Source: Prosthecobacter sp. (GTDB taxonomy: Bacteria > Verrucomicrobiota > Verrucomicrobiia > Verrucomicrobiales > Verrucomicrobiaceae). From it: a DNA stretch of 64,000 nucleotides. The stretch is from the NCBI RefSeq assembly GCF_044227185.1, contig NZ_JBGAFO010000017.1:13117-77116 (forward strand), written 5' to 3'. A program made the position numbers and the translations under genes. This document shows, piece by piece, positions 1 through 64,000 of the stretch (positions are counted from its first letter, which is position 1; each line of letters begins with the position of its first letter). The notes below the pieces were generated by a model, which saw only the letters and a list, made by a program, of their open reading frames with translations, was not told the DNA's origin and did no database searches.

Positions 1-521
1 TGCCCGCCGCCCCGGTGGCGGTGGTGCTGGGCACCTCCCCACGAGCCGCGGATGGCAGGGCGAATCTGTTCTTTCGCCCACGCATGGAGGCTGCGGCGGC
101 GCTCTTCAAAGCCGGCAGGGTGAAGGCGCTGATCGTCAGCGGCGACAACGGCACCCAGGGCTATGACGAACCCACCGACATGAAGAGCATGCTGATGCAG
201 ATGGGCGTGCCGGCGGAAAAGATCCTGTGCGACTACGCGGGATTTCGCACCCTGGACTCCGTGGTGCGCGCAAAAGAGGTGTTTGGGCAACAGCGCGTCA
301 TCTTCGTTTCACAGCGATTTCACAATGCGCGCGCGATTTATCTGGCGCAGGCTTCTGGCATCGAGGCTTTTGGCCTGGATGCCAAGGACGTGCCGGTGGC
401 GCTATCCGTGAAAACGTATATCCGGGAAAAGCTGGCCTGTGTGAAGGCGGTGCTGGATGTGAATGTGCTCGGCACGAAACCTAAGTTTCTCGGCGAGAAG
501 GTGGACGTGCCCCTGGACTAA
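1..521 (+). CDS. sanA: SanA/YdcF (DUF218) family envelope protein, 5'-truncated by the window edge
   Basis: ORF 15..521 is open to the window start. The blocks VSGDNG..YDEP, DYAGFRTLDSVVRAKEVF and VSQRFHNARAIYLA match the conserved SanA core as I recall it from E. coli SanA. The N-terminal membrane anchor is missing, so the start lies upstream of the window. Confidence 0.8.
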   Translation, partial: PAAPVAVVLGTSPRAADGRANLFFRPRMEAAAALFKAGRVKALIVSGDNGTQGYDEPTDMKSMLMQMGVPAEKILCDYAGFRTLDSVVRAKEVFGQQRVIFVSQRFHNARAIYLAQASGIEAFGLDAKDVPVALSVKTYIREKLACVKAVLDVNVLGTKPKFLGEKVDVPLD

Positions 522-3500
522 CCCATCCAGACAGTCAGCGCACGGCGCAAATCCGGACCGGGAGTGACACGGAATGATTCATCCAGTTCGAGCCGGGCTT
601 TGTGGCCGTTCTGGGAGATTTCGAGAAAGACGGGCAGGGTGCCGGGAAAAGCGAGAAGCACCTCCTGAATGCGCTCGAGATCGGTCTCGTCATGCTGCTT
701 GGTGTTAAGCCGTATCACGATGGGCTTTGGCGGAGCGGGCGGCTTGGGCGGCGGTGGCAGAGAGGGATCCGGATCACTGGCATTGCGAGGTTTCGCCGCC
801 TTGGGCTTGAGCGGCGCGGCATTGTTCAGCGTCACGCGGTTGCCGTCCGTCTTCTGGTCTTTGCTGACACGGCAGCGGAGGGCCAGCACGGCTCCGTTGG
901 CCAGCACGTCCTTGAGCTTTTCGTAGTCGTCGCTCCAGCACATCATTTCGATCTGCGCCGTGAAGTCTTCAAAGCGGAAGGTGGCGAAGGGCCGGTTGTC
1001 GCGCTTCGAATAGCGCACCTCGAGCTGGCTGAGAATGCCGGCGATGGAGATGGTCTGCGCCTTCTCCTTGGTGTCAATCTCCTCGATGGCGGCGATCTTG
1101 GTGAGCTTGGGCGAATCAAAATGCCCACGGTAGCTGTCCAGCGGATGGCCGCTGACGTAAAAGCCGAGCAGCTCCTTTTCAAAGGCCAGCACCTCATCGG
1201 TGCTCCAGACTGCGGCGGGGGCCGCGGCTTCGTTCTTCTTGGATTTGGGCTGCGCCAGATCAAAGTCATCAAATAGACCGCCCTGGCCCGCCTTTTTGTC
1301 CTTCTGCATCGAGGCCGCCGAGGCGAGCACCTGCTCGAGCTTGGCAAACATCACGGCGCGCGGCTCTTTGGTGAAGTCAAAGGCTCCCGCTTTGACGAGC
1401 GACTCCATGAGCTTCTTGTTCACCGCACGGTTGTCCAGCCTGGCGGCAAAATCTTCCAGGCTGGTGAAAAGTCCGTTCTTCTCACGCTCGGCAATGGCGG
1501 CCTCCATGGCGCCTTCACCCACGTTTTTGATGGCGCTGAGACCGTAGCGGATGGCGTTCGGCTCCTCGCCTTCGGTTTCAAACCTTTCCGGGGCAAACTT
1601 CAGCGAGGACTTGTTGACGTCCGGCGGCAGCACCTTGATGCCCATCTCAAAGCACTCGCTGACGAAATTGGCGATCTTGTCCGGATTGCTGATTTCATAG
1701 CTGAGCACCGCCGCCATGAACTCCACGGGGAAGTTCGCCTTCAGGTAGGCCGTGCGGTAGGTCACGATCCCGTAGGCGGCGGAGTGCGACTTGTTGAAGC
1801 CGTATTGCGCGAATTTTTCGAGCAGGTCGAAGACCGCATTGGCCTGCTTCACATGGATGCCGTTGGTCTTGTCGCAGCCTTCCACGAAGATGAGGCGCTG
1901 GCGGGCCATCTCGGCCGCGTCTTTTTTACCCATCGCACGGCGGAGCAAGTCAGCTTGTCCGAGCGAGAAGCCGGCAAGCAGGTTCGCCGCCTGCATGACC
2001 TGCTCCTGATAGACCAGAATGCCGTAGGTCTCCTTGGCGATCTTTTCGAGAAGCGGGTGCGGATACTCCACCTCCTCCTCGCCCTTTTTACGTTTGATGT
2101 AGTCGGGGATGAACTGCATCGGGCCCGGGCGGTACAGCGCCAGAATAGCGATGATTTCCTCGATGGTGTCGGGGCCGAGCTGCTTGCAGGTGTTCACCAT
2201 GCCGCCAGATTCCATCTGGAACACCGCGACCGTTTCGCCGCGTTTGATGAGCTCGAATGTCTTGAGGTCGTCCAGTGGCGCGTCCGCCACCTTGAAGCCA
2301 GGCACACGCTTGTGGATCCAGTACTCGGCTTCGTGGATCACCGTCAGCGTCTTGAGGCCGAGGAAGTCCATCTTGAGCATGCCCAGCTCGGTGAGCGGCT
2401 TCATGGCATACTGCGAAAGGATGGCGTCTTCCTTGTCCCGCGTGAGCGCGATGAAGTTGTCGAGCCGGCGGTCGCCGATGACGACACCCGCCGCATGCAC
2501 GCCCGTGCCACGTGTGAGTCCTTCCAGGAAGGTGGCATGCCTCCAGAGCTCCTGCGCATTGCCGTCCGCCTCCAGCTTCGCGGCGAGATCGGGATTCTTC
2601 TTCACCGACTCCTCCAGGTCGATGTTCAGCTCGTTCGGGATCATCTTTGACAGCGCATCGCTGTCGCCATAGCTCCAGCCAAGAACGCGGCCGACATCGC
2701 GAATGACCGACTTCGCACCCATGGTGCCAAAAGTGATGATGTGGCAGACGCTCAGATCACCGTATTTTTCGCGCACGTACTGGATCACCTCCGGACGGCG
2801 TGTCTGGCAGAAGTCGATATCGATATCAGGCGGGCTGACACGCTCGGGATTGAGGAATCGCTCGAACACGAGTTCAAAGCGCAGCGGATCAATGTCCGTG
2901 ATGCCGAGGCAGAAGGCCACGAGCGAGCCTGCGGCGGAACCACGGCCCGGGCCCACAGGAATGTCATGCTCACGCGCCCAGTTGATGAAATCCCAGACGA
3001 TGAGGAAGTAGCTGGTGAAGTTCTTCTCTTTGAGCAGCGCCAGCTCCACCTCCATGCGCTGATGCAGCACTTCGTCATTCAGTGAGCGGTCGCGGCCATA
3101 GCGGCGTTCCAGCCCTTCCATCGTCAGCCGGCGCAGATACTCATTTCGATCCCCGCCGTCCGGCATGGGGTACTGCGGGTAGCGCTCGATGCTGGTGGAG
3201 TCGAGGTGGATCTTCAGATCGCAGCGTTCGGCGATTTCCAGCGTGGCATCGCAGGCCTCGGGGACCTCGGAGAAGAGGGCGCGCATCTCCTCAGCGGTCT
3301 TGAAATAGACCTCCGGTGAGTAGGTCATGCGGTTCTGATCGTAGATGCTCGCGCCCGTGCCGATGCAGATCATGATGTCATGGGACTCATGATCGCTGCG
3401 GTTGAGGAAATGCACGTCATTGGTGGCCACGGTCTTGAGGCCGTACTGCTTCCCCCATTCGATCATCTGCCGGGCGCTCTTGCGCTGGGCCTCCATGTTG

Positions 3501-4039
3501 TGGTCCTGGATTTCGAGGTAGAAGTTTTCGGGGCCGAAGATGTCGCGAAACTCCACCAGGCTTTTCTCCGCCTCGTCCTTGCGGTCGGAGAGCAGGAGCT
3601 CATTGATCTCCCCATTGATGCAGCCGCTGAGGCAGATGAGGCCCTTGGAGTATTCCCGCAGCGCCTCCTTGTCCACCCGCGGCTTGTACCACTGGCCTTC
3701 CAGGTGCCCCTTCGTGATCAGCTTGGAAAGATTTTCAAATCCCTCATTGCTCGCCGCCAGCAGCGTGAGGTGGGAGGAGCGCTTCCGGCCTGCGACCTCG
3801 TTTTTGTCCATCATGGAACCGGGGGCCAGGTAGGCCTCGCAGCCGATGATGCTTTTCACCTTGGCCTTTTTGGCGGCCATGTAGAAGTCGATGGCGCCGT
3901 AAAGATTGCCATGGTCGGTCATCGCCACGGCGGGCATGTTCAGCTCCTTCACGCGCTTCATTAGCGCATCGATGCGCACCGCGCCGTCCAGCAGGGAGTA
4001 CTCGGTGTGAAGATGGAGGTGGACGAAGGAATCTGACAT
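518..4039 (-). CDS. dnaE: DNA polymerase III alpha subunit
   Basis: 1173 aa. PHP-domain N-terminus FVHLHLHTEYSLLDGA, with full-length Pol III alpha architecture through to the C-terminal OB-fold region. Confidence 0.97.
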   Translation of the reverse strand: MSDSFVHLHLHTEYSLLDGAVRIDALMKRVKELNMPAVAMTDHGNLYGAIDFYMAAKKAKVKSIIGCEAYLAPGSMMDKNEVAGRKRSSHLTLLAASNEGFENLSKLITKGHLEGQWYKPRVDKEALREYSKGLICLSGCINGEINELLLSDRKDEAEKSLVEFRDIFGPENFYLEIQDHNMEAQRKSARQMIEWGKQYGLKTVATNDVHFLNRSDHESHDIMICIGTGASIYDQNRMTYSPEVYFKTAEEMRALFSEVPEACDATLEIAERCDLKIHLDSTSIERYPQYPMPDGGDRNEYLRRLTMEGLERRYGRDRSLNDEVLHQRMEVELALLKEKNFTSYFLIVWDFINWAREHDIPVGPGRGSAAGSLVAFCLGITDIDPLRFELVFERFLNPERVSPPDIDIDFCQTRRPEVIQYVREKYGDLSVCHIITFGTMGAKSVIRDVGRVLGWSYGDSDALSKMIPNELNIDLEESVKKNPDLAAKLEADGNAQELWRHATFLEGLTRGTGVHAAGVVIGDRRLDNFIALTRDKEDAILSQYAMKPLTELGMLKMDFLGLKTLTVIHEAEYWIHKRVPGFKVADAPLDDLKTFELIKRGETVAVFQMESGGMVNTCKQLGPDTIEEIIAILALYRPGPMQFIPDYIKRKKGEEEVEYPHPLLEKIAKETYGILVYQEQVMQAANLLAGFSLGQADLLRRAMGKKDAAEMARQRLIFVEGCDKTNGIHVKQANAVFDLLEKFAQYGFNKSHSAAYGIVTYRTAYLKANFPVEFMAAVLSYEISNPDKIANFVSECFEMGIKVLPPDVNKSSLKFAPERFETEGEEPNAIRYGLSAIKNVGEGAMEAAIAEREKNGLFTSLEDFAARLDNRAVNKKLMESLVKAGAFDFTKEPRAVMFAKLEQVLASAASMQKDKKAGQGGLFDDFDLAQPKSKKNEAAAPAAVWSTDEVLAFEKELLGFYVSGHPLDSYRGHFDSPKLTKIAAIEEIDTKEKAQTISIAGILSQLEVRYSKRDNRPFATFRFEDFTAQIEMMCWSDDYEKLKDVLANGAVLALRCRVSKDQKTDGNRVTLNNAAPLKPKAAKPRNASDPDPSLPPPPKPPAPPKPIVIRLNTKQHDETDLERIQEVLLAFPGTLPVFLEISQNGHKARLELDESFRVTPGPDLRRALTVWMG

Positions 4040-4093
4040 GCGGCGGGGGACAGGATTAACCCCTCATGGAAGGGGTGAACAAGTGCGAGTTGT

Positions 4094-4825
4094 TCACATT
4101 TCTCCATCACCCGGTCTGCGGTGGGCGCGATGATGGTGACGGTAACGACTGAGCAGGAGCCAGCCGATGAATACTACGATGCTCACTACCGAAGCGACGA
4201 CCAGAAGATAGACCTGACCGGTCTTCATGGGCGGCGCGCTGCCCGCCGCCGCCGCCGGAGTCATTTTGAGCTGAAAGGGGCGGCTCGTCTCCCCAGGGAA
4301 CACCACCTGCGGGCGGAGCTCGGCCGCCCCGGCCTGGCTGTGCAGCAGGATCAGGCTGGTATTGGCATTTTTGGCAAAATCGACCTGAAAAGTGGCTGCA
4401 TCCGCCGGCAGCCGACCGCTGGCGGTGGCCAGCAGATGGACCTCCTGGGTCTCGGCCTTCAGGGGGGTGTTGTCAGCGCCGTCCATGGCCTGGATTTTGC
4501 AGGCGGGCAGCGGCGTTTTTTTCCCATTGATCAGCAGTCCCAGGGCACTGGCGAGGTACTGCTGCGTCTTTTCATGGGTCGCCGCCACCTGGGCGGGCGT
4601 CTGGTCACGGTACCAGGACGCGGGTACCGGGGGCAGTGAGGTGGGATCTGAGGCCAGAAAGGTGCGGGGATCGACATTGATGCGCAGCGTGTACTCCCCG
4701 GTGGTGCCGAACTCCGCCTCCGCCGTCATATCGGGCACCACGTGGGCGTACGCCGCCCCGGAAACCGCCAGAAGCGCCGAAAAAACCGCCTTCGGAACCC
4801 ATTTGTAAAAAATCCGGACCATCAT
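4094..4825 (-). CDS. Hypothetical secreted protein with C-terminal membrane anchor
   Basis: An internal MM start gives a signal peptide (MMVRIFYKWVPKAVFSALLAVSGAAYA). There is a C-terminal TM helix followed by a His/Arg-rich tail. No family recognised. Confidence 0.6.
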   Translation of the reverse strand: MMVRIFYKWVPKAVFSALLAVSGAAYAHVVPDMTAEAEFGTTGEYTLRINVDPRTFLASDPTSLPPVPASWYRDQTPAQVAATHEKTQQYLASALGLLINGKKTPLPACKIQAMDGADNTPLKAETQEVHLLATASGRLPADAATFQVDFAKNANTSLILLHSQAGAAELRPQVVFPGETSRPFQLKMTPAAAAGSAPPMKTGQVYLLVVASVVSIVVFIGWLLLSRYRHHHRAHRRPGDGEM

Positions 4826-5030
4826 CGCCCATGGTGGAGATGCCCGGGGAGATGGCAAATATATCGTCGCCCCCGGCCCGAAACCCGACAGGATCATAGG
4901 AATTGATTTTCAGGTTGCTCCAGCCCTTTGGAAAGAACCTGCGAAAAACTTTGTAGCTGAAAGATGACCGCGCTTGACTTACGGCGTGTAAATTGCTTCA
5001 AAAGAAAAGAACATTTCGTTTAACACCCGC

Positions 5031-5957
5031 ATGGGAGCCACCCTCAAATCACTGGAGAAGGAACTCGAGATCACCCTCGAGGACTTCAATCTGGTCGGAC
5101 GCAGCCCGGACGCCAGCATCCGGCTGGTGGACGGCGGGGTGTCGCGCCAGCACGCCACCATCCGGCGTGACGGGCAGCTTTTCTGGGTTTCTGACCTCGG
5201 CAGCGCCAACGGCAGCTTCGTCAACGACGTGGCCGTGACCACGGCCCGGGCGCTGCGGCATGGCGACCGGGTGCAGTTTGGCACCAGCACCTTCATTTTT
5301 GACAGCCAGGACGAGGAACGGCCGCCGAGTGAGACCAGCAACGTCAGCACGCAGTCGCTTCACACCATTGCCCTGCCGGTGAAAACGGTGCGCGCCACCC
5401 TGCTGGTGGGTGATCTGCGCAATTTCACCACCATTTCCGCGCAGCTCAGCGCCGAGGAGGTGGCCGCCATGCTGCGCGAGTGGTATGCGCAGTGCGAAAA
5501 AGTTCTCAAAACCCGCGACGCCATCATCGACAAATTCATTGGCGACGGCGTCTTTGCCTACTGGCCGGGAGATGACATCAGCTCACGTGTGAAGGCCACC
5601 GAGGCCGCCAAGATCCTCAGCAGCCCCGACTACAGCGAGTCTCCCAAGCGCAAATGGCTGAAGGAAAACATGAATCTGGAGGTTCACTGCCACATCGGCC
5701 TGAACATCGGCGACGTGGCCCTGGGAGCCATGGGCCGCGGGGTGAACACCGCCGTGGGTGAAGCCGTGAACGTGACCTTCCGTATCGAAAGCCTGACCCG
5801 CAAGCTGCAGGTCCCGGTGCTCGCCGGGGCCCCGTTTCTCAGCGGCTGGGCGGAGGGACTGCAGCTCTACCAAAACGCCGGCATTCATCCGGTGAAGGGC
5901 CAGCCTGATCCTGTAGAGGTCTATTCGCTGATCGACGTGCCGACGATGTCCTTCTAG
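5031..5957 (+). CDS. FHA domain / class III adenylate-guanylate cyclase fusion protein
   Basis: N-terminal FHA motifs (GRSPDASIRL..VSRQHATI..DLGSANGSFVN). The C-terminal cyclase core reads ATLLVGDLRNFT...IDKFIGDGVFAYW. Confidence 0.85.
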   Translation: MGATLKSLEKELEITLEDFNLVGRSPDASIRLVDGGVSRQHATIRRDGQLFWVSDLGSANGSFVNDVAVTTARALRHGDRVQFGTSTFIFDSQDEERPPSETSNVSTQSLHTIALPVKTVRATLLVGDLRNFTTISAQLSAEEVAAMLREWYAQCEKVLKTRDAIIDKFIGDGVFAYWPGDDISSRVKATEAAKILSSPDYSESPKRKWLKENMNLEVHCHIGLNIGDVALGAMGRGVNTAVGEAVNVTFRIESLTRKLQVPVLAGAPFLSGWAEGLQLYQNAGIHPVKGQPDPVEVYSLIDVPTMSF

Positions 5958-5971
5958 GACCGGAAAAGTAC

Positions 5972-5996
5972 TCATCTCGCTCCGCGAGATGAGCCC
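5972..5996. repeat. REP-like palindromic element, copy A
   Basis: 9-bp stem with 3-nt loop: tcatctcgc-tcc-gcgagatga. The 24-nt core catctcgctccgcgagatgagccc is identical to 29058..29081. It lies in a convergent intergenic gap. Confidence 0.7.
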
Positions 5997-6084
5997 AGCG
6001 CTCACACCGCTCATCTGAGTTCTCGTAGTCCGCAGACGTTCTCCTCCGGCGGATGTCTTCGGCACCTCTCGCAGAGCAAGAGGA

Positions 6085-6594
6085 CTACCTCGCTTCGCGG
6101 TCCAGCAGGTTTTGCATGTCCTCCCGCGTCATGCGATAGAGCAACCACTCGCTCATTTTCTTGGCGCCGATGCGCTGCTCATAGACCTGCTGGGCGTTCA
6201 CATTCCAGTCCAGCGCCGTCCATTCCACGCGGCCGCAGCCGCGTTCGTGCGCCAGGCTCACCACCTTTTTCAGCAACGCGCCGCCCACGCCCATCTTGCG
6301 GCGCTCCGGCAGGACGAAGAGGTCTTCGAGATACAAGGTCGGCAGCGCCAGAAAGCTGGAGTACGTCTCCACCAGGATCATGTAGCCGCAGGGCGCGATG
6401 TCTTGGTCAATGAAAGCCAGCCACACCTCAATGCGCGGTTTTGCACCGAGTGCGTCCTCCACCAGTCGTGCCTGCGCGGTTTCGTCCGGCGGCGGCAGCT
6501 TCTCAAACTCAGCCAGTGCGATGACCAGCCGGCAGAATGCCGGCGCGTGCTCACGCGTGAGCGGACGCAGCTCGATCTTCACACCCGCGCTCAT
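6085..6594 (-). CDS. GNAT family N-acetyltransferase
   Basis: 169 aa. Acetyl-CoA binding block RRKMGVGGALLKKVV in a GNAT-sized protein. 4-nt overlap with the miaB stop. Confidence 0.8.
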   Translation of the reverse strand: MSAGVKIELRPLTREHAPAFCRLVIALAEFEKLPPPDETAQARLVEDALGAKPRIEVWLAFIDQDIAPCGYMILVETYSSFLALPTLYLEDLFVLPERRKMGVGGALLKKVVSLAHERGCGRVEWTALDWNVNAQQVYEQRIGAKKMSEWLLYRMTREDMQNLLDREAR

Positions 6595-7949
6595 GCATTG
6601 AGCACAGCATCGCCAAACAGAGTGAAGTGGCCCGCCTCGGCGACACGCACTTTGAAAATCTCGCCGATGTGGCGCTCGGGATTGCCGTCGAAGACCACAA
6701 TTCGGTTGGAACCCGTGCGGCCCGTCAGGCGCTGCTCATTGGTCTTGCTCGGGCCTTCGCAGAGGATTTCGACCTCTTTGCCCACCAGCGCATCATACAT
6801 CGGCAGTGCGATGCGGTTCACCACGCCTAGCAGGTCCTGATTCCGCTCTTCCTTCACACGCTCCGGAACCTGGATCGCGTCTTCCATTTCCGCGGCGGGC
6901 GTGCCGCGCCGCTTGGAATAACGAAACACGAAGGCGTTGTCGAATTGGATGTCCTCAAACATCTGCCGCGTCTCCAGGTAGTGCTCCTCGGTCTCGCCGG
7001 GGAAGCCCACAATCACATCCGTCGTCACCGCGATGTCTGGCCGCGCTGCGCGAATGCGCTGCACGAGCTCGGTGAATTTCGCCGTGGTGTACGGACGGTG
7101 CATGCGCTTCAAAATCGCATCGCTTCCGCTTTGGACGGGCAGATGCACATGCTCGGCGAGTTTGGGCAGATAGGTGAAGGCCTCGATGAGATCCTTCTTG
7201 TAGCCAATCGGATGCGGACTGGTGAAGCGGATGCGCTGGATGCCGGGCACCTCATGCACCGCTTCCAGAAGCTGCACAAAGGGGCTCTTGCCCTCCACGG
7301 CTGGGAATTCATGCCGCCCATACAGATTCACGATCTGGCCGAGCAGGGTGACTTCCTTCACCCCACGATCTGCGAGGCGCTTCACCTCTTCCACAATGTC
7401 CGCGATGGGCCTGCCGCGCTCGCCGCCTCGGGTATAAGGCACGATGCAGAAGGTGCACTTCATGTTGCAGCCCTGCATGATGCTGACAAAGGCGCTGGCC
7501 TGCCTTTCCTTCAGCGTGTGGTCGCGGATGGTGTTCTGGGAGGCGGCCTCCTCCTCAACATCGACGATGGAGAAGCGCTCGTCGTCCATCTGCTTCGCCT
7601 CCTTGGCGCGGATGATCTCGTCCACGTAATCCACCACACGGTGATACTTCTGCGTGCCGACCACGAGGTCCACATTCGCCTTGTCCACCAGCTCGCTGCC
7701 ACGGCTCTGCGCCATGCAGCCCATGAAGCCGGTGACCAGCGGGATGCGCCGGCGGCGGACCATGCCCATCTTCCCAAGCGCCTTCTGCTCCGCCTGATCG
7801 CGCACAGAGCAGGTGTTGATCAGCACCACGTCGGCGTCTTCGTCCCGCGCCGTCATGGTGTAGCCGCGCTCCACGAACATCTGCGACACCTGCTCGGTGT
7901 CGCGTTCGTTCATCTGGCAGCCGTAGGTTTTGATGTGGACGCGGGGCAT
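6591..7949 (-). CDS. miaB: tRNA-i6A37 methylthiotransferase MiaB
   Basis: MPRVHIKTYGCQMNERDTE N-terminus, radical-SAM block GCNMKCTFCIVP, and a C-terminal TRAM domain. The start at 7949 was chosen by homology-typical N-terminal length. Upstream alternatives are 7973 (ATG) and 7988 (TTG). Confidence 0.92.
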   Translation of the reverse strand: MPRVHIKTYGCQMNERDTEQVSQMFVERGYTMTARDEDADVVLINTCSVRDQAEQKALGKMGMVRRRRIPLVTGFMGCMAQSRGSELVDKANVDLVVGTQKYHRVVDYVDEIIRAKEAKQMDDERFSIVDVEEEAASQNTIRDHTLKERQASAFVSIMQGCNMKCTFCIVPYTRGGERGRPIADIVEEVKRLADRGVKEVTLLGQIVNLYGRHEFPAVEGKSPFVQLLEAVHEVPGIQRIRFTSPHPIGYKKDLIEAFTYLPKLAEHVHLPVQSGSDAILKRMHRPYTTAKFTELVQRIRAARPDIAVTTDVIVGFPGETEEHYLETRQMFEDIQFDNAFVFRYSKRRGTPAAEMEDAIQVPERVKEERNQDLLGVVNRIALPMYDALVGKEVEILCEGPSKTNEQRLTGRTGSNRIVVFDGNPERHIGEIFKVRVAEAGHFTLFGDAVLNA

Positions 7950-8030
7950 TGGGGGCAGGCAGCATACTCGCATGTGGCCGGAAGACAACCTCCAGCAAGA
8001 ACCCTGCGCAACCTAGACCGGCCACGGCCA

Positions 8031-8171
8031 AATGACGAAATCCGAATGTGGAATGACGAAACCCGAAATCCGGGCCATTCGACATTCCTCATTGATTCAT
8101 TTCATTCACCCCTGCGGGGCTCCTTTCAGTCGTCTGTCTCGCTGCACTCGGCTCTGGTTTCGTCATTCCCC
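8031..8171. repeat. MITE/REP-like structured intergenic element
   Basis: Perfect 14-bp inverted repeats: ggaatgacgaaacc (8050..8063) and ggtttcgtcattcc (8156..8169). A nested 12-bp hairpin (one mismatch) spans 8044..8087, gaatgtggaatg...cattcgacattc. Two adjacent ~20-nt direct repeats begin aatgacgaaa. Confidence 0.6.
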
Positions 8172-8612
8172 TCAGGCCTTGATCTCAAAGATCGCCTCGA
8201 CTTCCACGGCCGCGCCGGTGGGGAGCTGGGCAAAGCCCAGGGCGCTGCGGGCGTGGTAGCCGTCGCCTTCCTTGCCGAAGATCTCGTGCAGCAGGTCGGA
8301 GCAGCCGTTGATGACCAGATGCTGGTCGCTGTATTCCAGGGTGGAGTTCACGCAGCCGAGCACCTTAATGACCTTCAGGCCGTCCAAGGTGCCATGCGTG
8401 TCCCAGACGGAGCGCAGCACTTTCTCCGCGCAGTTTTTGGCGGCCTTGTAGCCGTCTTCGGTGGAGACGCCGGCACCGAGCTTGCCCTTCAGGTCGCTCA
8501 CATGGCCGGAGGTGAGGAGCTGGTTGCCGCTGCGGATGCAGAGGTTCAGGTAGGCGGGGGGCTGCTTGGTGAAAACAAGGCCGAGGGATTCTGCTTTTTG
8601 CTGGGGTGTCAT
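8172..8612 (-). CDS. RidA/YjgF/L-PSP family protein
   Basis: Only the last 146 aa of the 536-aa track ORF look coding (MTPQQKAESLG...ARSALGFAQLPTGAAVEVEAIFEIKA). This is the typical RidA C-terminal signature. Confidence 0.85.
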   Translation of the reverse strand: MTPQQKAESLGLVFTKQPPAYLNLCIRSGNQLLTSGHVSDLKGKLGAGVSTEDGYKAAKNCAEKVLRSVWDTHGTLDGLKVIKVLGCVNSTLEYSDQHLVINGCSDLLHEIFGKEGDGYHARSALGFAQLPTGAAVEVEAIFEIKA

Positions 8613-8696
8613 GGTGGGAGTGAGAAGTGGATGCAGAATACGATTTGGAAAACGAAAACTGGCAATTGGGCGCGCTCTTCTGCCAATATCTTCGGC

Positions 8697-10076
8697 ATGC
8701 GCCTCGCCATTCTTTTGTCCGCCCTCGCCTTCACCGCCAGCGCTGCGCTCCCTGACCTCAAAGTCGCCGATGACCACCGCCATCTGGCCACCGCCGATGG
8801 AATGCCCTTCTTCCTCCTTGGCGACACCGCCTGGGAGCTCTTCCACCGGCTCACGCGTGAGGAAGCGGAGCTGTATTTGAAAAACCGCGCCGACAAGGGG
8901 TTCAACACCGTCTTGGCCGTGGCGCTGGCGGAGTATGAATTCGATCAACCGAACGCTTACGGGGAGATGCCGCTGGAGAACAACGACCCGACGAAGCCGC
9001 GTGAGGCCTACTTCCAGCACGTCGATTGGATCGTGAACAAGGCTGAATCCCTCGGCCTCTACACCGCCATGCTGCCGACCTGGGGAGACAAGTGGAACAA
9101 GAAGTGGGGCAAGGGACCGGAGATCTTCACGCCTGAGAACGCCGCCACCTACTGCGAGTGGCTGGCGAAGCGCTACAAGGACAAACCCATCATCTGGATT
9201 CTTGGCGGCGACCGCTCCGTGGATAACGACGCACAGCGTGCCATCATCCGCGCCATGGCGGCCGGTTTGAAGAAAGGCGATGGCGGCAGGCACCTGATCA
9301 CTTTTCATCCCAAGGGCGGCGCCAATTCCTCCGACTACTGGCCGGACGAACCCTGGCTGGACTTCCACATGTTTCAAAGCGGCCACGCCCAGCGCGCCAA
9401 GGCCAACTACGACATGAACGCGAAAAACCTGGCCCTGCCCGCGCTCAAGCCCACGCTGGATGGCGAACCCTGCTACGAAGACCACCCCGTGCGCGCCCTC
9501 ATGAAGGACAAGAAGCCCACCGAATGGTTTGACGACTACGATGTCCGCCGCGCCGCGTGGTGGAGCGTCCTCAGTGGCGCCTGCGGCCACGTCTATGGCA
9601 CGCACAGCATCTGGCAGTTTCATGATCTCACCAAACGCAAGGCGCAGACGGACGCGCGCACGCCGTGGCAGCAGGCGCTGGATCTGCCCGGCGCAGCGCA
9701 GATGGGCGTGATGAAGAAATTCATGGAGGGGCTCGACTGGACGAAGCTGCGGCGGGATGATGACTTCCTGGTGAACAGCCACTCAAACATCAATCCGCCG
9801 ATGTGCGCTGTCGCCACGGATGGGAGTTTCGCTGTCGTTTACGTGCCCGATACGCATACCACCAGCATCGCGCCTGATTTCAGCAAGCTGTCCTTCAAAT
9901 CGGCTGACATGGAGGCCACCAGCATGGATCCAGCCACTGGCAAACCCATGGGCCACTTCTCCTTCACCGCCAGCGTGTTCGTATTTGGCGCGGGCACCGA
10001 GTCGAAGGATGCTGCGGGAAACGTCGTTTCCCGTAGCAAGGACTGGGTTTTTCTGATTCGAAAGAAGCAGCCCTGA
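8697..10076 (+). CDS. Secreted glycoside hydrolase, DUF4038 / GH140-like
   Basis: Internal ATG with signal peptide MRLAILLSALAFTASAA. The block DGMPFFLLGDTAWELFHRLTREEAELYL..RADKGFNTV matches the DUF4038 N-terminal signature. The upstream part of track ORF 6945..10076 is antisense to miaB and ridA. Confidence 0.75.
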   Translation: MRLAILLSALAFTASAALPDLKVADDHRHLATADGMPFFLLGDTAWELFHRLTREEAELYLKNRADKGFNTVLAVALAEYEFDQPNAYGEMPLENNDPTKPREAYFQHVDWIVNKAESLGLYTAMLPTWGDKWNKKWGKGPEIFTPENAATYCEWLAKRYKDKPIIWILGGDRSVDNDAQRAIIRAMAAGLKKGDGGRHLITFHPKGGANSSDYWPDEPWLDFHMFQSGHAQRAKANYDMNAKNLALPALKPTLDGEPCYEDHPVRALMKDKKPTEWFDDYDVRRAAWWSVLSGACGHVYGTHSIWQFHDLTKRKAQTDARTPWQQALDLPGAAQMGVMKKFMEGLDWTKLRRDDDFLVNSHSNINPPMCAVATDGSFAVVYVPDTHTTSIAPDFSKLSFKSADMEATSMDPATGKPMGHFSFTASVFVFGAGTESKDAAGNVVSRSKDWVFLIRKKQP

Positions 10077-10086
10077 CAAACGAAGC

Positions 10087-11136
10087 TCAAGCCTTCAGCG
10101 CTCTGCTTATCTGCCACATCAGCTTGTCCAGCGCGAGGCCCAGGCCATCCTTGCGACCATTGAGCAAACCGGCCCAGCACAGGCCGCCGGCGGTGTGCAC
10201 CATGATCGTCGTGGTGCCGGGCAGGGAGCCGTTGTGCCACCAGTTGGGCGCCTTGTTCACGTTCCAGCCACGTGCGTAGCTCTCGCTGACTCCATGCGTG
10301 GTCATGGCACGAAGGGAATCTGGATTGAGCAACAGCGAAAGCTGCGAGGCGAACCGCACCAAGTCCCCCGCCGTGGCGATCCAGCCGCCGTGCGAGTCCA
10401 TGCGGAAGACATTCATGCCGTAGGCAGCACCGGCTTTGGGCGTGACATACATCACCTCCCGCGGCCGCCGCTCCGCCAAAGTGTTGCCGGCGATGTCCAT
10501 GGAAGTGATGCCGCACTTGGACAGCACCTCCTGGGCGATCACCTTGTCATACGGCAGGTTGTGCACCTTCTCCAGCACACGGCCCAGCACGCAGTAGCCG
10601 AAGTTTGAATAGGCGAAGTGCTCGCCCGGCTTGTGGGTCTGCTTCTGGTTTGCCAGTGTCCACGCGATGAGCTCCGCGTGGTTCATGCGCGGGTTTTTAA
10701 ACATGGGGTCGTTCTTGTCATTGGCCCAGCCGCCGCTGGTGTGGGTGAGCAGCTGATCCACGGTCACCGCCGCCACGTCTCCGCTGTAGTCTCCACCCAG
10801 GATGCCCTGCGGACCGAAGACCTTGCTGTCAGCCTTGAGCAGTCTTTTTTCGATGCACTGCATCACCGCCGTGGCCGTGATTGGCTTGGAAACACTGGCG
10901 ATGCGGAAACGATGCTGTGGCGTGACGGCCTCCGTGGCGTCCGCATCGGCAAAGCCGTAGCCTGCCTCGAAGTCGATTTTTCCGTCCCTGCCATAGGCGA
11001 TGCTCATGCCCTGCATGCCATGCTCACGCAGGAACCCTTCAGCGATGGTGCGAATCTTCTGCTCTGCGGACAGTGGCAGCGCCACCGCCCATGCAGGCCA
11101 TGCGGCCAGCGAACTCACAAAGGCGCGTCGTTTCAT
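10087..11136 (-). CDS. Serine hydrolase, beta-lactamase/transpeptidase-like
   Basis: SxxK motif in FRIASVSKPITATAVMQ. Signal peptide after the internal start MKRRAFVSSLAAWPAWAVA. Confidence 0.8.
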   Translation of the reverse strand: MKRRAFVSSLAAWPAWAVALPLSAEQKIRTIAEGFLREHGMQGMSIAYGRDGKIDFEAGYGFADADATEAVTPQHRFRIASVSKPITATAVMQCIEKRLLKADSKVFGPQGILGGDYSGDVAAVTVDQLLTHTSGGWANDKNDPMFKNPRMNHAELIAWTLANQKQTHKPGEHFAYSNFGYCVLGRVLEKVHNLPYDKVIAQEVLSKCGITSMDIAGNTLAERRPREVMYVTPKAGAAYGMNVFRMDSHGGWIATAGDLVRFASQLSLLLNPDSLRAMTTHGVSESYARGWNVNKAPNWWHNGSLPGTTTIMVHTAGGLCWAGLLNGRKDGLGLALDKLMWQISRALKA

Positions 11137-11173
11137 GCGGACCACATCACACCTTGACGCTTCCCCGCCGTCA

Positions 11174-12439
11174 ATGAAAACATCCCGCATGCTCCGCCTT
11201 GTCATTCTCCCTGCCCTGCTCGCCCTCAGCACCCATGCCCAGAGCGTGGACACCAGCACGCTCACGGGCAAAGTCGTCTGCGGTTACCAGGGCTGGTTCC
11301 GCTGCGAAGGCGATGGCAGCGACAACGGCTGGCACCACTACGCCGCAGGCAGCAAGATCCTCGAGCCAGGGCATGCCCACATCGAGATGTGGCCGGACGT
11401 GAGCGAGCTGCCGAAAGAGGCCCGTGTGCCCACCCCCTTCAAACATGCGGATGGCAGCACCGCCGAGGTCTTCAGCTCCGTGCATCCCGCCGTCATCCAG
11501 CTTCATTTCAAATGGATGCGCGACTACGGCATCGACGGTGCCTTCATCCAGCGCTTCGCCACCACCACGCGCGACAAGCGCTTTCGCGAGCCGATGGACC
11601 GGGTGCTGGCTCATTGCCAGACCGCAGCAACAGCAAATGGGCGCGGCATCACGCTGATGTATGACCTCAGCGGGATCAAGGAAGGCGACATTCAATTGGT
11701 GATCGACGACTGGAAACGCTTGATCACCGAGAAGCGTCTCGATCCTAAAAGCACCAGCTATTTCAAACACCACGGCAAGCCTCTCGTCGCGCTGTGGGGC
11801 CTCGGCTTCAACGACCGGCCGCCCATGCTTGAAGAATGGTCCCGGCTGATCACTTTTCTCCGCGACGATCCGGAGTTCGGCGGCTGCGCCATCATGCTCG
11901 GCGTGCCCTATTACTGGCGCTCGCTGGAGACCAAGAGAGACACCATCCAAGACCCCAAACTGCACGAGCTCATCGCCCGTGCCGACATCGTCAGCCCCTG
12001 GGCCGTGGGCCGCTTCGGCACCCCCAAACAAGCCGCCAGCAATGGGGACAAAATTTTAAAGCCCGACATCGCCTGGTGCGCGGAGCACAAGGTGGACTAT
12101 CTGCCCGTCCTCTTCCCCGGCTTTAGCTGGACGAATCTCTCCAAGTCGCGCAACCAGCCGGCCAAGTTTGATGCCATCCCGCGCCTCAAGGGAGAGTTTC
12201 TCTGGTCACAGGCGCTCGCCGCCAGACAGGCCGGGGCCCAGATGCTCTACGTGGCCATGTTTGACGAAATGGACGAAGGCACCGCCATCTTTAAAACCGA
12301 CAACCACCCGCCTGTGGGCGAAAGCCGCTTCCTGGCCGAGCCTGACCTGCCGAACGACCATTACCTCTGGCTGACGGGCATGCTGGGCAAACTGCTGCGT
12401 GGAGAAACGCCGGACGCCCTGCCCCTGCGCAAACCGTGA
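11174..12439 (+). CDS. Secreted putative glycoside hydrolase (GH71/99-like fold), family uncertain
   Basis: Signal peptide MKTSRMLRLVILPALLALSTHA. The blocks GYQGWF..GWHHY and HFKWMRDYGIDGAFIQRF resemble TIM-barrel glycosidase families. The assignment is tentative. Confidence 0.5.
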   Translation: MKTSRMLRLVILPALLALSTHAQSVDTSTLTGKVVCGYQGWFRCEGDGSDNGWHHYAAGSKILEPGHAHIEMWPDVSELPKEARVPTPFKHADGSTAEVFSSVHPAVIQLHFKWMRDYGIDGAFIQRFATTTRDKRFREPMDRVLAHCQTAATANGRGITLMYDLSGIKEGDIQLVIDDWKRLITEKRLDPKSTSYFKHHGKPLVALWGLGFNDRPPMLEEWSRLITFLRDDPEFGGCAIMLGVPYYWRSLETKRDTIQDPKLHELIARADIVSPWAVGRFGTPKQAASNGDKILKPDIAWCAEHKVDYLPVLFPGFSWTNLSKSRNQPAKFDAIPRLKGEFLWSQALAARQAGAQMLYVAMFDEMDEGTAIFKTDNHPPVGESRFLAEPDLPNDHYLWLTGMLGKLLRGETPDALPLRKP

Positions 12440-12440
12440 C

Positions 12441-12677
12441 TTACGACAGATCCGAGGCCAGCACCGAATTGGCCGCCCGCAGCGCCAGCTCCTTGGCCTG
12501 CGCGATCACGCGCACGGAGGTGGCGTCAAACAGGTAGGCATGGCAGCTCGGGCAGGTGATGGCACGGGTGACCACGATGGACCCACAGCCTTCGCAGACT
12601 TTGTACTGTTCAGGGTGGGTGGCGATCTTCTCGGCCTGCTTCAGACGTGAGTCTGGTTTGTGCTCATGCGCGCTCAT
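12441..12677 (-). CDS. Small zinc-ribbon protein (hypothetical)
   Basis: 78 aa with a CEGC...CPSC pair. GC3-rich codons. Co-directional with the upstream oxidoreductase gene. Confidence 0.5.
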   Translation of the reverse strand: MSAHEHKPDSRLKQAEKIATHPEQYKVCEGCGSIVVTRAITCPSCHAYLFDATSVRVIAQAKELALRAANSVLASDLS

Positions 12678-12779
12678 TAAGGAACTCTACGATGCTACGA
12701 CGACATTGGACGAGTGCAACGTCGGTAATGAACAACTTGAACTGTATTTTGTGCTTGCTTTGCGGGGGTTAAGCACCCC

Positions 12780-14153
12780 TCAGCCCAGCCCTTCCACGCT
12801 CCAGCCGTCACGGTATTTGCGGGTGAGCTGGGCATTCAGCGCAGGCTGGTTCGTCACTTTGCCTGCAGCGGCGTCCCATTCGATCCAGCCTCCCGGATTG
12901 CGCTCTGCCAGCACCCCCAGCAGCACGGCCTCCGTCACGGGGCAGCCGTAGGTGGGCAGGTCGGCGGCGGCTTTTTCCCCCTTCATGCAGGCGTCCACCC
13001 AGTCGGTGTAGTGGTTTGCCACTCGCGTCTTCGGGTAGGCGTAGCCGGTGAATTTCTCCTCCGGCACCAGCCAGGGGCGTTGAGAGTGCGGTTTGAAGAT
13101 GCCGCCGTTCTCGCCAATGAAGAAGATGCCGCTGGGCGTGTCCTTCGTCAGCACGCTGGGCTTGATGACGCGCGAGTCGTAGGCATAGCCGCCGTCCGTC
13201 CACGTCATCTTGATCTTGTCTCCGGCAGTCAGCGGCGTGCCGGGAAACTCAAGCTCAAGGTGCCTCTTCTGCGCATAGAGATCGCCTTTGCTGCCCTCGT
13301 CCACGCAGCGCACGCGGGTTGGCGCCCCGAGGCCGAGACAGGCAAAAACGACATCGAAGTAGTGGCAGCCCATGTCCCCCATCATGCCCACGCCAAAGTC
13401 AACCCAGGAGCGCCACATGGAGGGATGATAGGCCCCGTCGAGAAACGGCACCTCGTTTGCGACGCCCAGCCACAGGTTCCAGTCCAAGTTCTCCGGCACG
13501 GGATCGGCCTGCGCCTTGCGCTCGGTCACCTTGGGCCACCAGCCCGCCTTTTTGTTCTCCCAGCAGATGACTTCCTTCACCTTGCCGATGGCTCCGCTTT
13601 TGATGAGATCCACTGCCAGCGAGGTCTCGATGCTGGAATGCCCCTGCGTGCCCATCTGCGTCGTCACGCCCGCCTTCGCCGCCTCCGCTCCCAAAATCCG
13701 CGCCTCGTGGATGTGATGCGTCAGCGGCTTCTGCAAATAAACGTGCTTCTTCGCCCGCAGCGCCGCCACCGCCATGGCCGCATGCATGTGGTCCGGCGTG
13801 CCGATGGTCACCGCATCCACGCTGTCGCCCAGCTTGGCGATCATTTCACGGTAGTCACGATACACTGCCGCGCCCTCCAGCCGCTTCGCCGCATCCGGGT
13901 CCTGCAGCTCCTTCCGCCGCGTCGCATTGCCACCGCGCGCGATCTCCAGAGTTTTAGCATCCACATCGCACATGCCCACGAGGCGCACTTTTGGATGCTG
14001 CAGCACGCTCATCATGGTGTTGCCGCCCATTCCGCCCACGCCGATAGACGCCACCTGAAACATGGAATTCGGCGACTTTGCCCGCAGAATGGCGGGCGCT
14101 GAAACATAGGCGGCAGATGCGAGTGACTTCTGGAGGAAATGGCGGCGGTTCAT
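12780..14153 (-). CDS. Gfo/Idh/MocA family oxidoreductase with Tat signal
   Basis: MNRRHFLQKSLASAAYVSAPAILRA twin-arginine leader. Rossmann block IGVGGMGGNTMMS..VRLVGMCDVD. Confidence 0.88.
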   Translation of the reverse strand: MNRRHFLQKSLASAAYVSAPAILRAKSPNSMFQVASIGVGGMGGNTMMSVLQHPKVRLVGMCDVDAKTLEIARGGNATRRKELQDPDAAKRLEGAAVYRDYREMIAKLGDSVDAVTIGTPDHMHAAMAVAALRAKKHVYLQKPLTHHIHEARILGAEAAKAGVTTQMGTQGHSSIETSLAVDLIKSGAIGKVKEVICWENKKAGWWPKVTERKAQADPVPENLDWNLWLGVANEVPFLDGAYHPSMWRSWVDFGVGMMGDMGCHYFDVVFACLGLGAPTRVRCVDEGSKGDLYAQKRHLELEFPGTPLTAGDKIKMTWTDGGYAYDSRVIKPSVLTKDTPSGIFFIGENGGIFKPHSQRPWLVPEEKFTGYAYPKTRVANHYTDWVDACMKGEKAAADLPTYGCPVTEAVLLGVLAERNPGGWIEWDAAAGKVTNQPALNAQLTRKYRDGWSVEGLG

Positions 14154-14285
14154 GAGGAGAGGAACGCGGATGGACGGTGTTTTGTAGCGTGGAAATCGGC
14201 AATGCAGGTCCACCTCGGAAAACACCACGGTTGTGGCAGGCTAAGCTGTCATGAGGCTTTCTCCAGCCAGCTCAGACGCACCCTT

Positions 14286-14993
14286 CTAGCCGTTCGAAAC
14301 CCCAAGTTCGGTGGTGACAAATTTCTCCAGCGGAAAGGCATAAAAAGCGTCGTCCATTTCCACAAAAATTTTTCCTCCCGCGATTCCATGCACTGTGCCT
14401 ACGTGCTCTCCTTCCCCCACGCCAAACCCCCGTTCAGGCAGGTCCAGGTGAAAGGCGCGCCAGGCCAAGGGCGCCTGGCCTGATTTTTGAACCGCTGCCG
14501 GAATGAAAACGACATGCCTGATCGTACTGCCGGCTCCAAAGGTCTCCTCTTCAACCAGCACGCAGTTTTCAGAAGGGGTAAACAAGACTTTGATCTCACC
14601 ATCACATCCTTCTGATTCCAGCTTGCACATCATGCTTTCAGCCCGGGCAAGTTCATTCCCAGCCGCAGTGGACAGGACGTACTTTGACATCGTTCGGTAG
14701 GAGGTGGCTCCCGGCTTTTCTATTTTCCTTCCCAGCTTTAGCCGCAGCACTAACCCACGCGACAAAGCAAGCGGGCAAATACGTTTCGTATTAAACGGAT
14801 GAATCTGGACGGCGGGAAGCTCGCTTTGGTCACACCGGTACATCGCATGCTTTGAGGCATATTCGGCCTTGTACGCTGCAAGCCGGGCGGGACTGTTTGG
14901 AGAATCGTCATCCTCGCGCCGGGGCGGCGGCTTGCTGAGGCTGCACGCGCCCAAACAGACAGTTAAAAAGATGGAAACCAAAAATTGAATCAT
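14286..14993 (-). CDS. Hypothetical lipoprotein
   Basis: Lipobox LTVCLGAC-S at the N-terminus. Visibly more AT-rich than its neighbours. No family recognised. Confidence 0.6.
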   Translation of the reverse strand: MIQFLVSIFLTVCLGACSLSKPPPRREDDDSPNSPARLAAYKAEYASKHAMYRCDQSELPAVQIHPFNTKRICPLALSRGLVLRLKLGRKIEKPGATSYRTMSKYVLSTAAGNELARAESMMCKLESEGCDGEIKVLFTPSENCVLVEEETFGAGSTIRHVVFIPAAVQKSGQAPLAWRAFHLDLPERGFGVGEGEHVGTVHGIAGGKIFVEMDDAFYAFPLEKFVTTELGVSNG

Positions 14994-15015
14994 TGGCGCT
15001 TATCCAACCCAGATT

Positions 15016-18000
15016 TCACCTCCCCGCCACACCCGCCGGCTTCCGGATTTTCATCAGCACGGGGAAGCTTGTCTGCAATCCCGCGCTGTCGTGCTCATTG
15101 CGCGCGGAGCTCAGGGCGGCGTGGACGAGTTTGTCCTGGTCTTTGACCCAGTTCGCGGCGCGGAAGAAGATGGGGCGCTCGTTCTCCTTCTCGCGGATCT
15201 GCACGCCGTTGAGGCCGATGTCATCGACGATGACGCCATGCGGCAGGCCATGTACATCCAGGCTGAGGAGCCCGTCATTGCCCATGCGCACGGCACGAAT
15301 CCAGGCCTTCACTGTCTGCCCAGGGGCCAGGGTGATTTCGAGAGGTGTCGTTTCATCCTTAATCTCGCGCATGAAGGGCTTGCCCCCGACATAGGGTTCG
15401 AGAACCACGATGAACTTCGGCGCTGTACCGAGCATGACTTTGCCAAAGGTCCCTCCGTCATGCGCCAGCCCCTTGGACCTGGCCGCGATCTTGACCTTGC
15501 TCCAGTCGGCATTCGCGGCCGCATCGGGTGCGGCACGCAAGCTGCCGCTGATCAAATCGTGCCCGGCTTCGATGAGCAGCGGGGAAGAGGCGTAATAGCC
15601 CGCAGGCAGACCGGTGATGTCGATCTGGATGGGATCATCAAAACCATCCACACGTTCAGCCCGGAAGGAGAAGCCGACGGAAGATCCGGGCATCACGGTG
15701 GGATTCATCCCAGCCAGTTTCACGCTGAAATCCGGCCTTGGCTCGCGCACAGTGAGCGCATAAACATAACGTTCGCCACCCCAGCCACGGGTGTCGGTGA
15801 CTTTGATGATGTAGCGGCCGTCTGCAGGCGCGGTGAAGGTCAGGCGTGAGTCGCTGCCCAGCTTGCGGTCGCCGCTGTCGTCATTGGTGTAGTTCAGGGT
15901 GAAGACCGGCAGGCCGTTGGGCACAATCTGGCTGCCGAGAGGCTTGGGCTCGACGATGTAGCAAGGCTCGTCGAGCGAGTGGGAATTGGCCGTGGTGTCA
16001 AAATAGGCGCGGCGTTTGTTGCGCACGGTGTAAAAGAAGCAGCCGCCGTCCGGCCCGCGTGGCATGCGGATGATCTTCATCACATCGCCGTTGAAATAGG
16101 CGAATTCGTTCAGCTCCATCTCCTCCCAGTTTTGCAGCCGGATGTCCGGGTTGTTGGCGTCCACGCTGCGGAAGTTGTTGTAGCTGTCCCGCACGGCCTG
16201 CAGCAGCAGGCGCTGCACGGGTTTGCCGTCGGCATGCAGCACTTCGATCTTCGTATCAGCAGGCGAGCCCGCCATGTCTGCCAGCGTTTCGATGATCCAG
16301 GTCTGGCCCTTTTTGGCTTCGAAAGCAAAGTGATCGATGTCGCCGGCATTGGAGATGCACGCATTCACCGTGGCCGGCGCCGGAATGTTTTGCGCCTTGG
16401 CGATGCTGTCATTTCCCGCCACTTCCTCGACCTGCGCCAGCGGGCTGACACGCAGCACGGGCATGGAGCGGAAGCGCAATGCTTTGTCATCCAGCGGCAC
16501 GTTCATCCTGTCTTCCTGCCCTGGCTTCATCATCACCGTGGCTTTGCCCCCGAGGTGATGCCCGATGAGCGTGACCTTCGTCTCCTTGCCGATCTGCGCG
16601 ACGAGCGGCGACCAGGCTGTCACATAGGGCAGCGCGCCAAGAGTGAGCCGATAGGCGTGGTCCGCGCTGCCGTCCATGGTCGTATTGCTCACCAGCACGA
16701 TATACTCGCCATCTGCGGGGGCCTTCCACGCGAGAAACGGATCGCTCCCGCTGTCGAGACCGCGGTTCACCGCCAGAACGGTGTGATTCATGTCCATGAT
16801 CTCCAGCGTGGGAGCCTTCGCCATGCTGCCCACCTGCGCCACGGCAAGATCGAGCACGAGTTCCTCACCCGCCTTCGCTTTGAATGAGTACGCGTCGTGC
16901 TGGCCGGTCTCCGTCAGCGTGCCCCACAGACTGGCGGGCACCTGCGCGACACTCACGGGCGCCGCTTTGAAGTCAGCCGCCTGCGTAATGATGGGCGTGA
17001 GATCATCGGCATAGATTTTGATCCGTGCAGACTCCCCTGCCACGCTCTTCAGCCAAACCTCATGCGCACCACGCGGCACCGCTGCGCTGGCGGTGATCTT
17101 CACGCTTGCCGTGGTGGGTTTGACGCTGCCTTTGACAAGCTCCAGCTTCAGCCCGGGATGCGACGCCATCACCTGCGTGTCCGCAGTGAGTCCCTTGCCT
17201 GCGATGTTCACCATCAGTTCGCCACCAATGCGTGCCGCTCGTGGAGTGACTCGCGCAAGCTCGGGCTTCATCGCCTTGGCCGGCTTTGCAGCCGCAGGAG
17301 CCATCACCACCTTGCCGGTGGCCGATTCATAGACGCTGAGACTGCCATCCACACGACCTGCCACGAGCTGCGCCTTGTCAGTGAAAGCGAGCGCGGGCGA
17401 CCAGTCCGGCTGCTTCTCCAGCGGCACCTTTTCCGTGAGGTCGGCCGTGCTCCAGATTTTGAGCGACTTGTCTGTGGAGGTGGAGGCGAGCATCTGGCCA
17501 TCAGCGGACAGCGCGAGGTTCAAAATGCCCCCTTCATGCGCAAATCGGCTGGTGATGATCTTGTTCGTGCCTTCCTTGGCATCGGCGCTGATGCTCCACT
17601 GGCGGATGCGGTTGTCCCCGCCGGCGGCAAAAAGGTGTTTGCCATCCTCACTGAAGACCACGCTGGTTTGCTCCTTGGTCGGCTGCGAAAGCGTGTCGAG
17701 CCGCTGCCCGGCCGGGATGCTCCACAGCTTCACCGTGCGATCCGCACTGGCGCTCGCGAGCACCTTGCCATCAGCACGGAATGAAAGACCATTCACCGCG
17801 CCGTTGTGTCCCTTCAGCAAGGCGATCTCCTTGCCCGTGGCCACATCCCACAGACGGATTTTCTGATCGTAAGCTCCTGTGGCGATCATCTTACCATCAG
17901 GCGAAACCGCCAGCGCATAAGCAGCATCCAGATGTCCGTCAAAGGACTGCAGTGGCGCGCCATCGCTGGTCTTCCAGCTCTTCACGATGCCCACGATGCC

Positions 18001-18624
18001 TGCCTCGCCACCGGCGGCATACACCGTCATGCCATCCGGAGAAAACGCCACTGCATTGGCCTTGCCCTTGAATCCGCTGAGCTTGCGCACCACGGTACGA
18101 GTCACCGGATTGATCAGCTCCACCTCACCGTAGCGCCCCACGGCGATGAACTGTGCCTTGGGTGAAAACGCCACCGCCTGAATCGAACGCTTCAGCGGTA
18201 CCGTCGGCGTGATCTGCTGAGTGACAACCTCACGCGGCATCGGCTTCGCTTCCGCCACGGCCGGCCCCTTTGCCCCTGCATCGATCCATGTTTTGATCAG
18301 CGCAATCTCCTCCGCCTTGAGCTTCTCGCGCTTCCCCGGCGGCATGAACTCATTCTTCCCGCCGCGTCCGGAATGGCCTTCGAGAAACTTCACCAGCATC
18401 GAGTCATTCGCCTTCCCCGCCACAATCGCCTTCCCCTCCTTGCCACCCTTCATCAGGTTCGCAAACGTGTCCAAACGGAACTCCCCGTCCGCATCCGTGT
18501 CATCATGGCAGTCGATGCAGTAGGTGTCCCAAAGCGGAACGATCTGCTTCGTGTAGTCCACGGTCTGGGCGCGGGCGGTGGCGACAAACCCCACCAAAAA
18601 GAGGAAAGAACGGGTGAAATTCAT
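15016..18624 (-). CDS. Planctomycete-type cytochrome c (PSCyt1) / WD40-repeat / PPC-domain protein
   Basis: 1202 aa. Signal peptide, CIDCHDDTDADGEFRLDTF heme-like motif, about 7 WD40 repeats (..LWDV, ..LWSI, ..IWST). Later DHFAFEAKKGQTW resembles a pre-peptidase C-terminal domain. Confidence 0.85.
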   Translation of the reverse strand: MNFTRSFLFLVGFVATARAQTVDYTKQIVPLWDTYCIDCHDDTDADGEFRLDTFANLMKGGKEGKAIVAGKANDSMLVKFLEGHSGRGGKNEFMPPGKREKLKAEEIALIKTWIDAGAKGPAVAEAKPMPREVVTQQITPTVPLKRSIQAVAFSPKAQFIAVGRYGEVELINPVTRTVVRKLSGFKGKANAVAFSPDGMTVYAAGGEAGIVGIVKSWKTSDGAPLQSFDGHLDAAYALAVSPDGKMIATGAYDQKIRLWDVATGKEIALLKGHNGAVNGLSFRADGKVLASASADRTVKLWSIPAGQRLDTLSQPTKEQTSVVFSEDGKHLFAAGGDNRIRQWSISADAKEGTNKIITSRFAHEGGILNLALSADGQMLASTSTDKSLKIWSTADLTEKVPLEKQPDWSPALAFTDKAQLVAGRVDGSLSVYESATGKVVMAPAAAKPAKAMKPELARVTPRAARIGGELMVNIAGKGLTADTQVMASHPGLKLELVKGSVKPTTASVKITASAAVPRGAHEVWLKSVAGESARIKIYADDLTPIITQAADFKAAPVSVAQVPASLWGTLTETGQHDAYSFKAKAGEELVLDLAVAQVGSMAKAPTLEIMDMNHTVLAVNRGLDSGSDPFLAWKAPADGEYIVLVSNTTMDGSADHAYRLTLGALPYVTAWSPLVAQIGKETKVTLIGHHLGGKATVMMKPGQEDRMNVPLDDKALRFRSMPVLRVSPLAQVEEVAGNDSIAKAQNIPAPATVNACISNAGDIDHFAFEAKKGQTWIIETLADMAGSPADTKIEVLHADGKPVQRLLLQAVRDSYNNFRSVDANNPDIRLQNWEEMELNEFAYFNGDVMKIIRMPRGPDGGCFFYTVRNKRRAYFDTTANSHSLDEPCYIVEPKPLGSQIVPNGLPVFTLNYTNDDSGDRKLGSDSRLTFTAPADGRYIIKVTDTRGWGGERYVYALTVREPRPDFSVKLAGMNPTVMPGSSVGFSFRAERVDGFDDPIQIDITGLPAGYYASSPLLIEAGHDLISGSLRAAPDAAANADWSKVKIAARSKGLAHDGGTFGKVMLGTAPKFIVVLEPYVGGKPFMREIKDETTPLEITLAPGQTVKAWIRAVRMGNDGLLSLDVHGLPHGVIVDDIGLNGVQIREKENERPIFFRAANWVKDQDKLVHAALSSARNEHDSAGLQTSFPVLMKIRKPAGVAGR

Positions 18625-18637
18625 GGGGGCGTTCCTA

Positions 18638-20830
18638 TCAATGATTAAACAAAAACTCCTTCGAGCTCATCAGCCCCCAGAAGATGTCCTCCAGGGTCGT
18701 GCGGCGGTCATCCCCTGAGGCTTTGGCCAGCATGGCGGCGGCCTTGGTGGTTTCACGTTCGGTGGGCAGGCGCGTCAGCGCGATGAGGTAGGCCTCCTCA
18801 ATGATCTTCTCGTTGCTCAGCTTGCTAGTTAGCAGCGCATCCAGGCGGTTGTCTTTTTGTGCCAGCTTCTGATTCAGCGTGTCTCCGTTGGCGATGTGCA
18901 GGGCCTGGGCCATGCTGGGCTCGTTCGTGCGCTCGCACTCGCAGGTGGCCATGCGGTCGGCGCGGCCGAAGCTCTTCAGGAAGTAGCTGGCGATGTTGCT
19001 GTCCGGCAGTTGCAGCGCCCGGAAGCCCATGGGGTAGCTCTCGCTGGTGCCGCGGTTGGCATTGCGCTTGTCGATCTTGAAGGTGGTGGGCGCGGCGGTG
19101 ACCTGGGACACCGTGTCCAGCAGCACCTCGGCTTTCAGACGGCGCGGCACGTAGTGCGAGCCGTAGCGCAGATCGGTGATGTTCTCCGGCTGCGTCACGC
19201 TGCTGCGCTGGTAGGTTTCGCTTTGCAAGATGGTGCGCATGAGCGCTTTCAGATCGAACTTGGCCTTCACCAGATGCTCGCACGCCGCCGCGAAAAGCGG
19301 CTCGTTGCTGGCGGGATTCGTCACGCGCAGGTCATCCACCGCCTCCACAAGACCGGAGCCGAAGAAGTTCGCCCACACGCGGTTCACGATCGCTCGCTGG
19401 AAGAGTTTGTTGTCCGCACCGGTGAGCCATTTCGCCAGCGGCACACGGCGGTCTTCGGTGGAGGTCATGGAGACCGGCGTGGTGACATCCAGCGGGTGCG
19501 GCGGCTGCGGTTTGCCGGTGAGCGGCTGCACCAGTTCGCCATCGGCGGCGGAGAACAGCACCCGTTCCTCGGTCTGCGCTCCGTTCTTGGTACGCACGCG
19601 GGAGAGCATGTTGGCAAAGGCGAAATATTCGTTGTTCGTCCATTTCTCCATCGGATGGTTGTGGCACTTCGCGCAAGCGATGGATGTGCCGAGAAAGGCC
19701 ACGCTGATGGTCTCGGCACACTTGGTGGGCTCGTCATTCAGGATGAAGAAATTGCCCGCGCCGTTTTCCAGCGTGCTGCCCGTCGCCGTGAGAAGGTCAC
19801 GCACCATCACATCCCATGGCGTGTTCGCGGCCACATTGCGGCGGATCCAGTTGTAGTAGGACCACATGGCCTGTGGCATGAGCTTGTCGCCATTCACCAG
19901 CAGCAAATCGCTCCAGCGGTGCGACCAGTAATCCACAAACTCAGGCCGCTGCAGCAGCGCCTCGATCAAACGGTCACGTTTGTCCGCGCTCTTGTCAGCC
20001 AGGAAGGCGCGCGTTTCTTCCAGCGAGGGCAAAACACCGATGGTATCCAGAAACGCCCGGCGCAGAAATTCGTGATCTTCGGCGCGCCCAGAGGGTGGGA
20101 TGTTCAGCGCGCGCAGCTTCGTGAGCACCTGCTCGTCGATAAAATTGCGCGGCTTCATCTGCGCAAATGCCGGTTCATCCACCTTCCCATCATTCGGCAC
20201 GATGACCGTTGAAACCGCCAGCCGGCTCAAATACCACGCGCTGATGGCCGTTTCACCGCGCCCGGTTGTTTTCACCACCCCCTTTTCGTCCACGGTCGCC
20301 ACACTGGCATTCACGCCGTTGTACTTGGTCCAGCGCGTCACGTCCTCGCTGTGGCCGTCACTGAATTTCGCAGTGACCTTGAGCGGCAGCGTCACGCCCG
20401 GCTTTGTCACCAGTTGCTTCGGCTCCACATCCAGCGCGATGATACGCGGATCATCAGCCTTCGGCCCGGGTGCACCCGCGGCGATCCAGTCAGCAATGGC
20501 CTTGTACTCCGGCGAGTTCACCTCAAAACGCTTGTCCCCCTTGTGCGGCACCGCCTTCACAGCCTTCAGCAGCAGCAGGCTGCGCGCCGGATCTTCCAGC
20601 GTCAGACGGCGACCGTTCGCACTGCGCGTCACGGAGATCCAGTCTCCCTCATCATCAAACCCGCGCAACGACAGACGAAAGCCCCCCTGCCCCGCAGCAG
20701 CACCATGGCACGCGCCCATCGCGCAGCCGTAGCGCGTGAGAATGGGCTGGATCGTGTTGCGGAAGGACGGGACTTCCGCCGCTCCTGCGGAAGAAAGAGC
20801 CGCAAAGACAATGAAGGAACGAAGCATCAT
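18638..20830 (-). CDS. PSCyt2/DUF1549/DUF1553 (PSD1) domain protein
   Basis: CAMGACHGAAAGQGGFRLSLRG (PSCyt2) and CAKCHNHPMEKWTNNEYFAF (DUF1553). The start at the MMLRSFIV signal peptide (20830) is preferred over the TTG at 20881. Confidence 0.88.
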   Translation of the reverse strand: MMLRSFIVFAALSSAGAAEVPSFRNTIQPILTRYGCAMGACHGAAAGQGGFRLSLRGFDDEGDWISVTRSANGRRLTLEDPARSLLLLKAVKAVPHKGDKRFEVNSPEYKAIADWIAAGAPGPKADDPRIIALDVEPKQLVTKPGVTLPLKVTAKFSDGHSEDVTRWTKYNGVNASVATVDEKGVVKTTGRGETAISAWYLSRLAVSTVIVPNDGKVDEPAFAQMKPRNFIDEQVLTKLRALNIPPSGRAEDHEFLRRAFLDTIGVLPSLEETRAFLADKSADKRDRLIEALLQRPEFVDYWSHRWSDLLLVNGDKLMPQAMWSYYNWIRRNVAANTPWDVMVRDLLTATGSTLENGAGNFFILNDEPTKCAETISVAFLGTSIACAKCHNHPMEKWTNNEYFAFANMLSRVRTKNGAQTEERVLFSAADGELVQPLTGKPQPPHPLDVTTPVSMTSTEDRRVPLAKWLTGADNKLFQRAIVNRVWANFFGSGLVEAVDDLRVTNPASNEPLFAAACEHLVKAKFDLKALMRTILQSETYQRSSVTQPENITDLRYGSHYVPRRLKAEVLLDTVSQVTAAPTTFKIDKRNANRGTSESYPMGFRALQLPDSNIASYFLKSFGRADRMATCECERTNEPSMAQALHIANGDTLNQKLAQKDNRLDALLTSKLSNEKIIEEAYLIALTRLPTERETTKAAAMLAKASGDDRRTTLEDIFWGLMSSKEFLFNH

Positions 20831-20873
20831 GGATGAAACGTGAGGAAAGGTTTTGGCGGAGAGGCTGCTCAAA

Positions 20874-22253
20874 CTACGCAAACAGCTCCTTGATCGCCTG
20901 CGTGCCGAAATCGACGACCGGATACGGCCGGCCCTGCGGCCCTGGCAGTTCGGTGGTCAGGTCGATGCCCAGCGCCTGATAAATCGTGGCCACGATCTCC
21001 TTGGGCGCGACGGGGCGCTCCGTCGGGTAGCCGCCGATGTCGTCGCTCTTGCCCACCACATGGCCGCCTTTGATGCCGCCACCGGCGAAGTTCACCGTCC
21101 AGCAGTTCGGCCAGTGGTCGCGGCCGCCGGCGGGGTTGATCTTCGGCGTGCGGCCAAATTCGGCGAGGCAGGTGACCATGGTGTCATCCAGCATGCCTCG
21201 CTGGAAGAGATCCTCGATGAGGGCGCTGTAGCCCTGGTCATACATCGGTGCCACGATGTCGCGCATGCCTTCGATGCTGGTGAAGGGCTTCGAGCCGTGG
21301 ATGTCCCAGGTGATCTCACCAAAGACGGTGATGAAGGTATTGACGGTGACGAAGCGCACACCGCGTTCCACCAGACGCCGCGCCAGAAGGCAGCTCTGGC
21401 CGAAGCGGTTCAAGCCGTAGCGCTCGCGGACTTTGAGAGGTTCCTTGGTGAGATCAAAAGCCTCCCGCGCCTGCGAGCTGGTCATGATGCGGTAGGCGGA
21501 CTCAAAGTTTGAATCCATCAGCTTCGCCTGCTCGCTATACTCAAAATTGCGCACACTGCTGTCCACCAGCTCGCGCAGTTCACGGCGCCGCTCCAGGCGC
21601 ACCTCGCCGATCTCCTTGGGCGGCAGCAAATCCGGCACCTTGAAATCCTTCACGGCGGGGTCGGCGTTCAGCACAAAGGGGTCGTAGGCTTTGCCGAGGA
21701 ATCCCGCGTCCTGCCCGTGCGGCATGTTGCCGCCCGTCGGTCCCATCGTCTCCGGCAGGATCACATGCGCCGGCAGGTCGCTGCGGCGGCCTTGCAGAAA
21801 CTCCAGCGCGCTGCCCACATGCGGCGTGTTAACGCCCCCGGTGAAAAGACGGCCTGTCTGCATCATCTGGTGCCCCGTGTCATGCACGGCGGCGGCGGTG
21901 TGGTAGCAGGAGCGGACGAGGCTGAACTTGTCCGCGATCTTTGCATGCAGAGGGAGGATTTCGGAAATCTCAAAGGCATCACTCTTGGTGCGGATGGGCT
22001 TGAAGGGCCCGCGGATCTCGCTCGGCGCATCCGGCTTCATATCCCACAGATCCTGCTGGCTCGGCGCACCGAGATTGAAGATCATGATGCACGCCTTGTT
22101 GCTTTTTTTGGCGTCCACCCGCCCTTCAGCCCGCAGTTTGGCAAATCCAGGCATCGTCAGCCCGATGGCGCCGAGGGCGCCTGCCTGCAGGAAATCACGA
22201 CGCGTGATGCCGTCGCAATTGGTGATGGAGCCTTGACCGGAGAACTTGAACAT
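20874..22253 (-). CDS. DUF1501 domain protein (sulfatase-like) with Tat signal
   Basis: TRRDFLQAGALGAIGL Tat motif. DLWDMKPDAPSEIRGPFKPIRT...LVRSCYH matches the DUF1501 signature. Start placed at MFKFSG (22253). Confidence 0.88.
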   Translation of the reverse strand: MFKFSGQGSITNCDGITRRDFLQAGALGAIGLTMPGFAKLRAEGRVDAKKSNKACIMIFNLGAPSQQDLWDMKPDAPSEIRGPFKPIRTKSDAFEISEILPLHAKIADKFSLVRSCYHTAAAVHDTGHQMMQTGRLFTGGVNTPHVGSALEFLQGRRSDLPAHVILPETMGPTGGNMPHGQDAGFLGKAYDPFVLNADPAVKDFKVPDLLPPKEIGEVRLERRRELRELVDSSVRNFEYSEQAKLMDSNFESAYRIMTSSQAREAFDLTKEPLKVRERYGLNRFGQSCLLARRLVERGVRFVTVNTFITVFGEITWDIHGSKPFTSIEGMRDIVAPMYDQGYSALIEDLFQRGMLDDTMVTCLAEFGRTPKINPAGGRDHWPNCWTVNFAGGGIKGGHVVGKSDDIGGYPTERPVAPKEIVATIYQALGIDLTTELPGPQGRPYPVVDFGTQAIKELFA

Positions 22254-22398
22254 GGTGCGCGTAAGGGTATGAACTGCTTCCACATACATATACGCGACTC
22301 GTGACCTCTTCTAAATGGACGATGCCACTTTGAATTTGGCAAGTTCGAGCGGGCGGCGGCTTGCCGCGCCGGACGGATTTCGTTAAGTTTGTCGCCGC

Positions 22399-23070
22399 AT
22401 GAAGCACGCCGCGCTTTTTTTCGTCCTGGGAATGCTGCTGAGCCTGACGCCGTGGCTTTATAAGGGCGGCTGGACTTGGCTGGTCCTCTGGTTTGCGCTC
22501 GACATGCTGGCGCTCAGCATCGCTTACGCGCGGCGTGATGCCTCGGTGTTTGGCAAGCGGTCGGATGGCACGTTGGCACCAGAACGCGTTCTCTTCTTCC
22601 TGCCCTACCTGCTTTTCACCTGGGGAATGTGGCGCTTGTGCACTTGGCTGCCAGAACCCAAAACACACCAGATCAATGACAGGCTCACGGTCGGTCGCAG
22701 GCTGGTGGGAAATGAGCGCCCCAACGGCATCACCACGATTCTGGACCTGACCGCCGAATTTCCCGAGATAGTGGCCGTGCGAAACGGCATAAGGTACATC
22801 GCCCTCCCGACCCTGGATGCCTCCGCACCCACTCCAGAGGCGCTGCTCTCTGCCATTTGCGGATTGAAGCCTGATGAGCATGTGTTCATCCACTGCGCCC
22901 AGGGTCATGGACGCACCGGCCTCGCCGCACTGGCTCTGCTGCTGCATCGCGGAGAGGCCGGCGGGATCGATGAGGGCTTGACCGTCTTGCGTGATATCCG
23001 CCCGGGCATTGGTTTATCCTCAGATCAAATCGCCTGTCTAAAACAATGTCTGCCGCGCCTTCGACCATGA
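22399..23070 (+). CDS. Membrane-anchored dual-specificity / tyrosine phosphatase
   Basis: N-terminal TM helices, then the CX5R active site HCAQGHGRTG. Confidence 0.8.
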   Translation: MKHAALFFVLGMLLSLTPWLYKGGWTWLVLWFALDMLALSIAYARRDASVFGKRSDGTLAPERVLFFLPYLLFTWGMWRLCTWLPEPKTHQINDRLTVGRRLVGNERPNGITTILDLTAEFPEIVAVRNGIRYIALPTLDASAPTPEALLSAICGLKPDEHVFIHCAQGHGRTGLAALALLLHRGEAGGIDEGLTVLRDIRPGIGLSSDQIACLKQCLPRLRP

Positions 23071-23148
23071 GCAGCGGGAAACATTCCGCCAAAGAAAGGG
23101 TTGTCCTTTCCCGCCACGCTCGTGCTAATCTCCCCTCCTCCCATCCTC

Positions 23149-23697
23149 ATGAAAGCACTCCTCATCACCCTCTCGCTGCTTCTGACTGTCTCCCTCCATG
23201 CGCAAAGCTCCAGCGGTCAGACGACCGGCCAAAACGGCCAGACCGCGCCGCAGGATACGGTGACGCAGGACGGCCTGTGGGACGGCCGCCTGAAGGGGGG
23301 AAACTACATCGTGCGCTGCAATTCCATCATCGCCCTCTCCAAGCACGAATACATCTCCGACGGCGTGGCCCGCGTGGTGGAGGTGAACCTGACGCTGAAC
23401 TCCGCACAGATCATCCGCTTCTATTTCCTGGAGCCCTACAAGCCAGAATCCGGCAGCAGCACGGCAGGCGCGGGCACTCAGGCGCTGGAAAAAGCCAAAG
23501 GCCTGTTTGAGCAGGCGGCCGGGCGCGTCTCCCCGGACCTGGCCACTCCCAAAGTGGTGAAGAACTACCCTGCCTCCACCCACGCCCACACCATCGAGTT
23601 TTCACTCAAGGACGAAAAGACACTGAACTCACTCTTTGGCAGCCTGGAGCGTTCCTTCCGCACCGGCCAGGGACGCCTGTGGAAAGAGCCCCAGTGA
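23149..23697 (+). CDS. Hypothetical secreted protein
   Basis: Signal peptide MKALLITLSLLLTVSLHA at an internal ATG. No family recognised. Confidence 0.6.
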   Translation: MKALLITLSLLLTVSLHAQSSSGQTTGQNGQTAPQDTVTQDGLWDGRLKGGNYIVRCNSIIALSKHEYISDGVARVVEVNLTLNSAQIIRFYFLEPYKPESGSSTAGAGTQALEKAKGLFEQAAGRVSPDLATPKVVKNYPASTHAHTIEFSLKDEKTLNSLFGSLERSFRTGQGRLWKEPQ

Positions 23698-23760
23698 TAG
23701 GAGAGGAAGGGGTGAACCGGGCGCGCTCCGTCCGGTCCACAACCACGGGCAACGCCCGCC

Positions 23761-24876
23761 TCACACGTTGAAGCGCCACTCCACCACGTCGCCGTCGCGC
23801 ATGACGTACTCCTTGCCTTCGATGCGCCACTTGCCCTTCTCCTTCGCCTTCGCGTTGGAGCCGAGCTCCACGAGGTCGTTGAAATGCACGATTTCACCGG
23901 CGATGAAGCCGCGCTCGAAGTCACCATGGATGACGCCCGCGGCCTGCGGAGCCTTCATGCCCTTCTTGATGGTCCAGGCGCGCGTTTCCTTCTCGCCCGT
24001 GGTCAGATAGGTCTGCAGGCCCAGCAAATCGTAGGCCCCTTTGATCAGGCGTGACACGCCGCTGTCCGTGACGCCGATGTCCGCCAGGTAGGCCTTCGCC
24101 TCTTCATCGCTGAGGTCGATGAGTTCGCTTTCGATCGCCGCGCTGACGACCACTGCCGTCGCCTCATGCGCATGGCGCACGTATTCACGCACCTTGCCCA
24201 CGAAGGGATGGTTGTCCGGATCATTGGAGGCGGCCGCCAGATCGTTCTCCGCCACGTTGCAGGCAAAGATGCAGGGCTTGGAGGTGATGAGGAAGAAGGT
24301 CTTCATCAGCTTGCGCTCGTCGTCCGTGCATTCCAGCGTCACGGCAGGCTTGCCGGCGTCAAAGTGGGGGATGAGCTTTTCGCACAGGGCGATCTCCGCC
24401 TTCGCCTCCTTGTCGCCGCTCTTGGCCTTCTTCTCGCTCTTCTCCTTGCGGCGCTGCACGGCCTCCATGTCAGCCAGGATGAGCTCCGTGTTGATCACTT
24501 CAATGTCCGCCACGGGGTCAATCGTGCCGCTGACGTGGGTGATGTCCCCGTTCTCAAAGCAGCGCACCACGTGGACGATGGCGTCCACCTCGCGGATGTG
24601 GCTGAGGAATTTGTTGCCCAAGCCTTCGCCCTGGGCCGCGCCCTTCACCAGACCGGCGATGTCCACAAACTCGATCGCCGCTGGCACCAGCTTTTGCGAG
24701 CCGGAAAGCTTCGAAAGAACGGCAAGCCGCTCGTCCGGCACGGTCACCACGCCGGTGTTCGGCTCGATGGTGCAGAAAGGATAATTGGCCGCCTCCGCCT
24801 TGCGGGTGCGGGTGACAGCATTAAAAAGGGTGGATTTGCCAACGTTGGGAAGGCCTACAATACCGGCTCTGAGCAT
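23761..24876 (-). CDS. ychF: Ribosome-binding ATPase YchF
   Basis: GIVGLPNVGKSTLFNA P-loop and the conserved C-terminal TGS-like region ...AGKIHSDFERGFI-type block (here VIHGDFERGFIAGEIV). Confidence 0.95.
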   Translation of the reverse strand: MLRAGIVGLPNVGKSTLFNAVTRTRKAEAANYPFCTIEPNTGVVTVPDERLAVLSKLSGSQKLVPAAIEFVDIAGLVKGAAQGEGLGNKFLSHIREVDAIVHVVRCFENGDITHVSGTIDPVADIEVINTELILADMEAVQRRKEKSEKKAKSGDKEAKAEIALCEKLIPHFDAGKPAVTLECTDDERKLMKTFFLITSKPCIFACNVAENDLAAASNDPDNHPFVGKVREYVRHAHEATAVVVSAAIESELIDLSDEEAKAYLADIGVTDSGVSRLIKGAYDLLGLQTYLTTGEKETRAWTIKKGMKAPQAAGVIHGDFERGFIAGEIVHFNDLVELGSNAKAKEKGKWRIEGKEYVMRDGDVVEWRFNV

Positions 24877-24974
24877 AAGGGCGGCGAGATTAGGGAGGAA
24901 TGAGAAATGAGCAAGGCGACGTTGCGTCCGATCCCCACATCGGCGAGACTCCGCGCCCTTTTTCCGGCCAACCC

Positions 24975-26117
24975 ATGTCTTTTGAACTCCTCGCCACCGA
25001 TCCCTCGTCCCACGCCCGCCGCGGCCGGCTGACGACGCCTCATGGTGTGGTGGAGACCCCCGTCTTCATGCCCGTGGGCACCCAGGGCACGGTGAAGGCC
25101 ATGCACCCGGACGAGCTGAAAGCGCTCAATTCTCAGATCATCCTCGGCAATACCTACCACCTCTTTGTCCGCCCCGGCATGGAGATCATGAAGGAGGCGG
25201 GCGGCCTGCACGCCTTTGCCAACTGGGACCGCCCTATATTGACAGACAGCGGCGGCTTCCAGGTCTTCTCCCTGGCCAAACTGCGGAAAATCAAAGAGGA
25301 GGGCTGCCACTTCCAGAACCACCTGGATGGCACCCCCATGTTCATCGGCCCGGAGACCTCCATGGAGATCCAGGCCACCCTGGGCTCCGATGTGGCCATG
25401 CTTTTTGACGAATGCACCCCCTACCCCTGCGAGGCCAAAGAGGCGGAAAAGAGCCTCGACCTGACCCTCCGCTGGGCGCGGCGCTGCCGCACCTGGATCG
25501 ACGAACACCGTCCGCAGACTGGCGGCGGCGCGCAGCAGCACTTCGGCATTGTACAAGGCAGTGTCTATAAGGAGCTGCGCGAAAGGTCCGCCCGGGAGCT
25601 GGTGGCCATGGGCTTTGACGGCTACGCCATCGGCGGCCTCAGCGTGGGAGAGCCGGAGGAGGACATGATGCGCATCGCCGAATGGGTTACCCCCCACCTT
25701 CCGGCCGGTCAGGCCCGCTACGCCATGGGCCTCGGCACCCCGCCCCAGGTCATCGAGCTCATCGCCCGCGGCATCGACATGTTTGACTGCGTGCTGCCCA
25801 CCCGCCTGGCACGGAACGGCACCGCTTTCACCCACGAGGGCATGATGAATCTGCGGAATGCCTGCTACGCGAAGGACTTCCGCCCCATTTCCGAAGACAC
25901 CCACCCCCTCTGCCAGGGCTTTTCACGGGCCTACATCCGCCATTTGGTTCAGGCCCAGGAGATTCTGGGTTTGCGGTTGATTTCTCTGCATAACCTGCAT
26001 TTCTACGCGTCCCTCACGTCCAGGGCACGTCAAGCGATCGAACAGGGTTGTTTCGCCGAGTTCCGGGCAGAGGTCATCGCGAAATACAAGTCCCCCACCG
26101 CAGCCACCGAATCATGA
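24975..26117 (+). CDS. tgt: Queuine tRNA-ribosyltransferase (tRNA-guanine transglycosylase)
   Basis: MSFELLATD..ARRGRLTTPHGVVETPVFMPVGTQGTVKAM aligns with the E. coli Tgt N-terminus. LTDSGGFQV block present. Confidence 0.95.
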   Translation: MSFELLATDPSSHARRGRLTTPHGVVETPVFMPVGTQGTVKAMHPDELKALNSQIILGNTYHLFVRPGMEIMKEAGGLHAFANWDRPILTDSGGFQVFSLAKLRKIKEEGCHFQNHLDGTPMFIGPETSMEIQATLGSDVAMLFDECTPYPCEAKEAEKSLDLTLRWARRCRTWIDEHRPQTGGGAQQHFGIVQGSVYKELRERSARELVAMGFDGYAIGGLSVGEPEEDMMRIAEWVTPHLPAGQARYAMGLGTPPQVIELIARGIDMFDCVLPTRLARNGTAFTHEGMMNLRNACYAKDFRPISEDTHPLCQGFSRAYIRHLVQAQEILGLRLISLHNLHFYASLTSRARQAIEQGCFAEFRAEVIAKYKSPTAATES

Positions 26118-26464
26118 CCTTACTCTCCCTCGAAATCGCTCCTCTTCTTCTAGCACAGGCAGGAGACGCAGGCGCCAGCCCGCTTGGCAATCCCATGATC
26201 ATGATGATCCTGATGTTCGTCATCATGTACTTCGTGGCCATCCGCCCGGGCCAGAAGCGCATGAAGGAGCATCAGGCGCTCATCGCCAGCGTTTCCGTGG
26301 GCGACCACGTCGTCATGGAAAGCGGGGTCCACGGCATCCTCACCAGTGTGAAAGACCGCACCGTCATGGTCAAAATCGCCGACAACGTCAAAGTTGAGTT
26401 TGAGCGCGTCAAGATCGCCGCCGTGGCGAAAAAATCTGACGTCGTGGAAGCGACCACCGCCTGA
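26114..26464 (+). CDS. yajC: Preprotein translocase subunit YajC
   Basis: ATGA overlap with the tgt stop. TM helix followed by IRPGQKRMKEHQ..GDHVVMESGVHG..V, the YajC signature. Confidence 0.9.
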   Translation: MTLLSLEIAPLLLAQAGDAGASPLGNPMIMMILMFVIMYFVAIRPGQKRMKEHQALIASVSVGDHVVMESGVHGILTSVKDRTVMVKIADNVKVEFERVKIAAVAKKSDVVEATTA

Positions 26465-26508
26465 GCGGCCCCCTTTTTGATTTTCCCAACCCACCAGCCA
26501 ACCTGTCC

Positions 26509-28935
26509 ATGAATTCCTTCGCCACCTTCTTTGTCGGTGCCACTCTTCTCATGCTGCTGCTCGCCTATGTCGGCACCGCGGTGCATAAGACGAAACGTTC
26601 GGTGGGCACCCTCCTCATCGCTCTCACCGCCTTTGCCGCCATCTACACGGTGAAGGCCATGAAGCTCCAGCTCGGCATCGACCTTCAGGGCGGCAGCGAG
26701 TTCGTGGTTCAGCTCTCTCCGGGCAAAAATGACGATGGCAGCCCCAAGGCCGTGACCCGCAGCGATGTGCAGCAGGCGATTGGAATTCTGGAAAGGCGCC
26801 TCAATCCGGACGCTTCAAAGGATCTGACCCTTCAGCCGGAAGGCAATGACCGCATCGTGGTGCAGATGCCCGGCATCACCGAGGAAGAGATCAAAGATGT
26901 GCGCGACAAAATTCAGACCGTGGCGCATCTCGAGTTCCGCCGGGTGCATCCTGACAGCCAGGCCAAGCTGGAGCAGATCAAGGCCCGCGGCGGCCTCAAG
27001 GAGCCAGGCTGGGTCGAGATGCCCTACACCCCCACCACCGACAAGGATGGCAACGTCATCAAACGGTCCGAACTCGTCCGCGATACACCGGATATCGAAG
27101 GCAAATACGTCTCCAAAGCCTACCGCACCGTCGATGCCCAGGGCAACAAGGTGGCCCTCCAGTTCAACAGCCAGGGCGCCAAGCTCTTCGATGAACTGGC
27201 CGCCGTGCACTTCCAGAAAGAAATGGCCATCATTGTGGACGGTCAGATCCACTCCGCACCGGTCTTGAAGGCCAGGCAGTACGGCGGACACGCGGAAATC
27301 TCCAGCGGCAGCGCCGCCGGCTTTACCGACCAGGAGGCGGACACCCTGGCCACCCTGCTGAGCAATCCGCTGCAAAACCCGATGAAGATCCTCTCGGAGA
27401 GCTCGGTCTCCTCCGCCTACGGCCAGTCCTCCATCGACCAGGGCAAGTGGATCGGCATCGCCGCCCTCGTCATCACCACCTGCTTCATGATGTTCATCTA
27501 CCGCCTCGCCGGTCTGGTGGCGATTGTCGGCCTGGTCATCAACATCGCCATCCTCTTCGGCGCCATGGCCTTGTTCGGCTTCACCCTTACCATGCCCGGC
27601 ATCGCCGGCGTCGTGCTCACCATCGGCATGGCGGTGGACGCCAACGTGCTCATCTACGAGCGACTGCGTGAGGAAATGGAGGCGGGCAAGACCCTCGTCG
27701 GGGCGCTGGAGGCCGCCTATGACAAGGCCTTCTCCGCCATCGCCGACTCCAACATCACCACCCTCATCTCCGCGGTGATCCTGTTCGTCATCTCCGGCGG
27801 CCTGGTCAAAGGCTTCGCCGTCACTCTCATGGTCGGTTTGATCTCCTCCATGATCGGCGCGCTGATCGTCACCCGCGTGATTTTCATGTGGGTGGTGGAC
27901 AAGGGCATCCTTCACAAGATCCACACCACCAAGATCATTCCGGACAAGGTCTTCGACATCCTTTCCTCCGCTCCCAAGTTCATCATCGCCTCCCTCGTCG
28001 TCACGGCCATCTCCTTCGGCACCCTGGCTTACAAGGGCGGCGCAAGCTTCGGCATCGACTTCCGCGGCGGCAGCCGTGTGGACGTGACCGTGGTCAAGGA
28101 CAAGGAAAAGGAAATCCCGGACTCCGCGCTCGACGCCCTGTTCAAAGGGCTCAAGCAGGATGACGGCAAAACGGACATCGGCACCTACTACATCCAGCGC
28201 AAGAGCGACGCCACCGGCGCGGAGAACATCAGCATCCGCTGCGAAGAGCACAGCGGCGCCCCGATTCAGCACGCCATCAACGGCAAATGGAAGAGCGACG
28301 TCGTCGCCGGCACCAGCATCGCCACCGTCGGCTCCGTGATCGGGGACGAGCTCGCCGTGCAGTCGTTCTGGGCCATGCTCGCCGCGCTCGTCGCCATCTT
28401 TGTGTATCTGCTCATGCGCTACGAGGTGGCCTTCGCCCTCGGCGCCATCGTCGCCCTGTTCCATGACGTGCTCATGGTTCCCGGCCTGTGCGTGCTGTTT
28501 GGCCAGGAGCTCAGCGTCATTCATGTCGGCGCCCTGCTCACCATCGCCGGTTACTCCATCAACGACACCATCGTCGTGTTTGACCGTATCCGCGAAACCA
28601 TTCAGAAGGGCTCCGGCGGCAGCATGCGCGATATGATGAACGAGGCCATCTGCAAGACTCTCTCCCGTACCCTCCTCACGGGCCCGACCGCGCTCGCGCC
28701 GATGATCGTGCTGCTCTTCCTCGGCAATCCGGCCATGCTGGAGTTCGCCATGCCGATCACCATCGGCGTGCTGCTCGGCACCTACTCCTCCATCTTCATC
28801 GCCTCCCCGCTCGTGCTCTGGTACGCGAAGAAGTCCGGCACCAGCCTCAAGCGCCAGGTGCTCGATGCTCAAATCGAACGCCTGAAGGCAGACCAGGCCG
28901 TCGCGGCCGCGGCAGCCGCCGGCGGCAAAAAGTAA
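26509..28935 (+). CDS. secDF: Protein translocase subunit SecDF (fused)
   Basis: 808 aa with two 6-TM SecD/SecF halves. Blocks LGIDLQGGSEF and GIDFRGGSRV. Confidence 0.93.
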   Translation: MNSFATFFVGATLLMLLLAYVGTAVHKTKRSVGTLLIALTAFAAIYTVKAMKLQLGIDLQGGSEFVVQLSPGKNDDGSPKAVTRSDVQQAIGILERRLNPDASKDLTLQPEGNDRIVVQMPGITEEEIKDVRDKIQTVAHLEFRRVHPDSQAKLEQIKARGGLKEPGWVEMPYTPTTDKDGNVIKRSELVRDTPDIEGKYVSKAYRTVDAQGNKVALQFNSQGAKLFDELAAVHFQKEMAIIVDGQIHSAPVLKARQYGGHAEISSGSAAGFTDQEADTLATLLSNPLQNPMKILSESSVSSAYGQSSIDQGKWIGIAALVITTCFMMFIYRLAGLVAIVGLVINIAILFGAMALFGFTLTMPGIAGVVLTIGMAVDANVLIYERLREEMEAGKTLVGALEAAYDKAFSAIADSNITTLISAVILFVISGGLVKGFAVTLMVGLISSMIGALIVTRVIFMWVVDKGILHKIHTTKIIPDKVFDILSSAPKFIIASLVVTAISFGTLAYKGGASFGIDFRGGSRVDVTVVKDKEKEIPDSALDALFKGLKQDDGKTDIGTYYIQRKSDATGAENISIRCEEHSGAPIQHAINGKWKSDVVAGTSIATVGSVIGDELAVQSFWAMLAALVAIFVYLLMRYEVAFALGAIVALFHDVLMVPGLCVLFGQELSVIHVGALLTIAGYSINDTIVVFDRIRETIQKGSGGSMRDMMNEAICKTLSRTLLTGPTALAPMIVLLFLGNPAMLEFAMPITIGVLLGTYSSIFIASPLVLWYAKKSGTSLKRQVLDAQIERLKADQAVAAAAAAGGKK

Positions 28936-28976
28936 CCAGGCACTCCTGGCAGGCGGTTCGAGTCCGCACTCTTCAT

Positions 28977-29011
28977 GGCCCGGCAGGCTTCGATGCTTGC
29001 CGGGCCTTTTT
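28977..29011 (+). terminator. Rho-independent terminator of secDF
   Basis: 9-bp GC-rich stem ggcccggca / tgccgggcc (28977..28985 and 28998..29006) with a 12-nt loop, followed by TTTTT (29007..29011). Confidence 0.75.
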
Positions 29012-29057
29012 GTGGATGCCAACGACGCGTCATTCGAGGCCTCCCGCGGCAAGGAGC

Positions 29058-29081
29058 CATCTCGCTCCGCGAGATGAGCCC
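29058..29081. repeat. REP-like palindromic element, copy B
   Basis: catctcgctccgcgagatgagccc is identical over 24 nt to 5973..5996. 8-bp stem, 3-nt loop. The downstream flank (..cgcagtccgca..tcctcc..) also resembles the copy A flank. Confidence 0.7.
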
Positions 29082-29237
29082 GGCGCCAACCCCGCACCCC
29101 AGGCGTTTCGCAGTCCGCAAATCCTCCTTCCTTGCGAAGCCCTCCGTCTCGCGCGCGCAATGGGAGGAAACCACGCAGCCATGGCTGCAAAAAGGGGCGG
29201 CCATCACAGCCGCCCCTCTGACATAAGATCATTCCAC

Positions 29238-30131
29238 TCAGTTGGTCCCCGGTGGCGGCGCTGGATTGGCCGGCTCCGCGGGTTTCACTTCGACGGGCGG
29301 TGAAGCCGGGGTGCCAGGGGGGCTTCCCAGCGGAGGTGTCGTTCCCGCCGCCGGCGTCACCACTCCGCCCTTCGGACCATTGGGATCATCCGGAGCCAGC
29401 GTCGTGGCTGCGACCGCCGCCGCGGCTGCTTCCGCGGCTTTCTTTTTCGAAGCCGCCAGCTTCGCCGCATTGGCCTTCGCCTTTTCGGCGGACTGCTTCA
29501 GGTAAGTCTGGTAGTCCGGCCCATTGCCCGTCACCGTCACCGGCGTGCCCACGGACGTGTGCTCAAAGAGGATCGGCGCCATCTTCGAGGGCAGGCGCAC
29601 GCAGCCGTGCGAGGCACGGCGCCCAGGCTTCGGAATCGGCCCGATGTGCATGCCCACGCCATCTCCTGTGAGACGCATGAAGTAGGTCATCTTGGCCGGT
29701 TCAAAATGGCCGCCCTCCGGCAGCAGGTCTCGGCCCTGCTTGAAGTCCGAGTTCACCAGCTTGCCACTTTTATCAAAGCCCTTGCCGTAGAGGTTGGACA
29801 CTTTGTCCTTCACCTTCTCCAGGATCTTAAAGTCACCCGTGGGCGTGGGGAAGCTGGGGATGCCGCTGGCAAAATAGGTCCAGCCCACGACGTCGTTGCC
29901 GCTGTACAATGTCGCGCGCTGCACGTCCACGTTGGCAACGATCCGTGTGATGGGCTTGCTGCCGCCGGTCCATTCTCCGGGATACTTCCACTCCGCCTTC
30001 ACAGGCTCGGGGGGCGGCGCTGGCGGCTTCTTGCGGAAGAGCTGGCAGGATGGGGTCAGCAATACAGCGCCAAGCATGAGCCCGGCGCGCGTCAAAGACA
30101 GGGAGGTGTTTAATTTCACAGCGCCGGACAC
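29238..30131 (-). CDS. L,D-transpeptidase (YkuD domain) with Pro/Ala-rich C-terminal tail
   Basis: Catalytic block ASHGCVRLP in a YkuD-like domain. N-terminal signal/anchor. Confidence 0.85.
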   Translation of the reverse strand: MSGAVKLNTSLSLTRAGLMLGAVLLTPSCQLFRKKPPAPPPEPVKAEWKYPGEWTGGSKPITRIVANVDVQRATLYSGNDVVGWTYFASGIPSFPTPTGDFKILEKVKDKVSNLYGKGFDKSGKLVNSDFKQGRDLLPEGGHFEPAKMTYFMRLTGDGVGMHIGPIPKPGRRASHGCVRLPSKMAPILFEHTSVGTPVTVTGNGPDYQTYLKQSAEKAKANAAKLAASKKKAAEAAAAAVAATTLAPDDPNGPKGGVVTPAAGTTPPLGSPPGTPASPPVEVKPAEPANPAPPPGTN

Positions 30132-30177
30132 TAAGGGGCCTGTTTCCCGCCCTCAAGTACCAGCGGAAACAATATTT

Positions 30178-30831
30178 TCAGCAAAGATCGAACAGTTCCG
30201 CAGGCCGTGAAATAAGCACCTCCGCTCCGCACTCCACCAGCTCCGCCTCGCTGCGGAACCCCCAGCGCACCCCCACCGCCCGCATGCCGCTGTTCCGCGC
30301 AAAGCGCATGTCGATCCCCGAATCCCCCACGTAGGCCATCTCCTCCGTCTGCAGACCCAGAGAGGCCGCCATCTCCCGCGCCCCCGCCGCATCCGGCTTG
30401 CGCGGCACCTCGGCGCGCTGGCCCAGGATGTGGTCAAACACCGCTGCGCCAAAGAAATGCTCCGTCATCGGCACGGTAAAACGGTGCGCCTTGTTCGAGA
30501 TCACGCCCAGCTTCACCCCCCGGCCCTTCAGTTCCGCCAGCATCTCCACGATGCCCTCATACGGGCGGGTTTGCTCCTGCCACAGCAGGTCATACTGCGC
30601 CCGGTACTCCTCCACACAGACCTTGATCAGCTCCTCGCTCCGCACCGCCTCCGGCAGCGCCCGCTCCACCAGCTTTTCCATGCCGTCCCCCACCATCTGC
30701 TTGAACACCTCCTTCTCACAGCGCGGGTAGCCCCGCGCATCCAGCATCCGGTTGATCGACTCCGCAATGTCCGCCAGTGAGTCGATCAGCGTGCCGTCGA
30801 GGTCGAAAATGAAAGCTTTGAGGGTGGGCAT
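30178..30831 (-). CDS. HAD-IA hydrolase, phosphoglycolate phosphatase-like
   Basis: FIFDLDGTLIDS motif I directly after the internal start MPTLKA. Motif GVISNK and a late YVGDSGIDM block. Confidence 0.8.
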   Translation of the reverse strand: MPTLKAFIFDLDGTLIDSLADIAESINRMLDARGYPRCEKEVFKQMVGDGMEKLVERALPEAVRSEELIKVCVEEYRAQYDLLWQEQTRPYEGIVEMLAELKGRGVKLGVISNKAHRFTVPMTEHFFGAAVFDHILGQRAEVPRKPDAAGAREMAASLGLQTEEMAYVGDSGIDMRFARNSGMRAVGVRWGFRSEAELVECGAEVLISRPAELFDLC

Positions 30832-30901
30832 GATCTCTTTCCATGCCGCAAATGACGCCGCGATCAACTTGCCAGCGCGCCCAATGCAGCGAAAAACTCC
30901 C

Positions 30902-31714
30902 ATGCTCACCGACTACCACACCCACACCCCCCTTTGCCTGCATGCGGAGGGAAACCCTGTGGACTACGCGCGGCACGCCCGGAGCATCGGCCTCGCGGAG
31001 ATCGGCCTGTCAGACCACAACCCCATGCCGGAGATCTATGACAACTGGCGCATGCCTCTCTCCGATCTGCCGCGCTACTTTGAGCTGGTGGAGGAAGCCC
31101 GCGCCGCGCTGCCAGACTTTCCCATCCGTCTCGCGCTCGAGTGCGACCACATCGAGGGGCATCAAAAGTGGATCGATGACACCACTTCCATGGCTGAATG
31201 GGACTACCTCATCGGCAGCGTGCATTACATCCACGACGGCATCGCCGTGGACGATCCCAAGCACGTCTCCCGCTGGAAAACCGCCTCCGACATCGAGCAC
31301 ATGTGGGGCATGTACTGGAAGCTCTACGAGCAGATGATCCGCACCCGGCAGTTCGACTTCCACGCCCACCCGGACCTGGCCAAACGCTTTGGCCTGCGCC
31401 CCGAAGGAGATCTGCGCCACTACTACGAGCCCGTGATCCAGGCTCTGGTGGACACAAACGGCATTCTCGAAGTGAGCACCGCCGGCCTGCGCAAGGACGT
31501 GCGTGAAATCTACCCTGCCCGCGAAATGCTGGAGATGGCCTTTGCCGCCAAAGTCCCCGTTGTCATCAATTCAGACGCCCACGTCCCCACCGACGTCGGC
31601 CTGGATTTCAACCAGGCGCTCGACCTCGTGCGCAGCGTCGGCTACACCACCACCGTGCGCTTTGAAAAACGCCAGCGGAAGGTGGTTCCTCTTCCAGAAA
31701 AGTGGCCGTTATGA
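30902..31714 (+). CDS. Histidinol-phosphatase, HisJ family (PHP domain)
   Basis: MLTDYHTHTPLCLHAEG N-terminus plus PHP His clusters (GLSDHNPM, GSVHYI, FHAHPD). Confidence 0.8.
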   Translation: MLTDYHTHTPLCLHAEGNPVDYARHARSIGLAEIGLSDHNPMPEIYDNWRMPLSDLPRYFELVEEARAALPDFPIRLALECDHIEGHQKWIDDTTSMAEWDYLIGSVHYIHDGIAVDDPKHVSRWKTASDIEHMWGMYWKLYEQMIRTRQFDFHAHPDLAKRFGLRPEGDLRHYYEPVIQALVDTNGILEVSTAGLRKDVREIYPAREMLEMAFAAKVPVVINSDAHVPTDVGLDFNQALDLVRSVGYTTTVRFEKRQRKVVPLPEKWPL

Positions 31715-32559
31715 TCCTCCAGGCTCGCCAGCACCGCATCGAGTTTCCCCGCCGCCCGCTGGTGATGGGAATCGTGAACATCAATGACGACTCCTTCTGC
31801 GGAGACGGCACGCTGGATCCCACCCTGGCGCTGGCCCAGGCGCGCCAGCAGCTTCAGGAGGGCGCGGACATCATCGACATTGGCGCGGAAAGCGCCCGCA
31901 CCAACCGCGAGGCCATCAGCGTCTCGGAGGAGATCGACCGCCTGCTCCCTTTCCTCGCCAAATGGCCGGAGCTCGCCTCCCGCTTCAATGCCCCGCTGCT
32001 TTCCATCAACACCTGGCGCAGCGACGTCATCGCCGAAGTGCTGCCGCAGGGCGGCGACCTCATCAATGACATCAGCGGCCTCCCGGACGCCTTCAACGCC
32101 AAGCTCTGTGCCGAGCACAACGCCGGGCTCCTCATCATGCACAGCGTGGGCCAGCCCAAGGTGCCCCACACCCATGTGCAGTATGACAGCATCATGGACA
32201 CGCTGGACCACTTCTTCGAGCAGCGCCTCGTGCTGGCGGAAAGCGTGGGCTTGCCACGCGAAAACATCCTGCTCGACCCCGGCATCGACTTTGCCAAGCA
32301 GAAGGACGACAACCTCACGATCTATCGCGAGCTGCAGCGCCTCCATCGCTTCGAGCGCCCTCTCCTCCTGCCCGTCTCACGCAAGACGGTCATTGGAGAC
32401 GTCCTGGGCATTCCCGCCCTGGAGCGCGATGCCGCCACCCAGGCCTGCATCGCCGCCGGCATGAAGCGTGGTGCGCAGCTCTTCCGCGTTCACAACGTCA
32501 AGGCCGCCGTGCAGACCGTGAAGATGCTCTGGGCCGTGGAAAGTACTCGCGGGCTCTAG
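31702..32559 (+). CDS. folP: Dihydropteroate synthase
   Basis: MGIVNINDDSFCGDG and DIIDIGAESART blocks typical of FolP. 13-nt overlap with the upstream gene. Confidence 0.9.
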   Translation: MAVMILQARQHRIEFPRRPLVMGIVNINDDSFCGDGTLDPTLALAQARQQLQEGADIIDIGAESARTNREAISVSEEIDRLLPFLAKWPELASRFNAPLLSINTWRSDVIAEVLPQGGDLINDISGLPDAFNAKLCAEHNAGLLIMHSVGQPKVPHTHVQYDSIMDTLDHFFEQRLVLAESVGLPRENILLDPGIDFAKQKDDNLTIYRELQRLHRFERPLLLPVSRKTVIGDVLGIPALERDAATQACIAAGMKRGAQLFRVHNVKAAVQTVKMLWAVESTRGL

Positions 32560-32714
32560 CTCGCTCTGGGAAGCGCACGCTCACCGCCACTCAGGCAGAT
32601 TTGGAGTGCGGTCGCGAAGCGAAGAATGAGCGCAGCTGCCGCTTTCCGCAGGCCGGAATGCTTCCGAATATCAGCAGACATTCGAAAGCACCCGAAGGTT
32701 CTCGATGATGAAAA

Positions 32715-34604
32715 TCAAGCCGCGCCTTCTTCCGCCTTCTCAGCCTCGGGAGCAGCAGCTTCGTCTTGCGACGACTCCGCCAGCTTCTCTTCGGCCGCCT
32801 CCGCCAGCACTTCCTCCGCGATCGACTCCTCCACGGGAGGACTCGTCAGCGCGGGTTCGGCTTCTTTCGCAGGCGCTTCGGGAGCAGCTTCAGCCTTCAC
32901 AGGTTCTTCCACCTGGGGATTCGCCAGCGCGGCCTGGGCCTCTTCGGCCATCAGTTCTTCGGCCATGGACTCCTCCACCGGCGCCACGTCAGACGGCGGC
33001 TCCGCCAGCTCTTCCTCCACTTCAGCCGCGGTTTCAGCATGCGCCTCAGTCGCAGGAGCGGCCGCTTCCGCCGCCTCCTTCGCAGCAGGGGCCTCCTTCT
33101 TCGCGCCCGCAGGTTCACCCTGCACGCCCAGGAAGACCATGCCGTCGCTGTATTCGATCACGTAGCCTTCATTCGCCAGCCAGCGGATGTCCTTGATCAC
33201 CGCGATCTGCTCGTCCGTGGGATGCTTCGGCGCATTCGGGTCGGTGCCCTCCGGAGCTTCAGGTGAAGGCACAATCGACTCCACCAGCTTCTGCATGGGC
33301 ATGCCATGGCTGGTCTTCAGGTGCTCCACGATCAGCGCGAGGCGGTCTGAAAACACCATGCCCGGCTCGATGGCACGCGGCTTGACCCGGCAGACGAACT
33401 GCTTGCCCGCACGGCGCTTGAACAGCTTCATGCCCCGGCGCTCCAGCCCGGCTCCGAGCTTCTGCGAAATCTCAAAGAGATGCTTCCGCGCGGCGTCCAC
33501 CGCCTGGCGCAGCATGATGAAAAACACATGCGCCAGCTTCTGCTTGTCGATGTTCCCCGGCACCGTGGCGTCACGCACTTCGATGACGGCGTCATTGCCA
33601 AAGGTGCGGCGGAAATGCGCCTCCATGTCAGCACGGGAGTTGAGCGCCAGCGGCTCGCCGCCCTCCGGCACCTCGCCCTTCAGGCACACCCAGCGGCGGC
33701 CCTTGCTCATGTTTTCCTTCCACTTCGCGACGAGCTCCGGATTGGCCTCCACGCGAATGCGGCGTTTGAAATCCTCCAGCGACATGTTGGAAAACCGCTC
33801 ACGATGCAGCCGCATCACACCTGTCTGATAGCTGTGATGGCTCGGCGGGGCGATGATTTCGCCGCTCATGCCGCAGACGGCCACGGAGGCAAATTCCCCC
33901 TTCGGCGCCTCGAGCTCGATCTCTTCCACCCGGTAAAACTCATCCAGCGCTGCGCTGCGCAGCACATGATTGAGCGCTTCATCCCGTGAGAGGAAAAGGC
34001 TGCCGTCCGCAGGCACATGGTAGAGGCCCGTGGCGCGCTCTTCCGCGCAGCGAAAGCGCACCATGAATCGGTCGCCACCCGCCAGCACCAGCCGTGCGGC
34101 GTCAAACATGCTGAAGGCATGACCCGTCTGGCGCACGTGCGCGGCCAGGGCGTCCACCGACTTGTCGTCAGGGAAGATCGTGACCTGCACGTCCTTCGGA
34201 ATCTCCACCCACTCACGCTGCGGCGGGCCGCCACGGTCGCGATCTCCAAACCGGCGCGGACCACGGCGGTCATCGCCATCGCGGCGCGGGGGGCCGCCTT
34301 CGCCACGCGGACGGAATCCGCCGCCACCAGGACCATCACGACGCGGAGCGCCACCGCCAGGGCCATCACGGCGCGGAGGCGGGCCCCGGCGATCATCACG
34401 GCCGCCAAAGCCGCCGCCACCGCCACGGCGGTCGTCACGGCCACCGCGTTGCGGGCGGTCTTCGGCATCGGCATAGCGTTGTTTGATTTTATCTTCCTTG
34501 CCGAACTCGCCCACCCACGCAGGCATCAGTTTCAAATCGGAAAGGTCAACCAGGCCGCTGTTTTCTGGCGTCTGGCTGTCGGTGATGGGTTCGGGTTCGG
34601 TCAT
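32715..34604 (-). CDS. Hypothetical protein with RGG/Pro-rich N-terminal region and Ala/Glu-rich acidic C-terminal tail
   Basis: 629 aa. ~110-aa low-complexity RGG segment (RDDRRGGGGGFGGRDDRRGPPPRRDGPGGG...), a globular middle region, and a C-terminal EEAxA-rich tail. No family recognised. Confidence 0.7.
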   Translation of the reverse strand: MTEPEPITDSQTPENSGLVDLSDLKLMPAWVGEFGKEDKIKQRYADAEDRPQRGGRDDRRGGGGGFGGRDDRRGPPPRRDGPGGGAPRRDGPGGGGFRPRGEGGPPRRDGDDRRGPRRFGDRDRGGPPQREWVEIPKDVQVTIFPDDKSVDALAAHVRQTGHAFSMFDAARLVLAGGDRFMVRFRCAEERATGLYHVPADGSLFLSRDEALNHVLRSAALDEFYRVEEIELEAPKGEFASVAVCGMSGEIIAPPSHHSYQTGVMRLHRERFSNMSLEDFKRRIRVEANPELVAKWKENMSKGRRWVCLKGEVPEGGEPLALNSRADMEAHFRRTFGNDAVIEVRDATVPGNIDKQKLAHVFFIMLRQAVDAARKHLFEISQKLGAGLERRGMKLFKRRAGKQFVCRVKPRAIEPGMVFSDRLALIVEHLKTSHGMPMQKLVESIVPSPEAPEGTDPNAPKHPTDEQIAVIKDIRWLANEGYVIEYSDGMVFLGVQGEPAGAKKEAPAAKEAAEAAAPATEAHAETAAEVEEELAEPPSDVAPVEESMAEELMAEEAQAALANPQVEEPVKAEAAPEAPAKEAEPALTSPPVEESIAEEVLAEAAEEKLAESSQDEAAAPEAEKAEEGAA

Positions 34605-34709
34605 ACTTTTCAGGCTGGAAGGGGGCCGCGACTATGCCTCGAATCGGATTTGTCGCCACTTTTGTTCGTGTGGCGTTTTCTTGGCTTGGCATTATGTGAA
34701 CAAGTCCCC

Positions 34710-35612
34710 ATGCCAGCCGAACCCATCACTTTCTTCAACCGCCTCACCCAGCGCCTCGAAACGGAGGCGGTGTACGGGGAGGGTTTCCTGCGCTTTACCT
34801 ATGAAAATCCCCTCGGTTCCCTCCCCCTGCATGCGCTGGTGACCCGCTCCGCCTTCTCCCGCTGGTACGGCAGCCGCATGGACGCTCCCGCCAGCCGGGC
34901 CAAGATCGCCCCCTTTCTGGCCACCTACGGCCTGGACACCAGCGAATTCGCCGAAGCCCCGGATTCCTTCCGCACCTTCAACGAATTCTTTTACCGCAAG
35001 CTCAAGCCCCAGGCCCGCCCCATCGCTCCGGGGGATGACGTCATCACCTTCCCCGCTGACGGCCGTCACCTCGTGCTGCCAGACATCGCCTCCTGCACCG
35101 ATTTTTTCGTCAAAGGCACCCGTTTTGACCTTGCCGCCCTCCTGCGGGACGACTCCCTCGCCACCCGCTTCGCCCGCGGCAGCATGCTCATCTCCCGCCT
35201 CTGCCCGGTGGACTACCACCGCTTCCATTTCCCATGCGCCGGCACGCCGGGGCCCGCCCGCCTCATCAATGGCCCGCTCTATTCGGTGAGCCCCATCGCC
35301 CTGCGCCGCCGCGCCAGCATCCACTGGGAAAACAAGCGCGAGATCACCCTGCTGCGCACCCCTGCCCTCGGTGATGTCCTTCTTCTCGAAGTCGGCGCCA
35401 CCTGCGTGGGCTCCATCATCCAGACCTACAAGCCTGGCGTCCCCGTCGAGAAAGGCGCCGAAAAAGGCTACTTCCGCTTCGGCGGTTCCTGCTTCATCAC
35501 GATTTTCGAACCCGGGAAAATCCGTTTCGCGGACGATTTGGTGGAGCACAGCCGCGCAGGCCGCGAAGTCTATGCCCGCATGGGCGAGGTGGCCGCTCAC
35601 GCCCTCGGGTGA
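34710..35612 (+). CDS. psd: Phosphatidylserine decarboxylase family proenzyme
   Basis: The internal start MPAEPITFFNR gives a ~300-aa protein with FNEFFYRKLKP and DGRHLV blocks and the self-cleavage-site-like FRFGGSCF. Confidence 0.85.
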   Translation: MPAEPITFFNRLTQRLETEAVYGEGFLRFTYENPLGSLPLHALVTRSAFSRWYGSRMDAPASRAKIAPFLATYGLDTSEFAEAPDSFRTFNEFFYRKLKPQARPIAPGDDVITFPADGRHLVLPDIASCTDFFVKGTRFDLAALLRDDSLATRFARGSMLISRLCPVDYHRFHFPCAGTPGPARLINGPLYSVSPIALRRRASIHWENKREITLLRTPALGDVLLLEVGATCVGSIIQTYKPGVPVEKGAEKGYFRFGGSCFITIFEPGKIRFADDLVEHSRAGREVYARMGEVAAHALG

Positions 35613-36490
35613 AATTTCCGATGCACCTCCTTCAGCCGCGCCTGATCCACATGCGTGTAGATCTGCGTGGTGGAGATGTCCGCATGGCCCAGCATTTCCT
35701 GAATCACCCGCAGGTCAGCCCCGTTGTTCAACAGGTGGGTGGCAAAGCTGTGGCGCAGCAAATGCGGATGCACCCGCGCCGGATCCAGCCCGCACAGCTC
35801 CGCCCGTTCCTTCACGATCTGCTGAATGCGCGCCGTCGTCAATTGGGTCCCGTTGCGTGAAATAAATAGGTGGCTCTGCGTTTTCGGCCCCACCAGCTCT
35901 GGCCGCGCATGCTTCACATAGGCCGCGATGGCCTCCCGCGCCGCGCCGCCCACTGGCGAGAGCCGTGTCTTCGAGCCTTTCCCCGTCACACGGATCCAGC
36001 CCTCCTCCAGGCTGAGGTTCTCCAGCCGCGCGTCCGCCAGCTCTGACAGGCGCACCCCGCTGGCGTAAAACAGCTCTAAAATCGCCCGGTCCCGCCGGTC
36101 CAGCGGCGCGGTGCCATTCACGGATTCGACGAGCTTCTGCACGTCCTGCTCGTTCAAAGAATCCGGCAGGTGCTTCTCCTGCCTCGGTGGCAGAATGGGG
36201 TCTGCAGGATCGACAGCGATCTTTCTTCGCGCTGTGAGCCAGCGGAAAAAGATCTTCAGCGCAATGAGCTCCACTCGCGCCGAGGACGCCGCGATGCCGT
36301 CCTTTTTCCGCTGGGCCAGGTAGCCTCCCACATGCTCCGTCGTTACGGCGGCCACGCTGGCGGAGTCATGCTTCGTTTGGAACCACGAGGCAAACGCCTC
36401 CAGCACCCGGCGCACCAGAAGCTGATAGTTCGCGGACAGGCCGCGCTCGGTCGCCAGGTGGAGGATGAAGCCATCGATAAGTTCCTGCAT
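35597..36490 (-). CDS. xerD: Site-specific tyrosine recombinase XerC/XerD family
   Basis: RDRAILELFYASGVRLSEL, HLLRHSFATHLL and LGHADISTTQIYTHV catalytic blocks. XerD versus XerC cannot be settled from sequence alone. Confidence 0.85.
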   Translation of the reverse strand: MQELIDGFILHLATERGLSANYQLLVRRVLEAFASWFQTKHDSASVAAVTTEHVGGYLAQRKKDGIAASSARVELIALKIFFRWLTARRKIAVDPADPILPPRQEKHLPDSLNEQDVQKLVESVNGTAPLDRRDRAILELFYASGVRLSELADARLENLSLEEGWIRVTGKGSKTRLSPVGGAAREAIAAYVKHARPELVGPKTQSHLFISRNGTQLTTARIQQIVKERAELCGLDPARVHPHLLRHSFATHLLNNGADLRVIQEMLGHADISTTQIYTHVDQARLKEVHRKFHPRA

Positions 36491-36577
36491 CAGCCTTCAC
36501 CATCGCACGGATTCCAGCGTCAGGAGAATGACAAAATTCTTGCCCTCAGGCACCGGGGGCGGCAAAGATGCCCCATT

Positions 36578-37144
36578 ATGGCCTCCTACAACAAAGTCAT
36601 GCTCATCGGCAATCTGACCCGCGACCCCGAAGTGCGCTACACGCCCAAAGGCAGCGCGGTCTGCGACATCGGTCTCGCCGTGAACCGCGTGTACACCTCC
36701 GACAGCGGTGAAAAGGTGGAGGAAGTAACCTTCGTGGACGTCGTCCTCTGGGCCAAGATGGCGGAACTCGCCGGCAAATACCTTCACAAAGGCCGCCCTG
36801 TCTTCATCGAAGGCCGCCTGCAGATGGACTCCTGGGAGGACAAGCAGACCGGCCAGAAGCGCACCCGCATGCGCGTCGTCGGCGAGCAGATGCAGTTCCT
36901 CGGCAGCCCCGGCGGCGACCGCAATCAAGGTGGCGGCGGAGGTGGCGATGACGAAGGCGGCTACTCCGGCGGTGGTGGTGGTGGTGGCGGCGGTGGTTAC
37001 AACCGTCCGCAGCAGCGTCCGGCCCAGCGCCCAGCCCCCCAGCAGCAGCGTCCGGCCCAGCGCCCTGCTCCCCCGCCCCAGAATGATGATTTCGGTGAAG
37101 GCCCCATCACCGACGGCATGGAAGACGACGACATTCCGTTTTAA
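36578..37144 (+). CDS. ssb: Single-stranded DNA-binding protein
   Basis: MASYNKVMLIGNLTRDPEVRYTPKG OB-fold N-terminus, Gly-rich linker, and acidic tip DDDIPF. Confidence 0.95.
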   Translation: MASYNKVMLIGNLTRDPEVRYTPKGSAVCDIGLAVNRVYTSDSGEKVEEVTFVDVVLWAKMAELAGKYLHKGRPVFIEGRLQMDSWEDKQTGQKRTRMRVVGEQMQFLGSPGGDRNQGGGGGGDDEGGYSGGGGGGGGGGYNRPQQRPAQRPAPQQQRPAQRPAPPPQNDDFGEGPITDGMEDDDIPF

Positions 37145-37214
37145 GAGCTGAGCGGGGCGTTTTGCCCTGCTTGATTGGAAGAGAACCTGCTCCCAGGCCG
37201 TTATCTGCGGCCCC

Positions 37215-39434
37215 GTGAATCGCTTCGTACCCAGCTTGGTTTGCGCACTCAGCGCCGTCGCTTTGTCGTCGGCGTCTGCCGCCGAGACTGTGTCCTTCCG
37301 CAATGATGTGATGGCCGCCATTTCCAAAGCCGGCTGCAACCTCGGCACCTGCCATGGCAATGCGACGGGCAAAGGCGGCTTCAAGCTCTCCCTCCGCGGC
37401 CAGGATGCGGACTTCGACTTCAAGGCCCTCGCCCGCGATGCCGCCGGCCGCCGTGTGGATCTCTTCGCTCCGGAGCGCAGCCTGATCCTCGTCAAAGGCG
37501 CCAACCAGATCGCGCATGAGGGCGGCAAGAAGCTCGATCCGAAAAACTGGGAGTATCAGGTGCTGCGGAGCTGGATCGCCGCAGGCCTGCCGCGCGATGA
37601 CAGCACCGCCCCCAAGCTGACCAAGCTCACCGTCACGCCCACCGAACGCGTCTTGGACGAACCCCAAGACAAGGTACAAATCACTGTTCAAGCCACCTTT
37701 GCCGATGGCACGAAGCGCGACATCACCGACCGCGCCATCTATGAGCCGCTGCAGAACGGCCTGGTCGAAGTGAGCCGCGGCGGCCTGGTGAAACGCCTGC
37801 AGTTTGGCGAGCCGGGCGTGCTCGTGCGTTACCTCAACCAATCCGCCACGGTGCGCCTGACCTTTGTGAAAGCGAATGCCGCCTTTGCCTGGAGCAATCC
37901 GCGCCGCGACAACTACATCGACTCCCACATCTTCGGCAAGCTCAGGACCCTGCGCATGAACCCCAGCGCCCTGTGCAGCGACGAGGTCTTCGTCCGCCGC
38001 GCCTGGCTGGATCTCTGCGGCATCATCCCGCCCGCCGATGAAGCCCGCGCCTTTGCCGCAGACACGCACCGCGACAAACGCGCGCGTCTCATCGACCGCC
38101 TCATGGTGCGCCCCGAGTTTGCCGATTTCTGGACGCTGAAATGGTCCGACGTTCTCAAGGTCGAATCCCGCACGCTGGACACCAAAGGCCTGCGAGCCTT
38201 CCACGGCTGGATTCGCGGCTGCATCGCGCGGAACCGTCCCATCAACGAAATGGTGCGCGCCATGCTGGCCTCACGCGGCAGCACCTATCACGAGCCCGAA
38301 ACGAATTTCTACCGCGCCAACCGCACGCCCGAACTTCGCGCCACCACGGCGGCTCAGGTGTTTCTCGGCACCCGCCTCCAGTGCGCGCAATGCCACAACC
38401 ATCCCTTCGACCGCTGGACGCAGGACGACTACTACAACTGGTCCGCCGTCTTCGCCCAGGTGGACTACAAGATCCTCGAGAACATCAAGCCCCGCGACAA
38501 GAGCGACAAGCATGAGTTCAACGGCGAGCAGGTGGTCTTCCTCAATGCCAAGCTGAACATCGAAAACCCGCGCACCGGCGATGTGGCAAAGGCCCGCTTC
38601 CTCGGTGCCGACATGCCGAAGCTCGCCGAAAAAGAAGACGAGCTCCAGGCCGCCGCGAGCTGGCTCACCAGCGCGCAGCACCCGCTCTTTGCCAAGGCGC
38701 AGGCCAACCGCATCTGGTACCACCTGATGGGCCGCGGCCTTGTCGATCCCGTGGATGACATGCGCCTCACCAACCCCGCCAGCCATCCGCAGCTTCTGGA
38801 AGAACTCTCCCACGATCTCGTCCGCAGCGGCTTTGATCTGCGCCATCTCATCCGCACCATCATGCTGAGCCGCACCTATCAGCTCGACAGCGCGCCCAAC
38901 GGAACCAACGCCGCCGATCTCGCCAACTACTCCCATCACCTGCCCCGCCGCCTCAGCGCCGAGCAGCTCATCGATTCGCTCTACACCTCACTTGGTGTCA
39001 CCCCGCAGTTCAAAGACTGGGACCGCGGCCTCCGTGCGGGCCAGATCCCCGGCCCCGCCAATGGCCGCGGCAGTCCAGATCCCATGTCCCCCGAAGCCTT
39101 CCTCGTCCAGTTCGGCCGCCCGAAACGCGAGCTGAGCTGCGAATGCGAACGTGGCGCCGACACCTCCATCGGCCAGATTTTCCAGTTCATCAGCGGCCCC
39201 ATCGTCAGCAGCGTCGTCTCACAGAAATACAACCACCTCTACTCGCTGCTCAAGAACCCCGACAACGCCGCCGTCACCCGCGATCTCTACTGGTCCCTCC
39301 TCACCCGCGCCCCCACCGGCGACGAATCCAAAGTCATCGAATCCCTCCTCGCCTCCGCCAAAGACCGCCGCCTCGCCCTGGAAGACATCGCCTGGAGCCT
39401 CGTGAACGCGAAGGAGTTTTTGCTTTGCCGTTAG
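37215..39434 (+). CDS. PSCyt2/DUF1549/DUF1553 (PSD1) domain protein, second copy
   Basis: GTG start with signal peptide. CNLGTCHGNATGKGGFKLSLRG and CAQCHNHPFDRWTQDDYYNW blocks. No DUF1501 partner follows it. Confidence 0.88.
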   Translation: MNRFVPSLVCALSAVALSSASAAETVSFRNDVMAAISKAGCNLGTCHGNATGKGGFKLSLRGQDADFDFKALARDAAGRRVDLFAPERSLILVKGANQIAHEGGKKLDPKNWEYQVLRSWIAAGLPRDDSTAPKLTKLTVTPTERVLDEPQDKVQITVQATFADGTKRDITDRAIYEPLQNGLVEVSRGGLVKRLQFGEPGVLVRYLNQSATVRLTFVKANAAFAWSNPRRDNYIDSHIFGKLRTLRMNPSALCSDEVFVRRAWLDLCGIIPPADEARAFAADTHRDKRARLIDRLMVRPEFADFWTLKWSDVLKVESRTLDTKGLRAFHGWIRGCIARNRPINEMVRAMLASRGSTYHEPETNFYRANRTPELRATTAAQVFLGTRLQCAQCHNHPFDRWTQDDYYNWSAVFAQVDYKILENIKPRDKSDKHEFNGEQVVFLNAKLNIENPRTGDVAKARFLGADMPKLAEKEDELQAAASWLTSAQHPLFAKAQANRIWYHLMGRGLVDPVDDMRLTNPASHPQLLEELSHDLVRSGFDLRHLIRTIMLSRTYQLDSAPNGTNAADLANYSHHLPRRLSAEQLIDSLYTSLGVTPQFKDWDRGLRAGQIPGPANGRGSPDPMSPEAFLVQFGRPKRELSCECERGADTSIGQIFQFISGPIVSSVVSQKYNHLYSLLKNPDNAAVTRDLYWSLLTRAPTGDESKVIESLLASAKDRRLALEDIAWSLVNAKEFLLCR

Positions 39435-39444
39435 TCCAAAGTTT

Positions 39445-42400
39445 TTATGGCTGTGGATGCTCCGCCAGCCACTGACGAATATCCTGCCATGGAAGAATCC
39501 AAACTCCATGCCCTATCGCGCTGCAGAGTGCCAACGCGTGTTCGGTGGAGACCAAACCATTTTTTTGCATGAAAAATTCCACGAAGCCCTCGGTTTCACT
39601 TTGTTGAAACACGGCTGGCGTGGAAGCACGATCTTCCGCGCTCCAAACAAAACCTAGCGGTATTTGAACAGGCTTCTCCCGGCCGGGCAGCAGCCCGATC
39701 AACCTCACCTCTTTATCCTGTTTATGGAGAATCCACAGCTCATCGCCATGCAATGTAGGGCAGACATAGATGCCATATGTTGCAGGCCGCGGAGCCTCTA
39801 GAATGGCAGGCGTCTTCCAGCGCGGTGAAAGGCCTGCAGGGAGTCTCAGCTTGATATTATCAGACAGCATGAGCAGTTCCGGTTCTGCGGCTGACGGCCG
39901 CACACACCAAGCATGCCATTTTTGAGCGTTCAGACCATCCGCGTTTCTCATGGTCAAGACTTGCCACAAAAGAGTTCTATCTCCGCAATGGAAGACTTCA
40001 AACATCCCATTGACCGGTATTTTCGATGAACTGGTATCATTGAGATCATACACTTTGCATGAAAAAAAATGAGATTTGTCCGCTTGTCCAAATTGCCCCA
40101 AGCTCACCCATGGAGCGCCCCCGGGCCCGGCAAAGACGCCATCTATTTTCGCGACATCAATGGTATCCAAAGCATGCTCCGCAGGCCGGCGCCGAGTGGA
40201 TACGAGCCAGCTAACACCTCCCGCGGTTAACCAGCCAATGCCCGCGCCGGAACTCTTGCTTGCTTCACCAACAACTAAACTGCCATAAGCTGCAAGCACT
40301 CCTTTGTCAGTCGTTCCAATGGAATAAGCTGCATCTGGCACATCCAGTTTTGCCCACTGGCGTGTGGTGCGGTCGTAGCGCCACAGGGCGTGGACATTTG
40401 CCGCACAAACTTCCCGGTTAGTGGCAACGATTTGCTGAATTTGATCCCCTGTCTCACCCGGCGGCTTCCCGAATGACTCTGTTTGATAAGTCCTGGGATC
40501 GAAACTGATGATTCCCGCCTTCTCGTGCGAGAGCCAGACACGCGTCCCGTCTGTGTTGAGATATTTTGTGTTATGCCACGAAATTTGTTTGGGCTGCGCC
40601 CGCCATGTTCGAAACTCCTGATCCATCGGCATCTGCCGGAAAAGATTCCAGTAACGAGTCACCTTGAGTCTTTCAGCAACCGGCGGAGCAGAGACACTTT
40701 TCTCCACCAAACCCGGCCATTCCTCTGACAGCTTAGTGTAAGCATCTTCGAAAACTTTGGCATATGGCTGACCTGCCCATCCAACCATCTTGGACAACCT
40801 GGCATCTCCTTCAGCGCGCTTTCGATAGCCGGTCATCGCCGTGAGCAATCTTTTTGTTTCGTCCCTGGAGAGAACGTCTTTCGCAAAGAATCCACTGAAA
40901 ACACGTGGCGACATCAACCATTCGTCCGGCACCCAAGATTCCTTTTCGAAGAGATCACAGCATAGCGCAAGAAATAAGCGATAGGTCTTAAGCGACCTGA
41001 GAAACTCACTTTTCTCATGCGGAAACTCCGGATGCAGAGCGGCGAATAGAACCTCGCCCTCTTCCTGCGGGAGAAGCAAGCGGTGCTTCCAGAGCAGTTC
41101 GACGCTTTCATGCAGCAGCCGCAGTCTTGTCTCCAACTGTTGACTGCTGGAAATCTCCAGGTACAACCCATCAGCCTGCGCCTGCGGTGATGGTGATGCC
41201 CGAAGCGTGGCAATGAACTCACGCCATAATCTTGCGGCATTCTGTGAGCCGGCTTCATCCCAGTCAATAAGGCGAAAGTTGCCACGTTGATTGTTTCGCA
41301 CCAAGGCATGGTCCAGCGCTCTCTCTTCAAGATAGGGGCCATAAAGAGGGCCGCTCCCAAAGCCAGCCATCGTGGTGCGAAGCCGGCTTTGCCATTGATG
41401 ACGCGCCTCACTTGTCGGCCCGCCAAATTCCGGTCCAAAAACTTTCGTGTAGTAAGCCAGCGTTTCCTGCGGAGTTCTGCACCAATAGGCGGCAAAGCAG
41501 ACCTTTTTCAGCGTATATTCATGATCATGATTGATGTCCTCGGCCGGGTCATTCATGCACGTCACCAGACGATGTATCGCCATGCGCAAATGGTTGACCA
41601 GTTCTCGATGTGCCACGTGCTTTCCAGCCTCATGCACCGCCTGAAGCGTGCGCACTGCCGAGTAAAACACCTGGCGTCTCAGCGTGACCGGATTCAGGAG
41701 GCCATGTTCACTGATCCTGGGGATTGCAGCATGGGCGTTTGACTCCATGTAGTCCGCCGCAAACCCTGCTGCCCGGATTGCCGCTTCTAAATGAAACGGG
41801 AGATGATCGGGTTTGATTTTATCGGCCGGATAATTCCCGCCACCACCGCCATTTTCGACACGCAAATCGTTGGGGTAGGCGCTCATGGTATAGGCCTGCA
41901 CTCTTCCCGCAAAACTCATCGGGTCTTTGTCTCCTAGAGCGATCGCAGACTCAAAGGCCTCCGCCGCCTGAGATGTCAGCCAATGCTTGAGCAGCCAGGT
42001 TCCCATCTCGGCATAGGCATGGGCCTCCAGCGCCGGCTGCCATGCGGGAGGCTCCCCCTTGCTACGGTCTTGCTTTACGATTCGCTTAACAATGTCGTTG
42101 ACCAAGGAAACCGGATCTTCCATCGAGCCTTGGATGTTGTCGTCTGCTCCAGCCTCACTGCCCGCTATTTTCACTCTGAGGCGGACTTGCAATCTGCCCT
42201 CGTTTTCAAGAAATGAACCGTCCACCAACCGCGCACCTGCAGCAGGCATGCGAGAATCTTCAGCCATGAGCGAGTGCTCAAACACCACATCGTTTAGCCG
42301 CCAGCGTTCCATCAAAGCCACACTGGGTTCATCTGCCAGACGATGCGCAAGAAGGAGGTTCAAGGTGGTCTCAAAAGAACGAAGCTTCGGATTGTCAACC

Positions 42401-42972
42401 GACGCACGTAGTCCGAGCAGCGACACTTTCAGCGGAGTTGTGCCGCCAGATTCTCCAATCCTTTTCAGAGGCGCCATGAACTGGGCAGCAGCAAATTTCA
42501 CATTCGTTTCCAGTTCATCCGGCAGCCAGGGCAGCACCAAGCCATGCAGGACACTGGCATCGGACACCTTGGTAAGCCGCAGCAAGAGCAGAGGGTGCAG
42601 CTTGTCCGTTGCATCCACACTGATGAACAGCATTGCGTCTGCGTGAGCCAGACGTGCGAGCGCGAAGGAGCGTTCCGTTACTCCAAGAGCGCTCAGCGAA
42701 GACTCGGCTGCCAGACGGGCCAGTTCAGCGCGCTCAACCAAAACGAAGGCAGATTCCTGGCTCAGTGACGCATTAAGCACATCTGCAAAAGCTTGGGCTG
42801 AATTCGCGGCCACAATCGCCACACGCGGAATGCCATCATTGGCCGCATGTCCCACTGCGGGCACAAAGACGAGAACAAACGCCAGGACGGCCAATTTTGG
42901 CCACACCCAGAGCTCTCGCCAGGAGCCAGCATCCTCAATGAGTTTGTCGGACATGGATTCAAGGCGTTGCAA
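39445..42972 (-). CDS. Large hypothetical membrane-anchored protein with CsgG-like N-terminal modules
   Basis: 1175 aa. N-terminal TM helix, then two segments resembling the CsgG/LpoB-type module (RVAIVAANS...FVLVERAELARL; KVSLLGLRA...VALMERWRLNDV). These are followed by a helical region and a probable beta-rich C-terminus. Lower GC than the flanks. Confidence 0.75.
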   Translation of the reverse strand: MQRLESMSDKLIEDAGSWRELWVWPKLAVLAFVLVFVPAVGHAANDGIPRVAIVAANSAQAFADVLNASLSQESAFVLVERAELARLAAESSLSALGVTERSFALARLAHADAMLFISVDATDKLHPLLLLRLTKVSDASVLHGLVLPWLPDELETNVKFAAAQFMAPLKRIGESGGTTPLKVSLLGLRASVDNPKLRSFETTLNLLLAHRLADEPSVALMERWRLNDVVFEHSLMAEDSRMPAAGARLVDGSFLENEGRLQVRLRVKIAGSEAGADDNIQGSMEDPVSLVNDIVKRIVKQDRSKGEPPAWQPALEAHAYAEMGTWLLKHWLTSQAAEAFESAIALGDKDPMSFAGRVQAYTMSAYPNDLRVENGGGGGNYPADKIKPDHLPFHLEAAIRAAGFAADYMESNAHAAIPRISEHGLLNPVTLRRQVFYSAVRTLQAVHEAGKHVAHRELVNHLRMAIHRLVTCMNDPAEDINHDHEYTLKKVCFAAYWCRTPQETLAYYTKVFGPEFGGPTSEARHQWQSRLRTTMAGFGSGPLYGPYLEERALDHALVRNNQRGNFRLIDWDEAGSQNAARLWREFIATLRASPSPQAQADGLYLEISSSQQLETRLRLLHESVELLWKHRLLLPQEEGEVLFAALHPEFPHEKSEFLRSLKTYRLFLALCCDLFEKESWVPDEWLMSPRVFSGFFAKDVLSRDETKRLLTAMTGYRKRAEGDARLSKMVGWAGQPYAKVFEDAYTKLSEEWPGLVEKSVSAPPVAERLKVTRYWNLFRQMPMDQEFRTWRAQPKQISWHNTKYLNTDGTRVWLSHEKAGIISFDPRTYQTESFGKPPGETGDQIQQIVATNREVCAANVHALWRYDRTTRQWAKLDVPDAAYSIGTTDKGVLAAYGSLVVGEASKSSGAGIGWLTAGGVSWLVSTRRRPAEHALDTIDVAKIDGVFAGPGGAPWVSLGQFGQADKSHFFSCKVYDLNDTSSSKIPVNGMFEVFHCGDRTLLWQVLTMRNADGLNAQKWHAWCVRPSAAEPELLMLSDNIKLRLPAGLSPRWKTPAILEAPRPATYGIYVCPTLHGDELWILHKQDKEVRLIGLLPGREKPVQIPLGFVWSAEDRASTPAVFQQSETEGFVEFFMQKNGLVSTEHALALCSAIGHGVWILPWQDIRQWLAEHPQP

Positions 42973-43900
42973 GCTTCAACGCGATACGCTCGACCAATGT
43001 GAAGCCTGCTTCTTGCAGCGCCGTCTTTCCAGCCACGGCTTCAGCGATATCCACGGCAACGCCTGTTTCACGTTCCACTGCCAGAATCTTGCTGTCCTTG
43101 TGGCGAAGGGCCTGCACTTCAATGCGCGCCCGGGAAGAGATGAGTTGTCCGCGGCGCACACCACTTTCGCTGAAAGCCTCACCGGTAATCACAATATCGG
43201 GTTGCTTGGCCGGTGTTTTGGGATCGATGACCTCGAAACCCAATGCCAGGAGCACATTTTTCATTTCTGTCTCAGCTGCTGGATCAGGCACGGCCTGCCT
43301 GATCGCTTGTTCTGGAATGCTGACCTGAACACTGGGAAGCATCTTGCCTTCAATCGCCTTTTTCATTCGCGCCAGCCGTTCTTCTCGGGTCACAAACACT
43401 GGAGTGAATGCTGCATGTTGCTTTGCAATCAGCTTGCCCACCTTGTCGGCAAGTTCACTGGCGGGTTTTTCCAAGGAGGCGGATGCCAGTCCGCTGACTT
43501 TCTCACCAAACACACGTGAAGTCTCGACACTCATCACCTTGGCGACCAGCAACACATTGTCACCGGTCGGAATGATGCGTCCGGTCACAAGGATGCGTGC
43601 TCCCAAAATGCGGCCTGTTTGGGTGGCGGCAGCGGGGTCAGCAAGGCCTGAGAGCTTTAGGTTATGCTCGCCCAGCAGTTTATCGATGTCAGCACGCTCC
43701 ACCATCCAAAGATCGGCATTGGTGGAGAGCTGGGCTGCCACCAGCGTGGCGACTTCACCAGCTTTCGTCTGCCCTCTTTCATCCGGGCCTTCAAACGGCA
43801 GGACAGCGACGGTCAGCGGCGGCTGTGGCGCAGTATTTTGAGCTTGCAGATTTGCCGCCAAAAGGACTGACAGACATAGGCAAAGAAGAGGTGTTTTCAT
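42959..43900 (-). CDS. CsgG/HfaB-like secreted protein
   Basis: Signal peptide. VAVLPFEGPD...VATLVAAQLS...LWMVERADIDKLLGEHNL..SG...GRILGARILVTGRI matches the CsgG-family N-terminal pattern. ATGA overlap with the upstream gene and 14-nt overlap with the downstream gene. Confidence 0.7.
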   Translation of the reverse strand: MKTPLLCLCLSVLLAANLQAQNTAPQPPLTVAVLPFEGPDERGQTKAGEVATLVAAQLSTNADLWMVERADIDKLLGEHNLKLSGLADPAAATQTGRILGARILVTGRIIPTGDNVLLVAKVMSVETSRVFGEKVSGLASASLEKPASELADKVGKLIAKQHAAFTPVFVTREERLARMKKAIEGKMLPSVQVSIPEQAIRQAVPDPAAETEMKNVLLALGFEVIDPKTPAKQPDIVITGEAFSESGVRRGQLISSRARIEVQALRHKDSKILAVERETGVAVDIAEAVAGKTALQEAGFTLVERIALKLATP

Positions 43901-44682
43901 GGGATGGAAGCGAGGTGTTTGAGCAGAATTCGATATAGAAATGCATCGCGCTGCCAGTCAGGAGCACCCGGCAGATGCACAAGGGTCAGACGTTTGCCTC
44001 CAACATCTTGGTACGATACTTCGAGCATGCTGACCGGCTTCGCTTGCACCATCAGCAGGGAGGACTGCTCACCTAGAGACGGAAGCTGCGTCGAACTATC
44101 GGCAGTGACTTCACCCACGGCGAATGCCTGGGGATCAATGTGCAGCGGCATTTCAGCGCCAAGATCATCGAAAGGAATGCGCCAAGTCCGCAACTTCTCA
44201 CGCAGACCTGCTGCACGGCCAAACACATGCAGTTTGGGCAGATCTTTCAGCGCCGCCTGAACTGCCGCCAGGGATGTCCACTGCAGGTGAAACGTCGCTA
44301 CCCGCGATCTGCGCTTCCCATTCTCGGTGAAGTTGATCACAACGATTTGAGATACCGGCTTGGAGGTGTCTGGAGCAGGGATCGTGAAGCTTCCTTCCAA
44401 TACAGCAGGATGCGTGGGCGCTGGCTCTCGGGCAAAACGCAAATCTTTTGCCATCGGCGCTCCAATGCTTCCACCGTCCAAATAAACGTCCGCGCTTAAT
44501 TCGCCCTCAAGCTCTTTGTTTTGCAAAAAAGACAGTCTCACCGTCGCATCGGCGCCGAGAATTCGCTCAACGACTTCGGAAACCCCATGCTCGAGGTCAC
44601 CATCCAACGCCAGCATCCGCAACGGCTCAGCAGCAGGCAGGCAGGCGGTAAGGAAGACAGCGGTTAACAACCAGAATTTCAT
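43897..44682 (-). CDS. Hypothetical secreted protein (first gene of the CsgG-like operon)
   Basis: 261 aa, signal peptide MKFWLLTAVFLTACLPAA, translationally coupled (ATGA) to the next gene. Confidence 0.65.
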   Translation of the reverse strand: MKFWLLTAVFLTACLPAAEPLRMLALDGDLEHGVSEVVERILGADATVRLSFLQNKELEGELSADVYLDGGSIGAPMAKDLRFAREPAPTHPAVLEGSFTIPAPDTSKPVSQIVVINFTENGKRRSRVATFHLQWTSLAAVQAALKDLPKLHVFGRAAGLREKLRTWRIPFDDLGAEMPLHIDPQAFAVGEVTADSSTQLPSLGEQSSLLMVQAKPVSMLEVSYQDVGGKRLTLVHLPGAPDWQRDAFLYRILLKHLASIP

Positions 44683-44721
44683 GAACGATGACGTGAGTAA
44701 ATTTAATAGCAGGCTTACGGG

Positions 44722-44738
44722 TTAGGCTGCAAGCCTAA
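44722..44738. promoter_or_regulatory. Perfect palindrome upstream of the CsgG-like operon (possible operator)
   Basis: ttaggct-gca-agcctaa has 7-bp arms and lies 40-56 nt upstream of the ATG at 44682. A third half-site, aggctta, sits at 44711..44717. Confidence 0.3.
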
Positions 44739-44785
44739 TATCTCTCTGGAGCTGGATAACATTCAAAAAGAGCTGCTTTCTATGA

Positions 44786-44860
44786 AACCGGCCATGCTCC
44801 GCCATCGAAGGAATTACTTGAGGCCTCTCGAATGCGAAAGCGTTTTTGCTTTGCCGTTAA
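44786..44860 (+). pseudogene. Decayed 3' fragment of a DUF1553/PSD1-family gene
   Basis: It translates as NRPCSAIEGIT*GLSNAKAFLLCR*. The intact end of gene 37215..39434 reads DRRLALEDIAWSLVNAKEFLLCR*. The two have the same length and frame, with TGA replacing TGG. The 18 nt gtttttgctttgccgtta are identical (44842..44859 versus 39416..39433). Confidence 0.7.
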
Positions 44861-44888
44861 ATGCGCCCCGCTTTAACTCTCGGGGTTC

Positions 44889-45265
44889 ATGACAGAGGAG
44901 CGCAAAGCCCGGATCTACGAAGGCGTCCGGCGCATGGTCATTTGGGACGAATCCCGTGACGATGTTTTCATCGGCTGGAAGTCAATGGCATCCCCCAGGA
45001 GGCGGCACAGCAGATGTACGCCAAAGCCCGTGCCGAACGAATGGCGATGATCAGGTCCGATTCGATCAAGAAGGCGGCTCTCGGGTTTGGCCTCCTGTTG
45101 CTCACAGGCGTCGGCGGAGCATTTCTATATATGGGCGGCATCGTTCGCTCACTCCTTGTTTTAAACGCCGCCGCCTCCGTCTATGGCCTGTGGTTCTTCT
45201 CCAAAGGTCTGTTCTACTTCTTCTTTGCCCACACGAAGAATGGCTCTTTGGCCAACGACGACTGA
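44889..45265 (+). pseudogene. Small two-TM membrane protein gene interrupted by a 1-nt frame discontinuity
   Basis: Frame A (ATG 44889) reads MTEERKARIYEGVRRMVIWDESRDDVF. Frame B continues HRLEVNGIPQEAAQQMYAKARAERMAM...two TM helices...stop at 45265. The frames meet at gatgttttcatcgg (~44961..44974). The intact 3' ORF alone is 45014..45265. Confidence 0.5.
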
Positions 45266-45310
45266 CCCTTTGCCATCCTCCGCTGAAACGCCATCACCTG
45301 CAGGTCGTCA

Positions 45311-47926
45311 TCACTGGGGTCTGTTTTGCATCAGCTCATCCATGCGTTTGCTCTCCGCATCGGCCTCCTTCCGCTCCGACGTTCCAGGTGGAAAGGCCTG
45401 ATCCATAAATTTTGCCGCCGCTCCAGCATCGGCCTCCCGCCACGATTGCATCAGATCGATGGCATACACTTGCCGCAGTTGTCCTTTCATCTGCAAAACA
45501 TAACGCGCGGTTTCCTGCGGCTGGGTCTTTCTCCAGTGGTCGGCAAACGCCGCCAGACCACCGTTAATGCCTTCGTGGTCACGCTGCTTCTCCAGCCAGA
45601 CGGTGGCATGCTCTGTCTCCTCGTCATCCAAAAAATGCTTCACAATACGGTGCAGGGCGATCTCCCCCGGACGATTCCGCCACAGCCATTCATCAGCCGC
45701 ATCTGCCTCTTTTTCACGCCACACCTGGTACACCACCCACACGCCATCATCATAGTTGTTGCCGCTGTCGGTCATTCTTTCAGGCCTGGCCTCCAGCCAC
45801 GCCCTGGCTTCAGAGCATGAGGTACGGGCCAGCCTGCCCAAAACCGCCAGGGCATAAGCCCAGGAATCCGATTTCAGTCCGCCGTGCTTTTCTTGCTTCG
45901 CTGCTTCGGCGGACTGTCTGCGTACATCACGCTCCACAATAAGATCCAGCATGGCCAGTCCGGCCTCGGTGGTGGTAAATGATTCCAGGAACCCCCGAAA
46001 AGCCATGGGCTGCCATTTCAGCGGCAGCGTTTGAATCTTGCGCAGTGCCTCGGCATCATTTTCCAGCGTCCATCCACAGGCCAGATTTTTAGTGATCTCA
46101 TGGCTGTCATGGTGAAGAGTTTGTCGCGAACGCTGGCCGCCGAGATCAGCATTTAGGGCATCCTGCGCAAGCATGCCCGTATCGATGAGTTCACGCAGTC
46201 GTTGCAACACCTCGTCTGGAAACCGCAAGGCGGCCTCACTGAACAACTGAATGAGCATCTCCCGCCGCGTGGCGGGCGGCAGATCTGCCTTCCAGACAAA
46301 ACGCTCGCATTCACGCCAGTCACGCACCGCCCAGCACTCAATCAGATCATTCGCGAAAAGAGTCATCCCCCCTTTCTCCTGCCGCAGATGCGCTAGAAGC
46401 ACTCCCTTCAGCTCCGCGGGAGCAGCGTCCATCATCCATTGCAGCGCGTTCAATCCCGCAAGACGTTCCGCCGCGTCATCAGAGCGCCACGTCAGGCGGT
46501 GCTCACGCGCCAGCTCACGGCTGCGTTGGGTGTCCTGGGCCGTCGCCGTGTAAGGTTCGTGGTCCACCGGCACTTCAAACCCCTTCGTGCCCCACGGAGG
46601 ATTATCCTCCGCGACCATCTCAAATGAAAACGGCGCGGTGTCTGGCGCTTTGACAGGAGTCTCTTCTGCTTTCGGCTCTGCCGCCGCCAGCTTCATGCGT
46701 TGAACCACCTGTTGTCGCAATTCCTCTTCAGGAAACACCAGCGTCATGAATGGATCATCGGCCCGTAGTTGAAAGGGCTTCTCGCCATAGGAGCAGCCTT
46801 CAAACCCGGCCATCAGGGCGGCCTCTCGTTCGCCGGCAGGCAGGGCGGCCAGCCAGCGGCCAATGACGAGACGGCCTTCTCGTTCAAGCTTGCTTCGGGC
46901 CGGATGATCAAACCACCTGACCACGGCAGCCTTCACCCCGTCTCTTCGGGACTGAGTCTGCAACCAGCCCAGCGCTTCAGTGATGTTCTCCTCATCCTCT
47001 CCAGCGATGGCGGCAGCACAGCTCTGCAGCGAGCCAGCAGCCTCCGGATCGTCCTTCCCATGCTGCGCCATCAGCCAGTCGGCGGCAGCCATGGGATCTG
47101 CCCTGGCCCAGAAACGGAACAATGAATGGCGCACATACCTGATGTTCCAGGCCTTCCAGGAGTCAGACACACGCGCTGTGCCCGGAGGAAATAATCTCTC
47201 GATGCATGCGCGCGTCTTGGGCAGGTCCTCCCTGGCTGACGCCTCCACCAGGGCATCACAAAAATACGGTTCTCGGGTTTGCTCATGAATCGCTGGCTCC
47301 TCGTCTCCCACGAATCTTTCCAGCAGTGCCAGCCGCTCGTCCACCGTGGAGGCAGCCTCGACGAACCCCTCAAAGACCGCCGCCCTCATGGGTGCGGAGA
47401 GCGTGGGGGAGTTCAGCCGTGAAAGTGCTCCCAGATGCTCCCGTCGCAGCCACTCGCCCCCCACCTCCGTCAGGATCGCCTCCGCATACCAGTGGCAGGT
47501 GTTTTTTGGCCCGCAGAGCCTCTGAACCTCTTCATAGACATGGTCAGGATGCGAATGAGCCATGTAGCCATGCACAGCATACGCAGCTTCATCGAATCCG
47601 GAAAAACGCCGGGGCTTCTCCAGCATTTTCAGTGCTCTTGCCTCGTCCTTCTGCGTCAGCCGCCTCCAGGCCGCCCGCACAAACACATTGCTGCCGCCCT
47701 TCTTGAGCCACACATCAAGCGCAGCCCCCAGCAGATCGCTGTCAGCATGCAAAATCGCCTCCAAGGCACGCGTCTGCTTTTGCACACGGTCCGCCACACT
47801 TTGCGCGTGCTCCGCCTCTTCCAGCCATTGCAAAAATTCACTCCCCTTCGCGGACAGCTTGCCTGCTGCTTGACCGAAAGCATGCGCTGTCCAAAACAGC
47901 ACCGCAGCGCACACAAGCCCGGTCAT
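45311..47926 (-). CDS. Hypothetical secreted helical-repeat protein
   Basis: The start at MTGLVCAAVLFWTAHAFG (signal-like) gives 871 aa. Recurrent ...A..A..WL... modules occur (ADPMAAADWLMAQ, SEARAWLEARP, EADAADEWLWRN, EHATVWLEKQ, DAGAAAKFMDQ). The upstream part of the track ORF overlaps a divergent lipoprotein gene and was rejected. Confidence 0.65.
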   Translation of the reverse strand: MTGLVCAAVLFWTAHAFGQAAGKLSAKGSEFLQWLEEAEHAQSVADRVQKQTRALEAILHADSDLLGAALDVWLKKGGSNVFVRAAWRRLTQKDEARALKMLEKPRRFSGFDEAAYAVHGYMAHSHPDHVYEEVQRLCGPKNTCHWYAEAILTEVGGEWLRREHLGALSRLNSPTLSAPMRAAVFEGFVEAASTVDERLALLERFVGDEEPAIHEQTREPYFCDALVEASAREDLPKTRACIERLFPPGTARVSDSWKAWNIRYVRHSLFRFWARADPMAAADWLMAQHGKDDPEAAGSLQSCAAAIAGEDEENITEALGWLQTQSRRDGVKAAVVRWFDHPARSKLEREGRLVIGRWLAALPAGEREAALMAGFEGCSYGEKPFQLRADDPFMTLVFPEEELRQQVVQRMKLAAAEPKAEETPVKAPDTAPFSFEMVAEDNPPWGTKGFEVPVDHEPYTATAQDTQRSRELAREHRLTWRSDDAAERLAGLNALQWMMDAAPAELKGVLLAHLRQEKGGMTLFANDLIECWAVRDWRECERFVWKADLPPATRREMLIQLFSEAALRFPDEVLQRLRELIDTGMLAQDALNADLGGQRSRQTLHHDSHEITKNLACGWTLENDAEALRKIQTLPLKWQPMAFRGFLESFTTTEAGLAMLDLIVERDVRRQSAEAAKQEKHGGLKSDSWAYALAVLGRLARTSCSEARAWLEARPERMTDSGNNYDDGVWVVYQVWREKEADAADEWLWRNRPGEIALHRIVKHFLDDEETEHATVWLEKQRDHEGINGGLAAFADHWRKTQPQETARYVLQMKGQLRQVYAIDLMQSWREADAGAAAKFMDQAFPPGTSERKEADAESKRMDELMQNRPQ

Positions 47927-48043
47927 TAGCGAGTTCACTCCCCCAGAATGCCTGACCGTCGCAGCAAAGTCGAGTCCGCAGTTCAGTCCTGGATCCGGCC
48001 CCTTCCCGCATGACAAAACCGCACCTGCGTGGCATATCAAAGC

Positions 48044-48622
48044 ATGAACACCACCCATCCCCGCCTCACCCTCTTCCTCGCCGGCCTGCTCGCCGTCGTC
48101 ACCCTGTCCTCCTGTACGGAGGGCAGCCTCAGCCGCCTTCGCAATGTGCGCACCGGTGCCATTGGCATCGGCCCCACTGGAAGCCTTCCGAGTGATCATC
48201 CTTCGCTCCGGCTCAAACCCGAGTCCCCTGAAGAACTGCGCGTGCATCAGGCCGTGCGCCGCGGTGTGGAGCGCGCTTTGGACGACAGCCGCGCCTTCCA
48301 CTACATCCCCTTCTCGCAGATGAAGGAAGTGCCGCAGCATCTGAACCCCTTCAACGAGCGTGCCGAGGTCAAAAAGTTCGCCTCCACAAATCGTCTTGAG
48401 GCCGTGGTCCGCGTGTGGGTCACGCCCAGTCTCAAACATCAAAGCGTCACCGTCGGGCTTCTCGCCCATGGCCGCAGCGGCAAGCCTGTCTCCAGCGACC
48501 TCGCCACCGCGCATGGCCCCAACCCTCCGCTAAAAAACCCCACCGCCCGCGCTTCTCTTTCCACCTGGGAAAAGACCGCTTATGAGGCCACGAAGAAAGC
48601 GCTCGCCAAAGTGCGTGGCTGA
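48044..48622 (+). CDS. Hypothetical lipoprotein
   Basis: MNTTHPRLTLFLAGLLAVVTLSSC lipobox. No family recognised. Confidence 0.6.
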   Translation: MNTTHPRLTLFLAGLLAVVTLSSCTEGSLSRLRNVRTGAIGIGPTGSLPSDHPSLRLKPESPEELRVHQAVRRGVERALDDSRAFHYIPFSQMKEVPQHLNPFNERAEVKKFASTNRLEAVVRVWVTPSLKHQSVTVGLLAHGRSGKPVSSDLATAHGPNPPLKNPTARASLSTWEKTAYEATKKALAKVRG

Positions 48623-48697
48623 TTGCGGGCACCGGACCTCGGCCGCGCTGCAATTGAAGTGAGAACGCCTCAGTGACTGACGTACTGATGCGCTCTC

Positions 48698-49828
48698 ATG
48701 AAACCAGCTCTTCTCCTTGCTCTCTTCGTCAGCACCTCGCTGCTCGCTCAAACCGCCGCACCGAAAGCTCCGGCACCCGCACCCGCCGCCAAGCCCAAAG
48801 GCCCCACCATTCCAGCCGACGCGCAGTGGCACGATGTCACCACCTGGGGCGTCGAAGGCCGTGGCTGGGGAGATCAGGAGCGCCTGCGCTGGTTTGACCG
48901 CCTGCCCGCCAAAGCGGAAAAGACCGTCACGCCTGCGGTGTGGGGACTGAGCCGCGACAGCGCGGGCATGATGGTTCGCTTCAAGACCGACGCCAAGGCC
49001 ATCTACTGCCGCTATGATCTCTTCAAGGCCAATCTGGCCATGCCCGCCATGCCTGCCACCGGCGTCAGCGGCCTCGATCTGTATGCGCGTGATGCCAAAG
49101 GCCAGTGGAAATGGGTCACCTGCACGAAGCCGGGCGCTCAGCACATCGAAGCCGTGATGATCAGCGATCTCGCCCCCGGCGAGCACGAATTCGCCGCCTA
49201 CCTGCCGCTTTACAATGGCATTGAAAAACTCGAAATCGGCGTGCCTGCGAACGCGAAATTTGAAGGACTGAAGCCGCGCGAGAAGCCCGTCGTGTTCTAC
49301 GGCACTTCCATCACGCATGGTGCCAATGCTTCCCGCCCCGGCATGGTTCACACCGCCATCCTCGGCCGTCATCTGGACCGCCCTGTCATCAATCTCGGCT
49401 TCTCCGGCAACGGTCGCATGGACGCCGCCGTTGGCGATCTTCTCAATGAGCTCGATCCCGCCGTCATCGTCATCGACTGCCTCCCGAACATGGGCCCTGC
49501 CGACGTCGCCGCCAAATGCGTGCCGCTGGTGAAGCAACTGCGCAGCAAGCACACCACCATCCCGATCATCCTCGTCGAAGACCGCCGCTTCACGAATTCC
49601 TGGATCACCCCCGCCAAAGCCAAGTTCCATGACGAAAATCACGCCGCACTCAAGGCCGCCTACGAACAGTTGAAGAAGGAAAAGGTCGCCAACCTCCACT
49701 ACATCGGCGGCGACGCCCTCTACGGCACCGACGCCGAAGGCTCCAACGACGCCTCCCACGGCACCGACCTCGGCTTCCTGCGTCAGGCGGAAATTTTTGA
49801 GCCAGTGCTGCGCAAGGCGCTGAAGTAG
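48698..49828 (+). CDS. SGNH/GDSL-type hydrolase with N-terminal GxDLY domain
   Basis: Signal peptide, GVSGLDLY motif, FYGTSITHG (block I Ser), NLGFSGNG (block II). Confidence 0.8.
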   Translation: MKPALLLALFVSTSLLAQTAAPKAPAPAPAAKPKGPTIPADAQWHDVTTWGVEGRGWGDQERLRWFDRLPAKAEKTVTPAVWGLSRDSAGMMVRFKTDAKAIYCRYDLFKANLAMPAMPATGVSGLDLYARDAKGQWKWVTCTKPGAQHIEAVMISDLAPGEHEFAAYLPLYNGIEKLEIGVPANAKFEGLKPREKPVVFYGTSITHGANASRPGMVHTAILGRHLDRPVINLGFSGNGRMDAAVGDLLNELDPAVIVIDCLPNMGPADVAAKCVPLVKQLRSKHTTIPIILVEDRRFTNSWITPAKAKFHDENHAALKAAYEQLKKEKVANLHYIGGDALYGTDAEGSNDASHGTDLGFLRQAEIFEPVLRKALK

Positions 49829-49834
49829 TCCGCC

Positions 49835-50166
49835 TCACTCCGACCCCGGCGGTTCCAGCAATCGCCGGGGAAGGTCACGCATGCCCTGAATCACGCGAAA
49901 TACGACCAGCGTGTCGTCCTCAACACGGTAAAAATGAGATGCCTGTGAAAGGAACCGTGAATCCGGAATGACCTCAACTGCGCAAGACGCCGGTCTCTAA
50001 ATTTGCGGATGTGGCCGATTTCTGGATGACGACAGAGTTGTTCTTTCGTCTCGTTAAATGCAGCCAGATACCGTTCCGCCAGATCTTCATCGGCCACATC
50101 TGCATACCATTCATATTGCAGATCAAGATCCAGCAACGCATCCGAACGGATGTCGGCCGTCAGCAT
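49835..50166 (-). pseudogene. parE: ParE/RelE-family toxin, frameshifted
   Basis: The current frame ends ...HRHLIFTVLRTTRWSYFA* at 49891. Adding one T to the T5 run (plus-strand a-run 49930..49934) gives ...HRHLIFYRVEDDTLVVFRVIQGMRDLPRRLLEPPGSE* ending at 49835. That is the canonical ParE C-terminus. Confidence 0.8.
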
Positions 50167-50423
50167 GGCTGCAATGACGTCTGATTTGCCTCAGCACGCT
50201 TTCTATCACGCCAGCGCTGCCGAATGCCTTCGTAAAGCTCTTCATTGATAGGCTGGCGCGGGCTGTCCAACGCCTTGAGCATGACCGCTTCGAGTTCAGG
50301 GGATTCATAACCATCTTCCCGAACCACCTCATCGTGGCGCTCATTCATCCACTCGAACAATTCCATGAAGCTGTCCACAGGCAGTGCACGGATTGAGTCT
50401 TCAATTTGAGCGAGCGTCGTCAT
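50160..50423 (-). CDS. Putative antitoxin of the ParE module
   Basis: 87 aa, immediately upstream of the toxin ATG with a 7-nt overlap (ATGCTGA). Small acidic protein. The call rests on position; the family is not recognised with confidence. Confidence 0.6.
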   Translation of the reverse strand: MTTLAQIEDSIRALPVDSFMELFEWMNERHDEVVREDGYESPELEAVMLKALDSPRQPINEELYEGIRQRWRDRKRAEANQTSLQPC

Positions 50424-50473
50424 AGCAGAAAGTTATGCATCACCGGGCGCAACGCAAGCCCCTCGATCACACC

Positions 50474-51772
50474 TCACTTCCCGATCTTATACAGCGCCTT
50501 GTCCGTGCGGATGAACAGGGCGCTGCCATCGGCAATCGGGCTCGCCATGATGGCGCCATCCATCGTGTTCTGAGAGATGATCTTGAATTCCTTGGCTGCG
50601 TTCACAATCGTCACCACACCTTCGCGGCTGCAGAAGTAGAGTTTGCCGTCTGCCAGGATGGGCGAGGCGCTGTACTTGCCGCCGATGCGTTCGCGATAGA
50701 AGGCTTCGCCGGTCTTTGTGTCCACGCAGCTCACGATGCCGCCGTCATCCACGTAGAAAAGCAGCCCCTTCTCCAGCACGGGAGAGCACATCTTCGGCGC
50801 GTTCTTGTTGTTGCGCCAGGCCACTTCGGGCGTCTTCACCCCGGCATATTTCAGCGCCACCATGGCCGACTTGCCAAAGGCGGTGCTGAAGTAGATCTGC
50901 TGGTCGTCCGCCACCGGCACGGTGGACATGGAGAAGCCCAGCTCGCCGTAGTGCACCTTCCACAGCTCCGCGCCGGTCTGGGGATCGTAGCCGTAGATGT
51001 TGTTGGCGGCGGAGCTGACCACCTGCGGCTGACCATTGATGGTGACGACAAGCGGGGTGCCGTAGGCTTTGCGCTGCTGGGGGCGGGGGTCCATGTCTCC
51101 GGTGCGGGGTGTTTTCCAGGCGACGGCGCCTTTGATTGTGTCGAATCCGGCAATGAACTGCTGATCACTGCCGTCGAAATGCGCGATCAGCCGGTCCCCA
51201 TGGAGCACGGCGGTGGAGCCGGGGCCATTTTCGTGCATGACGTGGAGTTCTTCGTTTTTCCAGAGCACCTTCAAGGTTTTGGTGTCGAGAGCGACGGTGC
51301 CAAAGGAACCGAAGTGAGCATAGAGGCGGTCCTTTTCCAGGACGGGGGAGGGCGAGGCATAGCTGTTGAGCTGATGCGCCCACTGCGGCTCCTTGACGTT
51401 GAGGAGCTCAATGTCGTGGAGGATTTTGCCGCTGTTGCGGTCCACGCATAGGGCGTGAAGGCTTACCGAGCCCAGGACTGTCAGGGGCTGGTCTCCGGTG
51501 TTGGATTCGAGGCGGCGTTTGGTCTCCTCTGGAGTGGCGGGTTTTTCGATGGCGGTGGTGAGCCAGATGTGATCGCCCCACATGACGGGGGTGGAGTGGC
51601 CGCGGCCGGGGATCTCGGTCTTCCAGGCGACGTTGCTGGTTTCGCTCCAGGTCTCCGGAAGGCCGGAGGCGTTCGCATGCCCCTGGGCTGAGGGACCGCG
51701 CCATTCGGGCCAGTTGCCGGCATGGGACGACGAGGCGAGAATTAGAAGCGGGAAAAGAATGCGGTGGATCAT
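50474..51772 (-). CDS. PQQ-like beta-propeller repeat protein (BamB-like fold)
   Basis: The internal start MIHRILFPLLILASSSHA gives a signal peptide. NWPEWRGP...HSTPVMWGDHIWL and repeated propeller blades follow. Confidence 0.8.
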   Translation of the reverse strand: MIHRILFPLLILASSSHAGNWPEWRGPSAQGHANASGLPETWSETSNVAWKTEIPGRGHSTPVMWGDHIWLTTAIEKPATPEETKRRLESNTGDQPLTVLGSVSLHALCVDRNSGKILHDIELLNVKEPQWAHQLNSYASPSPVLEKDRLYAHFGSFGTVALDTKTLKVLWKNEELHVMHENGPGSTAVLHGDRLIAHFDGSDQQFIAGFDTIKGAVAWKTPRTGDMDPRPQQRKAYGTPLVVTINGQPQVVSSAANNIYGYDPQTGAELWKVHYGELGFSMSTVPVADDQQIYFSTAFGKSAMVALKYAGVKTPEVAWRNNKNAPKMCSPVLEKGLLFYVDDGGIVSCVDTKTGEAFYRERIGGKYSASPILADGKLYFCSREGVVTIVNAAKEFKIISQNTMDGAIMASPIADGSALFIRTDKALYKIGK

Positions 51773-51803
51773 AGGCAAGAACTGTCTTTCACTGGCAGGG
51801 ACC

Positions 51804-52670
51804 ATGCGCATCTTGCTTTTTCTTTTTGCTTTCGCCACCGTTTTGCGGGCCCAGACAGGGGAGCTCGAATCGTTCATCGAGGTGCGGTCCGGCACGCTGC
51901 CCGTCATTCTCACCGTGCCTCATGGCGGCATGCTGAAGCCGGCCAATGTGCTGGCGCGTCGCTACGGAGTCACGGGCACCGATTCCAACACCATCCCGCT
52001 GGCCGAGATGATCAGCGAGGAGCTCGCGGCGCGCTATGGCGGCAAGCCTCACGCCATCATCTCCCGCCTGCACCGGTCCAAGCTGGACCCCAATCGTGAT
52101 CTCGAAGAAGCGGCGCAGGGAGACCCCACCGCCGTGGCGGCCTGGCACCGCTTTCACGACAGCGCGCAAAAGGCCTGTGACACCGTGATGAAAAAGAGCG
52201 GCATGGGCCTGCTGCTGGACATTCACGGCCACCGCCATCTGGATCAGCGCGTGGAGCTGGGCTATCTGGTGAAGGCCGACCTCCTGAAGCAGTCGGATGC
52301 TGAACTGAACGCGGACACGGCGCTGATCGCCTCCACCTGCATTCGTGACCTGGACAAACGCTCGCCCGTGAGCTTCGCGGAACTGCTGCGCGGCCCGCAG
52401 AGCCTGGGCGGGCTGCTGGAGTACCGCGGGTTTCGCTGTCTGCCCAGTCCCTCGAAAGCGAACCCCGCCTTCCTGGCCGGCTACTTCAGCGGCGTGTATG
52501 ATGTGACCGCCCACGGTTCACGCAGCGGCGGCACTGTGAGCGCCATCCAGGTGGAGTGTCCCTGGAACAATGTGCGTGACACTCCCGAAAACCAGCGGCG
52601 CTTTGCCGTGGCGCTGGCGGAGTCACTCGGCGTTTACTTTGAGGTCCACTTTGGCCGGAAGCTGAAGTGA
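51804..52670 (+). CDS. N-formylglutamate amidohydrolase (FGase) family protein, secreted
   Basis: Signal peptide MRILLFLFAFATVLRA. PVILTVPHGG, SKLDPNRD and LLLDIHGH blocks are typical of the FGase family. Confidence 0.65.
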   Translation: MRILLFLFAFATVLRAQTGELESFIEVRSGTLPVILTVPHGGMLKPANVLARRYGVTGTDSNTIPLAEMISEELAARYGGKPHAIISRLHRSKLDPNRDLEEAAQGDPTAVAAWHRFHDSAQKACDTVMKKSGMGLLLDIHGHRHLDQRVELGYLVKADLLKQSDAELNADTALIASTCIRDLDKRSPVSFAELLRGPQSLGGLLEYRGFRCLPSPSKANPAFLAGYFSGVYDVTAHGSRSGGTVSAIQVECPWNNVRDTPENQRRFAVALAESLGVYFEVHFGRKLK

Positions 52671-54134
52671 GCGTTCCGTCCTGGGCTGCGGCTGCTCCGG
52701 CTCGGCCTTTTTGAGCTTGTTCCAGCAGGCGTCTGCCACTTCTTTTTGGGCGATGAAGACGCGGATCTCCGCCGGCGTGTTGGAGGCCCAGTCGATGGGA
52801 ATGCGCTCATCACGCAGGCCACGGCGATGCAGCCAGCCAAAAAAGGCGATGCTGCCCAACAGCGCGATGTTGAACGGCAGGCAGAGCGGCAGCAGCGCCA
52901 GCCGCAGCAGCGCCTCTGAGAGCGGCTCCCAAAGCAGCGCCAGGGCCAGCGTGACGAAAAGCATCCACAGAACCGTACGCACATTCAGCCGCAGGTAATG
53001 CCCGCCGAGAGCCAGCGCCAGGATGACGACATTCATCGCAAAGGCGGGATCCCCAAAGACCGGCTTCCACAAAGAGCCTGCGAAACAGGCCAGCAGCGCG
53101 GCCAGGGCCACCAGCGCGCTGGTGCGTGAATGCCAGAGAATGCCGATGAAGAACCACAGCCAGCAGAGCAGCACGCGTGTGGAGGTAAACTGCGCCGCCA
53201 GACTGAGATGCCCGGCCAGAAAGGTGCTGCACGCCTGGGCACGCTGTTTGGCCTCGCCTCCGGTGAGGGTGGCGGCAAATCCGGCGTAGGCGTCTGCAAA
53301 CAGCGGCGCGCACAGCGCCGCCGTGGTGAAGTGACGGCGCGCCTCATCGGGGCGGCCCGCCTGCAGGGCGCACCAGCCCAGGCCATCCCAGGAGTCGGCA
53401 AAAAAGGAATCCAGCGCCACGGCCCGGCGAAACGCCAGCTCCGCATCGTCATAGCGGCCCTGGCGGTAGCGGCTCCAGCCCAGGCCGTCATAGGCATCCG
53501 CCACGCCGATCTTGAGCGAGAGCACGCGGGAGAAAGCCGTCTGCGCCCCAGTTTGATCTCCGCGCCGGTACAAACTCCAGCCGAGACCCGCGCAGCGGTA
53601 GGCCTCCGCCATGTCGGTGCTGACCTCGGTGTTGAGGAAATGTTTCTCGGCCTTTTCAAAACGGTTCGTCAGCAGCGCGCGCCAGCCGCGCGTGAGCTCC
53701 GCATCATGCACGCCGAAGAAAATGAGCGCCGTCAGCGCCGCCCATGCGATGGCGACATAGGGCAGGCTGAAGAGGACGTAGGGCGACTTCGCCTCATGCA
53801 TCCGCTCGGCGACCGGCACGAAGAAAAAAGCCATGGCCCCGCAGCCGAGCGCGGTGGTCAGCGCCTGCGCCCACAGCGGCACCTGGGGAAAAAGATACCA
53901 CAGGGCGCCCAGCAGCGCGCCGTTCACACTGAAGAGGCCCGTCTTGAGCACCGTGTCATCCTGCGCACGCCATTGCGCGAAGAGGGAAATCAGCAGCGCC
54001 CCGGCCAGGCTCATCAGCGCGGCCTCGACTGACAGCACGAACAAGCCCAGGAGCACGCACACACCGGTGTCACGGTTGTTCGCCACGAGCATCTGCCCGT
54101 AACCACGCAGAGTGTGGTCCAGCAGGCGTTTCAT
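52623..54134 (-). CDS. Urea-transporter-fold membrane protein with a TPR insertion between the two half-domains
   Basis: The N-half has LRGYGQMLVANNRDTGVCVLLG...GLFSVNGALLGALWYLF (UT signature). The middle ~150 aa are TPR-like (AEAYRCAGLGWSLYRRGD, ADAYDGLGWSRYRQGRYDDAELAFRRAV, ADSWDGLGWCALQAGRPDEA). The C-half has AMNVVILALALGG. Confidence 0.65.
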   Translation of the reverse strand: MKRLLDHTLRGYGQMLVANNRDTGVCVLLGLFVLSVEAALMSLAGALLISLFAQWRAQDDTVLKTGLFSVNGALLGALWYLFPQVPLWAQALTTALGCGAMAFFFVPVAERMHEAKSPYVLFSLPYVAIAWAALTALIFFGVHDAELTRGWRALLTNRFEKAEKHFLNTEVSTDMAEAYRCAGLGWSLYRRGDQTGAQTAFSRVLSLKIGVADAYDGLGWSRYRQGRYDDAELAFRRAVALDSFFADSWDGLGWCALQAGRPDEARRHFTTAALCAPLFADAYAGFAATLTGGEAKQRAQACSTFLAGHLSLAAQFTSTRVLLCWLWFFIGILWHSRTSALVALAALLACFAGSLWKPVFGDPAFAMNVVILALALGGHYLRLNVRTVLWMLFVTLALALLWEPLSEALLRLALLPLCLPFNIALLGSIAFFGWLHRRGLRDERIPIDWASNTPAEIRVFIAQKEVADACWNKLKKAEPEQPQPRTERSLQLPAKVDLKVNAE

Positions 54135-55456
54135 GCAGCGGGGGGCAGTTCGGAAATCACAAGCGGCACTTTATGCGATCCTGGAGGTGCGGCAATCGTG
54201 GAGACGAAGGTGATTTGCAAATCCGCGGCATGGTCCAGCGCGGTTTCCAGCGCGCCCCGCACCCCTTTTTCCACGTCGTGGCGCGCGGCACCCGTTTCCG
54301 CCACCACGCGGACCTCCAGCATGCCCGGCTGCTTTTGCACCACCTGATACTGCGCCAGGCCGGGGACTTCCTCGATCGCATTGGTGATGACATACGGCGA
54401 GACCAAGCCGCCCCCGCGCGTGCGCAGCATGGCCGCGCTGCGGCCTTCGATCTGCCGGATGCTGCGCGCACTGCTGCCACAGGGGCAGGGCTCCGTCTCC
54501 CAGCGCGCCAGGTCCCCGAGTCCGCGATAGCGCAGGATCGGCGTGGCGGTGTTGGTCAGATCCGTGATGACCATGTGGCCCAGACCCTCGGTGGGCCGGC
54601 CCTCGTCATCGACGATCTCACACAGGACATTGGCCTCCGCGACATGCCAGCGCGAGTCCTGCACGCATTGCCAGGCCACCAGCCCGCCCTCGGTGCTGGT
54701 GTAAGTCTCGATGAGCCGTGCATTCGGAAAGATCTGCGCCAGCAAACGCCGCGTATGGGCGTCCAGCATCTCGGAGGTGAGGTGAATCAGCCGCGTTTTT
54801 TTCATCTCGCGGCCCTTCGCACGCAGCTCCAGCGCGATGGCACGCAGCGTTGATGGATAGGACGAAATGAACTCCGGCGCGGCGTTCAAAAGCTCGCGCG
54901 TGAGTTTGTCCACAGGCTCGTGCACGGAAAAAATGCGCGAATCCGGCACCGTGGTGCGCAGCAGATCTGCGGCGGCGAAGTCAATGCTGTCCCGCGCCAT
55001 GTCCACGAAGTAAAGCCCGTGGCTCAGCGGCTGGCCGTGGCACCAGTCATGGTACAAAGCTGTGTTGCAGGCCATGTAGTGCCACAGCGACTCCTCCGTG
55101 CGCGCCATGCTGGCGGGAATGCCGGTGGAGCCGGAGGACGCCAGCCAGCGAATGTCACCGCGGGGGTCTTTGGCGGTCAGATCCTCCCGCGCGGCGCTGC
55201 GCAGGTCGGCCTTGGCAAGAAAGGGAATTTTGGAGAGATCATCCCAGTCATCCAGCATCGCGGGTATGAAGCCGGCCTGCGCGAACAGGCGCTGGTAGAG
55301 CGGAACGTGCGCATGGGCATGCTGCACGAGCGAGCGAAGCATGCGCCACTGGTGAGCGCGGCGTTTGGGGGTGCTCCAGCCGCGTTGTTCGATCACCTGG
55401 TCCAGCGCGGCGTGGAGGCGCCGTCCCTGGCTGCGGATCTGGGAAGGCGTGTGCAT
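54131..55456 (-). CDS. Phenylacetate-CoA ligase / CapK / F390-synthetase family adenylate-forming enzyme
   Basis: The start at MHTPSQIRSQ gives 441 aa. LASSGSTGIPASM (P-loop-like), YTSTEGG and RYRGLGDLARWETEPCPCG blocks. The 193 upstream codons of the track ORF fall in a non-coding repeat array. Confidence 0.8.
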   Translation of the reverse strand: MHTPSQIRSQGRRLHAALDQVIEQRGWSTPKRRAHQWRMLRSLVQHAHAHVPLYQRLFAQAGFIPAMLDDWDDLSKIPFLAKADLRSAAREDLTAKDPRGDIRWLASSGSTGIPASMARTEESLWHYMACNTALYHDWCHGQPLSHGLYFVDMARDSIDFAAADLLRTTVPDSRIFSVHEPVDKLTRELLNAAPEFISSYPSTLRAIALELRAKGREMKKTRLIHLTSEMLDAHTRRLLAQIFPNARLIETYTSTEGGLVAWQCVQDSRWHVAEANVLCEIVDDEGRPTEGLGHMVITDLTNTATPILRYRGLGDLARWETEPCPCGSSARSIRQIEGRSAAMLRTRGGGLVSPYVITNAIEEVPGLAQYQVVQKQPGMLEVRVVAETGAARHDVEKGVRGALETALDHAADLQITFVSTIAAPPGSHKVPLVISELPPAA

Positions 55457-55482
55457 GGGGTTGCTTCTCTCTATCAGGCGGT

Positions 55483-56030
55483 GTTTGAGAACCAGTTTTG
55501 GCATGACACGCAAAACGGTCTTTGGGATGCGGGACGATGGGCGCTTGCGGAGTGCTGCGGGCTCGGAGGCCCGCGCTCCGGGGGCTGCGTTTGGTTTGAG
55601 AACCAGTTTGGCATGACACGCAACGGTCCTTTGTAAATGCGGGATGGTGGGTGATTGCGGGGTGCTGCGGGCTCGGAGGCCCGCGCTCCGGGGCTGCGTT
55701 TGGTTTGAGAGCCTGTTTGGCATGACACGCAACGGTCCTTTGTAAATGCGGGATGGTGGGTGATTGCGGGGTGCTGCGGGCTCGGAGGCCCGCGCTCCGG
55801 GGCTGCGTTTGGTTTGAGAACCAGTTTGGCATGACACGCAACGGTCTTTGTAAATGCGGGATGGTGGGCGCTTGCGGAGTGCTGCGGGCTCGGAGGCCCG
55901 CGCTCCAGCCCCGGAGCGGGGCTGCGTTTGGTTTGAGAGCCTGTTCGGCATTAGACGCAACGGTCCTTTGTAAATGCGGGACGGTGGGCGCTTGCGGAGT
56001 GCTGCGGGCTCGGAGGCCCGCGCTCCGGGG
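55483..56030. repeat. Five-copy tandem repeat array, unit ~109-119 bp, intergenic within the operon
   Basis: Units start with gtttgaga at 55483, 55594, 55703, 55812 and 55931. Each contains ggcatgacacgcaacgg, tttgtaaatgcggg and the hairpin gcgggc-tcggag-gcccgc. Copy 4 has an 11-nt insertion that creates cgctcc-agcccc-ggagcg. Confidence 0.9.
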
Positions 56031-56038
56031 GTCATGCA

Positions 56039-56701
56039 TCAAGGGCGGCCTGGGGGTGGGCCGGGGGGCTGGCCGGGAGGGCCGGAGCGGGTGAGGGCAA
56101 ATCCGTCCTGCACCATGTAGCCGTCCGGATTGATCTGCATGAGCTTCTCAAACAAAGGAGCAGCCATCCGGCCCTGCCCCTGGTTGATCAGTGACCAGCC
56201 AAACCAGCTCATGCCAATGGGGTCTTCAGGCTGGAGCTTGTAGGCGCGCTCAAAGTACACCTCGGCCTTCCGATAGTCCTGCTGGTTGAAAAGAATCTCT
56301 CCGGCGACGAGCAGCGTCGAGCGATGGAACTGGTCGATTTTCAAAACCTCACGCGCTGCGCGAAGGACGTCATCGGGTTTGTTCAGTGCCTGAAACACAT
56401 TCATCATGCCGAGGTGCGGTGTGATGGCGCGCGGCTCCTGCCTGGCGGCGGTGGTGTAGTACTGGACGGCCTTGGTGTAGTCTTTGTTGAGGTAGGAAAG
56501 CCACCCGGCGCGCACGGCCGCCAGATAGGTTTCACCGCCGGCGCTTTTGAAGGTCAGCACGCTTTGCAGCGCACCGGCGTAGTCGCCGTTGGCTTCAGCG
56601 CTGAGGGACTCCTGCCACGCCGCGGAGATGGCAGGCAGCTTGTCGGCGGCGTTCGCAGCGCTGGCAAAGGCCAGGGCAAGAATGAGGATGTGTGTTTTCA
56701 T
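56039..56701 (-). CDS. Periplasmic TPR-repeat protein
   Basis: The internal start MKTHILILALAFASAANA is a signal peptide, followed by TPR-like repeats (DYAGALQSV, DYTKAVQYYTTAARQEP, DYRKAEVYFERAYKLQPEDP). Pro/Gly-rich tail. Confidence 0.75.
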   Translation of the reverse strand: MKTHILILALAFASAANAADKLPAISAAWQESLSAEANGDYAGALQSVLTFKSAGGETYLAAVRAGWLSYLNKDYTKAVQYYTTAARQEPRAITPHLGMMNVFQALNKPDDVLRAAREVLKIDQFHRSTLLVAGEILFNQQDYRKAEVYFERAYKLQPEDPIGMSWFGWSLINQGQGRMAAPLFEKLMQINPDGYMVQDGFALTRSGPPGQPPGPPPGRP

Positions 56702-56723
56702 GGTTGAGAGGAGAGGCGTGTTT

Positions 56724-59003
56724 TTATTCGGCGTCACCATTGGGCAGGGTGGGTGTGAAGCTGGTTTGGGTGAAGATGCTGTCGTGGCTTTTGAAGTGTG
56801 CCGTGAGCTGGGAGAGACCGCGGACGGGCTCCAGGATGAACTCGATTTCCGCCGGCAGGCCAGCTCCGGCACCGGCGAGCGCGGTGGTGAGATGCAGCCT
56901 CTGCGGCGTGGGATGCAGCGAGTGGCGGCTGACGACGCGCTGGGCGGGGAAGCCCGCATAGGGCGCAAGAACGCCCGCCAATGCCCGACCGTGCAGCTTT
57001 GACTGCAAAGCGACACTATCCTCCCAGATCATGCCGCTCTGGTAAGCAAATGGCACGGTGGGCATGGCGAACGAAAGGAAGCGCAGGAGCTGCGAGCGGC
57101 CGCTGAGGCTGCTGTGCGTGATCTGCAGCGCGTGCAGGCCGAGAACCGCCGTGAGCGATTCTTTGCCGCTGCTGAAACGGTAGCAGCCGGACTCATCGAG
57201 GGTGATGGCGACCGTCTCAAACGAGGTCACTCCCGCGCTGCAGACACGGTAGGTGGCCACCCCGGGGGCAAAATGAGCCAGCGTGCCCAGCACGGTGGTG
57301 GAGACCGTCGCCGGGGCGATGCGGGCTCCAACTTTGGGCACACTGGCAAAGTTCCACCGCACACCTTCGCTGGTGCGCGTGAAGTAGTTCGCAAGGCAGA
57401 AAGGCGTGGTCGGCGCACCGGTCTCGGTGCTGGTCTGATTGTGCAGGTGAATGTGCGGCACCGGGCTGCGGCCGGAATTTCCGCAGTAGCCCAGCAGATC
57501 GCCGGCACTGACACGCTGGCCGGTTTTCACCAGGATGCCGTTCTTCATGAAGTGGGCCAGCTTCACAATGCCGCCGTAGTCCAGGCGCAGGATGAGGTGG
57601 TTGCCCCAGTTGTGGGCAAAGTTGCAGCCGCCAGGCGCATTGTCGGCCACGCCATCGGTCACGCGGACGATCTCCCCCGTGCCGGGAGCACGCACCTCAA
57701 GCCCCTGCGTGTAGTAGCGGCTCAAATCGTCGTCGCAGCCGGGCGGGCAGGCGTTGTCCGCCGCGTCATGTACTTCGAAATCGAGCGCGTGCCTCCACTC
57801 GCCGCGGTGGCTGAGCTTGTCGTCAAAACCCTGCGTCACCGTGACCTCGCGAGCGGTGGGCAGCAGCACGTGCGTTTCGTTGCGGTGGGGAAAGCGCGCA
57901 TTCGCCAGCGCCAGTGAAGCCGCCGCGGCCTCAGGATTTTCAAACACGCCCGTGGAGGGCAGCAGCGAGCCGGGCTTCTCACGCAGCCGCAGGCAGCAAA
58001 GCAGGCTCCAGATCGTCAGCAGGTAAGGCAGCGGCAGATATTCCCAGCCGGAGCCGCGCAGGAAATGCTGCACCGCGGCCACATGCAATGCGGCGACGGC
58101 ACCCGCGATGAACGCGAGCGCGAGGCTGCTCCAGGATGGCACGAAATACACCGCGCCCAGAGCCATGCCGGCGAGGAGGTAGTTGTGCCCGGCAAACCAG
58201 CCGAGCCACTGCAGCCCGCAGGCTTCCAGCAGTTTCACGATGAGAATGCCGCCTGCGTAACCGGCGAGGGCGTTGATCATGGCGACGCGTGACCACACGA
58301 GGATGGCGAGCGTGACCGCGAGGCCGGCCCACACGTTTGGCAGGAAGAGGATGGTGCCCATGCTGCGCAGGAAGGCGGTGACGACGAAGGGCAGCGCTGG
58401 CTCCTCTGGCAGTCCCATGTCCAGCAAGGCGGTGTTTGCAGCCCAGTGGGGGAAGAAGGTGAGGAGTGTGCCGAAGGTGACGACGAAGGCGACGCTCAGC
58501 GGCGGCAAGCCCGCGCGCAGGGGAAACCAATGCCACAGCGCCGCGGAGAGAAGCAGGGTGTAAACAGTGACGACGACGAGCATGCCCCAGATGGCCGGTG
58601 CGGCGAGGTCAGAGCCGCGGGTGATCCATGCGACGGCGAGCGCGCTGAGAAAAACATTGTAGAGCAGCGTGCCGTCTTTGCACATGGCCGCGGGCAGATG
58701 CAGAAGCTTCGCGAGGAAGCCGCCGAGCAGGCAGGCGCTGATGGCGAAGGCGAAATACTGCGGCATGAAGAGCAGCGTGGCGCAGAGCAGCACGCCGGTT
58801 TTCCAACTGCCGCAGAGGAAGATGGAGCTGGCGGCACGCGCGACTTCAAGCAGGGGCGCTGCGAGGGTTTCGAGATGGGGCCGCAATGTTTTGGCGAGGG
58901 CCGAGGCCGTGGCGACAGCCCGCTCCTTGGCGGAGGGAGGGCAGAGGGCGGCGTCTTCGAGAATGACCATCGCAGGGAGGGTGGATGGGGATTCGGGGTT
59001 CAT
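56724..59003 (-). CDS. Urea-transporter-fold membrane domain fused to a C-terminal M23 (LytM-type) metallopeptidase domain
   Basis: 759 aa with ~10 TM helices and two UT-like half motifs (GTLLYNVFLSALAVA; GHNYLLAGMALGAVYF). Then WRHALDFEV and GYCGNSGRSPVPHIHLHNQ, the M23 G-x-S-G...H-x-H block. Confidence 0.7.
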   Translation of the reverse strand: MNPESPSTLPAMVILEDAALCPPSAKERAVATASALAKTLRPHLETLAAPLLEVARAASSIFLCGSWKTGVLLCATLLFMPQYFAFAISACLLGGFLAKLLHLPAAMCKDGTLLYNVFLSALAVAWITRGSDLAAPAIWGMLVVVTVYTLLLSAALWHWFPLRAGLPPLSVAFVVTFGTLLTFFPHWAANTALLDMGLPEEPALPFVVTAFLRSMGTILFLPNVWAGLAVTLAILVWSRVAMINALAGYAGGILIVKLLEACGLQWLGWFAGHNYLLAGMALGAVYFVPSWSSLALAFIAGAVAALHVAAVQHFLRGSGWEYLPLPYLLTIWSLLCCLRLREKPGSLLPSTGVFENPEAAAASLALANARFPHRNETHVLLPTAREVTVTQGFDDKLSHRGEWRHALDFEVHDAADNACPPGCDDDLSRYYTQGLEVRAPGTGEIVRVTDGVADNAPGGCNFAHNWGNHLILRLDYGGIVKLAHFMKNGILVKTGQRVSAGDLLGYCGNSGRSPVPHIHLHNQTSTETGAPTTPFCLANYFTRTSEGVRWNFASVPKVGARIAPATVSTTVLGTLAHFAPGVATYRVCSAGVTSFETVAITLDESGCYRFSSGKESLTAVLGLHALQITHSSLSGRSQLLRFLSFAMPTVPFAYQSGMIWEDSVALQSKLHGRALAGVLAPYAGFPAQRVVSRHSLHPTPQRLHLTTALAGAGAGLPAEIEFILEPVRGLSQLTAHFKSHDSIFTQTSFTPTLPNGDAE

Positions 59004-59017
59004 GGTGGGTGGGAGGA

Positions 59018-59045
59018 GAATGACGAATGACGAATGACGAATGGG
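59018..59045. repeat. GAATGAC heptamer array (GTCATTC on the coding strand)
   Basis: gaatgac x3 plus gaatggg, located 15-42 nt upstream of the ATG at 59003 on the minus strand. Confidence 0.85.
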
Positions 59046-59282
59046 GAGGGAGGTGGCTGGGGCTGGCGAGGGTGCGTGGGTGGGAGAGGGTGGGGGGGCT
59101 GGCGAGAGCGGCGCTGAAGCGCCGCAGTCCGGGGACGCTGGCGCGAGGGACGGAGGGTTTGGGTGATGCGGGGCGAGGGAGGGGTGCGGAGGGGCTGGAT
59201 CGAGGACGAGTTCGAGTAGGAGGACGAGGACGAAAGGGGAGCCGGAAAGGGAGGAAGAGGAGGAGTAGGAGGAAGAGGAAGA

Positions 59283-60722
59283 TTAGGTGTGCGAGGGGGA
59301 TAGCAGATGAGGGGGGATGCGTTCGAGGCGCTGGACGTAGTCGAGGTCTTCGCGTTCGCGGATGATGTCCACGCGGCCGTCGAGGCCGATCATGAGGACG
59401 GCGGGACGGTAGGTGATGAACTGCATGCTCTGGGTGATGTTGTAGGCGCCCACGGGATGCATGACGAGATGATCTCCGGTGGTCATGGCGGGGAGGGAGA
59501 CCTGCTCGCGAATGACGTCGATGTTCATGCAGAGGCAGCCGTAGAGCTTGATGGGCTGCTGCGCGCTTTCACGCTGGGCCCTGGCGGGCTTCACGTTGAA
59601 GCGGTACCAGTTGCCGCTGTAGAGGAGGTTGATGCCGGCATCGATGACATAGGCGGCGCCCGTGGCTTCCGGCATGTAGGCGGGCGCTTTCGCGGCCTTG
59701 CCCGCGAGCGTGATCGGGCCGGAGGTGCTCGACTGCTTCACCGCGACAATGCTCGTGATCAAATAACCCGCTTCATCCACCAGAGCGCGGCCGCTTTCCA
59801 GGTAGAGGCGCGGGCGGCGATCGCGTGGCAGTGTGTTCAGCACACCGGCGATGGCCTCGGCGTATTTCTCGATGGGCGGCACGACCTGCTCGGCAGGCTG
59901 GTAGGAGTAATGCAGCGTGCTGAGCGAGGGAAATCCGCCGCCGAGGTTCAGATAGCGCAAGGACCAGCCGTGGCTCTCACGGCAGCGCTCCATGAGCGTG
60001 ACAAGCTTTTCCGCCGCCACCTTGTAGGCGTTCGGCTCCAGGATGTAGGTGCCGATGTGGGTGTGGAGTCCTTGCAAGCGAAGGCGGCCTTTGCTCTCGG
60101 CGATGCGGCGGATGGCGCGCCAGGCCTCGCCGTTTTCCACGCCAAAGCCAAACTTGCTCCACACCGGCTGAATGCCCGCATCAAGCCAGCAGCGGATGGC
60201 GATGTCGATGCTGCGGTTCTGTTCTTTGGCAATCGTGTCGAGCAGCAGCAGCTCATCCCAGTTGTCCACCTGGATCATCGAGCCTTCGCTGATGGCCAGC
60301 TCCAGGCCCGCGCGGGTCTTATGCGGGCCGTTGAAGATGATGTCGCGACCCGCGATGCCGTTGCGGCGCGCTTTTTCATACTCAAACTCGCTCACCACTT
60401 CGGCGATGGAGCCTTCGCTGTGAAAGACGCGGCAGATGGCGTTGAGGTAGTTCGTCTTGTAGCTCCAGGCGAAGCGTGTGTTTGGATAGCGGCTTTCGAA
60501 GGCTTCGCGGGCGCGCTGGATTTTTTCCCGCAGGGTGCGCTCGGAGAAAACGAAGAGCGGGGAGCCGAAGCGCGCTGCGAGGTCCGCCACGGGCACGCCA
60601 TCGATGCGTTCACAGACGTTGCTGTTGAGGCCGTGGGCATGGCGGTTGCGGTTGGCGGCGCTGTTCTGGCCGCTGAGATGACGGGTGATCGTCGGGGGGG
60701 AGTAGGTTTGGAGAGGGTGCAT
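59283..60722 (-). CDS. Type III (alanine-racemase-fold) PLP-dependent decarboxylase, DAP/Orn/Arg decarboxylase family
   Basis: FAWSYKTNY (PLP lysine), LNLGGGFP, YLESGRALV and GCLCMNIDV blocks. 479 aa. Confidence 0.88.
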   Translation of the reverse strand: MHPLQTYSPPTITRHLSGQNSAANRNRHAHGLNSNVCERIDGVPVADLAARFGSPLFVFSERTLREKIQRAREAFESRYPNTRFAWSYKTNYLNAICRVFHSEGSIAEVVSEFEYEKARRNGIAGRDIIFNGPHKTRAGLELAISEGSMIQVDNWDELLLLDTIAKEQNRSIDIAIRCWLDAGIQPVWSKFGFGVENGEAWRAIRRIAESKGRLRLQGLHTHIGTYILEPNAYKVAAEKLVTLMERCRESHGWSLRYLNLGGGFPSLSTLHYSYQPAEQVVPPIEKYAEAIAGVLNTLPRDRRPRLYLESGRALVDEAGYLITSIVAVKQSSTSGPITLAGKAAKAPAYMPEATGAAYVIDAGINLLYSGNWYRFNVKPARAQRESAQQPIKLYGCLCMNIDVIREQVSLPAMTTGDHLVMHPVGAYNITQSMQFITYRPAVLMIGLDGRVDIIREREDLDYVQRLERIPPHLLSPSHT

Positions 60723-60752
60723 GGGAGGATGCAGGGGGGAATGAGGAAACCA

Positions 60753-60780
60753 GAATGAGGAATGACGAATGACGAATGAC
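60753..60780. repeat. GAATGAC heptamer array, second site
   Basis: gaatgag then gaatgac x3, located 5 nt after the ATP-grasp stop and 31-58 nt upstream of the decarboxylase ATG at 60722. A further gaatgag lies at 60739. Confidence 0.85.
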
Positions 60781-60785
60781 TTAGC

Positions 60786-61889
60786 TCACAGGCCGCGGGA
60801 CGAGGCCGGGTGGGGGATGATCTCGCGGGGCTGGCGGAAGAACTGGCCGCTGGTGGTGAGGGCGGCGAGGTCGCGGATGTCTCCGGTCATGTCGATGGCA
60901 TGGCGGATGAAGAACTTGCCGGGGATGGCGTGGCGCAGCGGCTCGCGCGGCTGCCAGCCGAGGGCCAGCTCCAGCGCGGCGGCGGGCAGGTTGCAGTTCA
61001 GGGTGGAGGGGAAGTCACACCAGGCCGGGAAGCGCGGGTTGATCTCGATGAGGCAGTACTCGCCTCCGGGGCCTTCGGCTTTGACGAACTCGAGTTCAAA
61101 CGGGCCGTTCCAGCGCAGCTCGGCGATGAGGGACTGCGCGATGGCATCGAGCTGCGGATCACGCACGACCATGCCGCCAAAACCTTTGCCCATGGAGGTG
61201 CGGAGCATCTTGCGAATGGAGCAGGAGCCGAGCATGCGGCCGCGGCCGTCTCCCAGACCAATGACGTTGTATTCCTCCCCCTGCACATTTTCCTGCACGA
61301 GCACCGGAGCGCCCCACTGCTCCAGCATGTGCCAGTAGGCGGCCTCGCGGGCGGCGGGGGTGATGGCATGCCTGGCCTCATAGAAGCGCCCTTTCACAAA
61401 CACATTACCGCCGAGCGTCATCGCCGCCTGGTGCAGCGAATTCACGTCGTTCACGGCAATGGTCTGCGGTGTGCGGCAGTGCGTGCGCTCGCACAGCTCC
61501 GCCAGCCTGGATTTGTCGCGGCATTTGAAGCTCGCGGCGCTGGGCAGGCAGGCGTGGATGCCGCGCTCGCGCAGTTTTTCAGGAGCCTCCACCAGCGGGC
61601 CCATTTCGGCATCGAGGCAGGGAATCAACACATCAAAGCGTTCGATCTCGCGGATGGCGTCCAGCCGCTGCCAGAAGGCCTCTTCACCGGCTCCTGGATA
61701 GGACATGGTGAAGGCGGCGTCCGGGGCGTCTTCTTCGCTGAAGAGGCCGCTTTCGAGCGAATCGTAAACGAGACCGACGATGCGCAGCTCGGGGTAAACG
61801 CGGCGCAGGCTGCGGATGACGGCGGAGCCGGGCTGGGGATTTTCACCGCGGTGAAGCCCGGTGACGGCGATGACAGGGGAGGCATTCAT
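60786..61889 (-). CDS. ATP-grasp domain ligase
   Basis: 367 aa. VFVKGRFYEA, QENVQGEEYNV and YCLIEINPRFPAW (E-x-N Mg/ATP site) give an ATP-grasp topology. Confidence 0.85.
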   Translation of the reverse strand: MNASPVIAVTGLHRGENPQPGSAVIRSLRRVYPELRIVGLVYDSLESGLFSEEDAPDAAFTMSYPGAGEEAFWQRLDAIREIERFDVLIPCLDAEMGPLVEAPEKLRERGIHACLPSAASFKCRDKSRLAELCERTHCRTPQTIAVNDVNSLHQAAMTLGGNVFVKGRFYEARHAITPAAREAAYWHMLEQWGAPVLVQENVQGEEYNVIGLGDGRGRMLGSCSIRKMLRTSMGKGFGGMVVRDPQLDAIAQSLIAELRWNGPFELEFVKAEGPGGEYCLIEINPRFPAWCDFPSTLNCNLPAAALELALGWQPREPLRHAIPGKFFIRHAIDMTGDIRDLAALTTSGQFFRQPREIIPHPASSRGL

Positions 61890-61922
61890 GGGAGGATGAA
61901 GCGGGGTTGGGATGGACAGAAA

Positions 61923-62279
61923 TCAGTTCGGCTCCTTGATGAGGCCGATGTGGACGAGCTCGGCGAGGAAGAGCTCGAGGTCCCGCTCCGCGGTGCTGCG
62001 GGCGACTTCGAAGCGCGCGGTGATGCGGTCCAGGATCTGGGCGCGCGCCATCCCCCCGCTCAAGGACTGCATGACCAGGAGCGCGGTGGGGCTGGCGGTG
62101 AAAAACTCGCCGCTGGTGGCGTCAAAACCAAACCCGTCCGCCTGCCAGGTGACGGTGTGAAAGTCAAAGCTGGCCGCTTCGGTGTTCGGAGCTGCGGCAG
62201 GAGCGGCAACGCCGGGAGCCGCCAGATGGGGCGGCTGGCTCAGGGGAGCGGCCAGGGTGGAAAGAGGCGCGAGTTTCAT
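61923..62279 (-). CDS. PqqD-like (RRE-type) small protein with Ala/Pro-rich N-terminal extension
   Basis: The C-terminal ~75 aa (..SGEFFTASPTALLVMQSL..ARAQILDRITARFEV..STAERDLELFLAELVHIGLI) fit the PqqD pattern. The start at MKLAP (62279) is preferred over 62300 because of its CCACCACC-ATG context. Confidence 0.65.
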   Translation of the reverse strand: MKLAPLSTLAAPLSQPPHLAAPGVAAPAAAPNTEAASFDFHTVTWQADGFGFDATSGEFFTASPTALLVMQSLSGGMARAQILDRITARFEVARSTAERDLELFLAELVHIGLIKEPN

Positions 62280-62356
62280 GGTGGTGGATGATTGAATCAC
62301 ACCACATAGAAACCCGGCAGGTTAACACCACTGCGGGGGCAAAGATGAATTTGCGT

Positions 62357-62761
62357 TTATTTTTCGTCTCCGATGCGCAGGGTTTTGGGCTGGGCGGGGC
62401 TGTCAGGGACGGGGCGCGACACATCCAGCGCAGGGAGACCATGCTTCACCAGCATGAGGTTTGCGCGGTGGTGCTGGTCATGCCACACGCTGTCCGGATC
62501 GGTCTGGCCGTTCCATGAGGTGCGCAGCACCGGCATCTGCGTAAACTCGACCGAGTTTGAATCCAGCCGGATGGGGGGTGCTTCACGCCGGGGTTTCGCG
62601 GCGTCCGGCTGCTGCTGCGCGTTTTTCTCCACGACGAGGGCGCTCTCAGCGTTTTTCTGCGCACGGTAGCAGCGCAAACCAGCCCACCAGGTGGTGGCGG
62701 GCACCAGCAGGGCGGCGATCAACATCACCCCCCGGAATAATTGTGAGGATGTCGTCTTCAT
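62357..62761 (-). CDS. Hypothetical membrane-anchored protein
   Basis: 134 aa with one N-terminal TM helix (GVMLIAALLVPATTWWAGL). No family recognised. Confidence 0.55.
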   Translation of the reverse strand: MKTTSSQLFRGVMLIAALLVPATTWWAGLRCYRAQKNAESALVVEKNAQQQPDAAKPRREAPPIRLDSNSVEFTQMPVLRTSWNGQTDPDSVWHDQHHRANLMLVKHGLPALDVSRPVPDSPAQPKTLRIGDEK

Positions 62762-62827
62762 GGAGAAAAGGAATTCCTTTTTTCGCCCCCTGCAAGCCCT
62801 GCTTTTGGGCGCAGAACTGCCCCTGGC

Positions 62828-63094
62828 TCAGCGGGCCCCGCCTGCTGATTTTTGCACAGCCAGGATGAGCATCGCCAGGCTGCGGCCTTCGACTTGAAGG
62901 TCGATTTTTTCACCGGCCGTACGACGCAGGACCGCCCTGCCGAGGGGCGCATCCTCGGAGATGCGGCCACTGTCAGCATCGGCCTCATGTCCAGGCACCA
63001 CCTGGATGGTGATGTCGAACTCGTGCAATGTGGCGAGTTCATTGAGAGGACGCAGGGTGACGTGGTCATAGTGATGTACGGAAAGAGTGCTCAT
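62828..63094 (-). CDS. GreA/GreB C-terminal-domain-only protein (Rnk-like)
   Basis: 88 aa from the internal start MSTLSV. ITIQVVPGHEADADSGRISEDAPLGRAVLRRTAGEKIDLQV matches the GreA/B C-terminal pattern (..P.EAD...g.IS..SPlG.AllG...Gd.v). Confidence 0.65.
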   Translation of the reverse strand: MSTLSVHHYDHVTLRPLNELATLHEFDITIQVVPGHEADADSGRISEDAPLGRAVLRRTAGEKIDLQVEGRSLAMLILAVQKSAGGAR

Positions 63095-63154
63095 GGAGGA
63101 AAAAATGGAGAAAGGGATGGAGGTGAAATGCCTGTGACGAAGGCAGGCGGAAGC

Positions 63155-63199
63155 GGCTCCTGCCGGGGATGGCAGGAGCCTTCCGCATGATGAATGCGG
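63155..63199 (-). terminator. Paired GC-rich hairpins between the 84-aa gene and the GreA-like gene (terminator or attenuator candidate; no U tract)
   Basis: A perfect 10-bp stem ggctcctgcc-ggggat-ggcaggagcc (63155..63180) and a 6-bp stem ccgcat-gatga-atgcgg (63183..63199). Confidence 0.35.
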
Positions 63200-63223
63200 C
63201 GTCACAGAGGGGGCATCAGGGCG

Positions 63224-63478
63224 TCACTGCCGGACGGCGTGGAGGGACTCGATGCAGTCCTCAGGGTGCGTGCGGAGCACGTAGGAGCGCACGGACTCCC
63301 GTGCCGACTCCCCGGTCCGCGCCGCCACTTCGTAAGTGGCTTCGGTGAAAACCTTTCCGAAGATTTCGTGGCGTTTGAAAACACAGGTGACCAGCCACGT
63401 GGGCCGCTCAAAGGCCAGCGCGCTGCCAACGCGCACGGGTTTGTCATCCTGGTTAAAAATTCGTTCCAATAGTTTCAT
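63224..63478 (-). CDS. Small hypothetical protein (84 aa)
   Basis: Internal start MKLLERIFNQDD preceded by an AT/pyrimidine-rich leader. GC3-rich codons. No family recognised. Confidence 0.5.
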   Translation of the reverse strand: MKLLERIFNQDDKPVRVGSALAFERPTWLVTCVFKRHEIFGKVFTEATYEVAARTGESARESVRSYVLRTHPEDCIESLHAVRQ

Positions 63479-63935
63479 AAAAAGAGAGAAGAGATTTGTG
63501 TGTGAATGTGTCAGAGGAGGGGAAAAAGAGCCTGGCTGCAGCATGCGTGCGCAGACGGGCAGCCCACGGTACGGCGCAGGGTGAAACACCGCGACGCGCA
63601 TGCCGGGAGGAGGCTGGCCAGAGCGGAGCCTGCGCGCCATGAAGGCGCGGGCTGGAGATGAAGGGCGCAGGGTCTGGCACCTGCGGAAGAGCGCGGACAA
63701 TCCCTGCAGAGGGGTTGTCCGCTTAAGCTCGGCTTGCCGCCAGCCGGTGGTACAGAGGCTTGATCACACTGCTTTCAGCCATGTTGGCGGAAAAGATGGG
63801 GCGGCGTGAGTTCGGCTTCACGAAAACATACTACGGCTCAATCGCCGAAAAGGCAACATTAAGTGGTCCGCAATCCCTGCGTCCTTCAAAGGGGCATGTT
63901 GACGCCCCGCCGCCGAGCGCGTAGCCATCGCCCCC

Positions 63936-64000
63936 ATGAGCACCCCACGCACCCAGGGCATTTCGCTGATCACAGCCACGGCGGTGGTGGTGGCCAACAT
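63936..64000 (+). CDS. Possible amino-acid permease (APC family), first 21 codons only
   Basis: MSTPRTQGISLITATAVVVAN... resembles APC transporter N-termini (..LGL.SATALVVGNMIG). Truncated by the window end. Confidence 0.35.
   Translation, partial: MSTPRTQGISLITATAVVVAN

Follow-up and report, generated by a model that had tools for sequence, protein, structure and literature searches.

A conserved gene cassette of a PqqD-like protein, an ATP-grasp ligase, a PLP decarboxylase and a UT/M23 fusion protein, predicted to release a small amide or amine through a UT-like pore

Introduction

Domains of the PqqD type are known to bind peptides. The small proteins LysW and BtrI act as carriers to which the substrate is tethered. 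The PLP decarboxylases of the FigC, SbnH, AcsE, BtrK and MccE clade have as substrates amino-acid moieties attached to larger groups (PMC7857480). We analyzed a locus of Prosthecobacter sp. in which a PqqD-like gene and a decarboxylase gene related to this clade stand together with genes for an ATP-grasp ligase and for a UT-fold membrane protein fused to an M23 peptidase. The search of characterized clusters and of the literature gave neither a cluster matching this gene set nor a publication on it. The cassette is found in the same order across hundreds of bacterial species and is not known to have been characterized.

Results and Discussion

Gene organization of the Prosthecobacter locus

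The window (the whole analyzed stretch of 64,000 nucleotides of contig NZ_JBGAFO010000017.1) carries at positions 52623-63478 ten co-directional genes on the minus strand, designated G1 to G10 (Table 1). Their positions agree with the preliminary description, which spoke of eleven genes although its own list contained ten. The neighboring genes are separated by 22-129 nt or overlap by 4 nt, with the exception of the G6-G7 (279 nt) and G8-G9 (582 nt) gaps. The latter is occupied by tandem 109-nt repeats, found neither elsewhere in the window nor in the 83 related loci compared, and in relatives G8 and G9 abut; the repeat block is read as a probable insertion. A riboswitch was sought and none was found, and the defence-system search gave no match.

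Table 1. Features of the Prosthecobacter locus and the matches on which their assignments are based (positions in the window)
Feature	Position	Strand	Description
G1	63224-63478	-	84 aa; no family match (Pfam, NCBIfam)
G2	62828-63094	-	88 aa; GreA_GreB C-terminal domain only, PF01272, 1.4e-9
G3	62357-62761	-	134 aa; N-terminal TM segment; no family match (Pfam, NCBIfam)
G4	61923-62300	-	PqqD-like (RRE-type) small protein; Pfam PF05402
G5	60786-61889	-	predicted ATP-grasp ligase; NCBIfam PRK12767-like and Foldseek
G6	59283-60722	-	predicted PLP decarboxylase; Orn_Arg_deC_N, 1e-30
G7	56724-59003	-	UT and Peptidase_M23 fusion with C-terminal domain
G7, residues 54-340	57984..58844	-	UT-fold (SLC14-like) ten-helix membrane domain; Pfam UT, 3.6e-31
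G7, residues 385-535	57399..57851	-	M23 metallopeptidase domain; Pfam Peptidase_M23, 2.2e-9
G7, residues 536-759	56727..57398	-	beta-rich C-terminal domain, fold family not assigned; AF2 model
G8	56039-56701	-	predicted periplasmic TPR protein; signal peptide and TPR_2
109-nt tandem repeats, five	55471..56026	.	fill the G8-G9 spacer
G9	54131-55456	-	predicted PaaK/CapK-family adenylate-forming ligase; DVU_1553 family
G10	52623-54134	-	UT fold in two halves (5.5e-23) with TPRs between them
FGase-like ORF, convergent	51804..52670	+	FGase 1.4e-5, under cut-off; overlaps G10 by 48 nt

All family assignments made earlier held in Pfam, NCBIfam or structure searches, those of UT and PqqD surviving both profile and fold searches, except for the FGase-like neighbor. 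This ORF had been thought possibly linked to the system, but its family match is weak and NCBIfam gave none. Its synteny is limited to the genus, and loci L014, L016 and L017 lack it. The link is doubtful. G1-G3, previously counted among the parts of the system, are present only in close relatives of Prosthecobacter, patchily even there, and are lineage-specific upstream genes outside the conserved system. Altogether, the earlier interpretation was partly supported.

A four-gene core recurs across at least seven phyla

The conserved core consists of G4, G5, G6 and G7. The order G4-G5-G6-G7 was kept in 70 of the 71 loci with enough flanking DNA, from at least seven phyla; the taxa concerned are Verrucomicrobiota, Alpha-, Beta- and Gammaproteobacteria, Bacteroidota, Myxococcota, Ignavibacteria, Planctomycetes and Acidobacteria. 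Within the core, the stop codon of one gene frequently overlaps the start codon of the next. The recurrence of the order is far beyond chance, and the view of these genes as a genuine, conserved unit is supported. At least 554 matches in a one-genome-per-species set, including Dechloromonas agitata, encode relatives, and Stutzerimonas stutzeri also has the cassette.

The PqqD-like protein, the ligase and the decarboxylase

G4 matched PqqD of Pfam (7.8e-10) and, under the cut-off of that model, the lasso PqqD model of NCBIfam (2e-10). An alternative ATG start codon is present at 62279. Using phmmer, G4 homologues were detected upstream of the ATP-grasp gene in 62 of the 71 loci, those in the remaining loci being too divergent for this method. 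A Cys, Lys, Glu or terminus that could serve as a tether is not conserved in the family, so a carrier role of the LysW/BtrI type is unlikely for G4. The other part of the carrier-tethered chemistry put forward before, the Btr- or Fsl-like ligase and decarboxylase logic, is supported, as it fits the clade and the active-site pattern of the decarboxylase. A precursor or scaffold peptide gene conserved in or adjoining the operon was not found in any lineage examined, which counts against the mechanism proposed below.

The match of G5 to the Pfam ATP-grasp model stayed under the cut-off, and PRK12767-like models of NCBIfam were matched with 1.7e-18 and PDB entry 2pn1 with 4e-19 (family profile). 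Foldseek searches with the AF2 model (pLDDT 85) returned 2pn1, CPS, biotin carboxylases and RizA. The ExNxR motif (E282, N284, R286) and K126/K166 are invariant across the family. The predicted function of G5 is that of a carboxylate-amine ligase, and among the ATP-grasp enzymes it falls in the CPS/biotin-carboxylase/L-amino-acid-ligase clade.

The closest solved structure to G6 is FigC/FslC (7kh2, 2e-50), compared with 1.5e-35 for DAPDC and 8e-23 for BtrK, and G6 scored under the NCBIfam cut-offs for lysA and FslC. The PLP lysine and the Cys-Met pair, the latter shared with FigC, are near-invariant in the family (73-74 of 75 sequences), but the FigC citrate ligands are absent, Arg387 and His357 being replaced by Gln and Ile. 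G6 was assigned to the PLP decarboxylases of alanine-racemase fold, in the FigC/SbnH/BtrK/MccE/DAPDC clade. Its assignment as a DAP decarboxylase was rejected on the grounds of the lysA score and the absence of the DAP-binding Arg (Arg343 of DAPDC, here Thr/Ser) and acidic residue.

The UT/M23 fusion protein and its orientation

In the AF2 model of G7 (pLDDT 84), the UT domain superimposed on dvUT (3me1, 3k3f) with a TM-score of about 0.8, and the M23 part aligned with lysostaphin, LytM and EnpA (Foldseek). Of the dvUT filter residues, L84, L247 and F190 persist, Ser stands for T130 and Pro, Ser or Ala for T294, and Q24 and E187 are lost; several filter positions carry smaller residues. The retention of several pore-lining hydrophobic residues together with the change of the polar ones suggests a functional pore for a solute other than urea.

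The M23 domain is the most conserved part of G7. All 78 sequences compared have its zinc and catalytic residues H399, D408, H484, H517 and H519; the first motif has the form H-x8-D, and Trp403 in the inserted stretch is also invariant. The C-terminal domain was modelled confidently (AF2) and has no sequence relative in Pfam or PDB. M23 and the C-terminal domain are almost always fused behind UT (203 cluster representatives at E<=1e-30, nearly all of 700-770 aa).

The fused protein P0260 has the layout UT, M23, C-terminal domain, TM helix and TPR, and its C-terminal TPR part is homologous to G8 (3e-13). Between the M23 side and the G8-like TPR, such natural fusions carry a TM helix and an Arg-rich stretch. 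In G10 the TPRs (residues 170-300) lie in the central loop between the UT halves (residues 6-138 and about 310-440), and the central loop of UT-B is extracellular. Both arrangements place TPR outside, from which we infer that the M23 domain of G7 is cytoplasmic.

Envelope partners and tailoring genes

The partners of the core differ by lineage, being a periplasmic TPR protein, a TPR protein with a barrel-like outer-membrane protein, or SBP5 with a DLH hydrolase and a BcsS-like protein, but those of the outer envelope are always periplasmic or outer-membrane. G8 carries a signal peptide and TPR_2 matches (2.6e-16) and is predicted to be a secreted, periplasmic TPR partner; outside the proteobacterial-type group, most loci carry a G8-like gene on one side of the core, either upstream or downstream.

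The weak matches of G8 to PgaA, BcsC and PrsT models, the TPR, barrel-like and BcsS-like partners and the lack of an encoded exporter ATPase recall polymer export. ATP-grasp and decarboxylase, working iteratively as do BtrJ and BtrK, which act twice, would grow a side-chain-free poly-(omega-amino acid) chain; it would thread the amide-selective UT slot, be trimmed or released by a glycyl-glycine-type M23, and be guided out by TPR and barrel, as exopolysaccharides are by PgaA, BcsC and PelB. The M23 family includes endopeptidases cutting side-chain-free polyglycine, and the smaller filter residues would suit such a chain. Nevertheless, this explanation is very improbable: it is inferential throughout, we know of no such polymer, the barrel was assigned from sequence features alone, and the window contains no outer-membrane partner gene.

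SBP5 and DLH are confined to proteobacterial-type loci; in Dechloromonas the SBP5 gene directly precedes the PqqD gene on the same strand. These proteins raise the question of whether the module works in uptake and traps its substrate metabolically. The substrate, either a small neutral compound or a peptide fragment made in the periplasm with SBP5, DLH or TPR, would enter through the UT-like channel and be captured at its inner mouth by ATP-dependent ligation (ATP-grasp or PaaK-type) and decarboxylation, in parallel to the vectorial trapping by GlpF/GlpK and FadL/FadD. UT channels are passive and bidirectional, each UT-type protein is paired with a carboxylate-activating ligase (G5/G7 and G9/G10), and periplasmic SBP5 proteins usually serve uptake and not export, which also counts against the reading that we prefer below. 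We consider uptake distinctly unlikely, as the SBP5 gene has no catabolic enzyme, ABC permease or ATPase genes beside it, the ligase, decarboxylase, O-methyltransferase and RRE-like protein make up a biosynthetic and not a catabolic set, and the SBP5 and DLH genes have the narrow distribution mentioned.

MppA is among the SBP5 matches, although weakly (6.5e-12) and behind the nearest relatives, the unnamed protein 8vdx and then GsiB/YliB. Editing or salvage of cell-wall peptides would have murein stem peptides bound by an MppA-like SBP5 and cleaved by M23, meso-DAP decarboxylated at its free D-centre to Lys, and the product religated by ATP-grasp. M23 and DAPDC-like enzymes both recognize murein components, and two loci have peptidoglycan genes nearby (PBP1 in L087; YkuD and Lpp-like genes in L088). 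However, these neighbors do not recur (YkuD and PBP1 with one match each among 83 loci searched), G6 lacks the DAP-binding residues and M23 is probably cytoplasmic, all of which makes such a function highly improbable.

G9 matched the NCBIfam DVU_1553 family (7e-33) and PaaK of PDB entry 4r1l (1e-20) and is predicted to be an accessory tailoring enzyme, a PaaK/CapK-family adenylate-forming ligase. In nearly all cases a G10-type gene immediately follows the G9 gene. G10 has no M23 domain, and its relatives in other lineages show 30-43% identity. In locus L090 the PaaK and UT:TPR pair directly follows PqqD, ATP-grasp and decarboxylase in place of UT/M23, and the whole set with G9/G10 recurs in L107, L111, L116 and L121 at about 33% identity; the inclusion of both genes in the system was thereby borne out. 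Besides this pair, an O-methyltransferase gene (PF00891) occurs among the tailoring genes of several lineages, and both kinds are typical of metabolite pathways.

The presence of tailoring enzymes, together with the missing precursor gene, the proximity of G6 to FigC, an enzyme of a small conjugate, and a narrow UT pore suited to a small neutral product, would also fit a free small-molecule pathway without a peptide scaffold. By a logic like that of FigA/FigC or MfnA/MfnD, ATP-grasp would couple an amino acid via its side chain with a small acid or amine, decarboxylation of the conjugate would give an N-acyl diamine or omega-amino amide, the PaaK-type ligase and methyltransferase would tailor it, and exit would proceed via the UT pores, PqqD and M23 being only docking, regulatory or trimming parts. 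This pathway is unlikely: nearly every locus keeps a module of the peptide-binding type, the invariance of the M23 active site implies genuine cleavage of a peptide or amide, and neither the FigC citrate ligands nor an NIS synthetase is present.

Proposed mechanism

Building on the gene families and their conserved order, the intact catalytic residues, the UT fold and the domain fusions, we tentatively propose that the cassette is a membrane-docked ligate-decarboxylate-cleave machine which releases a small amide or amine through a UT-like pore. Several facts count against this proposal. The operon genes encode neither an ATPase nor another source of energy for export, the canonical UT pore is wide enough only for urea-sized solutes, M23 enzymes are otherwise extracytoplasmic cell-wall hydrolases, the fold search points to no substrate class for G5, and a very small molecule would not need a dedicated set of TPR and outer-membrane-barrel proteins.

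The topology, substrate type, reaction order, transport direction and product of the proposed machine are predictions from sequence. Cytoplasmic G4 would hold an extended peptide or amide chain, a scaffold or acceptor that the operon does not encode, and present it to G5. Using ATP, G5 would attach an amino acid via a side-chain amide bond, leaving its alpha-amino and alpha-carboxyl groups free, and G6 would strip the alpha-carboxylate from the tethered residue to give a terminal amine. The M23 domain, at the cytoplasmic face of its own UT channel, would then cut the small modified fragment free at the pore mouth, and the fragment would diffuse out via the UT-like slot to periplasmic partners, in Prosthecobacter the TPR protein G8. 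The second ligase and channel pair, G9/G10, may add or handle an acyl group. The cassette would possibly constitute a module of biosynthesis and release embedded in the cell envelope, at the inner membrane.

Organization of the Gene Cluster

Ten co-directional ORFs (G1–G10) occupy the minus strand between positions 52623 and 63478 of the window, with a convergent FGase-like ORF at their end. The preliminary description spoke of eleven genes and listed ten, and ten is the number that was found. Its family assignments were all borne out by the profile and structure searches, only the FGase call being weak (1.4e-5, below the cut-off), and the FGase-like ORF had no match among the NCBIfam models. 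Prosthecobacter was the source of the best protein matches, with G7 at 88% identity, which assigns the window to this verrucomicrobial genus. Comparison of the loci showed that G1–G3 and the FGase-like gene are restricted to close relatives. Most of the intergenic spacers measure 22–129 nt and G9 overlaps G10 by 4 nt; longer spacers separate G6 from G7 (279 nt) and G8 from G9 (582 nt).

Genes of the cluster in the window, with their family assignments
Gene	Position	Strand	Assignment
G1	63224-63478	-	84 aa
G2	62828-63094	-	88 aa; stand-alone GreA/GreB C-terminal domain (1.4e-9)
G3	62357-62761	-	134 aa; single N-terminal hydrophobic segment
G4	61923-62300	-	PqqD-like (PF05402, 7.8e-10)
G5	60786-61889	-	ATP-grasp; Pfam below cut-off, PRK12767-like models 1.7e-18
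G6	59283-60722	-	PLP decarboxylase of the alanine-racemase fold
G7	56724-59003	-	759 aa; Pfam UT (3.6e-31) and M23 (2.2e-9)
G8	56039-56701	-	secreted TPR protein with signal peptide
G9	54131-55456	-	PaaK/CapK-type adenylating enzyme
G10	52623-54134	-	UT fold split by TPRs; Pfam UT (5.5e-23)
FGase-like ORF	51804-52670	+ (convergent)	48-nt overlap with G10; FGase 1.4e-5, below cut-off

The G8/G9 spacer is filled by five 109-nt tandem repeats (window 55471-56026), which are 67–98% identical to the reference copy and give rise to long spurious ORFs on both strands. No other copy was found in the window or in 83 related loci, and in relatives without the repeats G8 and G9 adjoin with no spacer. The 279-nt G6/G7 spacer (window 59004-59282), C/T-rich on the coding strand, has no counterpart in L007 and L020, two close relatives in which there is a 4-nt overlap between these genes.

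A tandem heptamer, (GAATGAC)n on the plus strand and (GUCAUUC)n on the mRNA, is present at two sites in the 64-kb window (59018-59043 and 60738-60780) against 0.01 expected by chance; the sites lie 15–58 nt upstream of the start codons of G7 and G6, respectively. It recurs in the related loci L101/L102 (1824-1844), L100 (2313-2333), L092 (1141-1154), and L040 (6103-6116). Throughout the loci examined the heptamer is confined to this operon and stands just before start codons, the gene junction concerned differing between loci. Possibly it serves as a leader element in translation or regulation. The Rfam scan of the window and seven loci revealed no riboswitch or leader, the sole match being the unrelated rsmX: in the Stutzerimonas stutzeri locus L084 two rsmX small-RNA genes (RF02144, 85 and 74 bits; positions 1657-2003) are located approximately 8 kb upstream of the cassette, with which they probably have nothing to do. 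Elsewhere in the window, the G+C content is 0.54–0.56 at positions 40001-46000 and 0.60–0.65 in the remainder, and this segment could have been acquired horizontally.

Conservation and Spread of the Core Cassette

Distant homologs of G7 (30–36% identity), encoded on unrelated contigs, were all accompanied by the PqqD-like, ATP-grasp, and decarboxylase genes with the order G4-G5-G6-G7 preserved. In a collection with one genome per species at least 554 relatives of the UT/M23 fusion were confirmed by tblastn, and 80 of these loci were analyzed. The ATP-grasp and decarboxylase genes directly preceded the UT/M23 gene in 70 of the 71 loci with enough upstream DNA, and a PqqD-like gene was detected by phmmer in 62 of the 71. 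In the proteobacterial loci stop/start overlaps join all four core genes. The cassette is spread over at least seven phyla, its carriers belonging to Verrucomicrobiota, Alpha-, Beta-, and Gammaproteobacteria, Terriglobia, Bacteroidota, Ignavibacteria, Myxococcota, and Planctomycetes. When the ATP-grasp protein served as the starting query, the cassette was met again in S. stutzeri (ATP-grasp accessions AKN25279.1 and AWK99922.1), in Labrys monachus, and on a JGI metagenome contig. The gene set proposed in the preliminary description as an uncharacterized system is thus conserved, its UT and PqqD assignments stand, and no characterized cluster was matched. PADLOC returned no defense-system match, only a generic TPR match for G10, and neither a curated NCBIfam system model nor an Rfam element was found for the cassette.

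Culturable carriers include S. stutzeri, Dechloromonas agitata (DSM 13637), Ferrovibrio xuzhouensis, and L. monachus, and among the named Prosthecobacter species P. vanneervenii and P. fluviatilis. The tblastn search of the PLSDB plasmids retrieved isolated M23 domains only; hence, the cassette is not plasmid-borne in that collection.

Several loci depart from the common layout. In L042 (a Methylacidiphilales MAG; 7287-9876) one ORF (7287-9851) spans the ATP-grasp and most of the decarboxylase, whose C-terminus lies in a different frame; it may be a true ligase–decarboxylase fusion or the result of long-read frameshifts. L065 (Bacteroidia; 9962-13221) encodes the UT/M23 protein and a barrel-like TPR protein, with no ATP-grasp or decarboxylase gene within 10 kb upstream. 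In L043 (2068-14374) the ATP-grasp gene lies 8 kb upstream beside a second TPR gene, and another ATP-grasp paralog is found downstream. L010, titled Akkermansia muciniphila, contains a Prosthecobacter-type locus (78% identity), and L063 and L067, titled Bifidobacteriaceae/Bifidobacterium, contain Bacteroidota-type loci; these labels are likely binning or labeling errors.

The Decarboxylase G6

The closest solved structure to G6 was that of FigC/FslC, the N-citrylornithine decarboxylase (2e-50), the DAP decarboxylases scoring about 1e-35 and BtrK 8e-23. G6 stayed below the cut-offs of both the lysA model TIGR01048 (217 bits versus 297.9) and the FslC model NF041039 (196 versus 500). The FigC clade comprises SbnH, AcsE, BtrK, MccE, DAPDC, and D-ODC, and its members other than DAPDC and D-ODC decarboxylate amino-acid moieties attached to larger groups (PMC7857480). 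The specificity residues named for the clade in the same work (PMC7857480) were transferred by HMMER alignment onto 75 members of the G6 family. The PLP lysine was present in all 74 sequences aligned at that position, and the catalytic Cys was followed by Met in 73 of 75, as in FigC, the corresponding residue being acidic in DAPDC and ODC. Arg343 of the Methanocaldococcus jannaschii DAPDC, which binds the distal carboxylate, corresponds to Thr or Ser in the G6 family, and the citrate ligands of FigC, Arg387 and His357, to Gln and Ile. No NIS synthetase was encoded in any cassette locus examined.

Judged by these residues, G6 is neither LysA nor FigC and should be catalytically competent, with a predicted substrate that is neither meso-DAP nor a citryl conjugate. 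Most likely it acts on an amino acid with a side-chain function that has been blocked beforehand, by acylation or in another way. The FigA/FigC (FslA/FslC) pair of rhizoferrin synthesis in Francisella shares with the cassette the order of ligation and then decarboxylation and the Met after the catalytic Cys, but its ligase is an NIS synthetase instead of an ATP-grasp enzyme and its product is exported by an MFS pump.

The ATP-Grasp Ligase G5 and the PqqD-Like Protein G4

G5 retains the ExNxR motif (E282, N284, and R286) and the ATP-binding lysines. The G5-family profile matched 2pn1 and carbamoyl-phosphate synthetase in the PDB (about 1e-18 to 1e-19). The Foldseek neighbors of its AF2 model (pLDDT 85) were again the unannotated 2pn1 and carbamoyl-phosphate synthetase, together with biotin carboxylases and the L-amino-acid ligases RizA and BL00235; these were generic neighbors only and gave no pointer to the substrate.

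The pairing of G5 with G6 recalls the butirosin proteins BtrI/BtrJ/BtrK/BtrG of Bacillus circulans, where ATP-grasp side-chain ligation, PLP-dependent decarboxylation of the tethered residue, and later hydrolysis form the same logic. The cassette differs in that the partner is a PqqD-like protein lacking a conserved attachment residue instead of an acyl carrier protein, an M23 domain joined to a membrane channel takes the place of the hydrolase, and aminoglycoside genes are absent. More generally, the pair of ligase and modifying enzyme typical of carrier-tethered pathways (BtrI/J/K, LysW/LysX) is present, with G5 and G6 adjacent in 70 of 71 loci, but the pair has no dedicated carrier, neither one bearing a phosphopantetheinyl Ser nor one ending in an EDWGE-type Glu, and no ACP- or LysW-like gene was found. 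The PqqD-like proteins are stand-alone winged-helix domains of approximately 80 residues with variable tails, and they share no Ser, Cys, Lys, or Glu and no common terminus. Since neither a residue nor a terminus is conserved, a LysW- or ACP-like carrier role of these proteins is unlikely and was discarded. Peptide binding of the RRE type is the default role for G4.

With RRE-dependent RiPP clusters the cassette shares the PqqD-like element, but no neighboring precursor gene was found. The small ORFs around 80 loci were compared all against all and RBS-preceded ORFs ahead of the PqqD-like gene were inspected. No conserved small ORF (12–90 aa) was detected in the 2.5 kb preceding or the 3.5 kb following the core, and a search for ORFs of 5–60 aa ahead of the PqqD-like gene in eight proteobacterial loci likewise found nothing; the operons are tightly packed. 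A very short precursor, or one encoded at a distance, may still exist. The candidates that did emerge were shadow ORFs within real genes. In microcin C synthesis (MccB with its RRE-like clamp, and MccE) a peptide-binding module guides the addition and modification of a residue, and a protease frees the product. Pearlins, e.g., 3-thiaglutamate, are small molecules built on a peptide scaffold by the same logic. In contrast to both, the cassette has no scaffold or precursor gene that could be found, and the addition would be ATP-grasp dependent rather than tRNA- or adenylate-dependent. MccE is a decarboxylase of the same clade as G6 (PMC7857480). The outcome of the precursor search would suit a small-molecule pathway that dispenses with a scaffold altogether; the PqqD-like gene, with peptide binding as its default role, is part of the core in most loci, and we regard such a pathway as unlikely.

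The UT/M23 Fusion Protein G7

The AF2 model of G7 (pLDDT 84) consists of a UT domain (residues 54–340), a helical linker, an M23 domain (385–535), and a beta-rich C-terminal domain (536–759). In the Foldseek comparison, the UT domain superimposed on dvUT and UT-B with a TM-score of about 0.8, and the M23 domain aligned with lysostaphin, LytM, and EnpA; the C-terminal domain had no relative in Pfam or the PDB. G7 is probably a trimer. H399, D408, H484, H517, and H519 were invariant in 78 of 78 G7-family sequences, as was Trp403, and the first M23 motif is widened from HxxxD to H-x8-D. Positions conserved in at least 90% of sequences were most frequent in the M23 domain (31 of 151), ahead of the UT (10 of 287) and C-terminal (5 of 224) domains. 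An exhaustive HMMER search with the M23 and C-terminal domains (E<=1e-30) yielded 203 cluster representatives at 50% identity. Nearly all were 700–770 aa long, with the match lying behind an N-terminal region of approximately 340 residues, which indicates that the fusion of these domains to UT is essentially obligatory.

The selectivity-filter residues of dvUT (PMC4357013), among them L84, T130, L247, and T294 of the Sm site, were mapped onto the G7 family through alignment to 3k3f. The positions of L84, L247, and F190 and both [F/Y]-N motifs are kept. T130 corresponds to Ser, and T294 to Pro, Ser, or Ala (31, 26, and 13 sequences, respectively). E187 is replaced by Ala, Thr, or Ser and Q24, by manual alignment, by Ser. 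G7 and G10 both have the UT fold with its two inverted five-helix repeats. The dvUT filter is not conserved in the G7 family, and the pore of G7 looks, from these alignments, to be maintained but devoid of the canonical urea filter. Compared with the canonical urea channels (dvUT, UT-B, and UT-A; SLC14), the fold, the twin [F/Y]-N motifs, and several hydrophobic filter residues are the same, but UT is fused to M23 and a further domain or split by TPRs, and urease genes are never adjacent in the annotated loci. Urease, urea carboxylase, and amidases were absent from all Pfam-annotated neighborhoods of the cassette.

The orientation of G7 was deduced from its relatives. The linker that follows the last UT helix carries positive charge, and the central loop is acidic. 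In UT-B the central loop is extracellular and glycosylated, and in G10 the TPR block is inserted in this loop. Four G7-family proteins (P0063, P0260, P0316, and P0323; sequences read for three of the four) are longer than G7: an Arg-rich stretch leads via a single hydrophobic helix into a TPR region, which in P0260 is homologous to G8 (3e-13). The additional transmembrane helix ahead of the G8-like TPR would place the TPR partner on the face opposite to the M23 and C-terminal domains. Taken together with the signal peptide of G8, this arrangement suggests that the M23 domain faces the cytoplasm, on the same side as G4, G5, and G6, where it would have no access to murein. To our knowledge, a cytoplasmic M23 peptidase is without precedent.

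The zinc and catalytic motifs of the LytM/lysostaphin M23 enzymes are kept in G7, but the predicted location is cytoplasmic, not extracytoplasmic. Editing of murein peptides would be in keeping with the recognition of murein components by M23 and DAPDC-like enzymes; with the domain turned toward the cytoplasm, as predicted, we hold it to be very improbable. A link to peptidoglycan through neighboring genes was also considered and dropped, as YkuD, PBP1, and PG-binding genes lie near two loci and do not recur. The combination of an M23 domain having an invariant active site with a channel is analogous in layout to the leader peptidase/exporter of RiPP clusters, whose function it might serve, and has no ATPase. 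Peptidase-containing ABC transporters (PCATs) of bacteriocin and RiPP export likewise carry a processing peptidase on the membrane protein that exports their product, but they and G7 are not homologous: the peptidase of G7 is M23 instead of C39 and C-terminal, and its UT fold is passive, with no ATPase.

The G9–G10 Module and Lineage-Specific Partners

G9 scored 84 bits against the PaaK equivalog TIGR02155 (cut-off 646), and its constant neighbor is the UT:TPR protein, not the paa catabolic genes. UT:TPR:UT proteins with 30–43% identity occur elsewhere, with a PaaK/CapK-like gene nearly always directly upstream; G9 and G10 are a module of their own. In L090 the gene order is PqqD, ATP-grasp, decarboxylase, PaaK, and UT:TPR, without UT/M23. 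Four loci with approximately 33% identity to the window (L107, L111, L116, and L121) have the order TPR, PqqD, ATP-grasp, decarboxylase, UT/M23, PaaK, O-methyltransferase (PF00891, 2e-25), and UT:TPR, and in L001 a homologous methyltransferase gene lies upstream of PqqD. In L097 (5643-6716) and L095 two TPR genes of the G8 type accompany the UT/M23 gene, the opposite strand encodes a 357-aa polytopic membrane protein, and a G10-type gene follows without a recognizable PaaK.

The Bacteroidota loci add a protein of approximately 400 aa that has a signal peptide and a TPR in its N-terminal part and, in its C-terminal region, aromatic ends (..SWKF, ..KFKP) resembling those of outer-membrane barrels; a G8-like TPR gene follows. 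This recalls synthase-dependent exopolymer export (PgaA, BcsC, PelB, and AlgK/AlgE), in which a periplasmic TPR and an outer-membrane barrel stand behind an ATPase-less inner-membrane machine, but there is no glycosyltransferase, the barrel is assigned from sequence features, and the window has no such gene. An iterative synthesis of a polyamide coupled to its secretion would account for this likeness; no such polymer is known, and we rate this reading as quite improbable.

Loci of the proteobacterial type, which also occur in Terriglobia, encode an orphan SBP_bac_5 protein and a secreted enzyme of the dienelactone-hydrolase type, and seven of them a BcsS-family protein, likewise reminiscent of exopolymer export, that bears a signal peptide and ends in Phe. 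Neither the position nor the orientation of these three genes is constant, which argues for a functional linkage to the cassette. The best match of the SBP5 protein is the unpublished structure 8vdx (1e-92), with GsiB/YliB next. In L084 the SBP_bac_5 gene (7787-9346) lies beside the cassette; 8vdx was deposited as a 'bacterial extracellular solute-binding protein', and no paper describing it was found in the literature. The source organism of 8vdx and any bound ligand could hint at the substrate. Uptake of a solute with ATP-dependent trapping would agree with the usual service of SBP5 proteins in uptake; SBP5 belongs to the proteobacterial-type loci, and we consider uptake decidedly unlikely. 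Altogether, the accessory parts vary by lineage and point to the envelope and to tailoring.

Proposed Mechanism

None of the known families fits the cassette in full. Each breaks down on at least one of the defining features that were tested, namely, the carrier or precursor, the ligands for citrate or DAP, the urea filter, and the side of the membrane on which M23 lies. The families, gene order, fusions, intact active sites, and fold are compatible with a membrane-docked sequence of ligation, decarboxylation, and cleavage, a possible reading that we put forward tentatively. Its topology, substrates, order of steps, direction, and product would be as follows. The PqqD-like protein would present a peptide or amide acceptor, to which the ATP-grasp ligase would add an amino acid via its side-chain amide, and the decarboxylase would convert the attached residue into a terminal amine. 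The cytoplasmic M23 domain would then cut off a small fragment beside the opening of the UT-like pore to which it is fused, and through this pore the fragment would pass to the periplasmic TPR, SBP, or barrel partners. Where present, the PaaK-type ligase and the methyltransferase would tailor the fragment. The weak points of this ligate–decarboxylate–cleave scheme are that a scaffold gene was not found, no energy source for export is encoded, and the pore is narrow; moreover, the envelope partners seem excessive for a tiny solute and SBP5 proteins usually serve uptake.

A further reading, doubtful at present, takes the UT fold as the port of a machine of ligase, decarboxylase, and peptidase rather than a urea channel. 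The product would be made at the cytoplasmic mouth, cut by the fused M23 domain, and passed through an amide-selective slot to the periplasmic TPR and outer-membrane partners. It would be either a small fragment assembled on a peptide scaffold that can be reused or a side-chain-free polyamide that grows by iteration. On this reading the cassette would be an ATPase-free route of secretion coupled to synthesis, its product a new class of natural product, and its M23 domain the first cytoplasmic M23 peptidase.

Literature searches combining UT/PqqD/ATP-grasp, UT/M23/ATP-grasp, PqqD/ATP-grasp/decarboxylase, RRE/ATP-grasp/DAPDC, and stutzeri/UT/DAPDC returned nothing relevant. The one exception is a 2026 survey, which lists UT plus M23 as a domain architecture with no specific function and says of architectures of this sort only that they may be a sign of functional or regulatory diversity (PMC12998343). 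The proteins are annotated publicly as "urea transporter", "carbamoyl-phosphate synthase large subunit", and "diaminopimelate decarboxylase"; the filter and active-site residues and the gene context indicate that at least the first and the last of these names are wrong.

The cassette joins a known biosynthetic logic to a membrane component without precedent. Public databases mis-annotate this widespread system, which can be tested in hosts that are culturable and genetically tractable. If the proposed function is true, the cassette would represent a new class of metabolite pathway, give the SLC14/UT fold a function beyond urea conduction, provide an M23 peptidase working inside the cell, and link synthesis with release across the envelope in a new way that needs no ATP-driven pump.
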